A DNA stretch of 64,000 nt, taken from NCBI GenBank assembly GCA_964596615.1, contig CAZQUN010000002.1, forward strand, positions 11,332 through 75,331. Reading direction: 5' to 3'. Source of the DNA: an uncultured Candidatus Saccharibacteria bacterium. GTDB lineage: Bacteria > Patescibacteriota > Minisyncoccia > Portnoybacterales > UBA2143. The position numbers were made by a program, and so were the translations under genes. The notes beneath the pieces are model-generated. The model saw only the letters and a program-made list of their open reading frames with translations, made no database searches and was not told where the DNA came from. Shown here in pieces: positions 1-64,000 of this stretch. The first letter of the stretch is position 1. The number at the start of each line of letters is the position of its first letter.

Positions 1-691
1 AACGCCTAAACTTAGGCCAGAAATAATTCTGTTGCGCTGAGGAAAGTTCTGAGCAAAAGGACGGGTAGCCAATCGGGTATTCGCTGATAAGAGCGCCATT
101 CTGGCTGATTTCTTCAGCCAAGCGTTGATTCTGGTAAGGATAAATACTTCTCTTATCCAAACCGGATCCCAAGACAGCAATTGTCCTTCCTTTGGATTTT
201 ATTGTTGCCTGATGGGCCAGAGTATCAATTCCCTTGGCCAAGCCACTGACAATAGTTAATCCTGATTGAGATAATTCAGTTGTAATTAAAGGGGTAATTT
301 GTTTTCCGTAGGAAGAAAGTTTTCTTGGCCCAACAACACCCAAACTGAATTTATCTTTTGGTTTAAATTGGCCGCGAATATATAGCATTGCCGGCGGAGC
401 ATAAATCTCTTTAAGTAATCGGGGATAATTTTTATCAAAAACTGTAATTAGGTCAATATTTTCTTTTGAAAGTTTTTCCATTTCCAGGTCGGGGTTGATT
501 CTTGGTCTTTGTTTTCGGATTTTTTCAATAATTGACCGGTTTAGACCAGCCCGACCTAATTCTGTCAGACTAGATAACCAGGCATTTTCCAAGGATTCAA
601 AATGAGCAATTAATTTCTTAAAAGCAATTGGTCCAATTCCGCCAACCAGATTAAAAGCATTAAAATATTTTTTATTGACAATTCCCTCCAT
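1..691 (-). CDS. dprA: DNA processing protein DprA/Smf (runs off the 5' edge of the window, partial)
   Basis: Hand translation of the minus strand from the ATG at 689-691 gives MEGIVNKKYFNAFNLVGGIGPIAFKK...YAPPAMLYIRG...LGVVGPRK..., the DprA Rossmann-domain signature. The ORF continues past position 1. Confidence 0.75.
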   Translation of the reverse strand, partial: MEGIVNKKYFNAFNLVGGIGPIAFKKLIAHFESLENAWLSSLTELGRAGLNRSIIEKIRKQRPRINPDLEMEKLSKENIDLITVFDKNYPRLLKEIYAPPAMLYIRGQFKPKDKFSLGVVGPRKLSSYGKQITPLITTELSQSGLTIVSGLAKGIDTLAHQATIKSKGRTIAVLGSGLDKRSIYPYQNQRLAEEISQNGALISEYPIGYPSFCSELSSAQQNYFWPKFRR

Positions 692-885
692 TTTTTATAG
701 TATTCATTAATCCTAGCCATCACTAGCCTGCCCATAAAGTAGCCAGATGCCGGGCAATCCCTCCTAGCCTGGCTAGGCCGAAGGATTAGAGAGAGTTCAC
801 TTTTGTGAATTTTCTCTAACGCTTCTGGGTAGGCTAGTGGTGACTAGGTTGTAGTTTTTTCAGAACTAACATCAAGGAGGCAAAG

Positions 886-1089
886 ATGAATAAACAAGGC
901 AAGTTTTATGTTATTGTTACTCTGTTTTGCCTGATTTCGGTTAGCGTTGGAATCATAGTAACCTTCTTCTACCATCACTGCCTGGGAAGATATATAGTTA
1001 TAGGGATAGGAACTGGATACGTTGTCTTCAATCTCATTTTCTTTTCTTTTAATCATTATCGAAAGCCCGAAATCAGAGAATATTTTTAA
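886..1089 (+). CDS. small hydrophobic membrane protein (67 aa)
   Basis: Strong RBS AAGGAGG 8 nt upstream of the ATG; two predicted TM helices; overlaps the pth stop by a few codons. Confidence 0.4.
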   Translation: MNKQGKFYVIVTLFCLISVSVGIIVTFFYHHCLGRYIVIGIGTGYVVFNLIFFSFNHYRKPEIREYF

Positions 1090-1612
1090 TAACCTTCTTA
1101 GGGGCCGCCGCAATCAAACCGGCGGCCTTTTCAATTACTCCTTTAATAATCTTTTCTTCCTGGTCAGTAAAGTTTTCTAAAACAAATTTTTCCGTATCAA
1201 TATTTTCTTCTGCTGGTTTAATTCCAATTCTGATTCTAATAAAATCCTTTGTTCCTAAATGCTCAATAACTGATTCAACGCCTTTGTGTCCGGCGGCGCC
1301 TCTTGATTCCTGTAATTTTACTTCTCCCAAATTTAAATCAATGTCATCATGGATAATTAAAATATCCTGGCTCGGTATTTTGAAATAGTCAGCAATGGCC
1401 TTAACGCTCTGGCCGGAGTTATTCATAAAGGTCAGCGGCTTGGATAAAACGATATTATTCTTTTTGCCAATCAGAGCATTGAATTTCTTATCCTCTTTTA
1501 ATTGATTAATCTCCATTTCTTCTGTCAGAAAATCAACAACCCGCCAACCGAGATTATGGCGGGTTTTTTCATATTTCTCTCCAGGATTACCTAATCCAAC
1601 AATTAATTTCAT
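1073..1612 (-). CDS. pth: peptidyl-tRNA hydrolase
   Basis: MKLIVGLGNPGEKYEKTRHNLGW N-terminal Pth signature; 179 aa. Confidence 0.9.
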   Translation of the reverse strand: MKLIVGLGNPGEKYEKTRHNLGWRVVDFLTEEMEINQLKEDKKFNALIGKKNNIVLSKPLTFMNNSGQSVKAIADYFKIPSQDILIIHDDIDLNLGEVKLQESRGAAGHKGVESVIEHLGTKDFIRIRIGIKPAEENIDTEKFVLENFTDQEEKIIKGVIEKAAGLIAAAPKKVIKNIL

Positions 1613-2607
1613 TGATTAATACTTTCCTTAATATATTCCTTTATCTTCTGGTAATTTCCCTGTCCAACAACGGGATAGACAACCGAAGCCATTTGTTCCC
1701 CAAACATGACTCCGCCACCGGTTAGAAGACCAGTTTCCTTTCTATCAACAACAACACTCCTTATTCTATCAGCTCCAATCTCTTTGGCAATTTGGTAAAA
1801 AAGCCGCATTTCTAAAAGAGAAAGGTCGGTCTCAATCCGTTCATTAAGGGAATTAAATATTTTGAGATAAGTTGGAAAGTCCCATAAGGGATTAAGAGCC
1901 AGAACTTTTTGTTTTAAAAGTTGAATAACCTGCTGCTGACGAGCCATTCGGTCAAAGTCGCCGTTAGGCGAGGTATAGCGGGTCCGAACATATTTCAAAG
2001 CATTCTCTCCATCAAGGTAGCGCCAGCCAGCCGCTAAATCAAATGTTTGGTAAGTATGATTTGGCCCGGGGAAATATGGGTCATGGATGTCTTGTCTGAC
2101 ATAGACATTAAGACCATCAATTAAATCAATGACTTCTTTGAAAACAACCAGGTCAATAATGAGATGATTATCAACTGAAAGACCGGTAATTTCTTTAATT
2201 TTCTCTTTCAGGCCCTCTATGCCGGATAGAGTATAGAGAGAATTGATTTTAGTCAGATTTCCCTTTTCAGGAACCCTAACAAGCAAATCCCTTGGCAAAG
2301 AAATCAGAGTTGCTTTTTTGGATGAATCGCTTTGGTCAATACGGGCCAGGATAATGGTATCGGTTAAATTACTGCCGGAATAGCCCGGTCCTGGCCGACC
2401 AAGAATTAAGATGTTTTTTTCCAAATCCTTATCCCCTGAGATTATTGGAAGAGATTTGAAGACAATTTTTCTTTCTCCTGATAATTCTTGACCCGAATGA
2501 ACCTCAAAAGAAGAAGAAGGCACCATCTGATAAAGAAAAAAAAGAAACAAGAAAAACGTTAAAAATACAATCCAGGAAACAATTCTTTTTTTCTTTTTCC
2601 CTGTCAT
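1609..2607 (-). CDS. LytR-CpsA-Psr (LCP) family cell-envelope transferase
   Basis: N-terminal TM helix, then ILGRPGPGYSGSNLTDTIILARID...ISLPRDL, typical of the LCP domain. Confidence 0.75.
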   Translation of the reverse strand: MTGKKKKRIVSWIVFLTFFLFLFFLYQMVPSSSFEVHSGQELSGERKIVFKSLPIISGDKDLEKNILILGRPGPGYSGSNLTDTIILARIDQSDSSKKATLISLPRDLLVRVPEKGNLTKINSLYTLSGIEGLKEKIKEITGLSVDNHLIIDLVVFKEVIDLIDGLNVYVRQDIHDPYFPGPNHTYQTFDLAAGWRYLDGENALKYVRTRYTSPNGDFDRMARQQQVIQLLKQKVLALNPLWDFPTYLKIFNSLNERIETDLSLLEMRLFYQIAKEIGADRIRSVVVDRKETGLLTGGGVMFGEQMASVVYPVVGQGNYQKIKEYIKESINQ

Positions 2608-2657
2608 TCTTCAAAGTATATCAGAGTGGTTGATTTTCAACAAGAAATGGTTTAGAA

Positions 2658-3185
2658 TTGGAAGCAATGAAAAAAATACTGACTTTTGTCTGGGAAACAG
2701 TTAAAATCGTGGTCATTTCTCTGGCTATCATTATCCCAGTCCGATATTACTTAATCCAACCGTTTTTCGTTCGCGGGGCTTCAATGGAGCCCAATTTTGA
2801 TAATGGTCAATATTTAGTAATTAATGAAATTGGCTATCGTTTTGATAATCCCCAGCGCGGAGATGTCATTGTTTTCAAATATCCCCTTGATCCCTCCCAG
2901 TATTACATTAAGAGAATTGTCGGCCTTCCCGGAGAAATAGTGGAGATTAAAGATAGCCGGGTTTTTATCAATAGTCTTCGACTTGACGAAAAAAGTTATC
3001 TTTCTGAAGGAATGACAACCGAAGGAGAAACCAGAATAGAATTAGGCAACGAAGAGTATTTTGTTTTAGGCGATAACCGGAAAGCTAGTTCTGATTCAAG
3101 GCGATGGGGAGCTTTGCCAGAAGAAAATATTGTTGGTCAGGTTTGGATAAGAGCCTGGCCTTTTAATCAAGCGGAGGTTTTTTAA
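2658..3185 (+). CDS. lepB: signal peptidase I
   Basis: GASMEPNF (catalytic Ser), VFKYP, YIKRIVGLPGE and GDNRKASSDSRRWG boxes. Confidence 0.9.
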   Translation: MEAMKKILTFVWETVKIVVISLAIIIPVRYYLIQPFFVRGASMEPNFDNGQYLVINEIGYRFDNPQRGDVIVFKYPLDPSQYYIKRIVGLPGEIVEIKDSRVFINSLRLDEKSYLSEGMTTEGETRIELGNEEYFVLGDNRKASSDSRRWGALPEENIVGQVWIRAWPFNQAEVF

Positions 3186-3194
3186 TTTAAAACT

Positions 3195-4502
3195 ATGCCT
3201 AAAAAAACCAAAACAACAACTCCAAAAAGGAAAAGATCCTTTCAGGCGCCGAAAGGAACAAGAGATATTCTACCCCAAGAACAGGTCTATTGGGAAAAAG
3301 TCAGACAGGTAATTTCTAAAACGGCTAAAACCTACGGCTTTGACCGGATTGATACTCCGGTAATAGAGGACGTTGATTTGTTTATCAGAGGAACTGGCGC
3401 AACAACCGATATTGTCCAAAAAGAAATGTATACTCTTAGAACAAAAGGAGGAGATAAACTAGTCCTTCGTCCGGAATTCACCCCGGCCATTATCAGGGCC
3501 TATCTTCAAAACGGACTTTCTTCTTTGCCACATCCAATTAAACTCTATAGTATCGGACCGGTCTTTCGCTATGAAAGATCTCAAAAAGGCCGCTATCGAC
3601 AGCACGAACAGGCTAATTTTGAAATCTTTGGCGAGAAAGACCCGGTCTTAGACGCTCAATTAATCCAATTATTTTTCTCCGTTATCAAAGGAGTTGGCCT
3701 TAAAAATGTCATTACCCAGATTAACAGTATTGGTTGTCGTCAATGCCGACCAGCCTATCGAAAGAAACTGGTTAATTTCTATCGGAGGAAAAAAAAGGAA
3801 ATTTGTTCTGATTGCCAAAAACGGCTTCTACAAAATCCTTTAAGATTACTTGATTGCAAAAATGAAAAGTGCGTTTTAATAGCCAGAGAAGCGCCCCAGA
3901 CAATTGATAATCTTTGTCCGGAATGTCATGACCATTTTAAGAATGTTCTTGAATATCTCGATGAAGTTGAAATTCCATACATTCTTAATTCCAATCTGGT
4001 CAGAGGACTGGACTATTACACCAAAACCGTTTTTGAGGTCTGGCCGGAAGAAGAAGATGGCCGACAAATTGCTCTGGGCGGCGGCGGTCGTTACGATGGA
4101 CTGGTTAGGCTCCTCGGTGGCAAAGATACGCCCGGGACTGGTTTTGCTATGGGATTGGACAGGATAGTTAACCTGATGATAGAAAAAGATGTTAAAGTTC
4201 CTTCAAGGAATTCATCCCTAGTTTTTCTGGTCCAATTAGGAGAATTAGGCAAGAAAAAATCCTTAAAATTATTTGAGGAATTAAGACAGGCCGGCATAGA
4301 AACATCAAGTTCGTTTAGTAAAAATACAATCAAGAGTCAGTTGAAAATTGCCGACAAGATGAATGCTCGTTTTGCTCTAATTCTGGGACAAAAAGAAGCC
4401 CTGGATGAAACTATCATTATCCGGGATATGGCTTCCGGCAGCCAGGAAACCGTTTCCCTGGAAAAGGTTGTTAAAGAAATTAAAAAAAGAGTTAAAAAGT
4501 AA
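3195..4502 (+). CDS. hisS: histidyl-tRNA synthetase
   Basis: FQAPKGTRDILP motif, class II aaRS motifs, C-terminal anticodon-binding domain; 435 aa. Confidence 0.9.
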   Translation: MPKKTKTTTPKRKRSFQAPKGTRDILPQEQVYWEKVRQVISKTAKTYGFDRIDTPVIEDVDLFIRGTGATTDIVQKEMYTLRTKGGDKLVLRPEFTPAIIRAYLQNGLSSLPHPIKLYSIGPVFRYERSQKGRYRQHEQANFEIFGEKDPVLDAQLIQLFFSVIKGVGLKNVITQINSIGCRQCRPAYRKKLVNFYRRKKKEICSDCQKRLLQNPLRLLDCKNEKCVLIAREAPQTIDNLCPECHDHFKNVLEYLDEVEIPYILNSNLVRGLDYYTKTVFEVWPEEEDGRQIALGGGGRYDGLVRLLGGKDTPGTGFAMGLDRIVNLMIEKDVKVPSRNSSLVFLVQLGELGKKKSLKLFEELRQAGIETSSSFSKNTIKSQLKIADKMNARFALILGQKEALDETIIIRDMASGSQETVSLEKVVKEIKKRVKK

Positions 4503-4840
4503 TGAGGGATTGTATTTTCTGCCAAATTGCTAATCACAAGCAAAAGGCCGATATTGTCTTTGAAAATGACCAGATAATCATTTTTAAGGATATTAGCCCC
4601 AAGGCGCCGATTCATCTTTTGATTGTTCCAAAAAAGCATATCAGATCAATCAATGATTTAGAAAAAGAAGATAAGCCCCTGATTAATGACATGATTTTCT
4701 TGGCCAGAGATTTAGCTAAAAAGCAAAAGATTGATCAAAAAGGATACCGTTTAGTTTTCTGTGTTGAAAAAGGAGGCGGTCAGACAGTTTTTCACCTTCA
4801 CCTTCATTTATTAGGCGGGGGACCAATAAAGGAATTCTAA
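4502..4840 (+). CDS. HIT-family nucleotide hydrolase
   Basis: HLHLHLLGG histidine-triad motif; 112 aa; start overlaps the hisS stop. Confidence 0.85.
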   Translation: MRDCIFCQIANHKQKADIVFENDQIIIFKDISPKAPIHLLIVPKKHIRSINDLEKEDKPLINDMIFLARDLAKKQKIDQKGYRLVFCVEKGGGQTVFHLHLHLLGGGPIKEF

Positions 4841-5068
4841 ATGGAAGAAAAAATTACTCTTAGTTCAAAAAAGAAATGGTTTTGGCTGGCTATCGCTGTT
4901 ACTTTAATTAGTCCTGTTTCGGGGATAGTTTTGGCTGTTGCTTTTCTAACAGAAGAAGATTTGAAAAAGCAAGGCAGAATTATCCTGGTCCTCTCCATTA
5001 TCTGGGGAGTAATTTCTGTCTATTTAATAAGATGGATGGCTAACAAGGGATATCTTCCTGCCTACTAA
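4841..5068 (+). CDS. small membrane protein (2 TM)
   Basis: Hydrophobic 75-aa ORF tightly packed between HIT and the permease. Confidence 0.4.
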   Translation: MEEKITLSSKKKWFWLAIAVTLISPVSGIVLAVAFLTEEDLKKQGRIILVLSIIWGVISVYLIRWMANKGYLPAY

Positions 5069-5072
5069 AAAA

Positions 5073-6212
5073 ATGAGAGATAAAAATTTCTTCAAAGCCT
5101 TGGCAACTTTAACCGGAACCATTATTGGGGTCGGGCTTTTTAGTTTACCCTATATCACCTCAAAAGTTGGCATCTGGACAATGCTCCTCTATTTCCTCAT
5201 TATCGGAGTAATTGCTCTTTTAACGAATTTTGTTTATGGAGAAATAATTTTAAGAACCAAAGGACTTCATCGTCTGCCGGGCTATGCTGAGAAATATTTG
5301 GGCAAATGGGCGAAAGGACTTTCTTTTTTGAGTAATAGTTTAGGTTTGGGCGGCGCTCTCCTGGCTTATCTGGTTGTTGGCGGCGGATTCCTTTTTTCTC
5401 TTTTTAATCCTTTTTTTGGCCAAAGCCTTCTTTTCTATGTTTTAACCCTGTTTTTAATCGGTTCCCTTTTAATATATTTCGGCATTAAAAGCATTGCCCG
5501 GGTTGAATCAATTCTTCTAATCCTATTCTTCATTGTCCTGCTCTTTATCTTTCAAAAAGGTTTTTCTCTGATTGAAACAGGGAATTTATTCAATTTCAAT
5601 CCAACCTATTTATTCCTTCCCTACGGAGCGGTTCTCTTTTCTCTTTTTGGCAGTTCTTTAATTCCGGAAATCAGAGAAATGCTTAAAGATAATCCTAAAG
5701 ATTTAAAAAAAGTAATCTTCTGGTCAATTTTAATTTCAGCTCTGACTTATCTTTTCTTTATCATTATTATCACCGGCATTACTGGTCAGAATACAACCGA
5801 TGATGCTATTACCGGTCTGAAAAACGTATTAGGCAATGGCATTGTTAATCTCGCTCTCATTTTCGGCTTTTTAACCGTTTTTACTTCATTTTTAACAATT
5901 GGTTTGACTCTTAAAAAAATCCTCTGGTATGATATTGGAATAAAAAAGAATTTGTCCTGGGCATTGGCCTGCTTTGTTCCCCTAATATTCTTCCTTCTTG
6001 GTTTTAATAATTTCATTACTATTATTAGCCTGGCCGGGGGAGTCTTTTTAGGTATTGATATTACTTTAATGATTCTGATTTATCTTAAAGCCAAGAAAAG
6101 AGGAGATATGCAGCCGGCTTATTCTCTTAATCTTCCTCGTCTTTTAATTTACTCCCTAATCCTGTTTTTCATCCTTGGCGCCATTTACGAGATCTATTAT
6201 TTTGTTAGATAA
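5073..6212 (+). CDS. amino-acid permease-like polytopic membrane protein (Trp/Tyr permease-like)
   Basis: About 11 TM segments; N-terminal FKALATLTGTIIGVGLFSLPY resembles the substrate-binding TM1 of amino-acid/aromatic permeases. Confidence 0.45.
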   Translation: MRDKNFFKALATLTGTIIGVGLFSLPYITSKVGIWTMLLYFLIIGVIALLTNFVYGEIILRTKGLHRLPGYAEKYLGKWAKGLSFLSNSLGLGGALLAYLVVGGGFLFSLFNPFFGQSLLFYVLTLFLIGSLLIYFGIKSIARVESILLILFFIVLLFIFQKGFSLIETGNLFNFNPTYLFLPYGAVLFSLFGSSLIPEIREMLKDNPKDLKKVIFWSILISALTYLFFIIIITGITGQNTTDDAITGLKNVLGNGIVNLALIFGFLTVFTSFLTIGLTLKKILWYDIGIKKNLSWALACFVPLIFFLLGFNNFITIISLAGGVFLGIDITLMILIYLKAKKRGDMQPAYSLNLPRLLIYSLILFFILGAIYEIYYFVR

Positions 6213-6289
6213 GACTGTTAGACGTTCGGTGTCTAACACCTAAATTTTTGGTATTTAACGTTCTTTACCAAATTAGAAAAGGAGGAACA

Positions 6290-6946
6290 ATGATACTTAA
6301 GAAAAAGAAAGTATTGTACTTTTATCTGGCGCGTTCGTTTTTTATTCCCGTCATGGTACTCGGTGGAGCCTTTCAGGTATTAGTTGGATTGGGTAATATT
6401 AATGATAATGCATGGTTATTTTTAGGCTATATGACTTCTGTCGTTGTCATAGTGAGCTTATGTTGGTTGGGTTATATTCTTGTTCGTAAAGCAGAAGAAG
6501 AATTGGAAAAGGAAATGGCTTCCGAATCTTCTAAGAATTGCATGAGGTGTCAGATAGACGAGGGGCTTTATCCAGAAGTGCCTTACTGTGAAGATTGCCT
6601 TGCGGTGATAGTCAACGAAATCAATGGATTAGCCAGTGAAGCAAAAAAAAGAATTGAGTTGGCCAAAGAGTTGGGTTTTGAAAAACAGGTTGAGGGAGCG
6701 AAGCAATGGTTTTTCCAAAATCTACCAGAACCGATTAAGTCGACAATCCACCAAGCAGTGCTTTCTCATCTAAGGGGTTATTTTCCTCAAGTTGAACCCT
6801 TCGAGGAATATAATAGGTATGATGGGAGTTTTCAGAAGGTCTCTATCGACAGTGCGTATCCAGAACGAAACATTCCATCCGAAGGATTAGAGATTCTAAA
6901 AAGGATAGCGCAAAAAAATCCTGAATTACTAACAAATGATTCATAA
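6290..6946 (+). CDS. hypothetical membrane protein with a C4 zinc-ribbon
   Basis: RBS GGAGG before the ATG at 6290; two TM helices, then CMRC...CEDC. Confidence 0.4.
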   Translation: MILKKKKVLYFYLARSFFIPVMVLGGAFQVLVGLGNINDNAWLFLGYMTSVVVIVSLCWLGYILVRKAEEELEKEMASESSKNCMRCQIDEGLYPEVPYCEDCLAVIVNEINGLASEAKKRIELAKELGFEKQVEGAKQWFFQNLPEPIKSTIHQAVLSHLRGYFPQVEPFEEYNRYDGSFQKVSIDSAYPERNIPSEGLEILKRIAQKNPELLTNDS

Positions 6947-6958
6947 GGGGGTAAAAAC

Positions 6959-7180
6959 ATGAATGAAGTAATATTAGATAAGCCCGGATTATTTCCTTTG
7001 ACAGGTCCTTTGCCGGAAATAGTAAAAACAAAGGATGCTATCTTATGGAAGAAGGCAAAGGCGCTTTTGCCGGATATTAGAGTTGAAGAGATAGGCCTTT
7101 TTGACGAGAGGGATGGTAGAGACCCAGTCATCGCCCTTAAAATTTTAGGGCAATGGTATAAAATCTATCAATGGGAATAG
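6959..7180 (+). CDS. hypothetical protein (73 aa)
   Basis: ORF with a GGGGGT RBS; followed by a hairpin plus T-run near 7208-7240. Confidence 0.3.
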   Translation: MNEVILDKPGLFPLTGPLPEIVKTKDAILWKKAKALLPDIRVEEIGLFDERDGRDPVIALKILGQWYKIYQWE

Positions 7181-7265
7181 CCAGTAAAAACGTTTGGAGA
7201 GGCGGAGAAGTAAGAACTCCGCCTTTATTTCTTGCTAAAAATAGGGTAGAATAAGGCAAAGAATA

Positions 7266-7466
7266 ATGGAAAAAAGAAAAAGGTTACCCAAGAGTATTCG
7301 TAAATATATTCGATTTCAAAAGTCTCGCATTCGGCGGGAGTTTTTAGATATTAAGAAGCAAAAAGAAGAAATTGACAAAATCTATCAAAAGATTTACAAT
7401 AAAGGCAATGAAAAACAAAAAAGAGACCTTCCGCAGTCCGACAAAAGGAAAAATGAAACTGGATAA
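7266..7466 (+). CDS. small highly basic Lys/Arg-rich protein (66 aa)
   Basis: ORF only. Composition suggests nucleic-acid binding. Overlaps the next gene by 14 nt. Confidence 0.25.
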   Translation: MEKRKRLPKSIRKYIRFQKSRIRREFLDIKKQKEEIDKIYQKIYNKGNEKQKRDLPQSDKRKNETG

Positions 7467-7902
7467 AGTTGTCCGGGAGATTTCAAATTACATTAACCAA
7501 GATTCCCAAAGCGAATACCGCTTGGTTGTCGGAACTGATTCTAATGGAAAACCAGAGGCTGATTTTATTACCGCCATTATTGTCCAGCAGGTTGGCCATG
7601 GAGGAAGGTATTTTTGGAAGAAAACCAACGGCGGCAAGATATATCATACGCTCCGGGACAGGATTTATGAGGAGGTATCACTTTCTCTTAAAACTGCTCA
7701 GGATATTTTAGGCGAGTTGGAATCTTTTCTTGAACCAAAGAAACCAACTTACGATTTTCAGATTCACATTGATGTTGGTCAAAAAGGACCAACCCGGGAA
7801 ATGATTAAAGAAGTTGTTGGTATGGTCCGGGGTAATGGCTTTAATGCTAAAATTAAACCTGAATCATACGCCGCTTCCAATATTGCAGATAAATATATTT
7901 AA
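7453..7902 (+). CDS. YkuK/DUF458-like (RNase H-like fold) protein
   Basis: Internal ATG at 7453 (MKLDKVVREISNY...); LVVGTDS...FITAIIVQQVGHGGRYFW resembles the DUF458 family. Family assignment from memory only. Confidence 0.4.
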   Translation: MKLDKVVREISNYINQDSQSEYRLVVGTDSNGKPEADFITAIIVQQVGHGGRYFWKKTNGGKIYHTLRDRIYEEVSLSLKTAQDILGELESFLEPKKPTYDFQIHIDVGQKGPTREMIKEVVGMVRGNGFNAKIKPESYAASNIADKYI

Positions 7903-7925
7903 ATTATGAGGCATCATTAGGAGAT

Positions 7926-7947
7926 AGTCCGTTTTGGACTTTTTTTA
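7926..7947 (+). terminator. intrinsic terminator
   Basis: AGTCCGTTTTGGACT hairpin followed by TTTTTTT. Confidence 0.6.
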
Positions 7948-7982
7948 TTGTCTTTATGCTTTCCAGACTATACAATTAAATT

Positions 7983-8768
7983 ATGTCAATAAGAATAAGA
8001 AGCAAAAATGCTATTCTAGAACTATTAAAAGATGGTGTTAGTTTTGAAAAAATTATCTTAGCTGATGATCTAAAGCAGGATGATTTAACAAAAGAGATTT
8101 TATCAATAACAATCAGCCAAAATGTGCCGATTGAAAAGACGCCTCGTCGCAGAATGGGCAAAGGAAGAAGTGGAAAAAGCCAAGAAGTTTTGGTTGGTTT
8201 TTTGGCTCCTAAAAATACCTGGTCTTTCAAAGACCTTTTAGACCATCTTTTAAAAGAGAATCAAGACCCATTTTTCCTTTTAATAAACAGAGTTGAGTAT
8301 CCTAATAATATCGGTGCTATCGCCAGAACAGCCTTTGCAGCTGGCGTAAATGGTTTAATCTTTCAGGGAGAAAAAGATTACTTTCTCAATGAAGAAACTG
8401 TTCATTTCTCAATGGGCGCTATCGCCAGAATTCCTCTTGTAAAAATGAATATTTTTGAAGCCTTAAAAGAACTTCAGAAGAATGGCATTAGAACCTTCTC
8501 TATTGAAATGGAGGGTCTGTCTTGTTTTGAAGAAAATCTTTCTGGTCCAGTTGCCTTTATTCTAGGCGCCGAAGGAAGAGGAGTGTCAGAAAAAATATCG
8601 AATCGATGTGATAAAAAAATATCTATTCCAATGCGCAAGGGAATAAATTCACTTAACGTCAGCATCAGCGCCGCTATTATCATCTATGAAAAGATTCGTC
8701 AAGAAGGTGTAATCTATTTAACGAAGAATGGTCAAGGTTGTGCTTTTGACAAAAAACCGGAGAAATAG
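7983..8768 (+). CDS. SpoU/TrmH-family RNA 2'-O-methyltransferase
   Basis: NIGAIARTAFAAGVNGLIF, ILGAEGRGVS and NVSISAAIIIYE SPOUT-class motifs. Confidence 0.8.
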   Translation: MSIRIRSKNAILELLKDGVSFEKIILADDLKQDDLTKEILSITISQNVPIEKTPRRRMGKGRSGKSQEVLVGFLAPKNTWSFKDLLDHLLKENQDPFFLLINRVEYPNNIGAIARTAFAAGVNGLIFQGEKDYFLNEETVHFSMGAIARIPLVKMNIFEALKELQKNGIRTFSIEMEGLSCFEENLSGPVAFILGAEGRGVSEKISNRCDKKISIPMRKGINSLNVSISAAIIIYEKIRQEGVIYLTKNGQGCAFDKKPEK

Positions 8769-8800
8769 TAGGATAAGATAGATAATTAAATTATTCAAAT

Positions 8801-9541
8801 ATGAATGGAGACGAGAAAATTAGGAAAAAAATATTGGTTCCGGCCTCAAAGCTGCCCCAGGTAGCTAAAGAAGAAAAAATCAAGGAAAAAAATGATTTTA
8901 AGGAATCAGTTCAATGGAGAATATTCCGAATTATGGCCGAGTTTGTTGATGGATTTGAATTCCTGAGTGATTTTTCAAAGTCAGTCACTTTTTTTGGTTC
9001 AGCCCGGGTTTCTCCTGATGATCCTCGCTACAAAGAAGCAGAGAAACTGGCTGGAATGCTTTCAAAAGAAGGATTCGCTGTTTTTACCGGCGGCGGACCG
9101 GGAATAATGGAAGGGGCCAACAAGGGAGCCTATAATGCTGACGGAGAATCAGTTGGATTAGATATTCAATTAAAGTATGCCCAGCGGATGAACGAATTCA
9201 TTAAAAAAGCTATGGGCTTCCACTATTTCTTCACCCGCAAAGTCATGCTTTCCTATTCAGCCCAGGCCTATGTTTTTTTCCCGGGTGGCTATGGAACCCT
9301 GGACGAGTTTTTTGAAATTTTAACCTTGATTCAGACAGAAAAGATTCCCCAATATATTCCAATTGTCTGTGTTGGTAAGAAATTCTGGGAACCATTGACT
9401 AAATGGATTGAGGAAGTCAGTTACGGAGAAAACAAATTTATTGATAAAAAGGATATGAATTTTTATCGCATTGTCGATTCAGCCGAAGAGGCATTGGAGA
9501 TAATTAAAAAATCCAAACCAAGAGATGACATCAATTTTTAA
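8801..9541 (+). CDS. LOG-family (TIGR00730) lysine-decarboxylase-like / cytokinin riboside 5'-monophosphate phosphoribohydrolase-like protein
   Basis: GGGPGIMEGANKGA and PGGYGTLDEFFE motifs. Confidence 0.8.
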   Translation: MNGDEKIRKKILVPASKLPQVAKEEKIKEKNDFKESVQWRIFRIMAEFVDGFEFLSDFSKSVTFFGSARVSPDDPRYKEAEKLAGMLSKEGFAVFTGGGPGIMEGANKGAYNADGESVGLDIQLKYAQRMNEFIKKAMGFHYFFTRKVMLSYSAQAYVFFPGGYGTLDEFFEILTLIQTEKIPQYIPIVCVGKKFWEPLTKWIEEVSYGENKFIDKKDMNFYRIVDSAEEALEIIKKSKPRDDINF

Positions 9542-9558
9542 AGGAGGTGATTTCTTTT

Positions 9559-9801
9559 ATGACTATAGAAGTAAAGAAAAAAGAAGGCGAGACAACTCGC
9601 AGTTTGTTAAGACGCTTTACCCGAAGAATTCAGCAGAGCGGTGTTTTGATTCGTGCCCGGAAAGCCAGGTTTCTGGAAAAAACAAAGAGTAAACGCGAAA
9701 GAAGGGAAGGCGCCCTAAGAAGAGACAAGATTTCCAAAGAAAAAGAAAAATTAAGGAAAATGGGTCTTTTAGAAGAAGAACCCAGATGGAAAAGAAGATA
9801 A
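9559..9801 (+). CDS. rpsU: 30S ribosomal protein S21
   Basis: RBS AAGGAGG, then MTIEVKKKEGETTRSLLRRFTRRIQQSGVLIRARKARFLEKTKSKRER matching the S21 consensus. Confidence 0.85.
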   Translation: MTIEVKKKEGETTRSLLRRFTRRIQQSGVLIRARKARFLEKTKSKRERREGALRRDKISKEKEKLRKMGLLEEEPRWKRR

Positions 9802-10299
9802 ATGGCTCTAAAAGAAAAAATTCAATCAGAGATTAAACAAGCTATGACAGAAAAGAAATCCCTGGAGGTTTCTGTTTTGAAAATGCTTATGGCCGCAATT
9901 CAAAACAAAGAAAAAGAGAAGAGAGCCAAATTAAGCAAGGAAGAAAAAGATGCTGAAAAACTGGAAGAATTAAGCCAATTAAATGACGAAGAAATTTTAG
10001 AAGTAATTTCGAGTGAAGTTAAAAAAAGAAAGGATTCAATTGAACAATATCAGAAAGGCAATCGGGATGATTTAGTCAAACAGGAAAAAGAGGAACTTGG
10101 CATTTTAGCAGAATACATGCCGGAGCAAATGCCGGAAGAAGAAATACGAAAGATTGTTAAAAAAAAGATAGAGGAATTAGGAGCGAGCGGTCCTCAGGAA
10201 ACCGGCAAAGTTATGGGAGCGGTTATGCCTGAACTAAAAGGTAAAGCCGAAGGAGGTATTATTAGTAAAATTGTTCAGGAGGAATTGAAAAAGGCATAA
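9802..10299 (+). CDS. yqeY: GatB/YqeY-domain protein
   Basis: MALKEKIQSEIKQAMTEKKSLEVSVLKMLMAAIQNKEKEK; conserved rpsU-yqeY synteny. Confidence 0.75.
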   Translation: MALKEKIQSEIKQAMTEKKSLEVSVLKMLMAAIQNKEKEKRAKLSKEEKDAEKLEELSQLNDEEILEVISSEVKKRKDSIEQYQKGNRDDLVKQEKEELGILAEYMPEQMPEEEIRKIVKKKIEELGASGPQETGKVMGAVMPELKGKAEGGIISKIVQEELKKA

Positions 10300-10787
10300 T
10301 GTTGGAAATTCATAATTTTACTCAAAATGAGATAGATGAAAAGTTTTTCCAGGAAATATTTGGAGTTGTTCTGAAAAAGGTTGGCTTGGAAGATAAGGCG
10401 GAAATTAGTTTGGCAATTGTCGGCGATGGCCGGATGAGAAAATTGAATAAAATCTATCGAGGGAAAAACAGAATAACCGATGTCTTATCCTTTGAAAACA
10501 AATCGGTTATTCCCTATCTCTCCAAAGCTTTTCCCCGACTAAAAAAAGGAGAAAAAACAGAATTCATTCAACCACCCGATGGAATTAAAAGATTAGGCGA
10601 GATTGTTATCTGCTACCCTCAGGCAAAAAAACAGGCCAAGCGCCTTGGTCATTCTTTGGAAAAAGAACTGACCTTTTTGCTGATTCATGGTATACTTCAT
10701 TTGTTGGGATACGAACACGAAAAAGAAGACAAAGCCAAAGAAATGGAAGAAATGGAAGGGAAAGTTTTGTCCGAACTTAAACTTTAA
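10299..10787 (+). CDS. ybeY: rRNA maturation endoribonuclease YbeY
   Basis: HGILHLLGYEHE zinc-binding H3xH5xH motif. Confidence 0.9.
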   Translation: MLEIHNFTQNEIDEKFFQEIFGVVLKKVGLEDKAEISLAIVGDGRMRKLNKIYRGKNRITDVLSFENKSVIPYLSKAFPRLKKGEKTEFIQPPDGIKRLGEIVICYPQAKKQAKRLGHSLEKELTFLLIHGILHLLGYEHEKEDKAKEMEEMEGKVLSELKL

Positions 10788-10790
10788 AAT

Positions 10791-12035
10791 ATGGCAAAAG
10801 AAAACATCATTGTTGGTCTGGATGTTGGCACCTGTTTTATTCGGACTGTCATAGCTAAAATGAAACCGGATGGGACAAAACCCCAGATTATTGGCATTGG
10901 GCAAACTCCTTCCTATGGTCTCCGTCGGGGAGTTGTTGTTGATATTGAAGAGACGGTTAAAAATATTAGTCAGTCAGTTCAGGAAGCAGAACGGAATAGT
11001 GGTCTTTCAGTTGACCGGGTCATAGTCGGAATCAGCGGCAACCACATTGTTTCCCGGTCAAGTAAGGGAGTCGTGGCTGTTTCTCGGGCTGACACTGAAG
11101 TTTCAAGAGAGGATGTTGAAAGGGTGATTAACGCCGCTTCTGCTGTTTCGGTTTCTCAAAACAGAGAAATTATCCATGTCATTCCAAAGAGTTTCCTTGT
11201 TGACAGCCAGGACAGGATTAAAGACCCGGTTGGCATGAATGGAGTCAGATTAGAAGCTGACACTTTAATTATTGAGGGAGCTGCTCCGTATATTAAAAAT
11301 CTGACTAAATGCGTTTCGGAAGTTGGTTTAGAAATAGAGGAATTGGTTTTGGCGCCTTTGGCTGCCAGTCGGGCAGCTTTGAACAAAAGACAAAAAGAAC
11401 TTGGAGTCCTGGCTTTGGATTTAGGCGGCGGAACAGCCGGTCTGACTGTTTTTGAAGAAGGGGAGTTTGTCCATAGTTGTGTTTTGCCGGTTGGCTCTTC
11501 CCATATTACCAATGATATTGCCATAGGACTTCGAAGCAGCATCGACCTGGCAGAAAAAGTTAAACTGGAATATGGAACGGCCCTGTCTTCTGATATTGGC
11601 AAGAAAGATGTAGTTGATTTATCTAAATTGGGTTCGGAAGAAAAGGGAATTGTTTCCCGGGCTGAAGTAGTCAGAATAATTGAAGCTAGATTAGGCGAGA
11701 TTTTAGAACTAGCTAACAAGGAATTGAAAATGATTGACCGACAGGGACTTTTGCCGGCCGGAACAGTTCTTTTAGGCGGGGGAGCCAAAATGCCGGGCTT
11801 GGTTGACTTGGCCAAAGAAGAATTGAAATTACCAGCCCAGATTGGCTTTCCAATGGAATTAGAAGGTATTGTTGATGAGGTTGAGGATCCATCCTTTGCC
11901 ACCGTTATTGGATTAGTTTTATGGAGCGTAGATAACCAAAAAAGGAGTGGTGGTCGAGGTATTTCTCTACCTGAAATTTCTGTTGGTTCAACGGTCGGTA
12001 AAATCAAAGGGTGGCTAAAGGGATTCCTCCCTTAA
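10791..12035 (+). CDS. ftsA: cell division protein FtsA
   Basis: Actin-fold motifs: IVGLDVGT, ALDLGGGT, LLGGGAKMPGL; 414 aa. Confidence 0.9.
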   Translation: MAKENIIVGLDVGTCFIRTVIAKMKPDGTKPQIIGIGQTPSYGLRRGVVVDIEETVKNISQSVQEAERNSGLSVDRVIVGISGNHIVSRSSKGVVAVSRADTEVSREDVERVINAASAVSVSQNREIIHVIPKSFLVDSQDRIKDPVGMNGVRLEADTLIIEGAAPYIKNLTKCVSEVGLEIEELVLAPLAASRAALNKRQKELGVLALDLGGGTAGLTVFEEGEFVHSCVLPVGSSHITNDIAIGLRSSIDLAEKVKLEYGTALSSDIGKKDVVDLSKLGSEEKGIVSRAEVVRIIEARLGEILELANKELKMIDRQGLLPAGTVLLGGGAKMPGLVDLAKEELKLPAQIGFPMELEGIVDEVEDPSFATVIGLVLWSVDNQKRSGGRGISLPEISVGSTVGKIKGWLKGFLP

Positions 12036-12127
12036 AAAAACTTGCAATATTTTTTCCTTTATGATAATAATTCTGTAAAGGCTTGAGGGGGCTTCAGGGG
12101 GTCCCTATTATTAATTTTAATAACATT

Positions 12128-13270
12128 ATGGCTCAAATAAAACCGGAGGTAGAAACTTTTGCTAAAATAAAGGTCATTGGCGTTGGGGGTAGTGGTTCTA
12201 ATGCCATTTCCCGAATGATAGCCTGTAAAATTCATGGAGTTGATTTTGTCGCTATTAACACCGATGCTCAGGACCTTCATCATACTAAAGCCCCTGAAAG
12301 AGTCCATGTCGGAAAGAACCTAACCAAAGGTCTGGGAGCAGGAATGAATCCTGAAATCGGTCGCCAGGCAGCCGAAGAAAACCGGGATGAAATCCACGAA
12401 GTCGTTAAGGGTTCTGATATGGTTTTTGTTACTTGTGGTTTTGGTGGTGGTACCGGAACCGGCGCCGCGCCGATTATTGCCGAAGCAGCCAAAGATTCAG
12501 GCGCTCTGACAGTCGGAGTAGTAACCAAACCATTTTCTTTTGAAGGCCTTCAAAGAGCCAGAATCGCTGAACAAGGCCTTAGCCAGTTAAAGGAAAGAGT
12601 TGATACTCTGATTACAATTCCTAACGACAAACTCCTTTCCGTTATTGATAACAAGACTTCCCTTTTAAATGCTTTTTCCGTTGTTGATGATGTTCTGCGT
12701 CAGGCAGTTCAAGGTATTTCAGATTTAGTTATCACCCCGGGAATTGTTAATGTTGACTTTGCTGATGTTAAGGCGATTATGGAAGATGCTGGCTCAGCCT
12801 TAATGGGCATTGGTCGGGCAACCGGCGATGACCGGGCAATTGAAGCCGCCAAAGCAGCCATTAACTCACCTCTTTTAGAGATTTCAATTGATGGAGCCAA
12901 GGGTGTCCTATTCAATGTCAGTGGTGGTCCTGATCTGGCTATGGCTGAAATTAATGAAGCCGCCAAGATTATTACCGAATCAATTGACCCGGAAGCTAAA
13001 GTCATTTTCGGCGCTGTTATGGATGATAAGATAAAAAAGGGTGAGATAAAGATTACCGTCATTGCCACCGGCTTTGATGAAGACCTGCTCAAGAGAATTG
13101 GTGAACCCAAGGTTCAGGATATCTCACCGATCAGTCACAGTCATCAGCCGAGCCATCAACCGGAAGAAAAAGAAAAAAGGCCCCCGGTTAAACCAAGGCC
13201 AATGCCAGCAATAGAGGAACAAGAAAGTGAATGGGATGTCCCGGCCTTTATCCGAAGGAAGTTAAAATAG
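12128..13270 (+). CDS. ftsZ: cell division GTPase FtsZ
   Basis: GVGGSGSNAISRM and the tubulin signature GGGTGTGAAP; start taken at MAQIKPE. Confidence 0.95.
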   Translation: MAQIKPEVETFAKIKVIGVGGSGSNAISRMIACKIHGVDFVAINTDAQDLHHTKAPERVHVGKNLTKGLGAGMNPEIGRQAAEENRDEIHEVVKGSDMVFVTCGFGGGTGTGAAPIIAEAAKDSGALTVGVVTKPFSFEGLQRARIAEQGLSQLKERVDTLITIPNDKLLSVIDNKTSLLNAFSVVDDVLRQAVQGISDLVITPGIVNVDFADVKAIMEDAGSALMGIGRATGDDRAIEAAKAAINSPLLEISIDGAKGVLFNVSGGPDLAMAEINEAAKIITESIDPEAKVIFGAVMDDKIKKGEIKITVIATGFDEDLLKRIGEPKVQDISPISHSHQPSHQPEEKEKRPPVKPRPMPAIEEQESEWDVPAFIRRKLK

Positions 13271-13288
13271 TTTTTATGTTAGAGAAGG

Positions 13289-13317
13289 CAACCAATCAAT
13301 TTCAGTTGGTTGTTTTT
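13289..13317 (+). terminator. intrinsic terminator after ftsZ
   Basis: CAACCAA...TTGGTTG stem followed by TTTTT. Confidence 0.5.
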
Positions 13318-13359
13318 CATTAATTTGACCCGGCTTTTTAGTTGGAGTAAAATATTGGC

Positions 13360-15549
13360 ATGACTTTAGTTAAATCAAAATTTGAGAAAATTAGGAAGAG
13401 AGACGGTCGGATTGTTGATTTTAATCAAGATAAGGTTACCCAGGCGATTTTTAAGGTCCTTAAGGCCCAAAGCAAAGAAGACAAAAATTTATCTCAAAAC
13501 ATTTCTGATAGAGTAGTTGAAACTCTTAATCGGCGCTTTAAGGAAAAAATTCCCAGCGTTGAACAAATTCAGGATATTGTTGTTGAAGTTTTAGCTAAAG
13601 AAGGACAAAAGGAAATTGCTGATGCCTATTCTCTCTACCGGCAAAAAAGAAAAGAGATTCGGGATAATAAGTGGTGGCTTTTAAGTCAGAATGTCAAAAC
13701 TAAATTAACTCCTAATGCCTTACAGGTTCTAGAGTCAAGGTATCTAAAAAAAGACGAACAGGGAAAAATTATTGAAATGCCTCAACAGCTTTTTCAGAGA
13801 GTCGCGACTAATATTGCTGCGGCAGAAGCTAATCTTAAGCCATCAATTTCAGACGATGAGCTTTTTAATATTGGGGAAAGATTTTACCGGATGATGGCTT
13901 CTATGGAATTCCTTCCCAATTCTCCGACTCTAATGAATGCCGGTGCTACCCTGCAACAATTGTCGGCGTGTTTTGTCCTCCCAGTTGGGGATTCAATGGA
14001 AGAAATTTTTGAAGCGGTAAAAAACACCGCTATGATTCATAAAAGCGGCGGCGGAACTGGTTTTAGTTTTTCCCGCTTAAGATCAAAAGGGACCATTGTC
14101 AGAGCGACGCAAGGACAGGCTTCTGGGCCGCTTTCGTTTATGACAGTCTTTAACGCTGCGACAGAGGTAATTAAACAAGGAGGTAAGAGAAGGGGCGCTA
14201 ACATGGGTATTTTACGGGTTGACCATCCTGATATTATTGAATTTATTACCTCTAAAGTAGAAGAGGGAAATTTGAATAATTTCAATATCTCGGTCGCTAT
14301 TACTGACAAATTCATGGAGGCGGTCAGAAAGAAAAAGAAATATGATTTAATTAATCCGAAAGATGGGGAAATAGTTGAGAAAATAGATGCCAATGAAGTT
14401 TTTGATTTAATTGTTAATTACGCCTGGGAGAATGGCGAACCAGGAGTGATTTTTATTGACCGAATCAACCGGGATAATCCAACGCCAAAACTAGGAGAGA
14501 TCGAATCGACTAACCCATGTGGAGAGCAACCCTTGCTTCCATTTGAAAGCTGTAACCTTGGCAGTATTAATTTATCCAAGATAGTTAAGAAAAATGGCAA
14601 GAGATGGTCAACCGATTGGGATAAATTAAAAGAAACAGTTCATAACGCTGTTCATTTCCTGGATAATGTTGTTGAGGTTAATCGTTATCCCTTATTAAAA
14701 ATTGAGGAATTAACTAAAGGTAACAGAAAGATTGGTCTGGGAGTAATGGGTTGGGCAGACATGCTTATTAGATTAGGAGTCCCCTATAACTCAAGAAGAG
14801 CGCTTAATTTAGCTTCAAGAGTGATGAAATTCATTCAGGATGAATCTAAAAAAGCTTCAATTAAATTAGCAGAAGAAAAAGGAGTTTTTCCGAATTTCAA
14901 AGACAGCATTTATACCGAAAAGAATACCCTCCGGTTAAGGAATGCGACGACAACAACAATTGCGCCAACCGGAACAATCGGAATTATTGCCGGTTGTTCT
15001 TCTTCAATTGAGCCGCTTTTCGCCATATCTTTTGTCAGAAAGTATGTTTTAGGCGGACAAGAATTAATTGAGGTTAATCCAATTTTTGAAGAAATTGCCA
15101 AAGAAAGAGGATTTTGGTCAAAAGAATTAATTGAGGAAATATCAACCAAAGGAAGTGTTCAGGATATTAAGGGAGTCCCAGCTGATATTAAGAGGGTCTT
15201 TATTACTGCCCTTGATATTTCTCCTGAAGACCATATTAAAACCCAATCTGCTTTTCAAAAGCATGTTGACAATGCTGTCAGCAAAACCATTAATTTCCCC
15301 TTTTCTGCTTCCAAAGATGATATTAAAAAAGCATATCTTATGGCTTACAAGCTAGGTTGTAAAGGAGTAACCCTTTACCGAAATGAAAGCAGAAAACAAC
15401 AGGTTTTAAATATTAAGGGCAAAGAACAGGAATTGGATGATGATAAGAAGAAGAGAATTCAGGAAAAAGAACTTTCTCCTGAACTGCGCGATCCTTCGCC
15501 AGATATTCCTGACCTGCCACCAGGAAGCTGTCCAACATGTAATATTTAG
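13360..15549 (+). CDS. nrdJ: ribonucleotide reductase, class II (adenosylcobalamin-dependent) with N-terminal ATP-cone
   Basis: ATP-cone ([17 protein letters not shown]) then [23 protein letters not shown] active-site region typical of class II RNR; 729 aa. Confidence 0.8.
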
Positions 15550-15553
15550 AAAC

Positions 15554-16054
15554 ATGATTCATATTTACACCGGCAATGGAAAAGGAAAAACAGCTGCTGC
15601 TTTAGGATTAGGATTAAGAGCAGTCGGAGCCGGTAAAAGGGTTTTATTAATCCAATTTCTAAAGGACGGCCAAAGTTCAGAGATAAAGGCGATTAAGAGA
15701 ATATCAAACTTTGATATCAGAGTTTTTGGAAGAAAAGGATTTATTAATAGAAACAAATTAAAAAAGATTGACTATGACCTTGCTGAGCAAGGTTTTAATT
15801 TTTTCCAAAAAGCAATTAAAGATGAGAAATATGATTTGATTGTTTTAGATGAAATCAATATTGTTCTCTGCTTTAAATTATTGAAAATAGAAGATTTAAT
15901 CGAATGTATTAAAGGAGAAAAAAAGACAGAAATTATTCTAACCGGTCGTCGAGCGCCAAAAGAAATTATTAAAATCGCCGACCTGGTTACGGAGATGAAA
16001 GAAATCAAACACTATTTCAAAAAGATTAAAGCCAGAAAAGGAATTGAGTGTTGA
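15554..16054 (+). CDS. cob(I)yrinic acid a,c-diamide / cob(I)alamin adenosyltransferase (CobA/BtuR family)
   Basis: MIHIYTGNGKGKTAAALGLGLRAVGAGKRVLLIQFLKDG P-loop signature of the CobA family; immediately downstream of the B12-dependent RNR. Confidence 0.8.
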   Translation: MIHIYTGNGKGKTAAALGLGLRAVGAGKRVLLIQFLKDGQSSEIKAIKRISNFDIRVFGRKGFINRNKLKKIDYDLAEQGFNFFQKAIKDEKYDLIVLDEINIVLCFKLLKIEDLIECIKGEKKTEIILTGRRAPKEIIKIADLVTEMKEIKHYFKKIKARKGIEC

Positions 16055-16136
16055 TTTTGGGTTATTATCCTGCTATGCTATCGGGTTATCTATTTGTTCA
16101 TTAAAAATCAGCGTGAAAGCGCGGAAAGGGGAAAAA

Positions 16137-17216
16137 ATGGAAAATTTGGGAGAAGATATAGAACCTGCAGATTTTACCGAAAAGCAAATTGATGTTATGA
16201 TTAGCCAGGCTTGGAATGGGGAAGATATTGCTCAAATAGACGAAGACATAGAAGCGGCTAGACCAAGTACAGAACAGGCGGGCACAGAGCGAGCGGGAAG
16301 AGAAATAGTGAGAAAACTTGGCTATATTCCTGTTTCTCTAATTACCAATAACATAAAACAGCCTCGCTTTATACTCTTTGAGAGTCAAGAGGAATTTGAT
16401 GAGATGGCTAGGTCTATCCAAACGCACGGTAATGTTAAAAGGCCGATTATAGTTATCCCTTTTAATAAGGGATTTATGTTAAAAGACGGTCAGCGGCGCT
16501 TAGAGGCCGCTCGTTCAGCAGGTATTAAAAAGATATTTTCCATAATCGAGTATGTAATTGATCAAAACGGCCGTCCGCTTCCAGTATCACCCGTTGAACT
16601 CCTTGAAGACGCTGTTATCACGAATCTTCATCAGCGGAAAATGAACTCAATTGAAGAAGCAATGGCTTATATTGACTGGATGGAATTAACAGGCAAAAAT
16701 CAGTCAGAACTGGCTGCTCGGATGGGGAAGAAAAATAGTGATATCTCAAACCTTCTTAAGCTTTTGAAACTTGATGCTGATATTCAAATGGGCCTGATAA
16801 GCGGTCAGATACCGAAAGTTTTAGGCCAACATTTAGCTTCTTGGCCTAAAGAAAAACAGAAGGAATTAGCAAGAGTTTACGATGAGATACTGGTTGGCCT
16901 GAATGGTAAAATTCCTTCAACGAATATTTCTCAATGGACGGCTAAAACATTGAGAAAGGTAGCTGAACAAAAAGGCATTAAGCCACTTAAACCCAAAAAA
17001 GGCCCAAGCTTGAAATCATTTAGCGAAATGGTTGTTGTTTCAAAAACGAGAGCAATTGGAAGATTTCGTTCTAACCTGGATGAGTTGGAGGAGATAGACA
17101 GAAAGGATTTACTAGCAAGAAAAGAGAAATTCTCTAGGCTTATATCCGATCTCAGACTTTTATCTGAAGAGATAGAGGATGCTTGTGTTAGACTGGAAGG
17201 AAGGTTGGGTATATGA
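16137..17216 (+). CDS. ParB/Srx-fold nuclease-domain protein (ParB-like, no ParA partner nearby)
   Basis: ParB box II-like KDGQRRLEAARSAGIKK; HTH-like segment; acidic N-terminus; RBS AAAGGGG before the ATG at 16137. Confidence 0.55.
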   Translation: MENLGEDIEPADFTEKQIDVMISQAWNGEDIAQIDEDIEAARPSTEQAGTERAGREIVRKLGYIPVSLITNNIKQPRFILFESQEEFDEMARSIQTHGNVKRPIIVIPFNKGFMLKDGQRRLEAARSAGIKKIFSIIEYVIDQNGRPLPVSPVELLEDAVITNLHQRKMNSIEEAMAYIDWMELTGKNQSELAARMGKKNSDISNLLKLLKLDADIQMGLISGQIPKVLGQHLASWPKEKQKELARVYDEILVGLNGKIPSTNISQWTAKTLRKVAEQKGIKPLKPKKGPSLKSFSEMVVVSKTRAIGRFRSNLDELEEIDRKDLLARKEKFSRLISDLRLLSEEIEDACVRLEGRLGI

Positions 17217-17245
17217 ATAACAGGGCTCAAACAGTAACAGTGAAA

Positions 17246-17300
17246 GAACCGCTTACCAAAAAGAGAACAAAACTAAGAAGCGGTTCTTTTAATTTTTTGT
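17246..17300 (+). terminator. intrinsic terminator
   Basis: GAACCGCTT...AAGCGGTTC stem with a T-rich tail. Confidence 0.5.
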
Positions 17301-17315
17301 GATATGATATAAACA

Positions 17316-17909
17316 ATGACCAAATCTAAAATTCTTCTCTATCTCTGCCTTTTGTATATCTTCGGTGTCTTTGCTTATTCCCTGGTTGAGAGTCCTCAAC
17401 CTTTTTTATTTAACCAAACAGACAAAGAAACCGTTTTAAAGGGAATCATTGTTGGTGAACCAGAAAAAAGAATTAACCAACAGAAGTTTGAATTTAAGGC
17501 AGAAAACATTGAGGGGAAAGTCTTGATTACCACAGAACTATACCCAAGTTATTTTTATGGAGACGAATTAGAAGTTTTTGGTAAATTACAGGAACCAGCA
17601 GTTTTTGAAGATTTTGATTATCGTCAGTATTTAAGAAAAGATAAAATTTATTCAGTTATTTATTATCCTCAAATTAATCGGCTGGCAGGAAACCAGGGTA
17701 ATTGGTTTTATCAAAGGATTTTTAACTTCAAAGACAAATTGAGAAATATTATTGAACAAACTTTACTTCCTCCTCAATCGTCTATTTTAAAAGCAGTTTT
17801 TCTGGGAGACAGATTTAGCCTTTCAGATGAATTAAAAGAAAAATTAAATATTACTGGTACTCGGCATATTGTTGCTATTTCCGGGATGCATATACCTATA
17901 ACTCCATAG
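17316..17909 (+). pseudogene. comEC: ComEC N-terminal fragment (DUF4131 region through the start of the competence domain), interrupted by an inserted element
   Basis: Ends ...GTRHIVAISGMHI, which is the conserved HLLAISGLH entry into the ComEC competence domain. The continuation is found at 31248 after the 13.4-kb insertion. Confidence 0.8.
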
Positions 17910-17916
17910 CTACAAT

Positions 17917-18960
17917 TTAAGAAAGAATATTGTATTCATCCTCTTTAGCGTCTTCTAGGATTTTTAAAAATTCGTCAAATTCCTTCTTCTTTTTGTTTAT
18001 TATATCCTCTAACAATTCTACTTTTAAATCTCTTAAACCTTTGGGCATATTTGGATCTAGATCAAAACCAATTAAGAAAATATCAATAATCTTAATTTTG
18101 GGATTGTGTCTTTCTATAATCCCTTTATATCCTAAAACTTGGCCAATATGTTCTGCTTTTATTTTTATGATAGGCCTTTTTAATTCAGCTAAAACAATAT
18201 GGTTTTCGTCTTGCAAGTACATCTTAACTATTAAATCTGGTTTTTTCCCGAGTTCGGGGTCTTTCTTTATGTTTTGAGCAAGATAATCACTTAATGGTTT
18301 ATTGCTTTTTACTAAATCATAGTTATTATCTAGTAACCATAGGTTATTTTCTAACAGTTTATGAATCTCTCTTTCTTTCGTATCTTTTTGTTTCATTAAA
18401 CTTTCTAATAATTTAATTATTGATATTTTCTTTTGAATAAGTTCCGCTATAGAATTAATTTGATGAATTTTTAATTCATTTAAAAGCGAAACGAAGCCAG
18501 TCAATTCATCTCCACCTGCCTCAGATAATTTTTTTAACAAAAAATCAAGATTTTCTGCCTTGATTTCATAAATTCTTAGTCCTAGTTTGTCCAACGCCTC
18601 AAAACTTGCCTCGGTTAAATTGCTTATATTTTTATTTGATAGTATTTTTTGCAGAAAATCGGGATCACTTTTTAAGGTTGCATCTATATTTTTTAAAATT
18701 TCTACTTCAGAGGATGTCATCTTTTTAATAGGCCATTGATGTTCTTTTGTGGTTTCTGACTCAATAACGCTTTTTAACATACTCCAATCTTTAAGATGAA
18801 GATTAAAAAATTGTTGTTTTCCTCCGGGTTTTCCTTGCAATGTTCTGTTCATAATTATGTAATTTCTATCTGCGTGTTCCATATCGCTAACCACGGAAAA
18901 TGACGTAAATCCGCTAGACCATTTCTTTGTTATTTTTTTAATTACTTTAAACTTACTCAT
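17917..18960 (-). CDS. PD-(D/E)xK nuclease, Shedu (SduA)/DUF4263-like
   Basis: C-terminal NLWLLDNNYDLV...KKPDLIVKM...VLAELKRP...IGQVLGY gives RecB-like motifs D, ExK and QxxxY. Confidence 0.4.
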   Translation of the reverse strand: MSKFKVIKKITKKWSSGFTSFSVVSDMEHADRNYIIMNRTLQGKPGGKQQFFNLHLKDWSMLKSVIESETTKEHQWPIKKMTSSEVEILKNIDATLKSDPDFLQKILSNKNISNLTEASFEALDKLGLRIYEIKAENLDFLLKKLSEAGGDELTGFVSLLNELKIHQINSIAELIQKKISIIKLLESLMKQKDTKEREIHKLLENNLWLLDNNYDLVKSNKPLSDYLAQNIKKDPELGKKPDLIVKMYLQDENHIVLAELKRPIIKIKAEHIGQVLGYKGIIERHNPKIKIIDIFLIGFDLDPNMPKGLRDLKVELLEDIINKKKKEFDEFLKILEDAKEDEYNILS

Positions 18961-19159
18961 AAAAAATTTGGTTTATTTCAGATGGCTCGTTTATATGCGA
19001 ATTTCAACAATTGACTTTTCTATATCTCTATCCTACCACAACAATATCTATTTTTAATATTTAACTCACATCCTTAATACACCGGCCTGTAGGGCTATAG
19101 CTACAGCTTTAGAGAAATGATTGCATTTTTATCTTAGTATCCAATACTGAAATGGTTTA

Positions 19160-19597
19160 TTAATCATTTTTTATTTTTGTTTTTGAGTTTATTCCGACTC
19201 CTGGCCCATATTTACCCATTGGTACATCATGTAGTTCATTTGGGAATTTATCAATGAGTTTTTTTATTATTTTCTTTGAATAGTCGTCTTTTGCATCCCA
19301 TTCTGTGGTAAGGTGATGGTAGCTACGATGAGGACCATGTCTCTCTAAATAATTAACAAGCCTTGTCTTTCTTCGCCAAGCTTTTATCTCTCGCCATAAA
19401 AAATAAATTAATAGAAGCCAAAGAAAAAGAAATATGATTACAACATACGATTTCCAGGATTGTGGAAATAAAATAATCCATTTATTGATTGTTGATGGGA
19501 GGATAAAAATTAGAAGTATAACTACTATATGTATTGGTTTATTCTCAACTATTTCTAGAATTTCTTTTATATTTTTAATGTTATTATTTTCATTCAT
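19160..19597 (-). CDS. hypothetical membrane protein (3 TM) with a basic cytoplasmic tail
   Basis: ORF and hydropathy only. Confidence 0.35.
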   Translation of the reverse strand: MNENNNIKNIKEILEIVENKPIHIVVILLIFILPSTINKWIILFPQSWKSYVVIIFLFLWLLLIYFLWREIKAWRRKTRLVNYLERHGPHRSYHHLTTEWDAKDDYSKKIIKKLIDKFPNELHDVPMGKYGPGVGINSKTKIKND

Positions 19598-19770
19598 GAT
19601 TGTATATTTAAATTAGTCACAATAATCGATTTTTTTACATCTCTAAGCTTTATATTACCATGGTGATAGATATTTTCAATATTCTTAATCTACATACCTA
19701 TGACTCTATAGCTACATAACCTGCAGAAAACAATAAAATAGGACAATTAAAATTGATCAGACTTATCAAC

Positions 19771-19799
19771 TTGCTGTGTAAAGAATTGTAAAGTATAAT
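19771..19799 (+). promoter_or_regulatory. sigma70-like promoter upstream of the methyltransferase gene
   Basis: TTGCTG, 17-nt spacer, TATAAT, 7 nt before the ATG region. Confidence 0.45.
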
Positions 19800-19805
19800 G
19801 GAGAC

Positions 19806-20936
19806 ATGAACAACAAAATAAAATATTATACAGCTCAAGAGCTTGCAAAAGAATTAAGGGTGAACATAATGACAATCTATCGTTATGTTAAGGCTGGCAA
19901 GCTTAAGGCCCATAAAATAGGTAAGGAATTTAGAATCTACAAAGAAGAATTTGATAGATTTTTAAACGAGACAAAAATTGATAAAAGAGAAAAAAATCCT
20001 AAGAAAGTTAAAAAATACGGCCTCGATTTAGGTAAACGAGGTATTTATGATATTAGAAATCCATTAAATGATTTGACTGGTCGAGAATGGATCTATTTTT
20101 TAAACTCTATTCGTGTTACCGATTTTTCTACTGATGAGAATGAGTTGGAGCTATGGAAATACTTACAAAATTCTTTGATAGAAACTAGATATTCGACAAA
20201 TGGCAAAGATTCATTCGCTCATGATTTAAGAAAAATACATCCTTCGCCAAAGCCACCACAATTGATGAAAGAATTGATAGAATTTTTTACAAAAAGAAGT
20301 GGTTATATTTTAGATCCATTTATGGGGGTGGGGGGAACTCTACTTGGAGCATCGTTATCTAAGAGAAAAGCTGTTGGGATCGATTTGTGTAAAAATTATA
20401 TTGATGTTTATAAAAAAGCTACAGAAAAATTAAACTTAAAAGAACAAACTACTATAGTAGGCGATGCTAGAAATATCGACAAGTATCAACAAACAAAATC
20501 TAAGCTTTTTGATGCCATTATTACAGACCCACCATATGCTAATTTACTATCGAAGAAACGTACTGGAGGGGACAGAACAAAAAAGATAGGCACATCTACG
20601 CCCTTCACAGATAATCCACTAGATCTGGGGAACTTTGACTATAAAGATTTCCTGCCTGAATTTAGAAAAATAATAGAAAGACTCTTATTAAGCTTAAAAC
20701 CGAAAGGATATTTTATTACATTCATAAAAGATCTTCAGTCAAATGAAACGCACCATAATATGTTACACGCAGACATAGTAAACGAGTTAATAAAAATATC
20801 TGATCTTTCCTACAAAGGATATAAGATTTGGTACGATAAGACAATTAACCTATATCCTTATGGTTATCCTTTCTCTTTTGTGGCTAATCAATTACATCAA
20901 TTTATCCTAGTATTTAGAAAAGAGAGAAAAAAATGA
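19806..20936 (+). CDS. DNA methyltransferase (N6-adenine or N4-cytosine) with an N-terminal excisionase-type HTH
   Basis: N-terminal MNNKIKYYTAQELAKELRVNIMTIYRYVKAGKLKAHKIG (HTH_17/Xis-like). Then motif I DPFMGVGGT and motif IV ITDPPY. Confidence 0.7.
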   Translation: MNNKIKYYTAQELAKELRVNIMTIYRYVKAGKLKAHKIGKEFRIYKEEFDRFLNETKIDKREKNPKKVKKYGLDLGKRGIYDIRNPLNDLTGREWIYFLNSIRVTDFSTDENELELWKYLQNSLIETRYSTNGKDSFAHDLRKIHPSPKPPQLMKELIEFFTKRSGYILDPFMGVGGTLLGASLSKRKAVGIDLCKNYIDVYKKATEKLNLKEQTTIVGDARNIDKYQQTKSKLFDAIITDPPYANLLSKKRTGGDRTKKIGTSTPFTDNPLDLGNFDYKDFLPEFRKIIERLLLSLKPKGYFITFIKDLQSNETHHNMLHADIVNELIKISDLSYKGYKIWYDKTINLYPYGYPFSFVANQLHQFILVFRKERKK

Positions 20937-21973
20937 GATTTATAGGGAATAAACAAAAGCTATTAGAATTTATACTTTCTAAGATCAGAGAGCATAAGAT
21001 TGGTCGTGGGATATTGATTGATATATTTTCAGGAACAACTAATGTCGCGAAATTTTTTAAGAGATTGGACTATCCGGTTATCTCGAATGATCTTTTATGT
21101 TTTTCGTATATATTCCAACGAGCGTATATCCAAAACAATCGACAACCTCTTTTTAGGGGATTAAAGAAGATAGTTAATCAGTCTTCTCTATCTTCTGTTA
21201 TTGAGTGTTTAAATAGCCTAAAAGGTGTTGAGGGTTTTATGTACAACAATTTCACAAAAGGGGGCACTTCGAATAAAGAATATAGTAGGAATTATTTAAG
21301 TGAAGAAAATGCAAGGAAAATTGATGCCATCAGAGATAAAATCGAGCAATGGAAAATAAAAAAAATAGTCACAGAAGAAGAATACTTTATTTTATTAACC
21401 TCTTTGATTGAGGCAGTCCCATATGTATCTAATATTGCTGGAACCTATGGGGCTTTTTTAAAAATAGACGATCCCAGGAAATATAAACCTTTAACTTTAA
21501 AGAATCCTGAAATTATTATAAATAAAAATAAAAATTTTGCTTTCAATGAAGATGGGAATGAACTAATTAAAAAAATAAAAGGCGATGTTCTTTATATAGA
21601 TCCGCCATATAATTCAAGACAATACGCTCCCAATTATCACCTTTTAGAACACATTGCAATATGGGATAAAAAGGTTATGGATAATAAAACAGGATTAAGA
21701 GACTATAATAAACAGAAATCCTTATACTGTGCTAAAAATAAAGTTTACCATGTGACTCTGGATCTAATCGAAAAAGCCATAAACAAAGCCCAGGTAAAAC
21801 ATATCTTATTTAGTTATAATAACGAAGGATTATTAGAGGATTATCAAATTAAGGAAATCTTTGATAAGTTTGGAAAAGTTTATTTTTATAAAAAATCATA
21901 TCCCAGATTTACACATCGAAACAACCACAGAAAAAATACTGAAGAATATCTATTTTATTTATCTGTTCAGTAA
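20933..21973 (+). CDS. Dam-family (D12 class) N6-adenine DNA methyltransferase
   Basis: DIFSGTTNV (motif I), YIDPPYNSRQYAPNYHLLEH (motif IV and downstream Dam box). Start overlaps the upstream MTase stop. Confidence 0.7.
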   Translation: MRFIGNKQKLLEFILSKIREHKIGRGILIDIFSGTTNVAKFFKRLDYPVISNDLLCFSYIFQRAYIQNNRQPLFRGLKKIVNQSSLSSVIECLNSLKGVEGFMYNNFTKGGTSNKEYSRNYLSEENARKIDAIRDKIEQWKIKKIVTEEEYFILLTSLIEAVPYVSNIAGTYGAFLKIDDPRKYKPLTLKNPEIIINKNKNFAFNEDGNELIKKIKGDVLYIDPPYNSRQYAPNYHLLEHIAIWDKKVMDNKTGLRDYNKQKSLYCAKNKVYHVTLDLIEKAINKAQVKHILFSYNNEGLLEDYQIKEIFDKFGKVYFYKKSYPRFTHRNNHRKNTEEYLFYLSVQ

Positions 21974-23335
21974 TTTTTCTATTTTATTTAAAAATTTAGC
22001 TAAAGTCTTAAATATAAATACCTCACCTTTTTCTGTTAAAACAAAAATTACATGTTCATTTGTTATTTGTTTGCCGTATAATACTATCCCTCTTTTAAGC
22101 TTATAGCTGGGATATAAAGGTTTTAAGCATTCGGTCTCAAAAGCTAGAAAAGTCTTTAAATCTTTTAATGCTTTTTTTAGTTTAGCTGTTATCTTGCCTT
22201 CCAAAGAATAAATTTCTTTATTGTAGTCATCTCTTAAAACTAAATCTGGTAAATTAACTATCCCTTTTCTTTTATTCCTCTCAATATATTTATGAACAAC
22301 AATTGGATTCCCCTTCAAATCATATAAATATCCTCTTTCGCAACCAGCGTGATTTTCATATATTGGGATAATATCTGTGGTACGCAAAGAAAGCATATGA
22401 AGCAAGATGGTGGCTAATTTTTCTGATTTATTCTCATATTTCCAATATGATTCAGGGAGATCCATTTTAGGAATTTCCAATTTTTCTAGTTCGATATGCA
22501 AGGCATTCGCAATAAGAATGAATTTATTCGAGTGCGATACATGTCTTTGTTTTAGTCCGTGATGTGTGATTATTATTCTACCCTTCCATCCTAATATTCT
22601 CAGCGTCTTCGAAATTAAAGTTAAAGCACCAATATTTGGATCATGAGATAGACTATCGCTTTTAATTAATCTCCCGCTTATATAGATGGCGTTATTAGTC
22701 TTTTTGATTAATATAGGAACATTACCTCTTGGTGGTTTTCTCATTTTATTTTTCACTTCGATTACTTCTTTAATCGATTTAAATGGGGTGGGTTTAAAAA
22801 GGCTACTGCTTTTTCCAAACATCTCAACGCCTATCGTCAATAATAACTTAGTCCCAAATATATTTGTGTCTGTCGGCTTTCTGCTCTCCTCAACTTGTAA
22901 ATTATATAACATGATTTTTCTTATGGTTGGATAATAAATATCTATAAAAACAAATTTTGATGCTCTTTGAAAAATTCCTGTATTTCTTGACTCAATATCT
23001 CCTGTTTTGGTTTCTTCAACGACTAAAATAGGTTTTTGCGTTGGGCTAGGAGGACCAATCCCTTCATATATTAGAAAATCCACAAAGCTGCTATCGCCGC
23101 TTACGATCTTTAACAGAATATCAGATCTTCCTCTAATTCTTACATTATCTATCCTATACAAATGAGCAAAAATACCCTTATTAAAAATAGGGTTAATTAC
23201 TGCGTTGCCTTTAGCTCGAAGATTTAAATTCTTCTGTTCAGCATAAAGCCCAAGTATTTTTTCTATAATCTCCGGCTTAGGCCGTTCCTCGCATAAAATC
23301 CAAGTTTTTATTTTATTTGTGGTAGACATATTCAA
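21959..23335 (-). CDS. putative Type II restriction endonuclease (PD-(D/E)xK-like core near the C-terminus)
   Basis: Convergent with and overlapping the Dam-like MTase; PDLVLRDD...EIYSLEGK fits PD...ExK; no other recognisable domain. Confidence 0.4.
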   Translation of the reverse strand: MNMSTTNKIKTWILCEERPKPEIIEKILGLYAEQKNLNLRAKGNAVINPIFNKGIFAHLYRIDNVRIRGRSDILLKIVSGDSSFVDFLIYEGIGPPSPTQKPILVVEETKTGDIESRNTGIFQRASKFVFIDIYYPTIRKIMLYNLQVEESRKPTDTNIFGTKLLLTIGVEMFGKSSSLFKPTPFKSIKEVIEVKNKMRKPPRGNVPILIKKTNNAIYISGRLIKSDSLSHDPNIGALTLISKTLRILGWKGRIIITHHGLKQRHVSHSNKFILIANALHIELEKLEIPKMDLPESYWKYENKSEKLATILLHMLSLRTTDIIPIYENHAGCERGYLYDLKGNPIVVHKYIERNKRKGIVNLPDLVLRDDYNKEIYSLEGKITAKLKKALKDLKTFLAFETECLKPLYPSYKLKRGIVLYGKQITNEHVIFVLTEKGEVFIFKTLAKFLNKIEKLLNR

Positions 23336-23413
23336 AATTAAACCTCGCTTTTACTTAACCTTAACAATTTTTTATAACAGCGTCTATATCTTGGCTACTA
23401 TAGACTATCAATA

Positions 23414-23443
23414 ACAAAAGCCCGGCAATGGGCTTTTCTTTCA
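23414..23443. terminator. bidirectional intrinsic terminator
   Basis: AGCCCGGCAATGGGCT hairpin flanked by A-run and T-run. Confidence 0.5.
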
Positions 23444-23501
23444 ACTTTGAAGATATTAGTTACTTAAATAAAAGGGCTTTACTTTTTATTTAATGATAAA
23501 T

Positions 23502-24107
23502 TTATCTATTTTCAGTGGGTCCGAGTTTTTTTATATGATCTCTTGGTCTAACGAACTTACTTCTATTCAAAACAACAATTTCATAATTTCTAGCCATAGG
23601 TTCGCCAAAATGAATTTTTATATATTCTCCTAATCCAAACGGAAAATTTTTATCGTAGTTATTTATGCCGTAGCCGATGGGGAATTTGCTAAAAATTGGG
23701 TGAAAAGCGCTGAACTCGTAGCCAACTGGAAGCCAAGATGATCGCCTCGGGTGATATGGATGAAGATATAAAATATCCCAGTGTTTGCCATTTTCGCAAA
23801 CGGTCTCATAAATATCAATAGGGCCGTTAACTTTGCCGCTTTTTGTAGATCCTAATCGATGGTACATAAGACCAGTACCACACTTGCATCTCAATCTATT
23901 GATATATTTCATCTCGCCAATAGCGCCGTTAACAGGAATAGAATTAGCGGCGATGCGACCAAAGTCCTGTTCACTGTCTATCAAAGAATCACAATCCCTT
24001 CCCTTTATGGCTAATGGATATAAACCGGGGATCTCTTTTTTTAGGTCTTGCTCCTGATCTTCAAGGGACTCATCAATAAATTTTTTCTTAAATAAATTAA
24101 AAAACAT
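23502..24107 (-). CDS. hypothetical protein (201 aa)
   Basis: ORF only; Cys-containing; no recognisable motif. Confidence 0.35.
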   Translation of the reverse strand: MFFNLFKKKFIDESLEDQEQDLKKEIPGLYPLAIKGRDCDSLIDSEQDFGRIAANSIPVNGAIGEMKYINRLRCKCGTGLMYHRLGSTKSGKVNGPIDIYETVCENGKHWDILYLHPYHPRRSSWLPVGYEFSAFHPIFSKFPIGYGINNYDKNFPFGLGEYIKIHFGEPMARNYEIVVLNRSKFVRPRDHIKKLGPTENR

Positions 24108-24110
24108 ATA

Positions 24111-24344
24111 TTAGATCTTCGTCTTTTTTTCTAAACTATTTAATTCTCGATATAGATCCTTTAATTCTATTTCCAGTAAGCCAGAAAGTTCTTTTAAATT
24201 AACGACTTCTCTCCTTATGTCTCTTTTTAAGATGCGGAGAATACCGAAGGGATAAAGTAGTTCTGATATCCTTTTATTATATTCTTCTCTTTGCTTTTCC
24301 AAGAACATAATTTTCCGTTTTACTTTTTTAATTCTATTATTCAT
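24111..24344 (-). CDS. hypothetical coiled-coil protein (77 aa)
   Basis: ORF only. Confidence 0.3.
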   Translation of the reverse strand: MNNRIKKVKRKIMFLEKQREEYNKRISELLYPFGILRILKRDIRREVVNLKELSGLLEIELKDLYRELNSLEKKTKI

Positions 24345-24384
24345 GTTTTAAGCTAACTCGTTGATATTTAGGAGATGGATAGAA

Positions 24385-24528
24385 TTATTTACACCAGTAT
24401 TCACAACCTTGTTCAGTCCTTTGAGCGGCATTGTAGGTTCTGTAATCGGTAATAAAAATCCAGATCGAGAAAACTACCAAAGTCGTGACTCCTAATAGAA
24501 GTAGAATTAATTGTAGCCAGTCCTTCAT
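24385..24528 (-). CDS. small hydrophobic peptide (47 aa) ending GCEYWCK
   Basis: Hand translation MKDWLQLILLLLGVTTLVVFSIWIFITDYRTYNAAQRTEQGCEYWCK; one TM helix; not in the ORF track (shorter than 60 aa). Confidence 0.3.
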   Translation of the reverse strand: MKDWLQLILLLLGVTTLVVFSIWIFITDYRTYNAAQRTEQGCEYWCK

Positions 24529-24828
24529 GGTTTTTTACAATGGGAATACACAAAGCCCCGCGCTAGCTAGGCCTTGCGGCCCTATAGCCCTTTCGGGATA
24601 TAGCCCATCACTGAGTTGCTGAACGCGGGGTCCAGTATCAGTGATGGGTCTTTTACGCCATGCCCTAAAAGGGTTTAGGTCATTTAGTTGTTATTTATAA
24701 CTTACCACAAGTTTTATTGGAATGGAAGCGATAAAAGGGGATATCTAATATTTTAAACAAATATTGAAAGAAGGCTTAGAACGGGATAAAATAAAGGAAA
24801 TTACAATGATAATTATTCTAACATTACG

Positions 24829-25695
24829 ATGATCACAGGAGTAAAATTTGATTCAGGAGTAAAATTTGATTGGGAGAATCTTTCCTCAGAAAATCTTAAA
24901 ATCGCCAGGAAGGTTATTAAGGTTATTTCAGATTTTTTACAATTTCAGCCAATGGGCAGATTCTCACCTTATACTGTAATACCATTACAAAGATTCGAAG
25001 AAAAACGGATATGTATAGACGATATAAACATGGTATTGGATAAAATAGATGATATAAAGGTTAGTAACGACGAATTGCGCTATGAAATAAAATATCATCC
25101 ACAACGAATTCTAAGGTGGTTTTATGGAAATTTTACCGATGATGGTTTATTTAACGTCCCACCAGAAAAGATACTCAAAAATTACATTTTTCTACAAATA
25201 AGTTCGATAAGCGATCTTCGTCGAGTACAGGGCTTGATCGATGAAAGACTTAAAATAGACTCCAGGCAAAAAGAAGAAATACTATCTCCTAATTATCTAA
25301 AATCAATACACCTTATTACTAAGTCTCTTGAGCCGACCGATGTGATATTCCTAGTTCTTGATGAGCGTTTTGAATATCCTATAAGAAGCGTAGTATGGCA
25401 CAAAGGCAATCCTACATATGTCAAAAAACTATATGATATTGCCTATTTTGTGGATGTTCCAAATAAAAAAGTTAATTATGGTAAAAATATAGCTAATAGC
25501 ATTAACAACGGGTTATTTAGAAAAAGGCCAGTGGCAGAATATATGGAAACAAATAAATTCAAAAAGCCAACGCTTGTACAAAAATCAGAAAATAAAACTT
25601 TGGTTTTAAAAAATGAAATTCTTGTAGAAACAGGTCTTATTCATAATAAAGTTCCGAAACAATATCAATATCTTTATATAGATAAAACAAGATAG
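24829..25695 (+). CDS. hypothetical protein (288 aa)
   Basis: ORF; followed by a terminator. Confidence 0.4.
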   Translation: MITGVKFDSGVKFDWENLSSENLKIARKVIKVISDFLQFQPMGRFSPYTVIPLQRFEEKRICIDDINMVLDKIDDIKVSNDELRYEIKYHPQRILRWFYGNFTDDGLFNVPPEKILKNYIFLQISSISDLRRVQGLIDERLKIDSRQKEEILSPNYLKSIHLITKSLEPTDVIFLVLDERFEYPIRSVVWHKGNPTYVKKLYDIAYFVDVPNKKVNYGKNIANSINNGLFRKRPVAEYMETNKFKKPTLVQKSENKTLVLKNEILVETGLIHNKVPKQYQYLYIDKTR

Positions 25696-25734
25696 TGTTC
25701 GTATATCATTAAACTTGGGAGTTGGTCGTATGCT

Positions 25735-25762
25735 AAAAACCGCTTTAATAAGCGGTTTTTTT
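25735..25762 (+). terminator. intrinsic terminator
   Basis: AAAAACCGCTTTAATAAGCGGTTTTTTT. Confidence 0.65.
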
Positions 25763-25830
25763 CATTTGTTCTTCGACTGGTCGGATAGATATAATAATAG
25801 CAAATAAATTACTGATCTAATAAAAATTAT

Positions 25831-26091
25831 ATGACCCAAAAACAAATGGATGATACAAAAAATTATTTTCACAGCCACGACATTGGACTGGTTGCTTATT
25901 TGCTTTGTCGAAATTTTGAATTAGTCAGCCTGGATAAAGTCATGAAAAATAAGGTGCTTTTCATTCTGAAAAGGACCAATAGGATAGACATAGAAATAAA
26001 GAAATATTGGGATTTTAATTCATTAGTTGATGCCCAAACTTATTTTAATCAACTAAAGAGGTTAAAAAATCAAATCTTTAGTTCAGAGTGA
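25831..26091 (+). CDS. hypothetical protein (86 aa)
   Basis: ORF only. Confidence 0.3.
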   Translation: MTQKQMDDTKNYFHSHDIGLVAYLLCRNFELVSLDKVMKNKVLFILKRTNRIDIEIKKYWDFNSLVDAQTYFNQLKRLKNQIFSSE

Positions 26092-26343
26092 CTTATGTCG
26101 AATAACAAAATACAAAACGATTAATAGATTTATGACTAGCCAACAAAAGTTTAAAGTTAAAATCAAATTCAATAAAAATATCTCCAAAAAAGAAAGAAAG
26201 AAAAGGCTGCGAAATGTTTTCGATACATTGTTCTCTAAAGGAGATAGTAAAGAAACTAAACTGAACCTTGGTACTGGTTTGGGGTTCCGGCAGGACATGC
26301 AAACTCCCTGGAAACCAGAGCTAGTACTGGGGCTTACGCAGGG

Positions 26344-27141
26344 ATGCCAAAAAGAAGAATGATCGACGCTAATAGATTATATGGGGATACAGAACTGATT
26401 GAAAATATCGGTAAGGATGGGTTGTTGCTCTATATTCTACTTTGGTCAATGTCAGAGGATTTCGGTGCTTTCGAGAATAACCCAAAGCAAATCCATTATG
26501 AGTCAAAAGGGGTAAGATTGAGTGTGAAGAAAATACAAGAATATTTAGAAACACTAGAAAGATTAGGAAAAATTATTCTTTATAGAGTCGATGACAAAGA
26601 ATACTACTGGCTTAAGAATTTTTTTAAGTATCAGAAATTATCTAATGCTTCGCTTCCCAATCTACCTCTACCTGAATGGATTAAGTATAAAGAGTGTCAA
26701 TATCCAGGCGGTAGAAAGTATGCTCAATATAATGTAGATACCGAGAAACTACCTGTAGCCTACATGAAGCCTGTACGAGGCATAGTCGAAAAAGAGAAGC
26801 GAAAGAGAAGCGAAGATAAAAGAAAGGAAAATAAAAGAAGCGAAGAGGGAAAAAAGTTGTCATTCGACAATAATAACGAGCAGTCGTCTTTAAATAGATC
26901 TAATAATATCGCTGAACCGCTTACTTGTAAATCAAAGGAATTCAAAGTTAGAGAGATAGCCGAAGAATTAGGAGAAGTCGATCCGATCAAATCTACCAAA
27001 GTTTGGTTAGGGAAATATGACTACTCTTTAATTAAAAGAACCTGGGAAATTTATGGAAAGCGAACTGAAACTAAAACAATTAAAAACTGCCCCGCCTATT
27101 TCAATAGTTTACTAGAAAAATTACATAGTGAGCGAAAGTAA
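26344..27141 (+). CDS. hypothetical protein, possible replication/regulatory function (Lys-rich linker)
   Basis: ORF lying between the cargo genes and the terS-like gene; no confident motif. Confidence 0.35.
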   Translation: MPKRRMIDANRLYGDTELIENIGKDGLLLYILLWSMSEDFGAFENNPKQIHYESKGVRLSVKKIQEYLETLERLGKIILYRVDDKEYYWLKNFFKYQKLSNASLPNLPLPEWIKYKECQYPGGRKYAQYNVDTEKLPVAYMKPVRGIVEKEKRKRSEDKRKENKRSEEGKKLSFDNNNEQSSLNRSNNIAEPLTCKSKEFKVREIAEELGEVDPIKSTKVWLGKYDYSLIKRTWEIYGKRTETKTIKNCPAYFNSLLEKLHSERK

Positions 27142-27156
27142 ATCCTATTTATTTTT

Positions 27157-27666
27157 ATGAGTAAAGGCGAAAAAATTAAACTATCACCCCAGCAAGAATT
27201 GTTTTGCCAGCTTTATATTAAAGATTATTTTGGCAATGGAGTTAAATCATACATCATTGCCTATAAGAAGGAATTTCCAATAGATGTTGAGTATCGATAT
27301 TTAAATCCAGACGAAAAAAAACGATATGATTCCTATGCTGTCCGGGCCGCTCAACTATTAAGAAACCTTAAGATGGTTAAGCGCATAGGAGAATTACTCG
27401 ATGAGCATATTGAGGATGCAGTAGTAGATAGAGAAATGATAGCGGTTATTCTCCAGAAGGAAGATTTGACCGCGAAGATGAGGGCGATCAGCGAATATAA
27501 CAAAGTCAAACAACGAATCATTTCTAAATCTGAGATTGAGAAAAAAGTAATAAAGGTCGACAAAACAAGTAAAGAGTTTAAGGAGTATAAACAATGGCGA
27601 TTAGAGAAGAGAAAATTAAAAGAAGAGAGCCAGGAGAGGTTGGCCCGAAAGAAGAAAAAGAAATAG
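27157..27666 (+). CDS. phage terminase small subunit-like protein
   Basis: LSPQQELFCQLYIKDYFGNGVKSYIIAY resembles the conserved N-terminal TerS (Terminase_2) motif L-x-QE-FC-x-Y. No terL, portal or capsid genes are present. Confidence 0.5.
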   Translation: MSKGEKIKLSPQQELFCQLYIKDYFGNGVKSYIIAYKKEFPIDVEYRYLNPDEKKRYDSYAVRAAQLLRNLKMVKRIGELLDEHIEDAVVDREMIAVILQKEDLTAKMRAISEYNKVKQRIISKSEIEKKVIKVDKTSKEFKEYKQWRLEKRKLKEESQERLARKKKKK

Positions 27667-28009
27667 TAAAGGAGTACTTTAATCGGTTTCGTCTATCTAA
27701 GGAGCAGCAAAGGGAAGTCCTTGTGAGAATGATTGCCGAGTTGCGATTGGATATAACGATTTCTTTAGAGGACCAGTTTTGCTTAAAAAGGAACAAGAGA
27801 AATAAAAAAACCGTTTAGGCTATTTAGTTTCTCATATTTGATTCTTGCTTGCTTATTCCGTCTGCCTATTTCTTAAGAAGCTCTCTAATTCCTTTTCAGA
27901 AATACGACATGACTTTAATAGATGGTTATATTTATCATAAAAAAAGAAAGAATAAAATCAATTAAATATACCAATATGATACCAACAAAAACCCATAAAA
28001 TAAACTTTT

Positions 28010-28195
28010 TCATTTTCTTTTATTTAAAAACTTTTCTAATTCCTTTTTCTCGATTCTAAAATTCCGCTCAGTTAATTTAATCGCTTTTAATTTACCCGAA
28101 CGAATATAGCGCCAGACGGTTTCGTTGCACACATCTAGTAATCCAGCGATCTCTTTCGGGGTATAGTATCCTTTTTTGAGTTTTGTTTTGGCCAT
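28010..28195 (-). CDS. excisionase/Xis-family HTH DNA-binding protein
   Basis: YYTPKEIAGLLDVCNETVWRYIRSGKLKAIKL is the HTH_17 pattern; divergent from the recombinase gene. Confidence 0.7.
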   Translation of the reverse strand: MAKTKLKKGYYTPKEIAGLLDVCNETVWRYIRSGKLKAIKLTERNFRIEKKELEKFLNKRK

Positions 28196-28333
28196 GTTTT
28201 CATTATAGGAGTCGAGTAAGAGAAAGTCAACTTTTGTCTACTCTATCCATAGTCAACAACACTTGACAGGGGATAACTGGTAAGTTAAAATTAAGACAAG
28301 TATAGTCAACAAGAGTCAACACAATAATCTTTT
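28196..28333. promoter_or_regulatory. xis-int divergent intergenic region with five AGTCAAC-type repeats
   Basis: AAGTCAAC, TAGTCAACAA (twice), AGTCAACAC and an inverted TTGACAG. Confidence 0.4.
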
Positions 28334-29911
28334 ATGACAAGCATGTCAAAAATTAAAGCAGTCGTATATGCTAGGGTTAGTTCTGATGAACAGAAAAAGA
28401 AGGAATTTAGTATTCCCAAAATTCAGATTCCTGAATGTATCAATTATATCAAAGAAGAGGGTTGGCTGTTTGCTGGATCCTATGTGGACGAAGGCTTTGA
28501 TTGTAATGCTTTTGAAAAAAGAGCCGAACTTCAAAGAATGCTTAACGGAGAAACGGATAATTATGATGTGGTTGTCGTTTGGAGCTATGACAGATTAGTC
28601 GGTGATGATGAGAATACCCGGGGCCAAATCTACCATATTTTAGACAGAAACAAAAAACAGATAACTTCGGTCAGACAAAGAGCAAGGATAGTCCCAATTG
28701 ACCAGTATGACCCTAAGAGCTTAGATGTCGCTCAAAGGAGACAAATTACTGATATAGGGGTCAGTTTTGATAGAAAGATTAGGAGGGAGAGGTTTATGGA
28801 ATCAAGAGCCAAGACAGTGGCTAATGGCAGGCATATCTCAGAGCCGCCGTATGGTTATAAACTGATTAGGAAGGTTCACCCAGAGGATAAAAGGAGAACT
28901 ATTGGTTATCGATTAATCAATGAGGATGAATCATTAATTTTAGAAAGGATATTCAAAGAGAGGGCTACTGGCAAGAGTTGTAGGAGGATTGCTTTTGGCC
29001 TAAACGATGATGGAATCAGAACTAGAAAGGGTAAAAATTGGACCAACGCCAGGATAACCTATCTTTTAAAAAATTCTTATCCTTGCGGTCTAATTACTTG
29101 GAATAGGACTACCCAGAGGAAATATGGCGACGAACAGGTAAGAACCTACATCCCAGAAGAAAAATGGCAGTATTTCCCGGTTAATACGGCGGTAGAGAAG
29201 TATTATAAGCCGATTATTAGTAAAGAGTTGTTTGATAAAGTTCAGGAGATTAGACAAAGAAATAGAACAGTGTTAAGAGGAAGCGCTTCGTATAGTAGTA
29301 ATTTTTTGGCCGGTCTTCTGAAATGTCCTGTCTGCGGTCGGCCAATGGTAGAAGCTAGTTTTCGTAAACTCAAGAAAAGCATTCTAAGTTATTATATTTG
29401 TTCTTCTCGTCATAATGACGGGGTTTGTAAGAATAAGAAAAGGATAAGAGCGCCGGAATTGAAAGAAGCAGTGCTTAAAGAGGTAATAAAATACCTGAAT
29501 AATCCAGGCGAGTTTAGAGAATACCAAAAGCAGCAGAAAAAAGATGTGCTTAAGAGAGCGGAGAGAGAGGTACTTATCTATGAGAAAAGATTAGCGAAGA
29601 TGAGATCAAGGATTCATTCGCTGAATTTAAAGTTTATAGATGGAAAAATCAAGGATAGTTATTACAAGCAATTACTGGCCAGTTTAGAAGAAGATGAAGA
29701 AGGATTAAAGAAAATTGTTTCTAGAGAAAAAGAAAAGGTAGAGGATTTTAAGAAAAAAAAGGGGACTATAACGAAGTTAAAAGTATTAAGCAGGGATTTT
29801 CGAAGAAGATTTATGGAGCTGGATAATGTTAAAAGAAAACATATTTTCCATACTTTAATTAGGGAGATAAAGGTTCAGGATGATGAGGTAAAAATATTTT
29901 TTAAGGTTTGA
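28334..29911 (+). CDS. large serine recombinase (resolvase/invertase-type catalytic domain plus recombinase and zinc-ribbon domains)
   Basis: N-terminal AVVYARVSSDEQ catalytic Ser motif; 525 aa; C-terminal CPVCGRPM...C zinc ribbon and coiled-coil. Confidence 0.85.
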   Translation: MTSMSKIKAVVYARVSSDEQKKKEFSIPKIQIPECINYIKEEGWLFAGSYVDEGFDCNAFEKRAELQRMLNGETDNYDVVVVWSYDRLVGDDENTRGQIYHILDRNKKQITSVRQRARIVPIDQYDPKSLDVAQRRQITDIGVSFDRKIRRERFMESRAKTVANGRHISEPPYGYKLIRKVHPEDKRRTIGYRLINEDESLILERIFKERATGKSCRRIAFGLNDDGIRTRKGKNWTNARITYLLKNSYPCGLITWNRTTQRKYGDEQVRTYIPEEKWQYFPVNTAVEKYYKPIISKELFDKVQEIRQRNRTVLRGSASYSSNFLAGLLKCPVCGRPMVEASFRKLKKSILSYYICSSRHNDGVCKNKKRIRAPELKEAVLKEVIKYLNNPGEFREYQKQQKKDVLKRAEREVLIYEKRLAKMRSRIHSLNLKFIDGKIKDSYYKQLLASLEEDEEGLKKIVSREKEKVEDFKKKKGTITKLKVLSRDFRRRFMELDNVKRKHIFHTLIREIKVQDDEVKIFFKV

Positions 29912-30361
29912 TTAGTTTTGTCCCGGTGTTGTAAGGAGAAAGTCATATCCAGTATGGATAACTATCGCCGCGATAAGTCCTAGAACAGGCCTTTTTCTTT
30001 TTATAAAATAGCAGATAATCATAGCGGTAATAATCTGGAGTATTGTAGGGGATATACGGACGCTTAGACTATGAACATCTCCTCTGGCAAGGTGCCGAGT
30101 AAAAGATTCTATTCCAGACCAACCCAGTCCAAAGGAAATGCTATAAGGGTTTTCTATTTTCCAACTTTTGATAGATAGGAACTTGCCTAGTTCTTCAGAA
30201 AGTCCGTTAAATAAAGATTCTGTCAGGTGGGCCGATAAAAGAGGCAAGCTACCTAAAGCGTTAAGGCCTGTTATCCTGATAATAAATTCAAAGACTAGGA
30301 ATAGTATTCCGAAGCCGATTATGCCTGCGAGAAAAGCGATCAGAGTATTAATTAGACGCAT
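29912..30361 (-). CDS. CPBP-family (CAAX protease / Abi) intramembrane metalloprotease
   Basis: Multi-TM; conserved C-terminal ...AAIVIHTGYDFL motif region of the CPBP/Abi family. Confidence 0.6.
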   Translation of the reverse strand: MRLINTLIAFLAGIIGFGILFLVFEFIIRITGLNALGSLPLLSAHLTESLFNGLSEELGKFLSIKSWKIENPYSISFGLGWSGIESFTRHLARGDVHSLSVRISPTILQIITAMIICYFIKRKRPVLGLIAAIVIHTGYDFLLTTPGQN

Positions 30362-30409
30362 TGTTATTTCAGGTTATAATTTACTGAGATGACAAAGTTC
30401 AGATATTTT

Positions 30410-31162
30410 TTAAGGTTTAGCCGAAAAAGATATTGTGTCCTGTCTTTGTTCCAATTTCTTTTCTAAAACCTTTGATATTCCATATTTATACAAATCCTGT
30501 CCAAGCTTTGTTATTGAAAATCGATTCCCATTCCTAAAAGCTATTCCGCTAGCAGAACACAAAGCTTCCATTTCCCAATAATCAAAATCTTTATTTGTTT
30601 CTTTCAATAGTTTGCTAAGCTCATTTATTTTACCGCCACTATTTAAGTAAAACTTAAATTCTGCTCTTGATAAAATAGCTAGATAATTAAATGTTGACTC
30701 TTGAAGGCTTTTCAAACAACTGACAAGCGAGGTAAAACGCTCCCAGTCAATTTTTTTTGATATATAGGCACTGAATAGGTAGGCTAAAATCCTAGATTTT
30801 TTTACTGAGTCTAAGTCTTCGATTATAACTAAAATTTGCTCGGTAATTTTATTTCTGAACTTTTTGTTCTTCTTAAAATTATGTCTAAATTCTTTTAAGG
30901 CTTCTTTGTCTACTTTGTTTGACTTAAACTCACTAAGAAATATCAAAAATTTTTTAATAAAAAATCTTTCTTTCACGGCAACGCCAGTTTTAATAATAGC
31001 AACTAGTGTTTTTACGACCGGAGCCTCTTTTAATAAATCAACATCGAGAAGATTGTCGAGTCCAATTTCGGCATAATCTTTGCTAACATCTAAGCTAGGA
31101 TTAATAATCTCTTTTGAAATATTATTCATTAAAATGTTGTTCATTCTTTTTTTGAGAATCAT
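30410..31162 (-). CDS. hypothetical protein (250 aa), possibly defence-related partner of CPBP
   Basis: ORF; Lys-rich; no confident motif. Confidence 0.35.
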   Translation of the reverse strand: MILKKRMNNILMNNISKEIINPSLDVSKDYAEIGLDNLLDVDLLKEAPVVKTLVAIIKTGVAVKERFFIKKFLIFLSEFKSNKVDKEALKEFRHNFKKNKKFRNKITEQILVIIEDLDSVKKSRILAYLFSAYISKKIDWERFTSLVSCLKSLQESTFNYLAILSRAEFKFYLNSGGKINELSKLLKETNKDFDYWEMEALCSASGIAFRNGNRFSITKLGQDLYKYGISKVLEKKLEQRQDTISFSAKP

Positions 31163-31247
31163 ATGATTAATTGTGTTTAATTGTTATTAATGATAGTCGA
31201 ATCTTGGAAGAGTAGCAAGTGTTGATTGTTGCCATGGAGTAAGCGGT

Positions 31248-31976
31248 ATGCATATGATTATTATGACCCAAGTTCTTTTATTCTTGGCCTTGGCAATTGG
31301 CCTTTGGCGAAACCAGGCCTTTTATTTTGTCCTAATTATCTTAATTCTTTATATTACCATGATTGGCGCTCCGGCTTCGGCAGTCAGAGCCGGAATTATG
31401 GCCGGATTACTTTTATTAGCTCAAAAAGTTGGTCGCTTACGGAGTGCCAACAGAGCAGTCGTTTTTGCTGCGACAATTATGCTCCTAATTAATCCGCTTT
31501 TATTAAAATCTGATGTTGGTTTTCAATTATCTTTTGTGGCAGTCCTGGGCATTATTTATTTAAAACCCATTTTTGATCAAAAAATATCCAAGTGGCCCAA
31601 CCCATATTTTCTAAAAGATATTTTAACAATGACTTTGGCTGCCCAATTATCAACTCTGCCTATTTTAATTTTTCACTTTGGCCGCCTTTCTTTAATTTCT
31701 CCTTTAGCTAACTTATTAATCGTCCCTTTATTGCCTTTAATAATGATATCAGGAATAATTTTAGTTTTTTCCGGTTTAATTTGGCTGCCTTTGGCTAAAA
31801 TTATTGCTTGGCCAGCCTGGCTTTTATTGAGTTATGTTATTAAAATTATTGATTATCTTTCATTGTTTCCAATACCAGCAATTGAATTTGAAAAAGTTTC
31901 TTTAATAATCCTATCTCTTTATTACCCAATCCTATTATTTTTTATTTGGAGAAATATAAAGGAGCAGGTCTCTTAG
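31248..31976 (+). pseudogene. comEC: ComEC competence-domain fragment (continuation of 17316..17909)
   Basis: MHMIIMTQVLLFLALAIGL...GAPASAVRAGIMAGLLLLA...GFQLSFVAVLGI matches Competence-domain (PF03772) TM signatures. The ATG is part of the ATGCATAT junction repeat. Confidence 0.8.
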
Positions 31977-32012
31977 ATTAAGCCCTGCTCCTTTCTCGGG
32001 TGGTTCCGAGTT

Positions 32013-32669
32013 TTATCTTCTGAATCCGCGACCTGGCTGCCGCCAGTACGACGGGCATCTCCGCCATCCGTAATCCGGATCCCAGCACCATCGTTCCGGT
32101 GGTAGTTTTGGTTTTTTGTATCGATATGGCTTTGGTTGGATAACAACAAAAGATTCTGTTGGTTTCGGCTCAACAATAATAATGGGGTCTGGTTCAGTAA
32201 TAACAACGGATTCTTGGATCCCCGGCCTAAAAAAATACAGAGTGGCTATACCCTCTTCGAATCTTAACGTAAACACTCCGGTGTACTCGGCGTTTTCGTT
32301 TAGAAAATCGAAGAAATTGGTGTTTGTCGCGGCGGCATAAAATTGAATTTTATGCTGTTGGCTTAATGCTGCCAGAACCTCGAGTTCCTGGAACTTCCCC
32401 CTTATTCCTTTAAGGGTGTGTTTTCTCCCCTGGAAGAAGATTTCGTAAGTAACAAACTGGTTACTTTCTGTTTTTCTTCCCAGGGCTGTAGCGGGAAATG
32501 AATTTCGTATCCCTTGATGATAAGAATCAACCTCATATGTCGAGTCGGCGTATGAGATTACTCCTTTTCCTGTAAGATAAGGAGGAACTCCGGCGATGGC
32601 GGGGAGGCTGTTGTGAAAAAACACCAAGAAAACAATAAAAACACCTAAAATTATTATTCTTCTTTTCAT
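32013..32669 (-). CDS. secreted hypothetical protein with an Arg/Pro/Trp-rich C-terminus
   Basis: RBS GGAGAT; signal peptide MKRRIIILGVFIVFLVFF...AIAG. Confidence 0.45.
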   Translation of the reverse strand: MKRRIIILGVFIVFLVFFHNSLPAIAGVPPYLTGKGVISYADSTYEVDSYHQGIRNSFPATALGRKTESNQFVTYEIFFQGRKHTLKGIRGKFQELEVLAALSQQHKIQFYAAATNTNFFDFLNENAEYTGVFTLRFEEGIATLYFFRPGIQESVVITEPDPIIIVEPKPTESFVVIQPKPYRYKKPKLPPERWCWDPDYGWRRCPSYWRQPGRGFRR

Positions 32670-32834
32670 GTCAATCTCCTTTTCTGTACTGGGTTTGGGT
32701 TTATGGTTAAAGTTAAAGACCAATATGGTTTAATCTAATATTGCTATAGAAAATAATTTTTGTCAAGATTTGGGATAAAATAAAAAAGCAGGGTTGTTGT
32801 TAACCCTGCCTATTGGGAGATATTTTCTCCCATT

Positions 32835-33068
32835 TTAACCTCCTTTCTGTTCCTGTTTTACGACGATCAAAGGATATTCAGGCTCTGTAATACTTTTGAA
32901 CAGCTCTATCAGAATTTCGCTAAGATCGAATTTCTCCATCTCTTTTGCCTCCTCTTCTCTCATCTTAGCGATGAAATCCGAGATTTCTCCAGCCGTGGCT
33001 GGAGACACCAGAGATAAGAAAATGACGGAGAAAAGAACGATAACTGTGATAACTGCCATGCCTTTCAT
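32835..33068 (-). CDS. small secreted protein
   Basis: Strong RBS GAGGAGG; signal peptide MKGMAVITVIVLFSVIFLSLVSPATAG. Confidence 0.4.
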   Translation of the reverse strand: MKGMAVITVIVLFSVIFLSLVSPATAGEISDFIAKMREEEAKEMEKFDLSEILIELFKSITEPEYPLIVVKQEQKGG

Positions 33069-33192
33069 GCAAGGTACCTCCTCTTCAAATTTAACCCAAA
33101 TCCGTAATGCCATATTTATATCACATAACCTATGACTTGTCAATGTTTTTGCTTTAGTTTAATAAATTCTTTTTAGGTGATAAAATGTATAT

Positions 33193-34056
33193 ATGTTTGG
33201 TAAAAAAATCACTTTTTCAATTTTAATAGTTCTTTTTGGCGGAACTGTTATTACCTGGTCCGTTATTTTCTCTCTAACTCCAGATAATGTTTTAGAAGTT
33301 GTTTTCTTTGATATTGGCCAGGGTGATAGTATTTTCATTGAAACCCCGAGCAAAAGACAGGTTTTAATTGATGGCGGACCGGATAAAAGTGTTTTGGAAA
33401 AATTGAATGAACAAATGCCTTTTTATGACAGGAAAATTGATTTAATCATCTTAACTCATCCTGATGCTGACCATATTACCGGATTAATTGAAGTTCTGGG
33501 GTATTATCAAATTGGCCATATTTTAACCAGCGGTTTTCAAAAAGACACTGTTGTTTACAATAAATGGAAAAAATTAATTGAAGAAAAGGGCATTCCTTTA
33601 TCTTTGGCCCAAAGCGGCCAAAAAATATTTTTAGAAGAAAATATTGTTTTAGAAATTCTCTGGCCGGACCAAAACTCAATTAAAACAATTTCTTCAGCAA
33701 ATAATGCATCGGTTGTTGGTCGATTGGTCTATGGTCAATCAGAAATTCTTTTAACCGGAGACATAGAGAAGAAAATTGAAAGCCAACTTGTTAGACACTC
33801 GGTGTCTAACAGTTTAGAGTCAGATATTTTGAAAGTACCTCATCATGGGAGCAAAACTTCCGCTAGTTACAATTTTCTCCAAGCAGTTAGTCCGGAAATA
33901 GCGGTTATCTCGGTTGGCGAGGGTAATCGATATAAGCATCCTAGTCAGGATGTTTTAGATCGTTTGGAAAATACAACAATTTACCGGACAGACAAAAATG
34001 GAGACATCGAAGTTTTAACCGACGGATTTTTGATTGAAATAGGAACGGAAAAGTGA
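33193..34056 (+). CDS. comEC: ComEC-type metallo-beta-lactamase domain protein (separate ORF)
   Basis: N-terminal TM, then FFDIGQGDSIFIETP...IDGGPD...ILTHPDADHITGL...VPHHGSKTSAS...ISVGEGNRYKHP, the ComEC C-terminal MBL signature. Confidence 0.8.
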   Translation: MFGKKITFSILIVLFGGTVITWSVIFSLTPDNVLEVVFFDIGQGDSIFIETPSKRQVLIDGGPDKSVLEKLNEQMPFYDRKIDLIILTHPDADHITGLIEVLGYYQIGHILTSGFQKDTVVYNKWKKLIEEKGIPLSLAQSGQKIFLEENIVLEILWPDQNSIKTISSANNASVVGRLVYGQSEILLTGDIEKKIESQLVRHSVSNSLESDILKVPHHGSKTSASYNFLQAVSPEIAVISVGEGNRYKHPSQDVLDRLENTTIYRTDKNGDIEVLTDGFLIEIGTEK

Positions 34057-34116
34057 TTTGGCAAAGATATATTTTTATGATAGGCTGTTAAGTTAAATAT
34101 AATTAAAGGGAGAAGT

Positions 34117-35202
34117 ATGAAAAAACAAAAGAACGAATTCCCAATTATTAAGACAAAAACAAGAGGAGTTAAAAAGAAATTTGACCTTAATACTCCAGAA
34201 GGTCGGCGAGAATATTTTAACCAGAAAGCCGGGAAAGAAATTGCTCTGCTTAAAAACTATTTTAAAAAGAATAGTTTTATTGCCTATTTCTTGGGCAAAA
34301 AGAATTCAGGTAAGGGGACATATATTAAAATGATGGTTGAAGTTTTCGGAAAAGACAAAATCGGCCATATTTCAGTCGGGGATATAATCAGAGCGGCTCA
34401 CAAAGACATTTTAGACAAGAACAGAAAAAAGGAATTAATAGAGTATTTGAAGAATAATTATCGGGGATATATTTCTCTAGAAGAGGCAATAGATTCTCTG
34501 GTAAGCAGGAAGACGAACGCTCTTATTCCAACCGAATTTACTTTAGTCCTTATTAAGAGAGAGATAGAAAAAATACCAGGGAAGACTCTTTTTGTTGATG
34601 GATTTCCGAGAGAATTAGATCAGATTTCCTATTCTCTATTTTTTAGAGATTTGATTAATTTCAGAAGTGATTTGGATATTTTTGTTGCTATTAATGCTCC
34701 AGAATCAGTTATTGAAGCGAGAATGCAAGGAAGAGTTGTTTGCCCTGTTTGCCAGGTGCCCCGTGGTTTGAAATTTCTTCCAACCAAAGAAGTCGGCTAT
34801 GACGAAGAGAAGAAAGAGTTCTACTGTATTTGCGATAACCCGGATTGTAAGGGGGCTAGAATGATCGGAAAAGAAGGCGACAACCTGGGACTAAAACCCT
34901 TTAGAAAGAGATTAGACACAGACGGACAACTGATAGACAGGGTTTTTGATTTACACGGCGTTCTAAAAGTGTTTTTAAGAAATTCAGTTCCAGTTAACCT
35001 TGCCAAAAAATATGTTGATGACTATGAACTTACCCCTGAATTTAGTTATCAGTGGAATGAGAAAGACAAAAAGGTAAAAAGATCAGAGAAACCATGGATA
35101 ATAAGAGACGACAATGGCAAAAAGATACATAGTTTAATGGCTTCGGCAGTAGTCCTTGGCCTGATTAAGCAATTGACAAGGATTTTAGGACTAAAGAAAT
35201 AA
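34117..35202 (+). CDS. adenylate-kinase-family protein, atypically long, with an expanded zinc-binding LID
   Basis: GKKNSGKGTYIKMM...HISVGDIIRAA (P-loop/NMP-binding), FVDGFPRELDQ, LID with CPVC...CICDNPDC, RKRLDTD; 361 aa against about 215 for canonical Adk. Confidence 0.55.
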   Translation: MKKQKNEFPIIKTKTRGVKKKFDLNTPEGRREYFNQKAGKEIALLKNYFKKNSFIAYFLGKKNSGKGTYIKMMVEVFGKDKIGHISVGDIIRAAHKDILDKNRKKELIEYLKNNYRGYISLEEAIDSLVSRKTNALIPTEFTLVLIKREIEKIPGKTLFVDGFPRELDQISYSLFFRDLINFRSDLDIFVAINAPESVIEARMQGRVVCPVCQVPRGLKFLPTKEVGYDEEKKEFYCICDNPDCKGARMIGKEGDNLGLKPFRKRLDTDGQLIDRVFDLHGVLKVFLRNSVPVNLAKKYVDDYELTPEFSYQWNEKDKKVKRSEKPWIIRDDNGKKIHSLMASAVVLGLIKQLTRILGLKK

Positions 35203-35222
35203 TTCCTTAAAATTGTCAATAT

Positions 35223-35251
35223 TGACAAATAGGCTTTCTTTTTGGTAGAAT
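35223..35251 (+). promoter_or_regulatory. sigma70-like promoter overlapping a 16-bp perfect palindrome
   Basis: TTGACA, 17 nt, TAGAAT; the palindrome TTGTCAATATTGACAA (35213-35228) includes the -35 box. Confidence 0.5.
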
Positions 35252-35416
35252 GAAAAATGGCTTTGCTGTTCAAGAACTTCTTTAAGATTTCGGATTATAT
35301 TTATAGACTTTGAGTTCTAGTCCGTCTGCCTCGTGGGGTAGAAGGCGGGGCTCTGTTTCTAGGAAAGAGCGAAATTCTTTTAGATGTCCCTTCTTGGCAG
35401 TGAAGCCTTTATTTAC

Positions 35417-35449
35417 GAAAAAAAACACCAGCCGGTGTTGTTTTTTTTA
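35417..35449. terminator. bidirectional intrinsic terminator
   Basis: A8 - ACACCAGCCGGTGTTG hairpin - T9. Confidence 0.7.
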
Positions 35450-35455
35450 TCCCTG

Positions 35456-35529
35456 TCGGGCTGACTGGATTCGAACCAGCGATCCCACGCACCCCATGCG
35501 TGTGCCCTAAGCCGCTAGGCCACAGCCCG
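35456..35529 (-). tRNA. tRNA-Pro (anticodon GGG)
   Basis: Cloverleaf folded by hand: C1:G72, D-stem GCCT/GGGC, anticodon stem CACGC/GCGTG, loop ATGGGGT, T-loop TTCGAAT; CCA not encoded. Confidence 0.75.
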
Positions 35530-35760
35530 CTTTTTGGTTGTTTTTGGCTTGGTTTCTTTTTCGGCCTTCGGTTTTTTGACCTTGCTCAGTGTTTTAATGC
35601 ATTTAGTGCAGGCCTTAACCCGTTTACCATCACTAAGACGAACCCATTGTAAATTGGGGTATTTCCTTTTTTTACCGGTTGGGTTATACTGACCACGAAG
35701 CTTTTTTCGAATAACCGCTACCATTGATTTCTTGCCGCAGATTGAACATCTCCTAGACAT
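35515..35760 (-). CDS. rpmB: 50S ribosomal protein L28
   Basis: MSRRCSICGKK...KRKYPNLQWVRL matches the L28 consensus. The 3' end overlaps the tRNA-Pro 5' end, so the true C-terminus is uncertain. Confidence 0.75.
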   Translation of the reverse strand: MSRRCSICGKKSMVAVIRKKLRGQYNPTGKKRKYPNLQWVRLSDGKRVKACTKCIKTLSKVKKPKAEKETKPKTTKKRAVA

Positions 35761-35801
35761 AATTGCCTATTCTAGCATTTAATTTTTAATTTATCAAGTT
35801 T

Positions 35802-36416
35802 ATGGATTTTGTTACTTTAATCTTCCAACTGGCAATTCTGCTTATGTCAGTTGTTATTCATGAATTCGCTCATGGCTGGATGGCTCTTTATCTGGGCGAT
35901 CCGACCGCCAGAAATTTTGGTCGGCTGACATTAAATCCAATCAAACATTTGGATTTTTTCGGGTCTCTGCTCGTCCCTCTTTTTTTAGTCATTGTCAGAA
36001 GCCCCTTTGTCTTTGGCTGGGCCAAGCCGGTTCCATACAATCCCCATAATCTTCGTGACCAAAAGTACGGTCCGGCCAAAGTCGCGATTGCCGGACCATC
36101 AGCTAATCTTTTGGTCGCCCTTATCTTCGGCTTGGTTCTTCGCTTTATGCCGGAAGGAATTCTGGCTTCAACCGGACTGTTTCAGATTTTGAGCATTATT
36201 GTTTTTATTAACATTCTTTTAGCCGTCTTTAATTTAATTCCGATTCCGCCGCTTGATGGCTCTAAACTTCTTTTTGCTTTTCTTCCGGCCTCTCTGGATA
36301 ATATTAGAATAGCTCTGGAGCGATATGGAACATTTATTCTTCTCCTCTTCATTATTTTCGCTTTTCAGTGGATTATTCCCCTAGTTTTTTTCATCTTTCA
36401 ACTCTTAGTTGGTTAA
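35802..36416 (+). CDS. M50-family (site-2 protease-like) zinc metalloprotease
   Basis: HEFAHGWMA (HExxH within a TM helix); polytopic; LDGSKLL motif. Confidence 0.75.
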   Translation: MDFVTLIFQLAILLMSVVIHEFAHGWMALYLGDPTARNFGRLTLNPIKHLDFFGSLLVPLFLVIVRSPFVFGWAKPVPYNPHNLRDQKYGPAKVAIAGPSANLLVALIFGLVLRFMPEGILASTGLFQILSIIVFINILLAVFNLIPIPPLDGSKLLFAFLPASLDNIRIALERYGTFILLLFIIFAFQWIIPLVFFIFQLLVG

Positions 36417-36435
36417 AATATTTCACCATTAAAAC

Positions 36436-36468
36436 AAAAACCCCTCTTCCTCCAAGAAGGGGTTTTTG
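36436..36468. terminator. bidirectional intrinsic terminator between convergent genes
   Basis: AAAAACCCCTCTT...AAGAAGGGGTTTTTG. Confidence 0.6.
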
Positions 36469-36490
36469 TTCTCAGGCAGAGAGCCTTTCT

Positions 36491-37558
36491 TTATCTTCTT
36501 TCTTCTAATTTTATTGTCGTTACGCCAATTTTATCTGCTCTCAGGATTTTAACTTCAATCAAATTACCGGGTTTGGCCTTATGAATCAAATCCTGTAAAG
36601 GATTTTTCTCTGTTATTTTAGTTTTATTAAACTCCAGAATGATATCATGTTCGGTTAGTTTGGCCTTGGCAGCCGGGCTGCCGGGAACAACAGCCGATTC
36701 GCCCGAACCGGGCTCGCGGATAATTAGAGCGCCATGATCAACTGGCAGGCGAATATTGAATCTTTGGGCAAATTCTTCCTGAAGGGCTTTGTTGATCATG
36801 ATATATCTGACACCGAGAAAAGGTTGAATAATCCGACCGTGTTTTTTCAAATCATCTAAATCTTTCTTAGTATTATTAATCGGAATAGCAAAGCCAATAT
36901 TTTGAGCACCATGAACAACAGCAGTGTTAATAGCAATGACTTTTCCATCAAAACCAACCAAAGGACCGCCGGAATTACCTGGATTAATAGCGGCATCAGT
37001 CTGAACCAATCCCTTTAACTGGGCAATATGGCCGGAAAGGCCATCCTGGGCGGTGATAAACCGACTTAAACCGGAAACAACTCCGGTTGAAACAGTATTG
37101 CTAAAAGTGCCTAGAGCGTTGCCAATGGCAATAACGCTCTGACCCAATTCAATATTATCAGAATTGCCTAATTCTAAAATCGGGAATTTTTTTCCCTTGG
37201 TATCTTTGAGTTTAAGAATAGCAATATCATTAACTGGATCGCGAGCCAGAACCTCGGCCTGGTGTTCTTTTTCATCGGTGGTGACGATTGTGTAATCAAC
37301 ATCAGGAGAGATAACAACGTGGCGGTTAGTTATGATAATGCCTTCTGAGGAAACAAAAAAACCGCTACCTCCGCCAAGTTTGACTTTTTGACGTCCTTCT
37401 TTCCGGTAACGGATGACTGGTGGTCCATGGGGATCCATAAATTCATCCAACGGCTGAACAAAATCTCTTCTGATTTTTGGCAGATTTTTGCTGATGGTAA
37501 TACTGACGACCGCCGGACTAATTTTTTTAATAACTTCAACAATGGGTGACTTGGTCAT
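36491..37558 (-). CDS. htrA: HtrA/DegP-family serine protease with PDZ domain
   Basis: Trypsin-like HD...GNSGGPLV catalytic triad region plus a C-terminal PDZ. Confidence 0.85.
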   Translation of the reverse strand: MTKSPIVEVIKKISPAVVSITISKNLPKIRRDFVQPLDEFMDPHGPPVIRYRKEGRQKVKLGGGSGFFVSSEGIIITNRHVVISPDVDYTIVTTDEKEHQAEVLARDPVNDIAILKLKDTKGKKFPILELGNSDNIELGQSVIAIGNALGTFSNTVSTGVVSGLSRFITAQDGLSGHIAQLKGLVQTDAAINPGNSGGPLVGFDGKVIAINTAVVHGAQNIGFAIPINNTKKDLDDLKKHGRIIQPFLGVRYIMINKALQEEFAQRFNIRLPVDHGALIIREPGSGESAVVPGSPAAKAKLTEHDIILEFNKTKITEKNPLQDLIHKAKPGNLIEVKILRADKIGVTTIKLEERR

Positions 37559-37644
37559 AGTTTTAAATTAAGTTACTTTTCATCCAGTATATTCCATTGA
37601 CTCGGTTAAGTCAATAAGATATATTGGATAAGTAGGATAGACCT

Positions 37645-37718
37645 GCCCTCGTAGCTCAGATGGATAGAGCAACGCACTCCTAACGCGTAGGTCGCAGGTT
37701 CGAATCCTGCCGAGGGTA
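37645..37718 (+). tRNA. tRNA-Arg (anticodon CCT)
   Basis: GCCCTCG acceptor, anticodon loop CTCCTAA, T-loop TTCGAAT. Confidence 0.8.
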
Positions 37719-37725
37719 CTATCGG

Positions 37726-37799
37726 GGGCCGTTAGCTCAGTCGGTTAGAGCGCATGCATGGCATGCATGAGGCCGCCGGTTCGAATCCGGCACGGTCCA
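37726..37799 (+). tRNA. tRNA-Ala (anticodon GGC)
   Basis: Acceptor GGGCCGT/ACGGTCC with the G3:U70 Ala identity pair; anticodon loop ATGGCAT. Confidence 0.75.
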
Positions 37800-37814
37800 C
37801 ACAATTGAATATAT

Positions 37815-37889
37815 GCCGAGGTAGCTCAGGGGTAGAGCGTCTCTCTGAAAAAGAGAAAGTCGGCGGTTCGACTCCGCCCCTCGGCACCA
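37815..37889 (+). tRNA. tRNA-Phe (anticodon GAA), CCA encoded
   Basis: Anticodon stem TCTCT/AGAGA, loop CTGAAAA, ends ...CCTCGGCACCA. Confidence 0.85.
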
Positions 37890-37890
37890 A

Positions 37891-37965
37891 GCGGGTATCG
37901 TATAGTGGTTATTACATCTGGTTGCCAATCAGATAACACGGGTTCGACTCCCGTTACCCGCTCCA
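37891..37965 (+). tRNA. tRNA-Gly (anticodon GCC), CCA encoded
   Basis: Anticodon stem TCTGG/TCAGA, loop TTGCCAA, discriminator U73, CCA. Confidence 0.8.
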
Positions 37966-38092
37966 AAAACGGCTTAAATCAGCCAAAAACACTTAAATCC
38001 CAGAATAGGCCAAAAACCTTGACAAATCGGTTTGTATATGATAGTATATAGGAAATTCCCGAAAGGGGATTTTTTAATTTCTCTAAAAACTT

Positions 38093-38572
38093 ATGTATAC
38101 AAGCCACAAGGTTTCAGCTTCTTTCGCCTTGGTTAACTTACTTTCCAACCTTTTTCTTTCGCAATTTGGTTTAGGAGATGTTAGTTTAACCGAGGAAAAT
38201 GAGTTGTCTCTTGATAAGTTGGTCACTCTCCAAGGCCAGGCCTTGGTTCAGTCAGCTAGTCCGGATACGCCAGTAGTAATTTCTCAGAGATGGGTTACTG
38301 TTACGGCTTATTCTTCTACGCCTGACCAGACCGACTCAACTCCGTTTATCACCGCTTCAGGAACAGATGTTCGTGACGGTGTCGTAGCTTGTAACTTCTT
38401 AAGATTTGGTACCAGAGTCCGATTTCCTCACCTTTACGGAGATAAGATTTTCGTAGTTGAGGACAGAATGGCTCTTAAAAACAGCCATAAAGTCGACATC
38501 TGGTTCTCATCTCGAAGCCAAGCTAAAGAATTCGGAGTTAAGACACTTAAAGTAGAGGTTCTAGAAACCTAA
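38093..38572 (+). CDS. 3D-domain (MltA-like / YabE-type) cell-wall-associated protein
   Basis: WVTVTAYSSTPDQTDSTPFITASGT...VVACNFLRFGTRVRFPH...VVEDRMALKNSHKVDIWF resembles the 3D-domain consensus. Confidence 0.5.
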   Translation: MYTSHKVSASFALVNLLSNLFLSQFGLGDVSLTEENELSLDKLVTLQGQALVQSASPDTPVVISQRWVTVTAYSSTPDQTDSTPFITASGTDVRDGVVACNFLRFGTRVRFPHLYGDKIFVVEDRMALKNSHKVDIWFSSRSQAKEFGVKTLKVEVLET

Positions 38573-38573
38573 A

Positions 38574-38604
38574 GAGACCCCGTTATCCGGGGTCTCTTTG
38601 TTTT
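38574..38604 (+). terminator. intrinsic terminator
   Basis: AGAGACCCCGTTATCCGGGGTCTCT followed by TTGTTTTGT. Confidence 0.65.
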
Positions 38605-38605
38605 G

Positions 38606-38688
38606 TGCCGCGGGTGGGACTCGAACCCACATGGACAAAATCCACAGAATTTTAAGTTCTGCGCGTAAGCCAATTCCGCCACCGCGGC
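38606..38688 (-). tRNA. tRNA-Leu (anticodon TAA), type II
   Basis: Anticodon stem CAGAA/TTCTG, loop CTTAAAA, long variable arm, T-loop TTCGAGT. Confidence 0.8.
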
Positions 38689-38695
38689 ATTCTTG

Positions 38696-38767
38696 AGGCC
38701 AGGAGGGGAATTGCACCCCTGTAGACGGTTTTGCAGACCGTTTCCTAAACTACTCGGACACCTGGCC
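38696..38767 (-). tRNA. tRNA-Cys (anticodon GCA) with an atypical T-loop
   Basis: Acceptor GGCCAGG/CCTGGCC, anticodon loop CTGCAAA, T-arm AGGGG-TGCAATT-CCCCT (G at the position normally occupied by U55). Confidence 0.6.
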
Positions 38768-39001
38768 GTATTTTCTTTTTAATATTTCTTTCTGTTGGCC
38801 GGTTTTCAAAAATCGTTCACGTCTTACCGCATCGCTGCGCGAATTAAATTCTTCTTTATCAAGTAGTTGCCATGGCCTATATGCTTTTGTTGATTTTGCT
38901 TTACCTTTGTTATGTAAGTTAAATCGTCTAACAATATTTTCTGTGCTGCCAACATAAATATCATTGTTTTTTAAACTTCTTAAGATATAAACAAAATACA
39001 T
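38750..39001 (-). CDS. GIY-YIG nuclease-domain protein (small, stand-alone)
   Basis: MYFVYILRSLKNNDIYVGSTENIVRRFNLHN...KAYRPWQLL. The ORF runs through the acceptor stem of tRNA-Cys and stops at a TAG in its D-arm. Confidence 0.7.
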   Translation of the reverse strand: MYFVYILRSLKNNDIYVGSTENIVRRFNLHNKGKAKSTKAYRPWQLLDKEEFNSRSDAVRRERFLKTGQQKEILKRKYGQVSE

Positions 39002-39066
39002 GATTATGTTTTGTGTCCCTTCGGGACATCTCCCGTAGGGAGACAGACCGCTGCCTAACCACTCGG
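39002..39066 (-). pseudogene. truncated tRNA-like 5' fragment (type-II D-arm, Tyr-like up to the anticodon loop) directly abutting the GIY-YIG start codon
   Basis: GGTCTCGTGGCCGAGTGGTTAGGCAGCGGTCTGT, then no complementary anticodon, T or acceptor strands. Confidence 0.45.
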
Positions 39067-39101
39067 CCACGAGACCTTAAATATATTCTACCACACTTTC
39101 C

Positions 39102-39437
39102 CTATTTTTCAACCCTTCTTAAAACTTCTTCTAATTCCTGGGCTTTGACTTCAACCTTATCGATTTCAAAAATCATCTTAGGAACCGGCTTCATATGGAG
39201 TTTCTTATTCAATTCCTGCTGAAGGTCAAAAATATTTCTTTGAATAATTTTCATTACCTCTTCGCCCTTGTCCGTCGGCATGAGAGTAATTTTAATTTTC
39301 GCCTGTCTTAAATCAGGCGAAGTATCAACGTTAGTAATCGTGACCAAAACATTACTAAAATCAACTTCTTTTAAAAGTAATTGGCTGATTTCATGACGAA
39401 GAAGTTGATTAACTTTTTCAATCCTTAAGGATGTCAC
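39102..39437 (-). CDS. rbfA: ribosome-binding factor A
   Basis: MTSLRIEKVNQLLRHEISQLL consensus; conserved infB-rbfA order. Confidence 0.85.
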   Translation of the reverse strand: MTSLRIEKVNQLLRHEISQLLLKEVDFSNVLVTITNVDTSPDLRQAKIKITLMPTDKGEEVMKIIQRNIFDLQQELNKKLHMKPVPKMIFEIDKVEVKAQELEEVLRRVEK

Positions 39438-40987
39438 AATTCTCTTTTTTTCCTTTCCTCCTCGTAAAATTCCAAAGTATCTCCTTTTTCAATACTGGTT
39501 GTTCCTTTGACCAAAAGACCGGCTTCCTGGTCCTTATTAACCTCGTCAGCCTCTTTTTTGTTCTTCTGAAGTTGGGCAACTGTTCCTTGGCTGATTTTTT
39601 CTCCATTTCGAAGAATATCAACCGGGAGTCCTTTTCTGATTACTCCCTTGGTTACCCGGCCGCCAACAATCTGGCGGTCTTTTTCTGTCCGGAAAACTGC
39701 CAGAATTTTCAACTGACCCATGAAATTTTTAACTATTTCCGGTTTTAATAGTTTAGAAAGCAGTTCTCTGATTCCCTGGATAAGTTCATAGATAATGTCA
39801 AAAGTCATAATTCTGACTTTTTTCTGTTCGGCCAATCTTTCTATTGAAGAACTGGCTTTAATTCTAAAGCCAACTATTTTAGCACGGGCTGATTCAGCCA
39901 ATTTAATATCTTTCTCTGTTACTTCGCCAACTTCGCTTTTCAGAATTCTTAAAACTACTTCATCAGAAGGAATGCTTTTCAAAGATTCCTTGATTGCTTC
40001 CAAAGAGCCCTGAACATCAGCTTTTAGAATAATATTCAAAACCTTTTTATCCGGTTCAACCATAAGGACTTCCCGCGAATCGCCGCCTAAAACATCCCTT
40101 TTAGCAGTTTTTCTTTCAACTCTTTTCTGGGCTTGCTCCATGCTTTCAAAGGCGTAGAATTTTTCTCCAACCTGGGGAACCTGATTTAGACCAGTGATAA
40201 TAACCGGAGTTGAAGGAGGGGCTTCTTTAACTATCTTCATCTGAAAATTTTCCATGGTTTTAATTTTTCCCATTGAAGAATCAGTTCCAATAATATCCTT
40301 GTTATCCAAGGTCCCATCTTTGACTAAAAGGGTCGCCGTTGCTCCTCTTTTGTTGTCCTGACGCGATTCAATTATGACCCCTAATGCTCTTTGGTCTGGC
40401 TGGCCTTTTAACTCTTCCATTTCAGAGACCAGATTAATCATTTCCAAAAGATCGTCGATGCCTTGACCGGTTTTAGCTGAGACATTAACCGAAGGAATTT
40501 GACCATTGAGTGATTCAACCAAAACATCATTTTCTGATAATTCTCTTTTAACTTTATCCGGTTGGGCTTCTTTTTTATCAACCTTGTTTATCGCAACAAT
40601 CATTGGAATACCGGTCTTTTTAATATGGGCGATGGCTTCTTTAGTCTGGGGTTTTAATCCTTCTTCAGCTGCAACAACCAGGATAGCAATATCAGCTACT
40701 TTGGCTCCTCTCGAACGCATAGCAGAAAAGGCCTCATGACCAGGGGTGTCAATAAAGGTTATTTTCTTGCCAGCATGCTCTATTTGATAAGCGCCGATAT
40801 GCTGGGTAATGCCGCCGGTTTCTTTTTCAGCTACCTGGCTTTTTCTGATGTAATCAAGAATACTTGTTTTTCCATGATCAACATGGCCTAAAATAACCAC
40901 GACGGGTGGTCTGATTTCGCCAATATTCTTTTTTAATTCTTTCTTGGGCATGGAAATATGTTCCTCATTATATCTTAATACTGGCAT
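39434..40987 (-). CDS. infB: translation initiation factor IF-2 (short form, G-domain onward)
   Basis: ILGHVDHGKTSILD G1 motif, DTPGH, NKVD; 517 aa. Confidence 0.9.
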   Translation of the reverse strand: MPVLRYNEEHISMPKKELKKNIGEIRPPVVVILGHVDHGKTSILDYIRKSQVAEKETGGITQHIGAYQIEHAGKKITFIDTPGHEAFSAMRSRGAKVADIAILVVAAEEGLKPQTKEAIAHIKKTGIPMIVAINKVDKKEAQPDKVKRELSENDVLVESLNGQIPSVNVSAKTGQGIDDLLEMINLVSEMEELKGQPDQRALGVIIESRQDNKRGATATLLVKDGTLDNKDIIGTDSSMGKIKTMENFQMKIVKEAPPSTPVIITGLNQVPQVGEKFYAFESMEQAQKRVERKTAKRDVLGGDSREVLMVEPDKKVLNIILKADVQGSLEAIKESLKSIPSDEVVLRILKSEVGEVTEKDIKLAESARAKIVGFRIKASSSIERLAEQKKVRIMTFDIIYELIQGIRELLSKLLKPEIVKNFMGQLKILAVFRTEKDRQIVGGRVTKGVIRKGLPVDILRNGEKISQGTVAQLQKNKKEADEVNKDQEAGLLVKGTTSIEKGDTLEFYEEERKKREL

Positions 40988-41143
40988 AAACTCAATGCTT
41001 TAGGCAAAAAGCAGGGTTTCTCCTTGTCAGATCTAAAAACCGGGTGGTATAATTGGAGATATGGGTAATGAGTTCGTCTAGAACTTGTTATGTGAAATTT
41101 AGTTCTTAAACAAAATATTTTAATAGGCGTGAAGGGGGAGATT

Positions 41144-41314
41144 ATGCATATCTTTTGCTTGATAATGATTATTTATGTTTGCATTGCATCTTTTGTGTTA
41201 AATTCGGATCGTCTATTAATTATTTTAATAGCAATCCCAACAATTATTTTTATTGTCATTGCAGTCATTATCGACTGCATTGTAAAGAACAAAAAAGGTC
41301 AACCAGAAAATTAA
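41144..41314 (+). CDS. small membrane protein
   Basis: RBS GAAGGGGGAG; two TM helices. Confidence 0.35.
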   Translation: MHIFCLIMIIYVCIASFVLNSDRLLIILIAIPTIIFIVIAVIIDCIVKNKKGQPEN

Positions 41315-41404
41315 TGGGGATAGAAACGCCTACTATCCCCTGTCTATTAAAGTATTTTATTTATCAGCTGGCAGCCCGATTTTTATATAGAAGTAGCAAT
41401 TATC

Positions 41405-41995
41405 ATGTTATTATATCTGACATCATTAACTTCTAAGTCAATAGATAAAATTGACTTCAGGGACAAGAAAAAAGTTGCATTCATTGCAACTGCTGCTGAT
41501 ATTTATGACAACAAATCCTTTGTTGAGAATGATAGACAAGCATTATTAAGCAAAGGCCTTGAGATCCATGATGTTGATATAAAGGATTATTTAGGAGATG
41601 AATTATATAATGTATTAAAAAAGTTTGAGATATTGTTCTTTTCAGGTGGTTGTGCTCACTATCTATTACTCAAGATGAAAACGTCTGGTTTTAACACTAT
41701 TATCCGTCAGCTTTTAGATGAGGGCCTCATCTATATCGGATCAAGTGCTGGATCTGTTGTTTTATGTCCAAGCATAGATTTTATCAAACCGATGGATCAC
41801 ATGCATATATATGTCCCCGATCTGACTGATTTTTCTGGATTAAACATTGTTAACTTCTACATGCTGCCTCATTATGGAAGGGAGAAATATGCTGCTGTGT
41901 GTGATCAAATTCTTAAGAACAAAGACCTACGCATCGTCGCAGTAAAAGATGATGAAGTCGTTATTATAAACAATGATAGATGGGAAAAAGTTTAG
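41405..41995 (+). CDS. peptidase S51 (dipeptidase E)-like protein
   Basis: KKVAFIATAA...FFSGG...IGSSAGSVVL pattern of the S51 family (catalytic Ser in GSSAG). Confidence 0.55.
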   Translation: MLLYLTSLTSKSIDKIDFRDKKKVAFIATAADIYDNKSFVENDRQALLSKGLEIHDVDIKDYLGDELYNVLKKFEILFFSGGCAHYLLLKMKTSGFNTIIRQLLDEGLIYIGSSAGSVVLCPSIDFIKPMDHMHIYVPDLTDFSGLNIVNFYMLPHYGREKYAAVCDQILKNKDLRIVAVKDDEVVIINNDRWEKV

Positions 41996-42036
41996 GTCTT
42001 CCGGATCGCTCAATAGTAACTAAGTTGAAAAATAAT

Positions 42037-42519
42037 ATGATTTATAGTATTGCATTAACCTTTAATAAAGAAACAGGTAATCAAATCAAAGATTTTTATA
42101 ATAAGATAAAGGATAATTTGGATCTTGAATTCGGTTTAGAGGAAAATTCTATTCCGCATATTACCATTATTAAATTTGAATCTCAATCCGAGTTAACGAA
42201 AAATGAATTAGGTAAGATTTCAGATAGTTTAGAGCTTGATATAAATATTGATTTTTCTGGAATCACATTATTGCCATCTCATTCAGAGGGTCATTGGATT
42301 GAACTGTCTGTGTTGAAAAATAGACAATTAGTTAAAATCCAAAACGAATTAATCACAAGATTAAAGAATTATAAAATTTTAAGCGGAATTGGAGATAGAT
42401 TTAGACCTCACATAACTTTTGCCAAAACTAAAAATGGCAAAATTAATTTAGAAAATTTAGATTATTCGATATTGAGAAAAAAGCAGGTTAAAGTAAAAAT
42501 TGTTATACAGAAACTATAA
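42037..42519 (+). CDS. 2H phosphoesterase superfamily protein (LigT/ThpR-like 2'-5' RNA ligase family)
   Basis: Two H-x-T-x motifs: PHITIIKF and PHITFAKT. Confidence 0.6.
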   Translation: MIYSIALTFNKETGNQIKDFYNKIKDNLDLEFGLEENSIPHITIIKFESQSELTKNELGKISDSLELDINIDFSGITLLPSHSEGHWIELSVLKNRQLVKIQNELITRLKNYKILSGIGDRFRPHITFAKTKNGKINLENLDYSILRKKQVKVKIVIQKL

Positions 42520-42575
42520 GGTCTATACAAGGTTACAAGGGTACGCCTTGCAGACACCACCTTTGTAAGAAAAAT

Positions 42576-43136
42576 ATGTCTAAAAAAATTCTATTGTTCA
42601 TTCTAGGATTATTTTTGTTGTTCCAAATGTATTATTATATAGATTTACCAGGAGGAAGGAATTTAAATAAAGACGAAATCAGTTTTTTAAAAGAAGTCTT
42701 TTCTGATGAGATAGAATACGGAGATATTAAAATTTATAACAGGAAGTTTTTTCCAAATTTTATCCAAAATGATTATACTGCGATTGCTCCGAATGGAAAC
42801 ATATATTTCCCTAAAAATTTAGATGTCCATGATTTCTCTGTAATGGATATTGAGGACAGGGCCTGGTTAGTTCATGAGGTTGGACATGTTTATCAATATC
42901 AAAACCAGGGGCAACTTATTATGACTTGGAAAGCAGTTAAGTTATGGTTAATTGATAAGAAGATAAGGGGGCTAGATGTTTATGCCTATGAAATAGAAAG
43001 TGGCAATGAATTGGATGATTATAATATAGAACAGCAGGGAGATATTTTTAGGGATTACTTTTTATTTTTACAAAAACAAAAAGCAATTTCTGGAGAAGAA
43101 GAAAAAATATACAGAGAGATTATAAATAGCTTGTAA
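42576..43136 (+). CDS. hypothetical secreted/membrane-anchored protein with HExxH motif (DUF4157-like putative metallopeptidase)
   Basis: N-terminal TM; LVHEVGHVYQY. Confidence 0.4.
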   Translation: MSKKILLFILGLFLLFQMYYYIDLPGGRNLNKDEISFLKEVFSDEIEYGDIKIYNRKFFPNFIQNDYTAIAPNGNIYFPKNLDVHDFSVMDIEDRAWLVHEVGHVYQYQNQGQLIMTWKAVKLWLIDKKIRGLDVYAYEIESGNELDDYNIEQQGDIFRDYFLFLQKQKAISGEEEKIYREIINSL

Positions 43137-43152
43137 ATTAAAATAGACAAAC

Positions 43153-43180
43153 AAAAAACCGGAAAACTCCGGATTTTTTA
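43153..43180. terminator. bidirectional intrinsic terminator
   Basis: AAAAAACCGGAAAACTCCGGATTTTTT. Confidence 0.65.
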
Positions 43181-43197
43181 ATTCTTCCCTTTTAAGA

Positions 43198-43683
43198 TTA
43201 GATTCGTTTTCCTGCTTTTTTAATCGCTTCTAATTCTTCTTTAGATAATTGATACTGGGACTTTCCTTTTTTAATCGGTTTAGCATAAATTCTTGTTCCC
43301 TGGCGGGTGAATAAACTGGAAATAACCAAACCATTATTATTTGAATCAAGGAGGGCAATGCAAAAGCTTTGGTCTCCGCCGGTTTCCTTAAAAGGATTAA
43401 ACCGGATAACGCCAACCCGCTGAATGCTCTTTGAAGCCATTTTTTCCAGATATTCTGATAATTTAAAAATATCTTTAATATTACCTTCTGCTTTTTTTAA
43501 TCTTCTAATTTCTTCGAATAAAACTCCTTCTAAGTCTGTTGCTTTCTTGCCATTGAAAAAGATTTTAAGTTTTTTCCTTATTTGTATCAGCCGGAAATGA
43601 AGAAAAATATTCCAGATAACAAGAATTGCCAATCCGGCCAGGAAAATAAAGAAGATTGGGTTTTGGTTTAAAATATTAGACAT
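43198..43683 (-). CDS. hypothetical membrane-anchored protein (161 aa)
   Basis: N-terminal TM; ORF only. Confidence 0.35.
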   Translation of the reverse strand: MSNILNQNPIFFIFLAGLAILVIWNIFLHFRLIQIRKKLKIFFNGKKATDLEGVLFEEIRRLKKAEGNIKDIFKLSEYLEKMASKSIQRVGVIRFNPFKETGGDQSFCIALLDSNNNGLVISSLFTRQGTRIYAKPIKKGKSQYQLSKEELEAIKKAGKRI

Positions 43684-43755
43684 ATTATCCTTTATAACAG
43701 AATGTTTTTAGAAAAATGGTGAGATGGAATTCGTAAACCCCATCTCACATGTAGT

Positions 43756-45234
43756 TTAGTCTGAACTAATCTTTTCAGCGATTTTTCTGAAGTGCCACCC
43801 AAAGATAGCCATTTCGATTGCTTTGTGGAGCAATTTAGGTTTTGTGAAAGAGGTTTTTAATAAGAGCTTCCAGAAATATGGACTTGACCTGGAAAATATC
43901 CCAATTAGCCAGACGCTTTTAAAAAATGCCTGTATTTCATTTCTGGAAATCCTTTTTCTCGCTGTCGACTTATAGCTTTTGAAAAACGTGTTTATTCGCT
44001 CATAATAAGCTTTCGGCGAATACAATTCGGCAATCATCTCCTTATACCCCTTAACCAGTACACTCTTCCCCATTTTCGGGATAAAGTTCAGGCAGCCGTC
44101 AGTGTTTTCACCAGTGGTATCATTGGTAAGCCTGCCTTCGACTTGTAGTCGTTGCCACAATCGGGTCTGGGGTAAAGCATCCAGCATTCCCACCATCGCA
44201 GTTACGATTCCGGTGCTTTGAATGAAATCAGTAACTGATTCAAATATATTCCTGTCATCTTGGTCAAATCCGACAATAAAACCACCCATTACCTGCAGGC
44301 CATGTTCCTGAATGATTCTAATGGCATCTTTTAAGTCAATTCCAGTATTTTGTATTTTGCCGCACCCCTTGAGGCTAGCTTCGTTTGGGGATTCGATACC
44401 TACAAACACTTCGCTAAAATTAGCCGCACTCATCAGCCGCATTAAATCTTCGTCTGCGGCTAAGCCTACAGTTGTTTCGGTAAATAGTGGAGATGGACAT
44501 TTGTGTTTTTGTTGACAGTCGATCAGTCGAGGCAACATTTCTTTTACTTTCTTTTTGTTGCCAATGAAATTATCATCAACGAAAAATATCGATCTTTTCC
44601 AACCGGCGTCGTAAAGTGACTGGACTTCGGCTATTATTTGTCCCGGCTCTTTTGTTCTGGATACTCGACCATACATTTTAGTTATGTCGCAGAAATCACA
44701 ATCAAACGGACATCCTCTTGAGTACTGTACTGCCATCGTTGCGTAATCCTTAAAGTTAATCAAAGACCAAAGCGGAACAGGAGTTTTTGTTATATCCGGT
44801 TTTTGGGTAGAAGTGTAAATCTCCTTTAGAGTTCCTCTTTCCAAATCTTTAAGAAACAAAGGCAAAGTAACTTCAGCCTCATTCAGAACAAAGTGATCAA
44901 CTCCCTTAAACTTTTCACAACTAGTTGTGAAAGCAGGACCGCCGGCAACAACTGTTTTTCCAAGCGCTTTGCATCTGTTGATAATTTCTTGGGCGCTGTT
45001 TTTTTGCACCAGCATAGCACTAATGAAAATCATGTCTGCCCATTCAATATCTTCGCCCTTTATATTAGTAACATTGACATCAATCAGCCTTTTGTTCCAT
45101 TCCTCAGGCAGCATAGCGGCGACTGTTAATAAGCCGAGCGGAGGATAAGCCGCCTTTTTTGATATGAACTTCAAGGCGTGCTTAAAACTCCAAAAGGTAT
45201 CTGGATACCCAGGGTACACTAATAGTATTTTCAT
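43756..45234 (-). CDS. B12-binding domain radical SAM protein
   Basis: N-terminal B12-binding fold (KILLVYPGY...), then the CPFDCDFCD radical-SAM cysteine motif; about 490 aa. Confidence 0.8.
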   Translation of the reverse strand: MKILLVYPGYPDTFWSFKHALKFISKKAAYPPLGLLTVAAMLPEEWNKRLIDVNVTNIKGEDIEWADMIFISAMLVQKNSAQEIINRCKALGKTVVAGGPAFTTSCEKFKGVDHFVLNEAEVTLPLFLKDLERGTLKEIYTSTQKPDITKTPVPLWSLINFKDYATMAVQYSRGCPFDCDFCDITKMYGRVSRTKEPGQIIAEVQSLYDAGWKRSIFFVDDNFIGNKKKVKEMLPRLIDCQQKHKCPSPLFTETTVGLAADEDLMRLMSAANFSEVFVGIESPNEASLKGCGKIQNTGIDLKDAIRIIQEHGLQVMGGFIVGFDQDDRNIFESVTDFIQSTGIVTAMVGMLDALPQTRLWQRLQVEGRLTNDTTGENTDGCLNFIPKMGKSVLVKGYKEMIAELYSPKAYYERINTFFKSYKSTARKRISRNEIQAFFKSVWLIGIFSRSSPYFWKLLLKTSFTKPKLLHKAIEMAIFGWHFRKIAEKISSD

Positions 45235-45329
45235 TTTCTCCTCCTTGTCAAGCAAGTTGATTATTTATGTTAAAACCTTTTCCCTTTAAAAACATTTTGT
45301 TAAAGAGCTTTATTTCTGATTTTAATTAT

Positions 45330-45415
<86 letters not shown>

Positions 45416-45417
45416 TT

Positions 45418-46047
45418 TTATATTTTTTTAATTTTTTGGGCAACTTTTTTAACTTGTTTTTTCCAATCATTACCAGTATCTATTTCTGCCAAAAGGGGAA
45501 TACGGAGTTTCCGTAAAATAAATCTGCCGCCTTGTTTATTTTCCCATCGGTAATGATGAGGCGTTCTTCGCCACATTTCCCGGACTGCGATAGTATTGTC
45601 TTTAAACAAATCACGGCTAGGGTTATACTTTGTTTTTACCAGTCGTTCTATCATTACATCTCTGTCAGCGATAGTCCGGATATAGAAAACTTTTGCCTGG
45701 AATTTTTTGGCTTTTTCTTCCAGTTTTTTTCTTTTCTGCGAATCAACGAAATCCGAACATAGAATTACATTACCTTCCTTTTTAAGCACATGCAGGGCGA
45801 CTTTTTCAGAAACGCTTCCGATTTGCTCGTAGCCCTGTTTTTGTTTCCTCAAAGCGACTCGAATCGCATCAGCGACAATAACAGTTGCGTTAATCTGTTT
45901 AGTTAGTTCTCCAGAAACGATAAGTTTTCCAGAGCCGATTAATCCAATCAGAGCAATAACAATTGGTCTTTTTGTTTTTCGTTTGGTAATTCTTAACTGA
46001 CTAATAAATTTGTCAGTTACTTGTTTGATAATTTTTTGTTTTTTCAT
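45418..46047 (-). CDS. P-loop kinase-like protein (AAA_33-like), wedged between two tRNA genes
   Basis: Start at MKKQKIIKQ; Walker A LIGLIGSGK. The longer ORF in the track extends spuriously into tRNA-Val. Confidence 0.5.
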   Translation of the reverse strand: MKKQKIIKQVTDKFISQLRITKRKTKRPIVIALIGLIGSGKLIVSGELTKQINATVIVADAIRVALRKQKQGYEQIGSVSEKVALHVLKKEGNVILCSDFVDSQKRKKLEEKAKKFQAKVFYIRTIADRDVMIERLVKTKYNPSRDLFKDNTIAVREMWRRTPHHYRWENKQGGRFILRKLRIPLLAEIDTGNDWKKQVKKVAQKIKKI

Positions 46048-46060
46048 GTTTTTCCTCTCC

Positions 46061-46137
46061 TGGTGGGCGGTGTAGGAGTCGAACCTACGGCCTTCTCGGT
46101 GTAAACGAGACGCGCTAACCAACTGCGCCAACCGCCC
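46061..46137 (-). tRNA. tRNA-Val (anticodon TAC), CCA encoded
   Basis: GGGCGGT acceptor, anticodon stem TCTCG/CGAGA, loop TTTACAC, T-loop TTCGACT, CCA. Confidence 0.8.
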
Positions 46138-46213
46138 AATTAAATTTCACCCTATCATAAATTGTGGAAAAATTCCAGTTCTTTAATTTCTTGAAATAAG
46201 ATATAATTAGAGT

Positions 46214-47419
46214 ATGCTTTTCTCATTTAACAAGAAGTATTTTGACAAACCTTTATCGCATGGGTTTGTTTCTTTGTATACTGGCAGAACAATCGCTTTA
46301 ATTTCAATGGGTCTTTTAGGATTATTTATGCCGATTTTTCTTTTTGAACTCTTTGGCAATAATATTCAAATGACCTTCATTTTCTACGGAATCGGCTTCA
46401 TTTCCTACGGCTTGATTGTCGCAATTGGAGCAAAGTTTTTGAATAGATACGGCTTTAAAAAAGCGCTTCAGACAAGCGTCTTTTTAGGCGCTCTCTATTA
46501 CGTCTTTTTCTATTTTATCGACCAAAGTAATTGGAAATATATTATTCCCCTGATTCTTATCACCCTTCTTTTCTATCGGATGACTTACTGGCTGCCCTAT
46601 CATGTTGATTTTGCCAAGTTTACCGATAAAAAGAATCGTTGTCGACAGGTGAGTATTTTTGAAGCAACCCGCTTAGGAGCTGGTGTTTTCATCCCTCTCA
46701 TCTCCGGCTTCATTATTACCCGCTTTGGTTTTGATGTTCTGTTTGTTGTCTCAATTTTTCTTTATCTCATATCAGGAATTCCTTATCTGACTATTCCCCG
46801 GACAAAAGAAAATTTTTCCTGGAGTTTAAAAAGAACCTGGCAGGAATTTCTTTCAAAAGAAAAAAGAAAGATGATTATAGTTTTTATTGCTTTTGGGGCG
46901 GAAAGTGTTGTTGGCCTATTAGTCTGGCCCATTTTCATTTACCAACTCCTGAAAGGAAACTATTTCCAGGTTGGGTTTATCGCTACTTTGATTATTGCCG
47001 TCACAGTCGTTTTACAGCTTTTTTTAGGGAGATATATTGATTTGGAAACACCCAAGGAAAAAGTTTTGAAATGGGGGAGTGTTTTGTATTCAATCGGCTG
47101 GATTATTAAGGCTTTTATCGCGACGGCTTTCCAGATTTTCATTGTTGGCGCCTATCACAGCGTTTCAAGTATTTTGCTAAATACGCCCTTTGACGCCCTT
47201 AATTACGAAATTATGGCTGACCAGGGACATTATGTTGACGAATTTACGGTCCTTAGGGAAATGGCAGTTAATTTCGGCAAAACCCTGATGGTGATAACAA
47301 TCATTATTGTCTCATTCTTTTTTGCTATCCAATGGGTCTTTCTTTTTGCCGCTCTAGCCGCCTTTATTATTGGATTTTTAAGGAGAAAAGAACCAATTAT
47401 GACCAAAGCCCTGGCTTGA
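46214..47419 (+). CDS. polytopic membrane transporter (MFS-like)
   Basis: About 10-12 TM helices with short loops; no signature motif verified. Confidence 0.4.
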   Translation: MLFSFNKKYFDKPLSHGFVSLYTGRTIALISMGLLGLFMPIFLFELFGNNIQMTFIFYGIGFISYGLIVAIGAKFLNRYGFKKALQTSVFLGALYYVFFYFIDQSNWKYIIPLILITLLFYRMTYWLPYHVDFAKFTDKKNRCRQVSIFEATRLGAGVFIPLISGFIITRFGFDVLFVVSIFLYLISGIPYLTIPRTKENFSWSLKRTWQEFLSKEKRKMIIVFIAFGAESVVGLLVWPIFIYQLLKGNYFQVGFIATLIIAVTVVLQLFLGRYIDLETPKEKVLKWGSVLYSIGWIIKAFIATAFQIFIVGAYHSVSSILLNTPFDALNYEIMADQGHYVDEFTVLREMAVNFGKTLMVITIIIVSFFFAIQWVFLFAALAAFIIGFLRRKEPIMTKALA

Positions 47420-47461
47420 TTTTGTTTTGACACAATAGTTGCTCCGTGATAGATTCTAGAG

Positions 47462-48778
47462 ATGGATTATATAAAATATTTCAAAGGCAAAAAGATTACT
47501 CTAATGGGATTAGGGATTCTGGGAAGAGGAGTCAATCTGGCCAAATTCCTGGCTGAGAACGGAGCAAAACTTATTATTACCGACTTAAAGAGCGAAAAAG
47601 AACTTCGCTCTTCTTTAAATAGGCTAAAAAAGTTTAAGGGGATAAAATATGTTTTGGAAAAGCATCGGTTAGCTGATTTCAGAAACAGAGATATGGTTGT
47701 TAGAGCCGCCGATGTTCCTCTTGATTCTCCATATATCAAGGAAGCCAAAAAGAACAAAATCCCAATAGAAATGGATGCTTCCTTATTTGCTAAATTGTCA
47801 AAGGCAAGAATTATTGGCATTACCGGTACCCGGGGAAAATCAACCATTACCCATTTCATTTACCAAGCTTTGAAAAACAACAATCAAAGAGTTTTTTTAG
47901 GAGGAAATGTCAGGGGCCTGGCAACTCTGCCTTTAATTAGGAAAGTGAAAGAAAATGATATTGTTGTTTTAGAGCTTGATTCCTGGCAGCTTCAGGGATT
48001 TGGCGATTCAAAAATATCTCCTGATATTTCTGTCTTTAGTAATTTCCTTCCTGACCACATGAACTATTATAAGGGAAATATGAATCAATATTTCAATGAC
48101 AAGGCCAATATTTTCAAATACCAGAATAAAGAGAATTATTTAATTTTAAGCCAACAATCTGAAAAGGAAATTAAAAAAAGATTTAGGGGGAAAATTAAAA
48201 GTCAGGTTATTAAGAAAAACCCTTTCCCAAAAAACTGGAAAACAGAATTAATTGGCCAGCATAACAAAGATAACCTGGCTTTAGGGATAAAGGTATTGGA
48301 AGTTTTAAGAATGAAGAAATCTTTAATTAAGAAAGCAGTTAAGGAATTCAAGGGTATTCCCGGCCGATTAGAATTTATTAAAAAAATTAACAATGTTTCC
48401 TATTACAATGATACCAATGCTTCTTCGCCCGAGGCAGTTATTGCTGCCTTAAAATCTTTTCAAAAAGAGAATATTATCCTGATTGCCGGCGGCAGTGATA
48501 AAAACCTTGATTTCAAAGAAATGATTAAAGAAATTAAAAAAAGAGTTAAATCTTTGATTTTAATCAAAGGAAAAGGAACAGAACAAATGGTTAAAGATTT
48601 AAAGAATTATCCTTTTGAATTAGCAAGCAATATGAAGAAAGCGGTTAAAAAAGCAAAAGGTTTTTCTCAAAAAGGAGATATTGTTTTACTTTCTCCGGGA
48701 ACAGCCAGCTTCGGTGTTTTCAAGAATGAGTATGACCGAGGGGAACAATTTAATAAATATGTTCGAGAATACAAGTAA
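47462..48778 (+). CDS. murD: UDP-N-acetylmuramoylalanine--D-glutamate ligase
   Basis: N-terminal Rossmann GLGILGRGVNLAKFL; Mur ligase P-loop IGITGTRGKST; C-terminal domain. Confidence 0.75.
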   Translation: MDYIKYFKGKKITLMGLGILGRGVNLAKFLAENGAKLIITDLKSEKELRSSLNRLKKFKGIKYVLEKHRLADFRNRDMVVRAADVPLDSPYIKEAKKNKIPIEMDASLFAKLSKARIIGITGTRGKSTITHFIYQALKNNNQRVFLGGNVRGLATLPLIRKVKENDIVVLELDSWQLQGFGDSKISPDISVFSNFLPDHMNYYKGNMNQYFNDKANIFKYQNKENYLILSQQSEKEIKKRFRGKIKSQVIKKNPFPKNWKTELIGQHNKDNLALGIKVLEVLRMKKSLIKKAVKEFKGIPGRLEFIKKINNVSYYNDTNASSPEAVIAALKSFQKENIILIAGGSDKNLDFKEMIKEIKKRVKSLILIKGKGTEQMVKDLKNYPFELASNMKKAVKKAKGFSQKGDIVLLSPGTASFGVFKNEYDRGEQFNKYVREYK

Positions 48779-50033
48779 AATTCATTTTATTGGCATTGGC
48801 GGAATTGGTGTTTCTGCCTTAGCTAAAATGATGCTTTTGTTAAAAAAGGAAGTATCTGGTTCAGATATTTCTTTAAATAAGGCAGCCAAAAGGATTAAAT
48901 CTCTTGGCGGCAGGGTTTTTATTGGCCACAGGAAATCCAATTTAGATAAAAAAACTGATTTAGTTATTTATTCTCCGGTGGTGGAAAAGAACAACCCAGA
49001 ACTATTAAAAGCCAGGAAATTAAATATTCCAATTTATTCCTATCCTGAAGCCCTGGGTTTGATTTCAAAAGAAAAAGAAACCATTGCTGTTTCAGGTACC
49101 CATGGAAAAACAACTACCACTGCCATGATTTCAGAAATACTAATTTCCGCCAAGAAAAGCCCGACTGTTGTTATTGGCAGTTTTCTGAAAAAGCAAAAAG
49201 ATAATTTTATTATGGGCAAAAGCAAATATTTTGTTGTTGAGGCCTGTGAATACAAAAAGTCATTTCTTAATCTTTCTCCTGACATTCTAGTTATTACCAA
49301 TATTGATAACGACCACTTGGATTATTACAAAAACATTAAAAACATCAGAAAGGCCTTTGGCCAATTAATTGAAAAAGTTCCTCAAAACGGACACATTGTT
49401 ACGAATCCTGAAGATAAAAATATTAAACAGGTCCTAAAACTTTCAAAACCAAGAGCTGAAATTATTGATTACGCCAAAGAAAAAGAAGTACAATTAAAAG
49501 TTCTGGGGAAGCATAATATTTTGAACGCTAAAGCTGCAATATCAGTCGTTAGGTTAATTGGTATTAAAAAAGGCCAGGCAGAAAAAGCCTTAAAGAATTT
49601 TTCCGGCACTTGGAGAAGATTTGAATATAAAGGAAAAACAAAAAAAGGCGCTTTAATTTATGATGATTATGCTCATCATCCAACTGAAGTTAAAGCCACC
49701 CTAAAAGCCACCAGGGAAAGTTTCCCTAAAAAGAAAATTGTTGTTGTTTTCCAGCCACATCTTTATTCTCGAACAAAGTTTTTTTTAAAAGAGTTTTCCG
49801 AGAGTTTTAATGACGCTGATGAAGTTATTATGACCGACATTTACGCTGCCAGGGAAAAAAAGGATAAAACCATTCATGCCAGAGATTTAGTTAAAAAAAC
49901 AAAAAACGCTACCTATATTAAGAGTTTTTCAGAGATTAAAAAATATCTTAAAAAAGAAGTAGACAAAAACACTCTCATTATCACTCTCGGCGCAGGGGAT
50001 GTTTTCAGAATAGGGGAAGAGATTAAAACTTGA
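48759..50033 (+). CDS. murC: UDP-N-acetylmuramate--L-alanine ligase
   Basis: IHFIGIGGIGVSALAKMM (MurC N-terminus), VSGTHGKTTTTAM P-loop. The ATG overlaps the last codons of murD in the +1 frame. Confidence 0.8.
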   Translation: MFENTSKIHFIGIGGIGVSALAKMMLLLKKEVSGSDISLNKAAKRIKSLGGRVFIGHRKSNLDKKTDLVIYSPVVEKNNPELLKARKLNIPIYSYPEALGLISKEKETIAVSGTHGKTTTTAMISEILISAKKSPTVVIGSFLKKQKDNFIMGKSKYFVVEACEYKKSFLNLSPDILVITNIDNDHLDYYKNIKNIRKAFGQLIEKVPQNGHIVTNPEDKNIKQVLKLSKPRAEIIDYAKEKEVQLKVLGKHNILNAKAAISVVRLIGIKKGQAEKALKNFSGTWRRFEYKGKTKKGALIYDDYAHHPTEVKATLKATRESFPKKKIVVVFQPHLYSRTKFFLKEFSESFNDADEVIMTDIYAAREKKDKTIHARDLVKKTKNATYIKSFSEIKKYLKKEVDKNTLIITLGAGDVFRIGEEIKT

Positions 50034-50313
50034 CAGGATTATCAACTTATATTATATTAACGCTCACAATATGAATTGTATAAATCACAATCAAAAATAT
50101 CCACTTTTGGCCCGCCAAATGACAGGTATCTTTACTGTTTCTAATACCGGAGTTATCCGGAATCTTATCTGGCCAAGGTGGTTATTTGTAGACAAATTAT
50201 CTTTGAAAACCTAATTAACCTCCTTTTGTAGAATGACCTTCTCGGCCAGATAAAGGCCGAGATTTTTAGTTTTATCTGGGTAACTAGAACCTTAAAAATT
50301 AAAGGAGGTTGAA

Positions 50314-51132
50314 ATGGAAAAAAAAGCCAAAGATTTTTACCGCAAGGATGTTTTGAAAGAATGGAGGAGATTAACTAAAGATCCTTTTCATCGATTGGAA
50401 TTTGAAACCACCCTGCATTTTCTATACCGGTATCTTCCAAGAATTGGATTAATTTTGGATGCGGGCGGTGGCCCTGGTCGGTATACTATTGAATTGGCAA
50501 AGCGAGGAAACGAGATTATCCTTTTCGATTTGACGCCAGAATTACTTAGTTTCGCTGAACAGCGCATAATTAGGGCTGGTGTAAAGGATAGGGTAAAATT
50601 GGTTGTTGAGGGCTCTATTACTGATTTGTCTCAATTTAATGATGATTGCTTTGATGGAGTTATCTGTTTGGGTGGAGCGCTTGGCCATGTCTACGAAAAG
50701 GATAACCGAAAGAAGGCAGTTTCTGAACTTTTCAGGGTAGTTAAGAGAGGTGCTCCGATATGTATTTCAGTAATAGGAAGATTAGCAGTAATTGCAAAAA
50801 TATTGAGATGCTGGCCAGAAGAAGTTGAGATGACCGGACCTTTCAAAGAAATATGGGGGAAGGGAGATGATGATATGTGGAGCGGGAGCTCTTTTCATCA
50901 TTTCTTTTTACCAGAAGAATTAGAAGAATTATTTGCTGATAAAGAGATAGAGATTTTAGAAAGGGTTGGCTTAGAAGGGCTATCATCTCTTTTTCCAAAA
51001 GAGATTAATAAGATGGCCAGACATTCCCCGAAGCGATGGAGAAACTGGTTGGAATGTCATTATGCTCTTTGTGTTCATCCGGCGGTCTTTGCCACTAGTC
51101 TGCATATAATGATTATTGGCCGAAAGAGATAA
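50314..51132 (+). CDS. class I SAM-dependent methyltransferase
   Basis: LDAGGGPGRYTIELAKRGNEIILFDL (motif I plus acidic post-I). Confidence 0.7.
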   Translation: MEKKAKDFYRKDVLKEWRRLTKDPFHRLEFETTLHFLYRYLPRIGLILDAGGGPGRYTIELAKRGNEIILFDLTPELLSFAEQRIIRAGVKDRVKLVVEGSITDLSQFNDDCFDGVICLGGALGHVYEKDNRKKAVSELFRVVKRGAPICISVIGRLAVIAKILRCWPEEVEMTGPFKEIWGKGDDDMWSGSSFHHFFLPEELEELFADKEIEILERVGLEGLSSLFPKEINKMARHSPKRWRNWLECHYALCVHPAVFATSLHIMIIGRKR

Positions 51133-51161
51133 TTAACCACAAAACGTGAAAGGAGATTGAA

Positions 51162-51947
51162 ATGACAAATTCAGAAAAAACAGATTGGATCTATTCATTC
51201 TTTGGCGGAGAGAGAGACTTTTATGGCAAGTCCTATAAAGCCATGGGTCATCTTGATTCAGAAAGAACCAAAAAAGAGATAGACGGTATTCTAGATCTCT
51301 TAAAACCAGAACCAGGTAGCCACATTTTAGACTGGTGTGGTGGTTGGGGCAGACATGCGATTCCTTTGGCTAAGGAGGGATTCGAGGTGACTCTGCTTGA
51401 TTTCTGTAAAGAGTATCTTGAAGGGGCAAGGCAAGAAGCAAAACAAAAGAAAGTAAAGTTGGATTTTGTTCATGCTGACTTCAGAGAAACTCCATCAGAA
51501 ATTCAAGCTGACTACGCAATTAATATCTTTACCGCTGGCTTGGGCTGTTTAGGAGAAGAAAATGATATTATTGCTCTAAAATCTCTTTTCACCGCCCTTA
51601 AACCCAGTGCTAAATTCCTGATTGATACAATGAGTCCTTTCTATGTGGCCAGGAAATTCCAGAAATATTCTTGGGGTGAATCTTCGGATCGGACTAAAAG
51701 ACTTCTTGAAAGGAGACGCTTTGATTTTTGGAATAGCACTGTCGATGTCGAATGTATTTATCAAGATAAAGAAGCGCAGATAGAGGAATGGGCAAGTGAG
51801 ACAAGCGTAAAACTGTATTCTCCTGCGGACTTAGCCCGAGTTCTAAGAATGGCTGGATTCGAGCCAATAGAACTTTATGGCAGTTTTAATGGTTCTAAAT
51901 TCGACTTTGAATCCAAGAGAATAATTATGATTTCCCAAAAACCTTAG
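51162..51947 (+). CDS. class I SAM-dependent methyltransferase (paralogous type)
   Basis: LDWCGGWGRHAIPLAKEGFEVTLLDF. Confidence 0.7.
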   Translation: MTNSEKTDWIYSFFGGERDFYGKSYKAMGHLDSERTKKEIDGILDLLKPEPGSHILDWCGGWGRHAIPLAKEGFEVTLLDFCKEYLEGARQEAKQKKVKLDFVHADFRETPSEIQADYAINIFTAGLGCLGEENDIIALKSLFTALKPSAKFLIDTMSPFYVARKFQKYSWGESSDRTKRLLERRRFDFWNSTVDVECIYQDKEAQIEEWASETSVKLYSPADLARVLRMAGFEPIELYGSFNGSKFDFESKRIIMISQKP

Positions 51948-52004
51948 TTGTCAGTCTGATTAGTCTCGGCCCTAATCGTAACTATGAAAACGAGGATTAA
52001 CCTA

Positions 52005-52030
52005 AAGAGCGCCAAACGGCGCTCTTTGAA
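52005..52030. terminator. bidirectional intrinsic terminator
   Basis: AAAGAGCGCCAAACGGCGCTCTTTG. Confidence 0.6.
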
Positions 52031-52052
52031 ATAGCGTGATTTTAATAATGAG

Positions 52053-52418
52053 TTAAAGTATATCTATTCCTAATTTATTGCTGACTATTTTTTTGAGCCG
52101 GTTAAGGTCGGCTTTCATTATTTTAAACTCATCTTCGATGTCTGTTAGGCGCTTTAAAAATTTATCTAAAGTTGTAGCTAATCGGTCAATCTTTTTATTA
52201 ATTCTTTCTTCCATCTTTTCCATCTTCTTATCAATTCGTATCTCCATTTTTGTTATCCTCTCGTCCAGTCTTCCTATCCTTTCATCCATTCTTCCTATCC
52301 TCTCGTCCAGTCTTCCTATCCTTTCATCTACTGCGCCCAAAATAACCGTTGTTTGTTGATTTAACAACTTTTCAATTTCTTGATAAGTGATTGGTTGATT
52401 TTCTTTTTTCTTTGGCAT
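52053..52418 (-). CDS. coiled-coil protein with tandem ERIGRLD heptad repeats
   Basis: Start at MPKKKENQ; DERIGRLDERIGRMDERIGRLDERITKME encoded by 3.5 copies of a 21-bp repeat. The upstream extension of the ORF overlaps a GC-rich non-coding segment. Confidence 0.5.
   Translation of the reverse strand: MPKKKENQPITYQEIEKLLNQQTTVILGAVDERIGRLDERIGRMDERIGRLDERITKMEIRIDKKMEKMEERINKKIDRLATTLDKFLKRLTDIEDEFKIMKADLNRLKKIVSNKLGIDIL
52250..52330. repeat. 21-bp in-frame tandem repeat (about 3.5 copies) inside the coiled-coil CDS
   Basis: TCGTCCAGTCTTCCTATCCTT / TCATCCATTCTTCCTATCCTC / TCGTCCAGTCTTCCTATCCTT / TCATC... Confidence 0.8.
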
Positions 52419-52527
52419 TATCCTAATTATATATTTTACAAAGCGTCCTGTCAAAACTTGTGCCCAGGGCGGGACTCGCCCTGTCATCCGACGGGGCGCC
52501 CGGTCGAATGACCGGGCGAACTCAATG

Positions 52528-52612
52528 TGGGCGAGGGGGGACTTGAACCCCCACGAGCTAACGCTCATATGCTCCTCAAGCATACCTGTCTACCGAGTTC
52601 CAGCACTCGCCC
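52528..52612 (-). tRNA. tRNA-Leu (anticodon GAG), type II
   Basis: GGGCGAG acceptor, anticodon stem TATGC/GCATA, loop TTGAGGA, long variable arm, T-loop TTCAAGT. Confidence 0.75.
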
Positions 52613-52614
52613 GT

Positions 52615-52992
52615 TTATTTCTTAGATTCAGTTTTTGTTGTTTTAGGTTTTTCCTTAATTTCCTTTAATCTTGCCTCTTTGGCTGATTTTTCTCTGATGT
52701 AATATAACTTAGCTCTTCGTATTTTATGTTTCTTAACAACTTCAATTTTTTCAACAAAAGGGGCATGGACAGGGAAAATTCTTTCAACGCCGATTCCCTG
52801 GCTGATTTTTCTGACTGTAATAGTTGAACTAATTCCCTTGCCATGCTTTCGGGCAATAACTAAACCCTCAAAGATTTGAATTCTTTGCTTATCTCCTTCT
52901 TTAATTTTCTGATGAACCCGGACAGTATAACCCGGTCTGATCTGATCAATTTCTTTTTCCTGTTTTTTATTAAATTTCTCTAATTTATTCAT
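52615..52992 (-). CDS. rplS: 50S ribosomal protein L19
   Basis: [36 protein letters not shown]...FPVHAP matches the L19 consensus. Confidence 0.9.
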
Positions 52993-53675
52993 GATAAGGT
53001 TTTAATAATTTCCTTTAAATCATCAGGAAGTTCTGAATTAAACTCCATCATCTTACCACTTGGTAATTTAATTTTCAAGGCAGTAGCGTGAAGAAATTGC
53101 CTTTTTAAATTAGATGGAGGGATTTGTCTTTTGAATTTGTATTGGCTGTCTCCGGCAATTGGATGGCCAATTGAAGCCAAATGGACTCTAATTTGATGGG
53201 TCCGGCCGGTTTTGATTCCAACCTCTAAAAGAGTAAAATTCTTGAAATATTTCAAAACAGAATATTCTGTCCAGGCCTTTTTTGATTTTTCATCCAAGAG
53301 GGGACTTCTTTTTTTTCTGTCTTTTTTAGAAAAACTAATTGATTTGGTAATTGTTCCTTTTTTATCCTTAATTTTTCCAAAAACCAATGCCAAATATTTT
53401 TTAACAACCTTTCTTTCCTGAAATTGTTCTTTTAAGAAGTCAAAAGAAGAATTATTCCTGGCAATAATCATCAGGCCGGAAGTATCTTTATCCAAGCGAT
53501 GGACAATACCAGGTCTTAATTTATCCTCGCCAACATTTTTAATCTCAGGAAATTGGTTAATCAATTGGTTAACTAAAGTATCTTCCTGTTCTGATTTAAT
53601 CGGATGAACAGTTAATCCGGCTGGTTTTTCTATAACAAGAACATCTTGGTCCTGGTAAATAATCTTTATTCTCAT
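52989..53675 (-). CDS. RluA-family pseudouridine synthase
   Basis: [14 protein letters not shown] catalytic Asp motif; start taken at MRIKIIYQD so the gene abuts tRNA-Ala. Confidence 0.8.
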
Positions 53676-53676
53676 G

Positions 53677-53748
53677 TGGACCAGAAGGGAATTGAACCCT
53701 TGGCCTCCTGATTGCAAAACAGGTGCTCTACCACTGAGCTACTGGCCC
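53677..53748 (-). tRNA. tRNA-Ala (anticodon TGC)
   Basis: GGGCCAG/CTGGTCC acceptor with G3:U70; anticodon loop TTTGCAA; T-loop TTCAATT. Confidence 0.7.
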
Positions 53749-53822
53749 AATAAATATAGAATAGCAGGATTTTGGCTAAAAATCAAGGTTGGAGGAATAA
53801 AAAACACCCCAGAATGAGCATT

Positions 53823-53897
53823 TGGTGGGCTCAGTAGGGATTGAACCTACGACCTCGTCGATGTCAACGACGCACTCTACCACTGAGCTATGAGCCC
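53823..53897 (-). tRNA. tRNA-Val (anticodon GAC), CCA encoded
   Basis: GGGCTCA acceptor, anticodon stem CGTCG/CGACG, loop TTGACAT, T-loop TTCAATC, CCA. Confidence 0.8.
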
Positions 53898-54142
53898 GAG
53901 TTTTTGTCAACTAACCACCTAACATAACTCCTTCTTCTTTTTGATTTAACCTGGTATTCTCTTTTTCTTGCTTCGCTTAGTGTTTTGTATTCTTCAGAAT
54001 ATATTAGTTTCCAAGGTCTCTTGTAGCGGGTAGCTATCGTTTTACCAATATTATGTTCTCCTAGTCGTCTACGCAGATTGTTTGTGCTCCCATAGTAGTA
54101 AGAGTTATTCTTTTGTGATTGTAGAATGTAGAAATGATGCAT
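53888..54142 (-). CDS. GIY-YIG nuclease-domain protein (paralog of 38750..39001)
   Basis: MHHFYILQSQKNNSYYYGSTNNLRRRLGEHN...YKRPWKLI. The stop TAG lies inside the tRNA-Val(GAC) D-arm. Confidence 0.7.
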   Translation of the reverse strand: MHHFYILQSQKNNSYYYGSTNNLRRRLGEHNIGKTIATRYKRPWKLIYSEEYKTLSEARKREYQVKSKRRRSYVRWLVDKNSGS

Positions 54143-54204
54143 TTTGAACCCATGACCTCCCCGCAGTACTGCGGGGCGCTCTAAACCAACTGCGCCAACC
54201 ACCC
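54143..54204 (-). pseudogene. degenerate tRNA-Val(TAC)-like 5' fragment fused to the GIY-YIG start
   Basis: GGGTGGTTGGCGCAGTTGGTTTAGAGCGC is near-identical to the 5' part of tRNA-Val(TAC) at 46061..46137. A palindromic CCCCGCAGTACTGCGGGG replaces the anticodon arm. A T-loop-like GGGTTCAAAATG contains the ATG; there is no 3' acceptor strand. Confidence 0.5.
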
Positions 54205-54211
54205 TTGTCTG

Positions 54212-54283
54212 TGGACGCGCCAGGATTCGAACCTGGAACCACTTAGATATAAGCTAAGAGCTCTGCCATTGAGCTACGCGTCC
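54212..54283 (-). tRNA. tRNA-Ile (anticodon TAT, i.e. UAU)
   Basis: GGACGCG/CGCGTCC acceptor, anticodon stem CTTAG/CTAAG, loop CTTATAT, T-loop TTCGAAT. Confidence 0.65.
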
Positions 54284-54299
54284 TTGAAAATAATATACC

Positions 54300-56123
54300 T
54301 TAAACCTTCCTTTTCATCAAGCGTTCAAATTCTTTTCTCTCAATAGTTTCTTTTTTAATTAATTGTTCGGCGATTTGGTCTAATTTCTTTCTTTTTTCAG
54401 ATATAATCTTCTTAGCAGTATTAAAAGCGTCGTCAATGAATTTAGCAACTTCCTTATCAATTTGAGCAGCAGCTTCTTCGGAATAATCTTTTTCTGTAGC
54501 GATTTCTCTGCCAAGAAAAACCATTTCATCTTTTCCGCCAAAAGTCCTTGGCCCCATTTTTTCACTCATGCCATATTTAGTTACTAACTTTCTGGCTAAA
54601 TCAGTTGCTTTTTGCAGATCACTTGAAGCGCCGGTAGTTAATTCATTGAAAACAATTTTTTCTGAGACATAGCCGCCTAAAAGAACGGTTAGTTCGTCAA
54701 TGTATTCGGAACGAGTATGAAGATGCCTGTCTCTAATCGGAAGTTTTAAAGTGTAGCCGGCAGCCGGACCGCGGGGAATGATTGAAACCTTTTGGATTGG
54801 GTCAGTATTAGGTAAAGAAGCAGCAGTCAAAGCATGACCAGCTTCATGGTAAGCGGTAATTTCTTTTTCTTTTTCAGAAAGGACATGGCTTTTTCTTTCC
54901 GGCCCAAGGATGACTTTTTCAATTGATTCTCGCAGTTCATCCTGACTAATTTTTTTCTTGTTTCTTCTGGCAGTCAGAATAGCGGCCTCGTTGACAATAT
55001 TAGCCAGGTCAGCGCCGGAAAATCCAGGCGTTCTTTCGGCAATTTCTTTTAATTCAACTTTCTCTTCAAGGGGTTTGTTTCTGGCATGGATTTTTAAGAT
55101 TTCTCTCCGGTCTTTTAGGTCAGGCAAATCAAGGACAACTCTTCGATCAAATCGGCCGGGACGAAGAAGGGCCGGGTCTAGAACATCCGGTCGGTTAGTC
55201 GCAGAGATTAATATAATGCCGGTATTGGGGTCAAAGCCATCCATTTCAACCAGAATCTGATTTAAGGTTTGTTCTCTTTCATCATGGCCGCCGCCAAGAC
55301 CGGCTCCTCTTTGTCTCCCAATGGCATCAAGTTCGTCAATAAAGATTAATGCCGGAGCATGTTTTTTAGCGGTTTGGAATAGGTCCCGGACCCGACTTGA
55401 ACCAACCCCGACAAACATTTCAACAAATTCTGAGCCAGAAACAGAGAAGAAAGGAACATTAGCTTCAGAGGCGACTGCCCGGGCAAGAAGAGTTTTTCCG
55501 GTTCCGGGAGCGCCAACCAAAAGAACTCCTTTCGGAATTTTAGCTCCGAGATTAATAAATTTCTTTGGATTTTTCAAAAAATCAACAATTTCATATAATT
55601 CCTGCTTAGCTTCTTTTAAACCGGCAACATCTTTGAAAGTAACCCGGTTTTTCTTATCCTTCGGGTCAACTAGACGGGCTTTGGAACGGCCAAAGCTAAA
55701 AGCCTGCATTTGTCCTCTTTGGGCGCCGCGGAACATAAACCAGAAAAAGAAACCGATAATGAGCAAGGGGAGAAGGAAAGGAAGAACTGCTCCAGCCCAG
55801 AAGAAAAGGCCGCTTTCTCCCTTAATTTCCAGATTGACCAGTTTTAATTTTTCCTGGTTAAGGCCGTAGTTTTTTAAAGATTCAGTCAAAGAAGCCTCTT
55901 TTTCCTTGGTCGCTTCTTCTTTGGCGCCGTCTTTTAATTCAATTTCAAGTTTGTCGCCCCGGATAACAATAGTTGAAACTTCTTCATTGTTAATCCGTTC
56001 AACCAATTGACTCAAAGAGATTTCTTCCGGTTTTTGACCTGATTCATTAAGCAAAGCAAAAAGCCCGGCAATAGTCAGAAATGCCAAAAAAGCAATCAAT
56101 AGATTTTTGAGTAAGTATTTCAT
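54300..56123 (-). CDS. ftsH: ATP-dependent zinc metalloprotease FtsH
   Basis: Two N-terminal TM helices; Walker A GAPGTGKT; SRH; HEAGHAL zinc site. Confidence 0.95.
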
Positions 56124-57202
56124 TATTGAGAATCTTTTAATGCCAGAGCCATCTTATGTTTCTCTGGTGAAAAGGACAGAATCTTGAATTCATGCAACTG
56201 GCCAAGTTCAAGGATGTTTTCCTGTTCGGAGAACTCAGTTGGATGAACCAGGCCATGAATACCTTTGCAGACTTCAATAAAGGCGCCGGAAGAAGATATT
56301 TTAGTCACCTTGCCTTCAACTGTCTGGCCGGCCTGATATTTTTTTTCAATGCCCTGCCAAGGATCATCCTTCAGGGCTTTGAGAGAAAGAGTAATTTGAC
56401 CATCGTTAATACCAATAATCTGGCATTTAACTTTTTCGTTTTCGGAAAGGACCTGATTAGGGTGATCAATTATCTGCCAGTCAAGTTCAGAAATATGAGC
56501 CAGTCCTTCCAGATTTTCGTCAAACCTGATGAAAGCGCCAAAATCGGTCAGGGCGGTAACAACACCCTCAACAACTTCTCCTTCCTTGTGTTTTTCCAGA
56601 TTTTGTTTTAATTCTTTTTCCTGGGCAGCTTTTTCCGAAACAATCAGTTTTTCATTTTTCTTATCAAGGGTAATAATTTTAACCTGCAATTCTTTGCCAA
56701 TAAAGCCATTAAGATGCTTTAGGATTTTGTTCTTATCGCCGCCTTCTACCCGGGGATAATTTTGGGGAGAAAGTTGGGAAACAGGCAGGAAACCAATAAT
56801 GCCGGAGAATTCAATAACCAGGCCGCCCCGGTTGGCTTCAGTTATCCGAACGGCAATAGTCCTGTTTTCCTCCCTTATATCCTTCAAATCAGTCCAGGTT
56901 TTTTTAAGAGTAGCTTCTTTTAAGGAAAGTTCAATATGGCCGTCTTCATTTTCTGGACTGACGACCATGGCTGATATTTTCTGGCCAATTTTTAATTCTT
57001 TGATAATTCGTTTATTCTCTTTCAATTCCCCGCCGTAGACAATTCCTGTTCCAATGACGCCTAAATCAACAATCAGCTCGTTTTTGCTGATTTTGATTAC
57101 TATTCCTTCAATTAGTTCGCCGGTCTGGGGCAAAGAAAGGGATTCTTTCTCTTTAGCCAGCAAATCCTTCATTTTACTTGTATTTTTATCTGTCATGTTC
57201 AA
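56123..57202 (-). CDS. S1 RNA-binding-domain protein (ribosomal protein S1-like, 4 S1 repeats)
   Basis: Repeated G-x-V-x-G-x-V...GAFI/GLVH S1 motifs; 359 aa. Confidence 0.7.
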   Translation of the reverse strand: MNMTDKNTSKMKDLLAKEKESLSLPQTGELIEGIVIKISKNELIVDLGVIGTGIVYGGELKENKRIIKELKIGQKISAMVVSPENEDGHIELSLKEATLKKTWTDLKDIREENRTIAVRITEANRGGLVIEFSGIIGFLPVSQLSPQNYPRVEGGDKNKILKHLNGFIGKELQVKIITLDKKNEKLIVSEKAAQEKELKQNLEKHKEGEVVEGVVTALTDFGAFIRFDENLEGLAHISELDWQIIDHPNQVLSENEKVKCQIIGINDGQITLSLKALKDDPWQGIEKKYQAGQTVEGKVTKISSSGAFIEVCKGIHGLVHPTEFSEQENILELGQLHEFKILSFSPEKHKMALALKDSQ

Positions 57203-57263
57203 AAGTATATCCTAATATTTCCGTCTTGGCAAGGGGTAGAAAACATGATAGAATAGAATCAAT

Positions 57264-57908
57264 ATGACGATTAACTGGTATGGCCATTCTTGTTTTAAGA
57301 TTACTAATCAAGGGGGCCATTTAACTATTATCACCGATCCTTTTGATAAAAAGGTCGGGCTTAATCCGCCCCGGGGCAATGCTGATATTGTCACTGTTTC
57401 TCATGATCATTTCGACCACAACAATGTTAAGGCCGTTGGTGGCGATCCCTTCATTATCAACAGCCCGGGTGAGTACGAAACCAAGGGCATAACCATCAAT
57501 GGTATTTCAAGTTTTCATGATGGAAAAAAAGGCGAAGAAAGGGGAACTAGCACAATTTACTGCATAGAAATGGATGGAATCCGGATTTGCCATATGGGTG
57601 ATTTTGGCCAGGAAAGATTAAGTGATAATCAATTAGAAGCTCTTGGTCAGGTTGGTATTTTAATAATTCCGGTTGGCGGGAATTACACAATTAACGGTTC
57701 CCAGGCGGCTAAAATCGCCAATCAGATTGAACCAGGCATCATCGTTCCGATGCATTACAAAATTCCCGGTTTAACGGTTGATATCAATGACCCAAAGGAA
57801 TTCCTAAAGGAAATGGGAGCAAATGGAATCAAGCCGGTTGATAAATTAACTTTGAAAAAAAAGGATTTGAGTAATAGGGAAATGGAAGTTATCTTATTCA
57901 AACTCTAA
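57264..57908 (+). CDS. metallo-beta-lactamase-fold hydrolase
   Basis: VSHDHFDHNN HxHxDH motif. Confidence 0.7.
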   Translation: MTINWYGHSCFKITNQGGHLTIITDPFDKKVGLNPPRGNADIVTVSHDHFDHNNVKAVGGDPFIINSPGEYETKGITINGISSFHDGKKGEERGTSTIYCIEMDGIRICHMGDFGQERLSDNQLEALGQVGILIIPVGGNYTINGSQAAKIANQIEPGIIVPMHYKIPGLTVDINDPKEFLKEMGANGIKPVDKLTLKKKDLSNREMEVILFKL

Positions 57909-58258
57909 TGTCATTAATTAGTTTTATTGAAAAAATTCAAAAAAAGCCTCGTTATATCCGTATCCAGATTCTTTGGCTGGCTGTTTTTATCTCGATGTTT
58001 TTCATTATCTCCTTCTGGGTAGCTTCTCTTAAGCAATCTTTTCCGACGACTATTGTTGAAAAAGAGGAACCCCTCAAAGAATTAAAAGAAAATGTTCCAA
58101 CCCTAATGGAAACTCTCAAAGCCAGTATTAGCGGTCTTTTCAATGGAGACGAATCAGAGGAATTTCTAAAAGAAGAAAACCAAATTGAAGGCAAAAGAGA
58201 AATAATTAAGGAAAAGCCGGAAGGAATACAACCAGCCAGATTACCTTCAAGTTTTTAA
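57908..58258 (+). CDS. hypothetical membrane-anchored acidic protein
   Basis: ORF with one TM helix. Confidence 0.35.
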   Translation: MSLISFIEKIQKKPRYIRIQILWLAVFISMFFIISFWVASLKQSFPTTIVEKEEPLKELKENVPTLMETLKASISGLFNGDESEEFLKEENQIEGKREIIKEKPEGIQPARLPSSF

Positions 58259-58302
58259 GATAAAAAGGATTTTATCCTAAGTTGTTTTTTGTTTGTTAAA
58301 TT

Positions 58303-60753
58303 ATGCCTGATAAAAAGCAATCAGAGGTTGGATATATTAAAAAACGCTCCATTACTGAGGAAATGAAGGAGTCCTATTTAGACTATGCTATGAGCGTCAT
58401 TATCGCCCGGGCTCTGCCGGATGTCCGCGATGGGTTGAAGCCGGTTCACCGCCGGATTCTTTATGCTATGCATAAAATGGGATTGAGCAGTTCGGCTAAA
58501 TACCGTAAATCAGCCCAGGTTGTTGGAGAGACGCTTGGAAAGTATCATCCCCATGGCGATGTGGCTGTTTACGATGCCATGGCCAGGATGGCTCAGGATT
58601 TTTCCCTCCGTTACCCCTTAGTTAATGGACAGGGTAATTTTGGCTCTATGGACGGCGACAGTCCAGCTGCCCAAAGATACACCGAGGCCAAAATGGCTAA
58701 AGTAGCCGAAGAAATGCTTTCTGATATTGAAAAGGAAACTGTTGATTGGACTGATAACTATGACGGGACAAGACAGGAACCAGTCGTTCTGCCAACCAAG
58801 CTTCCTCAATTGCTTTTGAACGGAACTTTTGGTATTGCCGTTGGTATGGCCAGCAATATCCCGCCCCATAATCTTTCTGAGTTGGTTGATGCAGCCATTT
58901 ATCTAATTGACCATTCAGATGCAACGGTCAAAGATCTTTTTAAGTATGTTAAAGGACCCGATTTTCCAACCGGCGGGGAGATATATGATCGGGCAGGAAT
59001 GATTCAGGCCTACAGCACCGGCAAGGGACCAATTGTCTCCCGGGCTAAGGCAGAAATTACTGAAAAGAAAACCGGTCAATTCCAGATTCTGGTGACTGAA
59101 ACAACCTATGGGACTAATAAGGCGAATTTGGTTTCCAGAATTGCTGAACTGGCCAGGGATAAGAGAATCCAGGGAATCAAAGATATACGCGATGAATCAG
59201 ACAAGGAAGGAACCAGGGTTGCTATTGACCTTAAAAATGATGCCCAGCCCCAAAAGATTCTTAACCGGCTTTTCAAATTGACTGATCTTCAAAAAACATT
59301 TCATTTGAATATGCTTGCTCTGGTCAACGGCATCCAACCCCAGGTTTTATCCTTAAAAGGGGTTCTGGAAGAATACGTCAAGCATCGCCAGAAGGTTGTC
59401 ACCCGCCGGGCAAAATATGATCTAAAACAGGCTAAAGAAAGAGCCCATATTTTGGAAGGATTGAACAAAGCCCTCAATCATATTGATGCTGTTATTGAAA
59501 CAATCAAGAAATCAGCTGATCGGGAAGTCGCTCGTAAGAATCTGATGAAAAAGTTCAAATTGAGCGACAGACAGGCAACCGCCATTTTAGAGATGCGGCT
59601 TCAAACTCTGGCTGGACTGGAAAGAAAGAAAATTAAAGAAGAACTAGATGAAAAGAAAAAATTAATCAAAGAATTAGAGGCTCTCTTAAAGAGTCCGAAG
59701 AAAATTCTGTCAGTCGTCAAAAAAGAACTCCAGGATTTAAAGAAAAAATACGGCGATGAAAGAAGAACCAAGGTTTTTGTCCGTCCAGTTGGTCAATTAA
59801 CCGATGAAGACCTTGTTCCTCAGGAAGATTGTGTCATTATCTTGACCCGGGGAGGATACATTAAAAGAGTTAATCCTCAGGCCTATCGGGCGCAGAAGAG
59901 AGGCGGCAAAGGAATTATCGGTATTATTCCCCGGGAAGAAGATGCTGTTGGTCATTTCCTTTCCGCAACAACCCATGATGATATTCTCTTCTTTACTGAT
60001 AAGGGCCGGGTCTTTCAATCCAAGGCCTATGAACTTTCAGAAGCCAGCCGGACAGCCCGAGGCCAGGCTATAGTTAATATCCTTCAGCTTGGCGCTCAGG
60101 AAAAAATCACAACCGTCCTCAATGTTTCAAAATCCGATGAAGGCAAATACTTGGTTATGGCAACAGAAAAAGGTATAATTAAAAGAACCAAAATAGAGGA
60201 ATTTAAGAATGTCAGGCGAAGCGGTCTAATTGCCATTGGATTAGGCAAAGACGATAGTTTAGGATGGACAAATCTAACTTCCGGCCGTGATGAGATTATG
60301 TTGATAACGGCAAAGGGCCAGAGCATTCGATTCAAAGAAACTGACACCCGGCCAATGGGCCGAACTGCAGCCGGAGTTAAGGGAATTGGTCTGAGAGAAA
60401 ATGATAAACTGGTTGGTATGGATGTTATTGAAAAGAAATCAGATCAAAAAGGTCTTAAGCTCCTGGTTATCACAGAAAATGGTTTTGGTAAAAAGACTGA
60501 TTTAAAACATTACAAAATTCAGAAAAGAGGCGGCCTCGGCATTAAAACAGCTAAAGTGACTGACAAGACCGGCGATATTGTTGTTAGCAGAATTGTTTCA
60601 GGCGAACAGGAAGACCTGATTGCTATTTCTCAAAAAGGTCAGGTTATCAGAACAAAAATCAAAGATATTTCGTCTTTGGGTCGTTCAACCCAGGGGGTTA
60701 AAGTTATGAAAGTCAATCGGGGAGACAAGGTTGCTTCCCTGGCCTGTATCTAA
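58303..60753 (+). CDS. gyrA: DNA gyrase subunit A
   Basis: [23 protein letters not shown], catalytic Tyr region, C-terminal beta-pinwheel repeats; 816 aa. Confidence 0.95.
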
Positions 60754-60791
60754 TTTTAAATATTTGCTAGAATTGAATAAAAGATAACTTC

Positions 60792-61322
60792 ATGGAAAAA
60801 GAGGGGTTTTCCACTCCGGATAAAATATTGGCCCAACTTGACATCCGTGACCAAATGGAGGTGGCTGATTTTGGCTGTGGTCACGGCTATTTTAGTATCC
60901 CTCTGGCTAAAATGATTCCGAACGGAAACATTTATGCAATTGATGTTGTTAATGATACCCTTGAGGCTGTTAAGAGCAAATCCGAACTGGAAAGAATTGA
61001 GAATATTAAAATAGTTCATGCCAATCTTGAAATTCCAGGCAGTTCAAAATTAAAGGCCAATTCGGTTGATATAGTCTTGCTGAGAAATATCTTGTATCAA
61101 TCAGAAAAGAAAGAGGAGATTATAAGGGAAGCTAATCGGACATTAAAAGAAAACGGCAGAATGGTTTTAGTTGAATGGAAGATTGATTCGCCCTTGGCGC
61201 CCAAAGAGGGCTATTTACTTTCTAAAGAAGAAGCTCATCAATTAATCAACCAGGAAAAACTGATTTTAGAAAAAGAACTAGAATTAGATAATCATCATTA
61301 TGGCTTGGTTTTTAAGAAATAA
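60792..61322 (+). CDS. small class I SAM-dependent methyltransferase
   Basis: VADFGCGHGYFSIPLAK motif I. Confidence 0.65.
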   Translation: MEKEGFSTPDKILAQLDIRDQMEVADFGCGHGYFSIPLAKMIPNGNIYAIDVVNDTLEAVKSKSELERIENIKIVHANLEIPGSSKLKANSVDIVLLRNILYQSEKKEEIIREANRTLKENGRMVLVEWKIDSPLAPKEGYLLSKEEAHQLINQEKLILEKELELDNHHYGLVFKK

Positions 61323-62601
61323 ATCGAATATTTTCTATTCCCTGTTTCTTCCTGTTTTTGTTTTTGGTTTGGCTGCTGCCCTGCCGGGCTGTAAAGAACC
61401 CATTAAAGAGGTTAATTTAGAGTTTTGGGGAGTTTATGATGATTCTGATATCTGGCGGTCTTTAATAGAGGATTTTAACGAAGAATTTCCCAGGACTAAA
61501 ATCAATTATTACAAAAAAACCTATTCTAGTTATGAAAAAGACCTTTTAGAAGCCATGGCTACTGGTCGAGGACCAGATATTTTTATGCTTCATAATACCT
61601 GGCTGCCAAAATATGAGGATAAGATTGTTGCTGCTCCGACCGACTTGATCACTTTTCGCGATGTTCAGGATGATTTTGTTGATGTTGTTATCGATGATTT
61701 TACATCAGATGGTTTAATTACAGCGCTTCCTTTGAGTATTGACACTCTCGCCCTTTATTACAACAAAGATATTTTTCAGACTCTGGGTATTCCCCAACCG
61801 CCTCCGACCTGGGAAAAGTTTTTGGAAGATATTGAAAAAATTACCCAAAGAGATGAAAGGGGGAATATTGTCAGGGCTGGAGCAGCCCTGGGTACAGCCA
61901 GAAATATTAATCGTTCGACCGACATCCTTTCCCTTTTAATGCTTCAATCAGGGGTTAAGATGGTTAGTGATAGCAAGACGGAAGCGACTTTTGACGATGC
62001 GGTTATTCTAAAAGGGGAAAGGTATGATGCGGGAGAGAGGGCATTGGAGTTCTATACTGACTTTGCCAGTCCATTAAAATCAGCCTATACCTGGAACAAT
62101 CGGATGCATTACTCCCTTGATGCTTTTTATGAAGGAAAAGTAGCAATGATGTTTAATTATTCTTATCATATCCCAACTATCCGGGCTAAAGCCCCCTACT
62201 TAAATTTCGGCGTTGCTTCCATGCCTCAGATTGAAACTGCAACCAATGATGTTAATTACGCCAATTACTGGGGATTAACTGTTTCTCGTAATTCCGAAGA
62301 ATCCCAAGGGGCTTGGCAGTTCATTACTTGGCTGGCTAAAAAGGAAAACTCCCAGAAATATTTAGAATTGGCTGGGAAACCGGCTGCTCGCCGAGATTTA
62401 GTCCTTTCGCAAGAAAACGACCCTGATTTGGGAGTTTATGCCCAGCAAGCCCTAACTGCTTACTCTTGGTACCAGGTGGATAACTTGGCTATTGAGCAGT
62501 ATTTGGCAGATATGATAGAATCAATAGTAATAGGCGAGTCAACCCTAGAAGAAGCAATTAACAAAGCCGCTAACCAAATATCGCTTTTAATGAAGCAATG
62601 A
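61300..62601 (+). CDS. ABC transporter extracellular solute-binding lipoprotein (sugar-type)
   Basis: Lipobox LAAALPGC; SBP_bac_1-like length and composition. Confidence 0.6.
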   Translation: MAWFLRNKSNIFYSLFLPVFVFGLAAALPGCKEPIKEVNLEFWGVYDDSDIWRSLIEDFNEEFPRTKINYYKKTYSSYEKDLLEAMATGRGPDIFMLHNTWLPKYEDKIVAAPTDLITFRDVQDDFVDVVIDDFTSDGLITALPLSIDTLALYYNKDIFQTLGIPQPPPTWEKFLEDIEKITQRDERGNIVRAGAALGTARNINRSTDILSLLMLQSGVKMVSDSKTEATFDDAVILKGERYDAGERALEFYTDFASPLKSAYTWNNRMHYSLDAFYEGKVAMMFNYSYHIPTIRAKAPYLNFGVASMPQIETATNDVNYANYWGLTVSRNSEESQGAWQFITWLAKKENSQKYLELAGKPAARRDLVLSQENDPDLGVYAQQALTAYSWYQVDNLAIEQYLADMIESIVIGESTLEEAINKAANQISLLMKQ

Positions 62602-63062
62602 AAAAGTACAGAAAAATTCTATTAGGTTCTTTGATTTTAATTGGATTATTCAGTTTTAGTTCAGTTGATGCGATTGGTTTGGAAGGACCAATTGTCCCTT
62701 GCGGCCTTCATGAAGATATTGCTACGACAACTAATTGGGATGAATCCAAAGAATGCACGGTTTGCGACCTTTGGAAGCTGGTTAGCAATATTATTACTTT
62801 CATTAGTTTTGATTTAACTGTTCCAGTCGGCGCCTTCCTCTTTATTGTTGCTGGTGTCCTTTTTCTCACTTCTGGCGGCAATGAAAAAAGATTAGGCTTA
62901 GCCAGAAGTATTTTTACCAATACAGTTATTGGTATTCTCATTATCTTCGTCAGCTGGCTTTTAATTGACAGTTTAATTAAAACAACGGTTTCTAAGAATT
63001 TTGAGACAACAGGAAGCAGGAAAATATATTATTCCTGGAATGAATTTCCTGCCTGTCCATAA
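62598..63062 (+). CDS. TrbC/VirB2-like pilin-family membrane protein (paralog 1)
   Basis: Signal peptide, two hydrophobic helices flanking TSGGNEKR, Cys pairs in the N-terminal part. Confidence 0.45.
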   Translation: MKKYRKILLGSLILIGLFSFSSVDAIGLEGPIVPCGLHEDIATTTNWDESKECTVCDLWKLVSNIITFISFDLTVPVGAFLFIVAGVLFLTSGGNEKRLGLARSIFTNTVIGILIIFVSWLLIDSLIKTTVSKNFETTGSRKIYYSWNEFPACP

Positions 63063-63063
63063 C

Positions 63064-63411
63064 ATGAAGAAAATTTTATTAATCATCTTATTATGTCTCC
63101 CTCTCTTTTTAGGCAGTGCCGGAAGTGTTTTTTCAGCGACAGTTCAGACACCAAATAATTTAAATTTACCCGATATTTCCATAGATGAAGTTTTGGGAAA
63201 TATTTTAAACTTGGTTGCTAAGATTATTGCTTGGGTGGCAGTTTTGGTTATTGTTATCGGCGGGATAATGTGGATGACAGCGGGCGGAGATGAAGAACAA
63301 GTTGCTAGAGCCAGGAAAATGATAATTGCGGCAATAGTTGGCTTGATTATTGTCGGCGCCGCGGCCGGATTAGTTAATTTTATCTTGGATATGGTATTCC
63401 CCGCCTCCTAA
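63064..63411 (+). CDS. TrbC/VirB2-like pilin-family membrane protein (paralog 2)
   Basis: Signal peptide; TM - TAGGDEEQ - TM. Confidence 0.45.
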   Translation: MKKILLIILLCLPLFLGSAGSVFSATVQTPNNLNLPDISIDEVLGNILNLVAKIIAWVAVLVIVIGGIMWMTAGGDEEQVARARKMIIAAIVGLIIVGAAAGLVNFILDMVFPAS

Positions 63412-63437
63412 CAATCTCCCGACTTAAAGTAAAAATA

Positions 63438-63860
63438 ATGGAAAAAAATAAATTCTTAAAATTTCTATTGATTGGATTAGTTATCCAGTTCGCTTTGTTT
63501 TGGATATTTCCTCCGTTGGTAATCGGGGTAGAGGGCGCGATAATTCCAACAGCGCATGCAAATAATTCAAATAATTCAAGTAATGCAAATAATTTGAATA
63601 TAGACAATCCGCTCGGAACAGATTCATTTGTTGATCTCTTTGTCGGTATTGCTAATTGGGTAGCAGGGATTGTCGCGACACTGGCAGTTATAGTCATCGT
63701 TTTTGGCGGCATCCAGTATTTACTTTCCGGCGGAAATGAGGAGAAAATTACGCAGGCCAATAAAACTATTCAATGGGCTATTATTGGATTAATTGTTGTT
63801 GTGCTTTCTTGGAGTTTGCTTAAAACAGTCCTCACAATTTTAGGCGTAACTGTTAATTAA
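63438..63860 (+). CDS. TrbC/VirB2-like pilin-family membrane protein (paralog 3)
   Basis: Signal peptide; Asn-rich linker; TM - LSGGNEEK - TM. Confidence 0.45.
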   Translation: MEKNKFLKFLLIGLVIQFALFWIFPPLVIGVEGAIIPTAHANNSNNSSNANNLNIDNPLGTDSFVDLFVGIANWVAGIVATLAVIVIVFGGIQYLLSGGNEEKITQANKTIQWAIIGLIVVVLSWSLLKTVLTILGVTVN

Positions 63861-63910
63861 AATTATTATAGGTAATAAAATATATTAAAAGGAAAGGGGG
63901 TGAAGATTTG

Positions 63911-64000
63911 TGAGAAAAATATTATCAGCAGGCCTATTATCGCTATTGGTTTTAGCGCTTAGCGCCAGTGTTGCCTTGGCGGGGATAACAAAGCCCGAGT
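63911..64000 (+). CDS. secreted protein, 5' end only (possible fourth paralog)
   Basis: RBS AAAGGGGGTG; signal peptide VRKILSAGLLSLLVLALSASVALAG; runs off the window. Confidence 0.3.

What the first reader, a model, noticed from the sequence alone, without database searches (positions are those of the whole stretch)
26344..29911. Phage-inducible-island-like gene set: terS-like gene without any structural or terL genes, next to the xis-int module
The only phage-morphogenesis-type gene in the element is a terminase small subunit-like ORF (LSPQQELFCQLYIKDY...). It is preceded by a possible replication/regulatory protein and followed by Xis and a large serine recombinase. There is no terL, portal, capsid or tail gene. 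This content (integrase, regulators, replication protein, terS only) is the hallmark of PICI/satellite elements that hijack a helper phage. A satellite in this lineage would be new.
Basis: inference. Interest (0 to 1): 0.55.

Follow-up and report, generated by a model that had tools for sequence, protein, structure and literature searches.

The report
Small mobile element with orphan terS
A 13.4-kb mobile element, inserted by a serine recombinase into the comEC gene of a Patescibacteria (CPR) genome, carries a genuine phage small-terminase gene but no other virion genes; this fits a phage-hijacking satellite but does not prove one.

Summary
The 169-aa ORF (27157-27666) is a real small-terminase (TerS) homologue. 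Pfam Terminase_2 is sub-threshold for it, but it is 33-50% identical over residues 8-125 to about 90 metagenomic phage proteins. 56 of 61 of those hit Terminase_2, and nearly all sit directly upstream of terL. The window has no terL, portal, capsid or tail gene. The gene set belongs to a discrete 13,362-bp low-GC element (17886-31255). A large serine recombinase (LSR) inserted it into comEC, and the empty site is intact in 17 related Patescibacteria genomes. The element also carries a phage-type replication initiator, a divergent HTH_17 Xis-like gene (minus strand), a type II restriction-modification (R-M) system, a Shedu-like nuclease and a LOOT RNA. Related recombinases (48-72% identity) mark a family of comEC-targeting elements. 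Most have replication genes and defence cargo without virion genes, and one has terL. None of the others has this terS. No helper phage, repressor or capsid-remodelling gene was found. A TerS-redirecting satellite is my best single reading (about 0.4). A relic terS, or a co-opted DNA-binding protein in a non-satellite island, remain serious rivals. PICI membership is not established.

The parts
17886..31255 (.). Whole integrated element, 13,362 bp from core to core. GC is about 29-36%, against about 38-44% in the flanks.
   Evidence: GC drop. Identical 8-bp cores at both ends. Joining the flanks recreates an uninterrupted comEC, as found in 17 related genomes.
17886..17893 (+). attL core ATGCATAT (crossover region).
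31248..31255 (+). attR core ATGCATAT. The element-side arm (about 31224-31247) is conserved among related elements. The reconstructed attP has the inverted repeat ATGGAGT...ACTCCAT around the core.
17316..17909 (+). comEC 5' fragment (DUF4131 plus the start of the Competence domain). It ends 5 codons into the element.
   Evidence: Pfam. 85% aa identity to intact ComEC of a related MAG.
31248..31976 (+). comEC 3' fragment (Competence domain positions 31-265 of 270).
   Evidence: Pfam E 2.4e-46.
17917..18960 (-). Nuclease-like cargo protein with weak Shedu SduA_C / restriction-enzyme-like matches.
   Evidence: Pfam SduA_C E 4.8e-5, below cut-off. PADLOC SduA E 2e-4. phrog_6203 E 1e-20. NCBIfam BbrUII-like E 6e-8, far below cut-off.
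19806..23335 (.). Type II restriction-modification cargo: HTH_17-N6/N4 methyltransferase (19806-20936 +), D12 adenine methyltransferase (20933-21973 +) and restriction endonuclease (21959-23335 -).
   Evidence: Pfam. PADLOC MTase_II E 2e-86 and 2e-93, REase_II E 1.8e-60.
24569..24681 (-). LOOT RNA (Rfam RF03000) in the divergent intergenic region, with a promoter-like sequence upstream that is conserved in the sister element.
   Evidence: 69 bits against a gathering score of 46.4. Sister element L116 has one at the same relative position, 87 bits.
24385..24528 (-). 47-aa ORF with a predicted transmembrane segment, 40 nt downstream of LOOT.
   Evidence: ORF only; no evidence of expression.
24829..26362 (+). 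First genes of the rightward operon: a 288-aa unknown, a terminator-like hairpin (25735-25760), DUF5659 (25831-26091) and a 76-aa basic ORF (26132-26362).
   Evidence: DUF5659 and the following small ORF are shared with sister element L163.
26344..27141 (+). Phage-type replication initiation protein homologue.
   Evidence: PHROGs 1408, 16167, 2149, 12556 and 270, E 1.4e-13 to 1.8e-4. No close homologue elsewhere.
27157..27666 (+). Orphan small terminase (TerS) homologue of the Terminase_2 / SPP1-SF6 G1P type. Residues 8-125 are conserved. The Lys/Glu-rich helical tail (128-169) is specific to this element.
28010..28195 (-). HTH_17 excisionase/regulator-like protein, divergent from the recombinase gene. 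It is 70-72% identical in sister elements L162 and L163.
   Evidence: Pfam HTH_17 E 7e-14. phrog_66 E 5.7e-10..
28225..28320 (+). Four direct AGTCAAC repeats bracketing the divergent promoter-like sites of the xis-like and recombinase genes. They are probable operators.
   Evidence: Four of the nine copies in the whole window lie within 96 bp. Promoter-like sites score 11/12 on both strands. Sister elements have different repeats at the same positions.
28334..29911 (+). Large serine recombinase. The likely start is 28343, as in the 522-aa call on contig L012. It has the YARVSSDEQ active-site motif.
   Evidence: Pfam Resolvase, Recombinase and Zn_ribbon_recom. phrog_95 E 4e-76. 28 relatives found; every one whose locus I examined lies next to a comEC fragment.
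29912..31162 (-). Two leftward genes between the recombinase and attR: a 149-aa membrane protein (49% identical in sister element L116) and a 250-aa unknown.

Best explanation
Shown. The window holds a 13,362-bp integrative element. A large serine recombinase inserted it at a fixed codon position (…SGMH|MII…) of comEC in a Patescibacteria (CPR) chromosome, splitting the gene. The element encodes its own recombinase, a divergently transcribed HTH_17 Xis-like regulator with repeated operator-like sites, a phage-type replication initiator, defence cargo (type II R-M, Shedu-like nuclease) and a LOOT RNA. Immediately downstream of the replication gene it also encodes an intact phage-type small terminase, with no large terminase or virion genes.

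Inferred mechanism. The element behaves as a helper-dependent phage satellite of the SaPI-like 'own TerS' type. On infection or induction of a helper phage it excises (LSR plus a directionality factor, its own or phage-supplied as in PLE) and replicates from its own initiator. Its TerS recognises a pac site on the element and recruits the helper's TerL and procapsids, so that element DNA is packaged and transduced. It then re-integrates into comEC of the next cell.

The anatomy is near certain. The confidence figure applies to the satellite mechanism.
For: TerS identity:
- HMMER hits of 1e-13 to 1e-17, with 38-43% identity over about 70% of the protein.
- 103 IMG/VR relatives.
- 56 of 61 family members hit Pfam Terminase_2.
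- A family profile hits only small terminases in the PDB, best SF6 4zc3 at E 0.01.
- The AF2 model's best BFVD match is a TerS at E 6.3e-6, and 11 of the top 13 matches are named TerS.

Orphan status:
- In all 5 metagenomic relatives examined, a terL follows or the contig ends at the gene.
- In 64 of 80 IMG/VR loci an ORF of at least 370 aa starts within -79 to +484 nt of the terS stop. At least 40 of the 69 downstream proteins hit Terminase_3 and 33 hit Terminase_6N.
- The window has no terL by tblastn and no structural hit by Pfam or PHROGs.

Discrete and probably mobile:
- Identical 8-bp cores, an inverted-repeat attP, and an empty attB in 17 genomes.
- Intact LSR with a regulated promoter region.

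Other points:
- It has its own replicon.
- Size (13.4 kb) and defence cargo match known satellites.
- The same LSR clade and the same comEC site are used by small virion-gene-free elements (L163, 9,069 bp complete; L116; L164; L168). One element with terL and a tail-fibre-like gene (L167) also uses them, so phage-like partners exist in this host group.
- Satellites with LSRs (PLE, PMC6002521) and with LSR plus terS homologues (marine VEIMEs, PMC9618062) are precedents.
Against: - No helper phage was identified. The closest TerS is 45% identical, nothing matches in 50,697 GenBank phages, and the element shares nothing but terS with 91 phage loci.
- terS is absent from every sister element found. 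Its position there is taken by unrelated small proteins: DUF5681 in L163, and a 135-aa protein in L116 with only a weak TerS-PHROG hit at E 1.3e-3.
- There is no Stl/CI-type repressor, no pri-rep, and no capsid-size or packaging-interference gene.
- Only one population carries the element. The second contig is 99.98% identical, so selection on terS cannot be measured.
- The element is not present in IMG/VR viral contigs, so there is no evidence of encapsidation.
Confidence: 0.4

Rival explanations
1. Non-satellite integrative island with a co-opted TerS-like DNA-binding protein. The element is a self-replicating, LSR-driven defence island that moves by other means, such as vesicles, generalized transduction or transformation. 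The TerS homologue serves as an accessory DNA-binding protein for replication, recombination directionality or regulation.
For: - Sister elements have a different small, probably DNA-binding protein in the same slot, between the replication genes and xis-int. These are DUF5681 in L163 and a GRPKG-rich 135-aa protein in L116.
- The C-terminal tail of the window TerS (residues 127-157) resembles the tail of the L116 protein (42% identity over 31 aa; E 2e-4 pairwise, 0.009 in tblastn). This hints at a shared partner independent of the DNA-binding domain.
- terS is co-oriented with rep and only 16 nt downstream of it.
- Most family members carry replication and defence genes and nothing phage-structural.
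Against: - Residues 8-125, including the central region conserved in terL-linked phage homologues and not just the HTH, are conserved with all family-invariant residues.
- Every other member of this protein family examined is terL-linked.
- To my knowledge no TerS-type protein is known as an LSR directionality factor.
- The tail similarity is short and compositionally biased.
Confidence: 0.3
2. Relic terS. The element, or its rep-terS segment, derives from a temperate phage of the same LSR/comEC-targeting lineage by deletion or recombination. terS is a recently stranded, functionless leftover.
For: - The same LSR clade includes an element with terL and a tail-fibre-like gene at the same comEC site (L167).
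- LOOT RNA, present here, also occurs in IMG/VR contigs beside terminase and LSR genes.
- A 343-bp non-coding gap follows terS exactly where terL would begin.
- terS is unique to this one element.
Against: - No detectable terL remnant exists downstream of terS or anywhere in the window.
- terS and all 17 ORFs are intact, and all family-invariant residues are kept.
- Several relatives are also small (9-14 kb) and lack virion genes. Small size is therefore a family trait rather than one-off decay.
- Satellites themselves are thought to arise this way, so this origin does not exclude satellite function.
Confidence: 0.25

Closest known systems
SaPI-type PICIs (phage-inducible chromosomal islands that carry their own TerS)
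   Same: An island of about 13 kb with a site-specific integrase, its own replication function, its own terS, no terL or virion genes, and accessory (defence) cargo. The proposed mechanism is redirection of the helper TerL by the island's TerS.
   Different: It has a serine rather than a tyrosine integrase. It inserts inside a protein-coding gene (comEC). It has no Stl-like repressor, no pri-rep homologue and no cpm/ppi-type genes. The host is a CPR bacterium, and helper induction is unknown.
PLE of Vibrio cholerae (PMC6002521) and serine-recombinase marine VEIMEs (PMC9618062)
   Same: These are satellites that integrate with a large serine recombinase. VEIME modules also include terminase small-subunit homologues, replication genes and excisionases. 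PLE shows that the directionality factor can be supplied by the helper phage.
   Different: There is no sequence relationship beyond the recombinase superfamily. PLE and the VEIMEs were shown to be packaged in virions, and this element was not. The host phylum and the target site differ.
Phi1207.3 / Phi10394.4 / Tn1207.1 of streptococci (PMC4260502)
   Same: These are mobile elements with serine recombinases that integrate at a specific site inside the comEC (celB) coding sequence and disrupt the competence channel gene.
   Different: The two streptococcal phage elements are 52-59-kb prophages with structural and lysis genes and a GA dinucleotide target. Here the element is 13.4 kb, has no virion genes, uses a different comEC position and sits in a different phylum.
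SPP1/SF6 G1P-type small terminases (Pfam Terminase_2; PDB 3zqp, 4zc3, 2cmp)
   Same: It has the N-terminal LSPQQElFCqlY helix-turn-helix motif. The family profile hits only these structures, and 56 of 61 relatives hit Terminase_2. The model is all-helical.
   Different: The window protein itself is below the Pfam cut-off (15.4 bits against 26.1). PDB matches are weak (E 0.01-0.04) and restricted to the DNA-binding domain. The C-terminal tail is unrelated, and there is no adjacent terL.

Membership tests
Small terminase, Terminase_2 (SPP1/SF6 G1P) type | The sequence matches the curated family model at its gathering score. | tested here: not met
   Pfam Terminase_2 gives E 0.03 and 15.4 bits against a cut-off of 26.1, over residues 9-36 only. 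There is no NCBIfam hit.
Small terminase, Terminase_2 (SPP1/SF6 G1P) type | Homology to proteins that are themselves family members, extending beyond the N-terminal HTH. | tested here: met
   33-50% identity to 60 relatives over residues 8-125, with 10 invariant and 24 near-invariant columns. 56 of 61 hit Terminase_2, best E 4.2e-11. PHROG 51 TerS E 1.4e-8.
Small terminase, Terminase_2 (SPP1/SF6 G1P) type | The gene lies immediately upstream of the large terminase gene. | tested here: not met
   This is met for the relatives but not here. The next gene on the strand is the recombinase, and there is no terL in the window. This failure is the point of the finding.
Small terminase, Terminase_2 (SPP1/SF6 G1P) type | TerS fold and ring oligomer. 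| tested here: inconclusive
   The AF2 monomer has pLDDT 70 and is all-helical. Its best BFVD match is a TerS at E 6.3e-6. The PDB fold search was not significant; the best hit was the NV1 small terminase at E 1.5. Oligomerisation cannot be tested here.
PICI / SaPI-like phage satellite | Size of about 10-18 kb, discrete, at a specific att site. | tested here: met
   13,362 bp with 8-bp cores, and attB intact in 17 related genomes.
PICI / SaPI-like phage satellite | Tyrosine integrase next to a divergent Stl/Str-type (or AlpA) regulatory pair. | tested here: not met
   The integrase is a large serine recombinase. Its divergent partner is an HTH_17 protein. No CI/Stl-like or AlpA hit was found among the element ORFs.
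PICI / SaPI-like phage satellite | Own replication module (pri-rep plus ori). | tested here: inconclusive
   A phage replication-initiator homologue is present but not a primase-helicase. No iteron-type origin was recognised.
PICI / SaPI-like phage satellite | Packaging-hijack gene(s) (terS, cpm, ppi, rpp) without virion or lysis genes. | tested here: met
   terS is present (above). There are no structural or lysis hits. Six short ORFs remain unannotated.
PICI / SaPI-like phage satellite | Induction, replication and encapsidation depend on a helper phage. | not testable with these tools
   No helper was found, and the element is not in IMG/VR.
Large serine recombinase integrative element | Resolvase catalytic domain plus Recombinase plus zinc-ribbon domains, with short-core att sites and no long direct repeats. 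| tested here: met
   Domains. The YARVSSDEQ motif can be read in the sequence. The 8-bp identical core, inverted-repeat attP and conserved element-side arm occur in five relatives at the same comEC position.
LOOT RNA (Rfam RF03000) | The covariance-model score is above the gathering threshold over the full model. | tested here: met
   69 bits against 46.4, model positions 1-121. The sister element scores 87 bits, with compensatory differences visible in the long hairpin.

The most novel reading that the evidence does not exclude
This is the first phage satellite recognised in the Candidate Phyla Radiation. It would belong to a family of serine-recombinase elements that all target one codon of comEC, knocking out the DNA-uptake channel on which these reduced bacteria are thought to depend. 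Members of the family would swap packaging-hijack modules (terS here, other small DNA-binding proteins in sisters) to match different helper phages. LOOT RNA would be their regulatory RNA.
Probability: 0.3. Interest if true: 0.65.

Novelty: new variant of a known kind. Interest (0 to 1): 0.45.

Why it matters
Phages of CPR/Patescibacteria are barely known, and the two-term full-text search I ran returned no paper describing a satellite in them. A TerS-bearing, helper-dependent island there would extend phage parasitism to ultra-small episymbiotic bacteria. It would also give a handle on their unknown phages, because the cognate TerL must exist.

Independently of the satellite question, three things are solid:
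- A family of serine-recombinase elements repeatedly targets the same codon of comEC in Patescibacteria. This is a convergent echo of streptococcal Phi1207.3 and bears on conflict between mobile elements and DNA uptake.
- The recombinases come with well-defined natural attB/attP pairs.
- LOOT RNA is located here in mobile elements of Patescibacteria and in contigs carrying a recombinase or terminase gene. From memory, it was previously known only from unassigned metagenomic sequence.

Tried and rejected
- Relatives of the recombinase in genome contigs and viral contigs: none. The metagenome scan gave one, L116.
- Relatives of the replication protein: none apart from itself.
- TerS against 50,697 GenBank phages: no match, so no cultured relative or host clue.
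- PDB fold search with the TerS model: not significant.
- Single-sequence AF2 of the 288-aa unknown: pLDDT 37.7, unusable, so a structural role could not be excluded by fold.
- NCBIfam on ten element proteins: nothing useful.
- Test of whether the 74-aa ORF overlapping the terS 3' end (27594-27818) or the gap after terS is a terL remnant: no tblastn signal at E <= 1. Rejected.
- Test of whether the L116 135-aa protein is a TerS or DUF5681: only a weak PHROG hit (E 1.3e-3), no Pfam hit and no viral relatives. Unresolved.
- DUF5681 literature and phage search: uninformative.
- Iteron-type origin search: none convincing.
- LOOT literature: it is not described in the main text of the discovery paper, and the supplements are not held.
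- Of 39 pattern matches for LOOT in IMG/VR, most were chance. Three were confirmed by Rfam.
- A second prophage in the window as helper: the other low-GC stretch, 41-50 kb, holds ordinary host genes.


Full report
**1. What is at the coordinates**

- 26344-27141 (265 aa) matches five PHROG families annotated as replication initiation protein, best phrog_1408 at E 1.4e-13 over residues 18-192. It has no Pfam or NCBIfam hit.
- 27157-27666 (169 aa) is the terS candidate, treated in section 2.
- The 'Xis' is a 61-aa HTH_17 protein at 28010-28195 (Pfam E 7e-14; phrog_66 'excisionase and transcriptional regulator' E 5.7e-10). It lies on the minus strand, divergent from the recombinase.
- 28334-29911 is a large serine recombinase (LSR) with Resolvase, Recombinase and Zn_ribbon_recom domains (phrog_95 E 4e-76).

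**2. Is the 169-aa protein a TerS?**

- Pfam Terminase_2 gives E 0.03 and 15.4 bits against a cut-off of 26.1, over residues 9-36 only. There is no Terminase_4 hit.
- PHROG 51 (TerS) gives E 1.4e-8, again for the N-terminal 37 residues only.

Homologues settle the question.
- A search of 5.8 billion proteins found five relatives at E 1e-13 to 1e-17, with 40-42% identity over 70-75% of the query.
- IMG/VR holds 103 more.
- In a 61-sequence alignment the window protein is 33-50% identical to the others. It keeps all 10 invariant and 24 near-invariant columns across residues 9-121, so similarity extends well beyond the helix-turn-helix.
- 56 of the 61 sequences hit Terminase_2 at E <= 0.01.
- A profile of the family hits only small terminases in the PDB: SF6 4zc3 at E 0.01, 2cmp, 3zqp, and Pam5.
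- An AF2 model (pLDDT 70, all helical) has a TerS as best BFVD match (E 6.3e-6, 41% identity), and 11 of the top 13 matches are named TerS. The PDB fold search was not significant.

Genomic context agrees.
- In four of the five metagenomic relatives a terL follows directly, matching Terminase_6N, Terminase_3 or terminase-large-subunit PHROGs. In the fifth the contig ends at the gene.
- In 64 of 80 IMG/VR loci an ORF of at least 370 aa starts within -79 to +484 nt of the terS stop. Most of the rest are cut by contig ends or have an ORF of about 350-510 aa within about 2 kb; two, L086 and L087, have none or only one that runs off the contig end.
- Of 69 such downstream proteins, 40 hit Terminase_3 and 33 hit Terminase_6N.

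The protein is therefore a genuine member of a phage TerS family of the SPP1/SF6 type, known so far only from uncultivated phages. It has no match in 50,697 GenBank phage records.

**3. Is it an orphan?**

Yes.
- Downstream of terS lie 343 bp of non-coding DNA, the minus-strand HTH_17 gene and the recombinase.
- The 69 terL-position proteins from related loci find nothing in the 64-kb window by tblastn; the best E is 0.01, in an unrelated host gene.
- None of the element's 17 ORFs gives a significant structural or lysis hit in Pfam or PHROGs.
- Six ORFs of 77-288 aa remain unannotated. An attempt to model the 288-aa protein failed, with pLDDT 37.7.
- The rest of the window is ordinary chromosome: IF-2, Mur ligases and tRNA clusters.

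**4. The real unit**

A drop in GC content, from about 38-44% to about 29-36%, spans about 17.5-31 kb. It is flanked by two halves of comEC.
- 17316-17909 carries DUF4131 and the first 34 positions of the Competence domain.
- 31248-31976 carries Competence positions 31-265.
- Both junctions contain ATGCATAT, at 17886-17893 and 31248-31255.
- Joining the flanks gives …IVAISGMH|MIIMTQ…. The reconstituted 432-aa ComEC matches uninterrupted genes in Patescibacteria MAGs at up to 85% identity. In 17 of these the predicted attB DNA and peptide are present intact.
- The element is 13,362 bp long. The reconstructed attP has the inverted repeat ATGGAGT…ACTCCAT around the core, as expected for an LSR site.

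Besides the module in the finding, the element carries:
- a weak Shedu/restriction-like nuclease;
- a type II R-M system of two methyltransferases and an endonuclease (PADLOC E 2e-86, 2e-93 and 1.8e-60);
- several unknowns, and DUF5659;
- a LOOT RNA (RF03000, 69 bits against 46.4) in the divergent intergenic region.

The xis-int intergenic region has divergent promoter-like sites scoring 11/12. It also holds four direct AGTCAAC repeats within 96 bp, out of nine copies in the whole window.

**5. Relatives of the element**

The LSR has 28 relatives at 27-72% identity.
- Every locus examined places the LSR next to a comEC 3' fragment, at the same MH|MII (or MH|I) codon position. The element-side arm is conserved, with consensus GCTATAG-GTAAGCGGT|ATGCATAT.
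- L163 is a complete 9,069-bp element. It carries a protease, a 301-aa unknown, DUF5659, a DnaG-type zinc-ribbon primase, a 454-aa unknown, DUF5681, HTH_17, the LSR and SocA_Panacea. It has no virion genes.
- L116 (LSR 72% identical) is at least 14.1 kb. It has a different R-M system, a LOOT RNA at the same relative position (87 bits) and the same membrane protein after the LSR.
- L164 and L168 carry methyltransferases, and L168 also a DnaB-like gene; no virion-gene family is recorded for them.
- L167 (52%) carries DnaB, a terL (phrog_2 E 5e-30) and a collagen-like tail-fibre-like gene, so it looks phage-derived.
- Only the LSR, the HTH_17 protein (70-72% identical in L162 and L163), DUF5659 with its small neighbour, and one membrane protein are shared with the window element. 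terS and rep are unique to it.
- In the slot occupied by terS, L163 has a DUF5681 protein. L116 has a 135-aa protein whose best PHROG hit is a TerS family, but weakly (E 1.3e-3). Its C-terminal 31 residues resemble the tail of the window TerS (42% identity, E 2e-4 pairwise).
- The only other copy of the window element, L012, is 99.98% identical and so is not independent.

**6. Interpretation**

The anatomy is secure. This is an LSR-integrated, replication-equipped, defence-carrying 13.4-kb element in comEC of a CPR bacterium, with an intact orphan terS.

The best single mechanistic reading is a helper-dependent satellite that uses its own TerS to direct a helper's TerL and capsids to its DNA, as SaPIs do. 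I give this about 0.4.
- In favour: the orphan status of a protein whose relatives are all terL-linked; intactness; size; its own replicon; defence cargo; a phage-like relative at the same att site; and literature precedents for LSR satellites (PLE, PMC6002521) and for LSR plus terS satellites (VEIMEs, PMC9618062).
- Against: no helper; no satellite-type regulators or capsid-interference genes; no evidence of encapsidation (the element is absent from IMG/VR); and above all the absence of terS from all sister elements.

Two rivals remain.
- A non-satellite island in which the TerS-like protein is a co-opted DNA-binding factor (about 0.3). This is supported by the positional equivalence with other small proteins and by the shared tail.
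- A relic terS left by deletion from, or recombination with, a phage of the same comEC-targeting lineage (about 0.25).

Membership in PICIs proper is not supported. The integrase class and the regulatory module fail, and helper dependence is untestable here.

**7. Comparison and novelty**

- Insertion of serine-recombinase elements into comEC is known from streptococcal Phi1207.3, Phi10394.4 and Tn1207.1 (PMC4260502).
- Satellites with serine recombinases and terS homologues are also known.
- What would be new is the host lineage. One search found no paper describing a satellite in Patescibacteria. The family of comEC-targeting elements would also be new.
- I therefore rate this a new variant of a known kind, with moderate interest (0.45). 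The structural description is solid and useful, but the satellite claim rests on gene content alone.

Noticed in passing
window 24569-24681 (-); L116 7164-7278 (-); L129 8399-8517 (+); L123 2421-2538 (-) (= L156 about 8442-8559); L155 194-323 (-): LOOT RNA (RF03000) lies inside the element and inside its closest sister element at the same relative position, the head of the leftward operon, with a conserved promoter-like sequence upstream. Three IMG/VR contigs also carry it: L129 beside a large serine recombinase and a terL, L123/L156 beside terS and terL, and L155 beside a large serine recombinase. It is absent from five more distant comEC elements. This places LOOT RNA in Patescibacteria mobile elements and in contigs with recombinase or terminase genes.
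   Followed up: partly
window 24385-24528 (-): A 47-aa ORF with a hydrophobic segment (MKDWLQLILLLLGVTTLVVFSIWIFIT…) starts 40 nt downstream of the LOOT 3' end. In L116 the gene after LOOT also begins with a signal/TM-like segment. LOOT might be a 5' leader, or part of a toxin-like small-peptide cassette.
   Followed up: no
window 17886-17893 / 31248-31255; L116 14132; L162 2464; L163 1598 and 10667; L167 11664; L168 11635: A clade of large serine recombinases (48-72% identical) inserts different elements at the same codon position of comEC (…SGMH|MII…) in different Patescibacteria, with a conserved element-side arm. This gives several natural attB/attP pairs. It also means recurrent knock-out of the DNA-uptake channel gene.
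   Followed up: yes
window 28225-28320; L163 7655-7790; L162 636-850: Four direct AGTCAAC repeats bracket the divergent xis-like and recombinase promoters. Sister elements with 70-72% identical HTH_17 proteins have ATGAACA-type repeats at the same positions. This looks like co-varying operator/regulator pairs.
   Followed up: partly
window 31229-31258: A promoter-like site (TTGCCA-18-TATGAT) straddles attR and points into the comEC 3' fragment, which keeps an in-frame ATG from the core. The truncated ComEC C-terminal half might still be expressed from the element end.
   Followed up: no
L167 3872-6178 and 9463-11620: A comEC-inserted relative (LSR 52% identical) carries terL (phrog_2 E 5e-30), a collagen-like tail-fibre-like gene, DnaB and an extra small resolvase. 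It is either a prophage or another partial element. It is a candidate for the kind of phage that could act as helper in this host group. The upstream part of the 62-kb contig could not be fetched.
   Followed up: partly
window 24836-24871: A perfect tandem duplication of 18 bp (CAGGAGTAAAATTTGATT x2) sits at the start of the 288-aa ORF and gives the repeated peptide GVKFDS-GVKFD.
   Followed up: no
window 19806-19970 and 28010-28195: The first methyltransferase of the R-M cargo has an N-terminal HTH_17 domain of the same type as the Xis-like protein (Pfam E 5.5e-13). This suggests the R-M system is regulated by a related DNA-binding module.
   Followed up: no
L137 65-136, 445-516, 3323-3666; L117 8321-8664: These are unrelated IMG/VR contigs picked up by the LOOT pattern scan. 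L137 carries two twister-sister ribozymes and a group I intron, and L117 carries a group I intron.
   Followed up: no

Follow-up and report, generated by a model that had tools for sequence, protein, structure and literature searches.

The locus considered here lies on the minus strand of the window, namely the whole stretch of 64,000 nucleotides analyzed from a patescibacterial contig, between positions 54320 and 53823. Its features follow one another in the order tRNA-Ile(TAT), a spacer of 7 nt, a tRNA-like piece of 61 nt, an ORF for a GIY-YIG protein of 84 residues and an intact tRNA-Val(GAC), all of them found as reported in the preliminary description of this DNA. The intact tRNA-Ile (54211-54283; 71.7 bits) heads an array of tRNA genes downstream of ftsH and is preceded by a promoter-like site, TTGATG-17-TATATT (54292-54320), which on the basis of a consensus match only is the sole candidate promoter for the unit formed by tRNA-Ile, the ORF and tRNA-Val. 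After the spacer CAGACAA, counted from the discriminator base of tRNA-Ile, the tRNA-like piece, hereafter called relic, begins with GGGTGGTTGGCGCAGTTGGTTTAGAGCG (54177-54204), which is of valine type and equivalent to nt 1-26 of the tRNA, namely the 5' strand of the acceptor stem plus the D arm. The place of the anticodon arm is taken by the 18-nt palindrome CCCCGCAGTACTGCGGGG (54176-54159), which is perfect as previously claimed, and up to the ORF, where a T-loop-like sequence had been noted, follows AGGTCATGGGTTCAAA (54158-54143), which comprises the variable loop, the 5' strand of the T stem and the initial bases of the T loop. There, within the T loop, the relic is truncated by the ORF, the ATG of which is at 54142.

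The ORF (53888-54142) encodes a GIY-YIG domain only and terminates with AAC TCG GGC TCA TAG, its final 10 nt (53897-53888) overlapping the intact tRNA-Val(GAC) (53823-53897; 70.4 bits) of the allele type that we call 'gamma'; the earlier claim that the stop codon lies inside this tRNA is therefore correct. No 3' half of a tRNA follows the ORF, which runs into the complete tRNA-Val(GAC) and is outside any intron or intein, having a truncated tRNA relic on one side and a complete tRNA on the other. The insert measures about 320 bp, contains the GIY-YIG gene as its only ORF and duplicates the 5' end of a tRNA. A repeat search found no direct or inverted repeat of at least 9 nt flanking it. An Rfam scan of positions 35000-56000 (E ≤ 1) detected no group I or group II intron, returning 13 tRNAs together with chance matches and missing the relic fragments themselves.

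A second locus of the same geometry, as had been proposed, occupies positions 38570-39112 of the same strand. Here a promoter-like site, TTGAAA-16-TAGAAT with TG (39085-39112), stops 9 nt short of a tRNA-Cys relic (39044-39076; GGTCTCG...GGTCTG), which spans nt 1-34 and ends in the anticodon loop. It is followed by two hairpins at anticodon position 34/35, TCTCCC-TAC-GGGAGA and TGTCCC-GAA-GGGACA (39014-39043), both stems of which covary among relatives. Next come a GIY-YIG ORF of 83 residues (38750-39001), with its stop 18 nt into tRNA-Cys (38767-38695), the intact tRNA-Cys(GCA) and tRNA-Leu(TAA) (together 38605-38767) and a terminator-like hairpin (38570-38600). The proteins encoded at the two loci share 41% identity across 75 residues (tblastn E 7e-16) and are clear paralogs, in agreement with the preliminary description.

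It had also been suggested that the tRNA-like fragment might serve the ORF as promoter or processing signal. The ORF has no recognizable promoter of its own, and at both loci of the window the promoter-like sites precede the whole unit, which leaves the promoter role unsupported. A role as RNase P signal is equally unsupported, for the fragment, the predicted fold of which is unremarkable except for the hairpin, has no 3' acceptor strand as required of substrates of this enzyme. Folding of five 5' leaders gave z-scores of -1.2 to -2.0 and revealed no larger conserved leader structure or tRNA-like fold beyond the hairpin.

Relic identity and empty sites

The preliminary description had considered the fragment nearly identical to the 5' part of tRNA-Val(TAC), which lies at 46061-46137 on the minus strand without any adjoining GIY-YIG ORF. 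The near-identity holds, with 25 of 29 positions matching and an exact run of 17 nt shared with positions 46133-46117 (blastn-short E 2.6e-4 within the window). A specific derivation from this gene does not, since tRNA-Val(GAC) alleles of related genomes fit slightly better. The 5' part of the relic matches 26 of 29 positions of these alleles, taken from relatives without the insert, and over 45 comparable positions the relic shares 39 with them and 36 with the Val(TAC) of the window; for the relic of the related locus L001 the corresponding values are 39 and 33 of 44 positions. The L001 relic also matches the Val(GAC) allele of relatives L186 and L188 at 27 of 28 positions in its 5' part and at 12 of 16 past the palindrome. 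In relatives, nt 1-27 are identical between Val(GAC) and Val(TAC). Sequence comparison thus indicates that the window fragment is what remains of a resident tRNA-Val after its disruption, most likely of Val(GAC); the less likely Val(TAC) origin is disfavoured by a small margin of 3-6 nucleotide positions and by the position in the array, for the relic lies exactly where genomes with an empty site have their resident tRNA-Val(GAC).

Such empty sites are present in four relatives (L186, L188, L189 and L190) that are syntenic with the window (ftsH ... tRNA-Ala-rluA-rplS), in which only 1-11 nt, with neither ORF nor fragment, separate tRNA-Ile(TAT) from the next gene, tRNA-Val(GAC). Because these four genomes have tRNA-Ile directly before tRNA-Val(GAC), the fragment, the palindrome and the ORF together constitute an insertion, borne by the window and by L001, L003 and L205, and the region is polymorphic for its presence and absence. 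The empty sites could instead represent precise losses and not the ancestral state. Another insertion distinguishes L001 from the window: L001 carries a second cassette at tRNA-Ala (3406-3700), a GIY-YIG ORF placed after nt 11 of the tRNA, with inverted repeats of 18-20 bp and a direct repeat of 11 nt, whereas the tRNA-Ala(TGC) of the window (53676-53748, minus strand) is an empty site. Among the few loci available, the window, L003 and L205 have the 'gamma' type of tRNA-Val 5' sequence fused to the 3' end of the ORF despite their different relic types, which may be a sign of its transfer together with the ORF; L001 has another allele, and in L205 the 'gamma' tRNA-Val after the ORF is itself a relic. 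The relic and the adjoining intact tRNA are often identical in the parts compared (L002, L178, L013 and L025), which counts against a cleavage target within the tRNA.

The palindrome is even better conserved than the protein that accompanies it. Its core of 16 nt is identical at all 16 positions in 11 copies from 7 contigs, the ORFs of which are 49-87% identical, and it adjoins relics of tRNA-Val, of tRNA-Pro (L002; 28/29 identity with the adjoining tRNA-Pro) and of tRNA-Asp (L178; 27/27). The palindrome therefore moves together with its ORF clade among genes for tRNA-Val, tRNA-Pro and tRNA-Asp, the tRNA parts being local. A scan of metagenomes for the 16-nt palindrome gave 120 matches, mostly in GC-rich contigs or at the tips of unrelated longer hairpins; most lack a GIY-YIG or tRNA context and are attributable to chance or to terminator hairpins, and only L178 and L138 were informative. 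Inserts consisting of a hairpin without ORF were found in the T loops of tRNA relics in L178 and L201.

The GIY-YIG proteins and their association with tRNA genes

Both ORFs match the Pfam family PF01541 over residues 1-71, with E values of 9e-18 at the tRNA-Val locus and 6.5e-17 at the tRNA-Cys locus and scores of 64.7 and 62.0 bits, to be compared with the curated cut-off of 22.6. Residues Y5, Y16, G18, R26, H30 and E62 are invariant or nearly so in two family alignments, and by analogy with I-TevI we take the conserved Tyr, Tyr-x-Gly, Arg and His to be catalytic and the Glu to bind the metal. The best matches among solved structures are the UPF0213 proteins 1ywl (E 2.3e-8) and 1zg2 (E 2.8e-7), followed by SLX1 (E 0.02). 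With 84 and 83 residues, both ORFs fit the build of the UPF0213 type, which has a single domain of about 80-110 residues and no additional one. Unlike SegB or I-TevI, the protein of 84 residues has no separate DNA-binding region besides the Pfam domain. Its nuclease activity and target site, as well as the role of the palindrome, are putative.

The ORF is under purifying selection, with dN/dS of 0.05-0.06, and its pS of 0.57 equals that of the neighbouring ftsH. Together, these values show a long vertical co-inheritance since the split between the window and L001, a situation that would also fit a domesticated host gene. Searches of PHROGs, PADLOC and NCBIfam gave no convincing match to a defence-system family: the ORF of the tRNA-Val locus had no match in PHROGs, that of the tRNA-Cys locus had a weak match to homing endonucleases in PHROGs and was alone in its marginal PADLOC matches (E about 0.003), and NCBIfam produced sub-threshold matches to TIGR01453 only. 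Viral contigs contained a single distant relative, which leaves a phage origin of this ORF clade unsupported.

The proximity of such ORFs to tRNA genes, which had been proposed as a general property, extends to the whole family. An intact tRNA on the same strand lies within 150 nt of the ORF in 27 of 57 homologs, each from a different species (47%), about half of the homologs having no tRNA within this distance; any tRNA-like match was found in 8 of 200 random pieces of the window (4%). At least 20 anticodon types are adjoined by members of the family. Loci of relatives were scanned with an alignment of 10 sequences from closer homologs. Because relic detection with blastn-short was conservative, missing repeats of 11-14 nt as well as the window relic itself, we added a test in which the piece upstream of each ORF was aligned to the tRNA immediately 3' of the ORF and to non-cognate tRNAs. 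The best match was the 5' part of the cognate downstream tRNA in 15 of 20 loci (Wilcoxon p 4e-5). The geometry recurs in independent assemblies and species and is thus more than chance; it is also statistically tied to the ORF, which speaks against ordinary pseudo-tRNAs unrelated to ORF position.

Genomes with such ORFs have several diverged paralogs at different tRNAs, three of them within 1 kb in L001. A copy of the L003 type is frameshifted in a poly-A run, and L191 carries tandem units. The duplicated tRNA pieces are of variable extent, from 11 to 66 nt. A class of paralogs is bracketed by inverted repeats of 16-21 bp, CCCCCTCAC... and ...GTGAGGGGG, some of its copies lying away from tRNAs (L019, L024 and L050). 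Both halves of an outer tRNA are retained in L025, L018 and L193, the interruption falling in the T loop or at anticodon position 35/36.

Nature of the insert and its relation to known systems

These results make it probable that the window insert is a free-standing selfish cassette of the homing type that lives in tRNA operons and consists of an element-specific palindromic hairpin and a GIY-YIG gene reduced to the catalytic domain, of UPF0213 or Slx1-like build. The several copies, the frameshifted copy, the tandem units and the presence or absence at tRNA-Ala are typical of the life cycle of selfish elements. The cassette would have invaded a resident tRNA-Val gene, most likely Val(GAC), with its hairpin taking the place of the anticodon arm and its ORF cutting off the tRNA in the T loop. 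With the intact tRNA-Val(GAC) adjoining the ORF on its 3' side, the cell keeps this tRNA. Since the ORF is inside a tRNA operon and has no recognizable promoter, its transcription is expected to proceed from the tRNA promoter. By analogy with SegB of phage T4, the putative nuclease may break tRNA genes lacking the ORF, perhaps at a conserved feature of the cloverleaf such as the T loop, after which recombinational repair would copy the ORF, the hairpin and a variable stretch of the neighbouring tRNA. Short homologies common to all tRNA genes might then allow occasional jumps to new tRNA types and partial duplications, and only events leaving one intact tRNA would survive. The previous proposal of a mobile cassette tied to tRNA genes and remodelling their 5' part thus finds support in the empty sites, the range of anticodon types and the enrichment near tRNAs, homing itself, i.e. 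the cleavage of ORF-less alleles, being a step that we infer.

The same ORF could alternatively be a domesticated host gene, for instance a structure-specific repair nuclease of the UPF0213 or Slx1 type that is co-transcribed with tRNAs, the relics then being by-products of old tandem tRNA duplications and not of ORF activity. Stable inheritance since the split from L001, as deduced from the dN/dS values and the ftsH-like synonymous divergence, would suit such a gene, as would its lack of an own promoter, its single distant relative in viral contigs and its closest solved relatives, UPF0213 proteins and SLX1, which to our knowledge have not been described as mobile or linked to tRNAs. We nevertheless consider this interpretation unlikely, for the ORF is present or absent among closely syntenic genomes, has diverged paralogs at different tRNAs of the same genome and is frameshifted in one lineage, while the palindrome, together with its ORF clade, recurs among unrelated tRNAs beside relics of local origin; moreover, a host gene would have no reason to truncate a tRNA copy every time. 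Somewhat more doubtful still is a miniature element resembling a transposon, in which mobility would reside in the hairpins or inverted repeats, an enzyme encoded elsewhere would insert them with target duplication, and the ORF would be a passenger in the hairpin loop. The two copies of the window have neither flanking inverted repeats nor a short target duplication, no transposase is present at the cassette loci, and the variable extent of the duplicated tRNA pieces differs from a target-site duplication of fixed length. The paralogs bracketed by inverted repeats, including those away from tRNAs, speak for such an element, together with the hairpin-only inserts and the direct repeat of the tRNA-Ala 5' end in L001, which contrasts with the clean empty site in the window; yet the sequence of the hairpin follows the clade of the ORF, an indication that the two work together.

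Group I introns do occur in tRNA anticodon loops of Patescibacteria (PMC13011429), and the relatives retaining both halves of the outer tRNA might suggest an intron-containing or split tRNA, the fragment being spliced to a downstream 3' part by a group I ribozyme or by protein enzymes. This is very improbable for the window, given the absence of Rfam matches to either intron class in the region scanned, the complete tRNA-Val(GAC) found directly after the ORF in place of a 3' half, the replacement of the anticodon by a tight hairpin and the intact copy of the same tRNA that always accompanies the relic. Partial tRNA duplicates also arise when elements integrate at tRNA genes, which are common integration sites, and the fragment might be considered an att remnant of this kind or an ordinary pseudo-tRNA lying by coincidence beside an unrelated small ORF. 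However, the insert of the window is too small for comfort with this explanation at about 320 bp, has no integrase and duplicates the 5' end of the tRNA and not its 3' end; with a geometry recurring across many species and tRNA types in statistical association with the ORF, we regard the coincidence as scarcely credible.

For the selfish cassette favoured here, the closest known system is SegB of phage T4, which recognizes GGTTCRANTCC, a motif of the tRNA T loop, and takes flanking tRNA genes along when it spreads (PMC2330249). Homologs of SegB are enriched near tRNAs and drive segmental duplication of tRNA plus segB, via microhomology of the tRNA 5' end with the segB 3' end (PMC13096335). Like SegB of T4 and T6, the cassette ORFs possess a GIY-YIG catalytic domain and stand free among tRNA genes (PMC2330249; PMC13096335); they are likewise missing where relatives have an otherwise homologous tRNA region, and are not limited to one tRNA isotype. 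The tandem duplications of SegB resemble the ORF/tRNA overlap and the tandem units of the cassettes, and its target includes the conserved T-loop motif, the place where the window relic ends. SegB, which is longer and phage-borne, would extend beyond the catalytic domain as other Seg and I-Tev enzymes do. The cassette ORFs, of 84 residues, consist of this domain only; they are carried on chromosomes of Patescibacteria and a few other phyla and are nearly absent from viral contigs. Nor have SegB loci been described with relic tRNAs in which a conserved hairpin takes the place of the anticodon arm, as is the case in cassette loci. In size and single-domain build the cassette ORFs equal UPF0213 or COG2827 proteins (EF2693, 1ywl; BH0048, 1zg2).

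Within the same host group, GIY-YIG ORFs have been reported in non-intron insertions of CPR rRNA genes, mostly at the tips or bases of stem-loops, the authors doubting their spread by homing (PMC11270868). The cassettes similarly lie in structural-RNA genes and belong to neither intron class; unlike these insertions, they target tRNA genes, always with an intact tRNA kept and a disrupted relic left behind. The group I introns in tRNAs of Patescibacteria also include insertions at anticodon position 35/36, a few of them with homing endonuclease genes, those reported in tRNA-Asn being HNH and not GIY-YIG; in the cassettes no ribozyme is detected and the tRNA is restored by a second complete gene, not by splicing. 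A more distant parallel is the atp6 gene of Allomyces, a fungal mitochondrial case in which a mobile endonuclease ORF reportedly brings a replacement gene end, the old end becoming a pseudogene. There too a GIY-YIG ORF travels with a copy of part of the gene that it targets, and what it displaces of the resident gene survives as a relic; the case differs in its organelle host, protein-coding target and lack of a hairpin module. A literature search covering mainly material outside subscription journals found no description of the present arrangement in bacteria, and an earlier one may exist.

If our interpretation is correct, Patescibacteria, with about one copy per tRNA gene, would harbour a widespread family of homing-type elements as small as is plausible, in which a catalytic domain of about 84 residues plus a hairpin repeatedly remodels tRNA operons from inside, and the association of SegB with tRNAs would extend from phages to bacterial chromosomes. 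It would also explain many genes annotated as 'GIY-YIG nuclease family protein' in metagenome-assembled genomes and the over-long gene calls running into tRNA fragments there, as well as some allele replacement and pseudo-tRNAs in Patescibacteria genomes. Annotators should expect tRNA relics missed by tRNA finders and ORF stop codons inside tRNAs. How a bare GIY-YIG domain finds its target, and what the invariant palindrome does, are tractable biochemical questions.

One answer, which we offer tentatively and consider improbable as it stands, is that the minimal protein and its invariant hairpin form a self-contained system in which recognition of tRNA genes depends on the shape of their cloverleaf-forming DNA and not on a long sequence. 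SLX1 works on branched DNA together with a partner, and the nuclease, like its SLX1-like relatives, would cut extruded stem-loops, the hairpin being its binding or immunity module; redundant tRNA copies would become hairpin-bearing relics, and jumps could occur among any tRNA species. This idea derives from the positions of ORFs and hairpins, which have their breakpoints in three loops of the cloverleaf (the D arm at 11/12, the anticodon loop at 34-36 and the T loop at about 55-59), and from the exact fit of the palindrome, the 16 nt of which plus one base equal the 17 nt of an anticodon arm.

The tRNA-Val locus and its empty counterparts

Downstream of the ftsH stop codon, the minus strand of the window carries tRNA-Ile(TAT) (54283-54211) and, 7 nt later, a tRNA-like fragment, the 5' part of which, GGGTGGTTGGCGCAGTTGGTTTAGAGCG (54204-54177), is followed by the perfect palindrome CCCCGCAGTACTGCGGGG (54176-54159) and then by AGGTCATGGGTTCAAA (54158-54143). 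Next come a GIY-YIG ORF of 84 codons (54142-53888), an intact tRNA-Val(GAC) (53897-53823) that overlaps the last 10 nt of the ORF including its TAG, tRNA-Ala(TGC) (53748-53676) and rluA, all features being present just as the preliminary description has them. Together with one additional base the palindrome measures 17 nt, the exact length of the anticodon arm (nt 27-43), and the relic breaks off in the T loop, at the ORF start.

Syntenic contigs of relatives, reached through RluA homologs, include four (L186, L188, L189 and L190; such labels denote loci on the contigs compared with the window) in which 1-11 nt separate tRNA-Ile(TAT) from the tRNA-Val(GAC) downstream of it, with no ORF, fragment or Val(TAC) in between. 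Filled versions, reached through homologs of the ORF, are L001, with an ORF 87% identical to that of the window, as well as L003 to L006, L008 and L205. The fragment, palindrome and ORF thus constitute an insertion, a segment that some of these loci carry and others lack between two tRNA genes that would otherwise be neighbours.

The resident tRNA-Val(GAC) of the relatives begins GGGCGGTTGGCGCAGTTGGTTAGCGCGC, and in L188 nt 1-27 are identical between Val(GAC) and Val(TAC). The window fragment matches Val(GAC) of the empty-site relatives at 39/45 positions versus 36/45 for the intact tRNA-Val(TAC) of the window (46137-46061), with which it has a 17-nt exact run in common and which no GIY-YIG ORF adjoins; the corresponding values for the L001 fragment are 39/44 and 33/44. 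The fragment, previously likened to tRNA-Val(TAC), is of Val type, and Val(GAC) fits slightly better as its origin. On the basis of these counts and its position in the tRNA array, we consider it with moderate confidence, short of certainty, a relic of the disrupted resident tRNA-Val(GAC), since the anticodon itself is missing from the fragment.

The tRNA array between ftsH and rluA looks like a general insertion hotspot. It holds unrelated inserted genes (methyltransferase-like, UDP-glucose dehydrogenase-like and with a faint HTH match) at different points in L186 (1818-2384), L189 (1483-2334) and L190 (1388-2056). A 93-aa GIY-YIG ORF begins 1 nt past tRNA-Ser(CGA) in L188 (3811-4179), unlike the situation in the window, where tRNA-Ser(CGA) (45330-45415) has none. 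In L001 (3921-4916) and L190 (2501-3481) RluA (326-331 aa) has a third GIY-YIG domain joined in frame to its N-terminus, and repetitive sequence (tcgactcg... / ...cgaagtcgaggg) lies ahead of that domain; the rluA of the window (start near 53675) begins right after tRNA-Ala without such a fused domain. A further gene (45418-46131, minus strand) is wedged between tRNA-Val(TAC) and tRNA-Ser(CGA); a mechanical ORF list gives it 237 aa, beginning within tRNA-Val(TAC), and its real start is likely the ATG 13 nt past the CCA end of that tRNA (ggagaggaaaaacATG).

The tRNA-Cys locus and the family-wide pattern

The sole other relative of the ORF within the window lies at 39001-38750 (41% identity, E 7e-16), also on the minus strand, with its TAG 18 nt into tRNA-Cys. 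It is preceded by a tRNA 5' piece (39076-39044) and two hairpins (39043-39014), so that the second locus of matching geometry claimed earlier does have the same layout: tRNA 5' piece, hairpins, ORF and stop in the tRNA. The clade of this ORF has 190 matches at E<=1e-8 in many Patescibacteria lineages. Its syntenic relatives L201, L191 and L193 (infB-rbfA ... tRNA-Cys-tRNA-Leu) have in common a build of tRNA-Cys nt 1-34, two hairpins, CAAAAC, ORF and intact tRNA-Cys; in this clade the hairpins are inserted at anticodon position 34/35 and CAAAAC represents the next tRNA bases. The stems of the first and second hairpin covary across the window (TCTCCC/GGGAGA and TGTCCC/GGGACA), L191 (TCTCGC/GCGAGA and TCCCGC/GCGGGA) and L193 (TCTCGC/GCGAGA and TCTGGC/GCCAGA), and it is therefore the hairpin structure that this clade conserves. 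L191 contains two cassette units in tandem. In L193 the relic extends to the T loop ahead of the ORF and its 3' end recurs past the intact tRNA, the T loop of the outer tRNA-Cys being split by the ORF, the intact tRNA-Cys and about 130 nt.

A family scan with one genome per species yielded 59 loci, mainly from Patescibacteria, with others from Omnitrophota, Kiritimatiellaeota, Ignavibacteriaceae and Bacteroidota; the hosts include the cultured Flavobacterium sedimenticola and Flavilitoribacter nigricans. The phenomenon extends beyond Patescibacteria and beyond metagenome-assembled genomes. An intact tRNA lies on the same strand <=150 nt from 27 of the 57 full-length ORFs, and a tRNA or detectable fragment accompanies 30/57; for comparison, any tRNA-like match was found in 8 of 200 pieces of 372 nt taken at random from the window, which is itself rich in tRNAs. 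The family is associated with at least 20 anticodon types. Where a tRNA lies immediately downstream of the ORF (20 loci), the upstream piece fits the 5' part of that tRNA better than every non-cognate tRNA in 15 cases (p 4e-5), a tie that ordinary pseudo-tRNAs do not account for. The tRNA-Val locus is among the exceptions, consistent with an ORF 3' end fused to the gamma allele, one tRNA-Val allele type, and with differing relic types. ORFs and hairpins have their breakpoints in the D arm (11/12) in the second ORF of L001, L015, L016 and L043, in the anticodon loop (34-36) in the tRNA-Cys clade, L018 and L025, and in the T loop in the window, L001, L003, L193, L178 and L201. A mirror geometry is seen in the Bacteroidota loci L060 (F. 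sedimenticola, 1400-1800) and L056 (F. nigricans, 240-700), which show intact tRNA, GIY-YIG ORF and then a tRNA piece from the D loop onward, with a hairpin in place of the anticodon arm (e.g. TCCCGATTCCATCGGGA).

The palindrome and the adjoining tRNA sequence

The 16-nt core of the palindrome, CCCGCAGTACTGCGGG, does not differ among 11 copies on 7 contigs, with accompanying ORFs down to 49% identity. It lies beside tRNA-Val relics in the window, L001, L003 and L205, beside a tRNA-Pro relic in L002 (28/29 matches to the tRNA-Pro downstream of the ORF) and beside a tRNA-Asp relic in L178 (27/27 identical). Because an invariant core adjoins relics of three tRNA types, palindrome and ORF form one unit, the tRNA parts of the relic deriving from the target. 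The palindrome could confer immunity on the relic, bind the protein or lend stability to the 5' end of the mRNA; that its sequence does not vary speaks for recognition by a protein over mere structure.

The gamma tRNA-Val 5' sequence, GGGC(T/C)CATAGCTCAGTGGTAGAG, is fused to the ORF 3' end in the window, L003 and L205, which differ in relic type despite this common fusion; in L205 the gamma copy is itself a palindrome-bearing relic and the intact tRNA-Val is of the resident type. This pattern suggests that the ORF takes neighbouring tRNA sequence with it when it moves and that, provided one tRNA copy remains intact, any redundant one is convertible to a relic.

Relics of tRNA 3' ends with the palindrome also occur downstream of the intact tRNA in L003 and L178. 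Those of tRNA-Asp in L178 (8434-8625) form two tandem 97-nt units with T-loop hairpin inserts and no ORF, and L201 (~1601-1680) has an extra tRNA-Leu 3' relic past the intact gene, again with an ORF-less T-loop hairpin insert. Each such insert contains one or two hairpins and may be an ORF-less derivative or a mobile part in its own right. In six low-GC metagenome contigs (L068, L076, L083, L100, L101 and L122) the 16-nt core forms the centre of longer perfect palindromes whose arms are unrelated, and no GIY-YIG or tRNA lies near them; given the very large size of the collection, these are probably terminator-type hairpins that match by chance.

The protein and its proposed mode of spread

The ORF at the tRNA-Val locus encodes a GIY-YIG catalytic domain alone (PF01541, E 9e-18, residues 1-71), with conserved motif residues Y5, Y16, G18, R26, H30 and E62; among solved structures UPF0213 proteins come nearest, with SLX1 next. 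Its dN/dS is 0.06 and its pS 0.57 (window vs L001), the latter being the same as in the neighbouring ftsH; the dN/dS of the tRNA-Cys ORF is 0.05 (window vs L191). These low ratios, together with the pS equal to that of ftsH, show that the protein is functional and has long been inherited vertically in this lineage. The L003-type copy (L003 3048-3090; also L004-L006 and L008) is one A short in a poly-A run past codon 11, and gene callers give it a product of 97 aa, with the start placed within the tRNA relic and the first motif missing; the copy is probably decaying in this one lineage.

Promoter-like sites precede tRNA-Ile and, at a distance of 9 nt and as TTGAAA-16-TAGAAT with TG, the tRNA-Cys relic, with none next to the ORF at either window locus; hence the ORFs appear, from sequence, to use tRNA promoters. 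RNase P cutting at the 5' end of the intact tRNA would remove the stop codon of the ORF at both loci. Many relatives' ORFs stop before the tRNA.

A free-standing homing-type GIY-YIG element, in line with the mobile cassette that the preliminary description had proposed, is the best-supported reading; the data show insertion polymorphism, a relic attributed to the resident tRNA, a travelling module, a tie to tRNA genes and selection on the protein. The nuclease would break tRNA genes that lack the ORF, and recombinational repair would copy the ORF and hairpin along with part of the flanking tRNA. Through short stretches of homology that tRNA genes have in common, partial duplications would arise and the element would on rare occasions reach a new tRNA type, outcomes being filtered by the lethality of losing the last intact tRNA copy. 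The precedent is an association of SegB-type genes with tRNA genes that is already known in phages: T4 SegB recognises the T-loop motif and spreads with tRNA genes (PMC2330249), and SegB, which shows enrichment near tRNAs of numerous isotypes, drives duplications of tRNA plus segB via tRNA-5'/ORF-3' microhomology (PMC13096335). GIY-YIG ORFs have been reported in non-intron insertions of CPR rRNA genes (PMC11270868) and group I introns in Patescibacteria tRNA genes (PMC13011429); the literature searched gave no account of chromosomal GIY-YIG cassettes that consist of the domain alone, carry clade-specific hairpins and leave tRNA relics with a replaced anticodon arm.

A domesticated host nuclease would agree with the selection data, yet it is at odds with the presence/absence polymorphism, the multiplicity of copies and the relics. 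The reading as an intron or split tRNA is contradicted, in that both ribozyme and 3' half are missing and a hairpin stands in place of the anticodon. A transposon-like hairpin element carrying the ORF as passenger does not fit either window copy but does fit one paralog class, exemplified by a second, different 84-aa GIY-YIG ORF inside tRNA-Ala after nt 11 in L001 (3406-3700), which lies between 18-20-bp inverted repeats (CCCTCACCTAAAAAGATT / AATCTTTTTAGGTGAGGG) and has an 11-nt direct repeat, GGGCCAGTAGC. The equivalent site of the window, at the tRNA-Ala 5' end (53748), is clean and uninterrupted, and the bracketed class is also found away from tRNAs in L019, L024 and L050.
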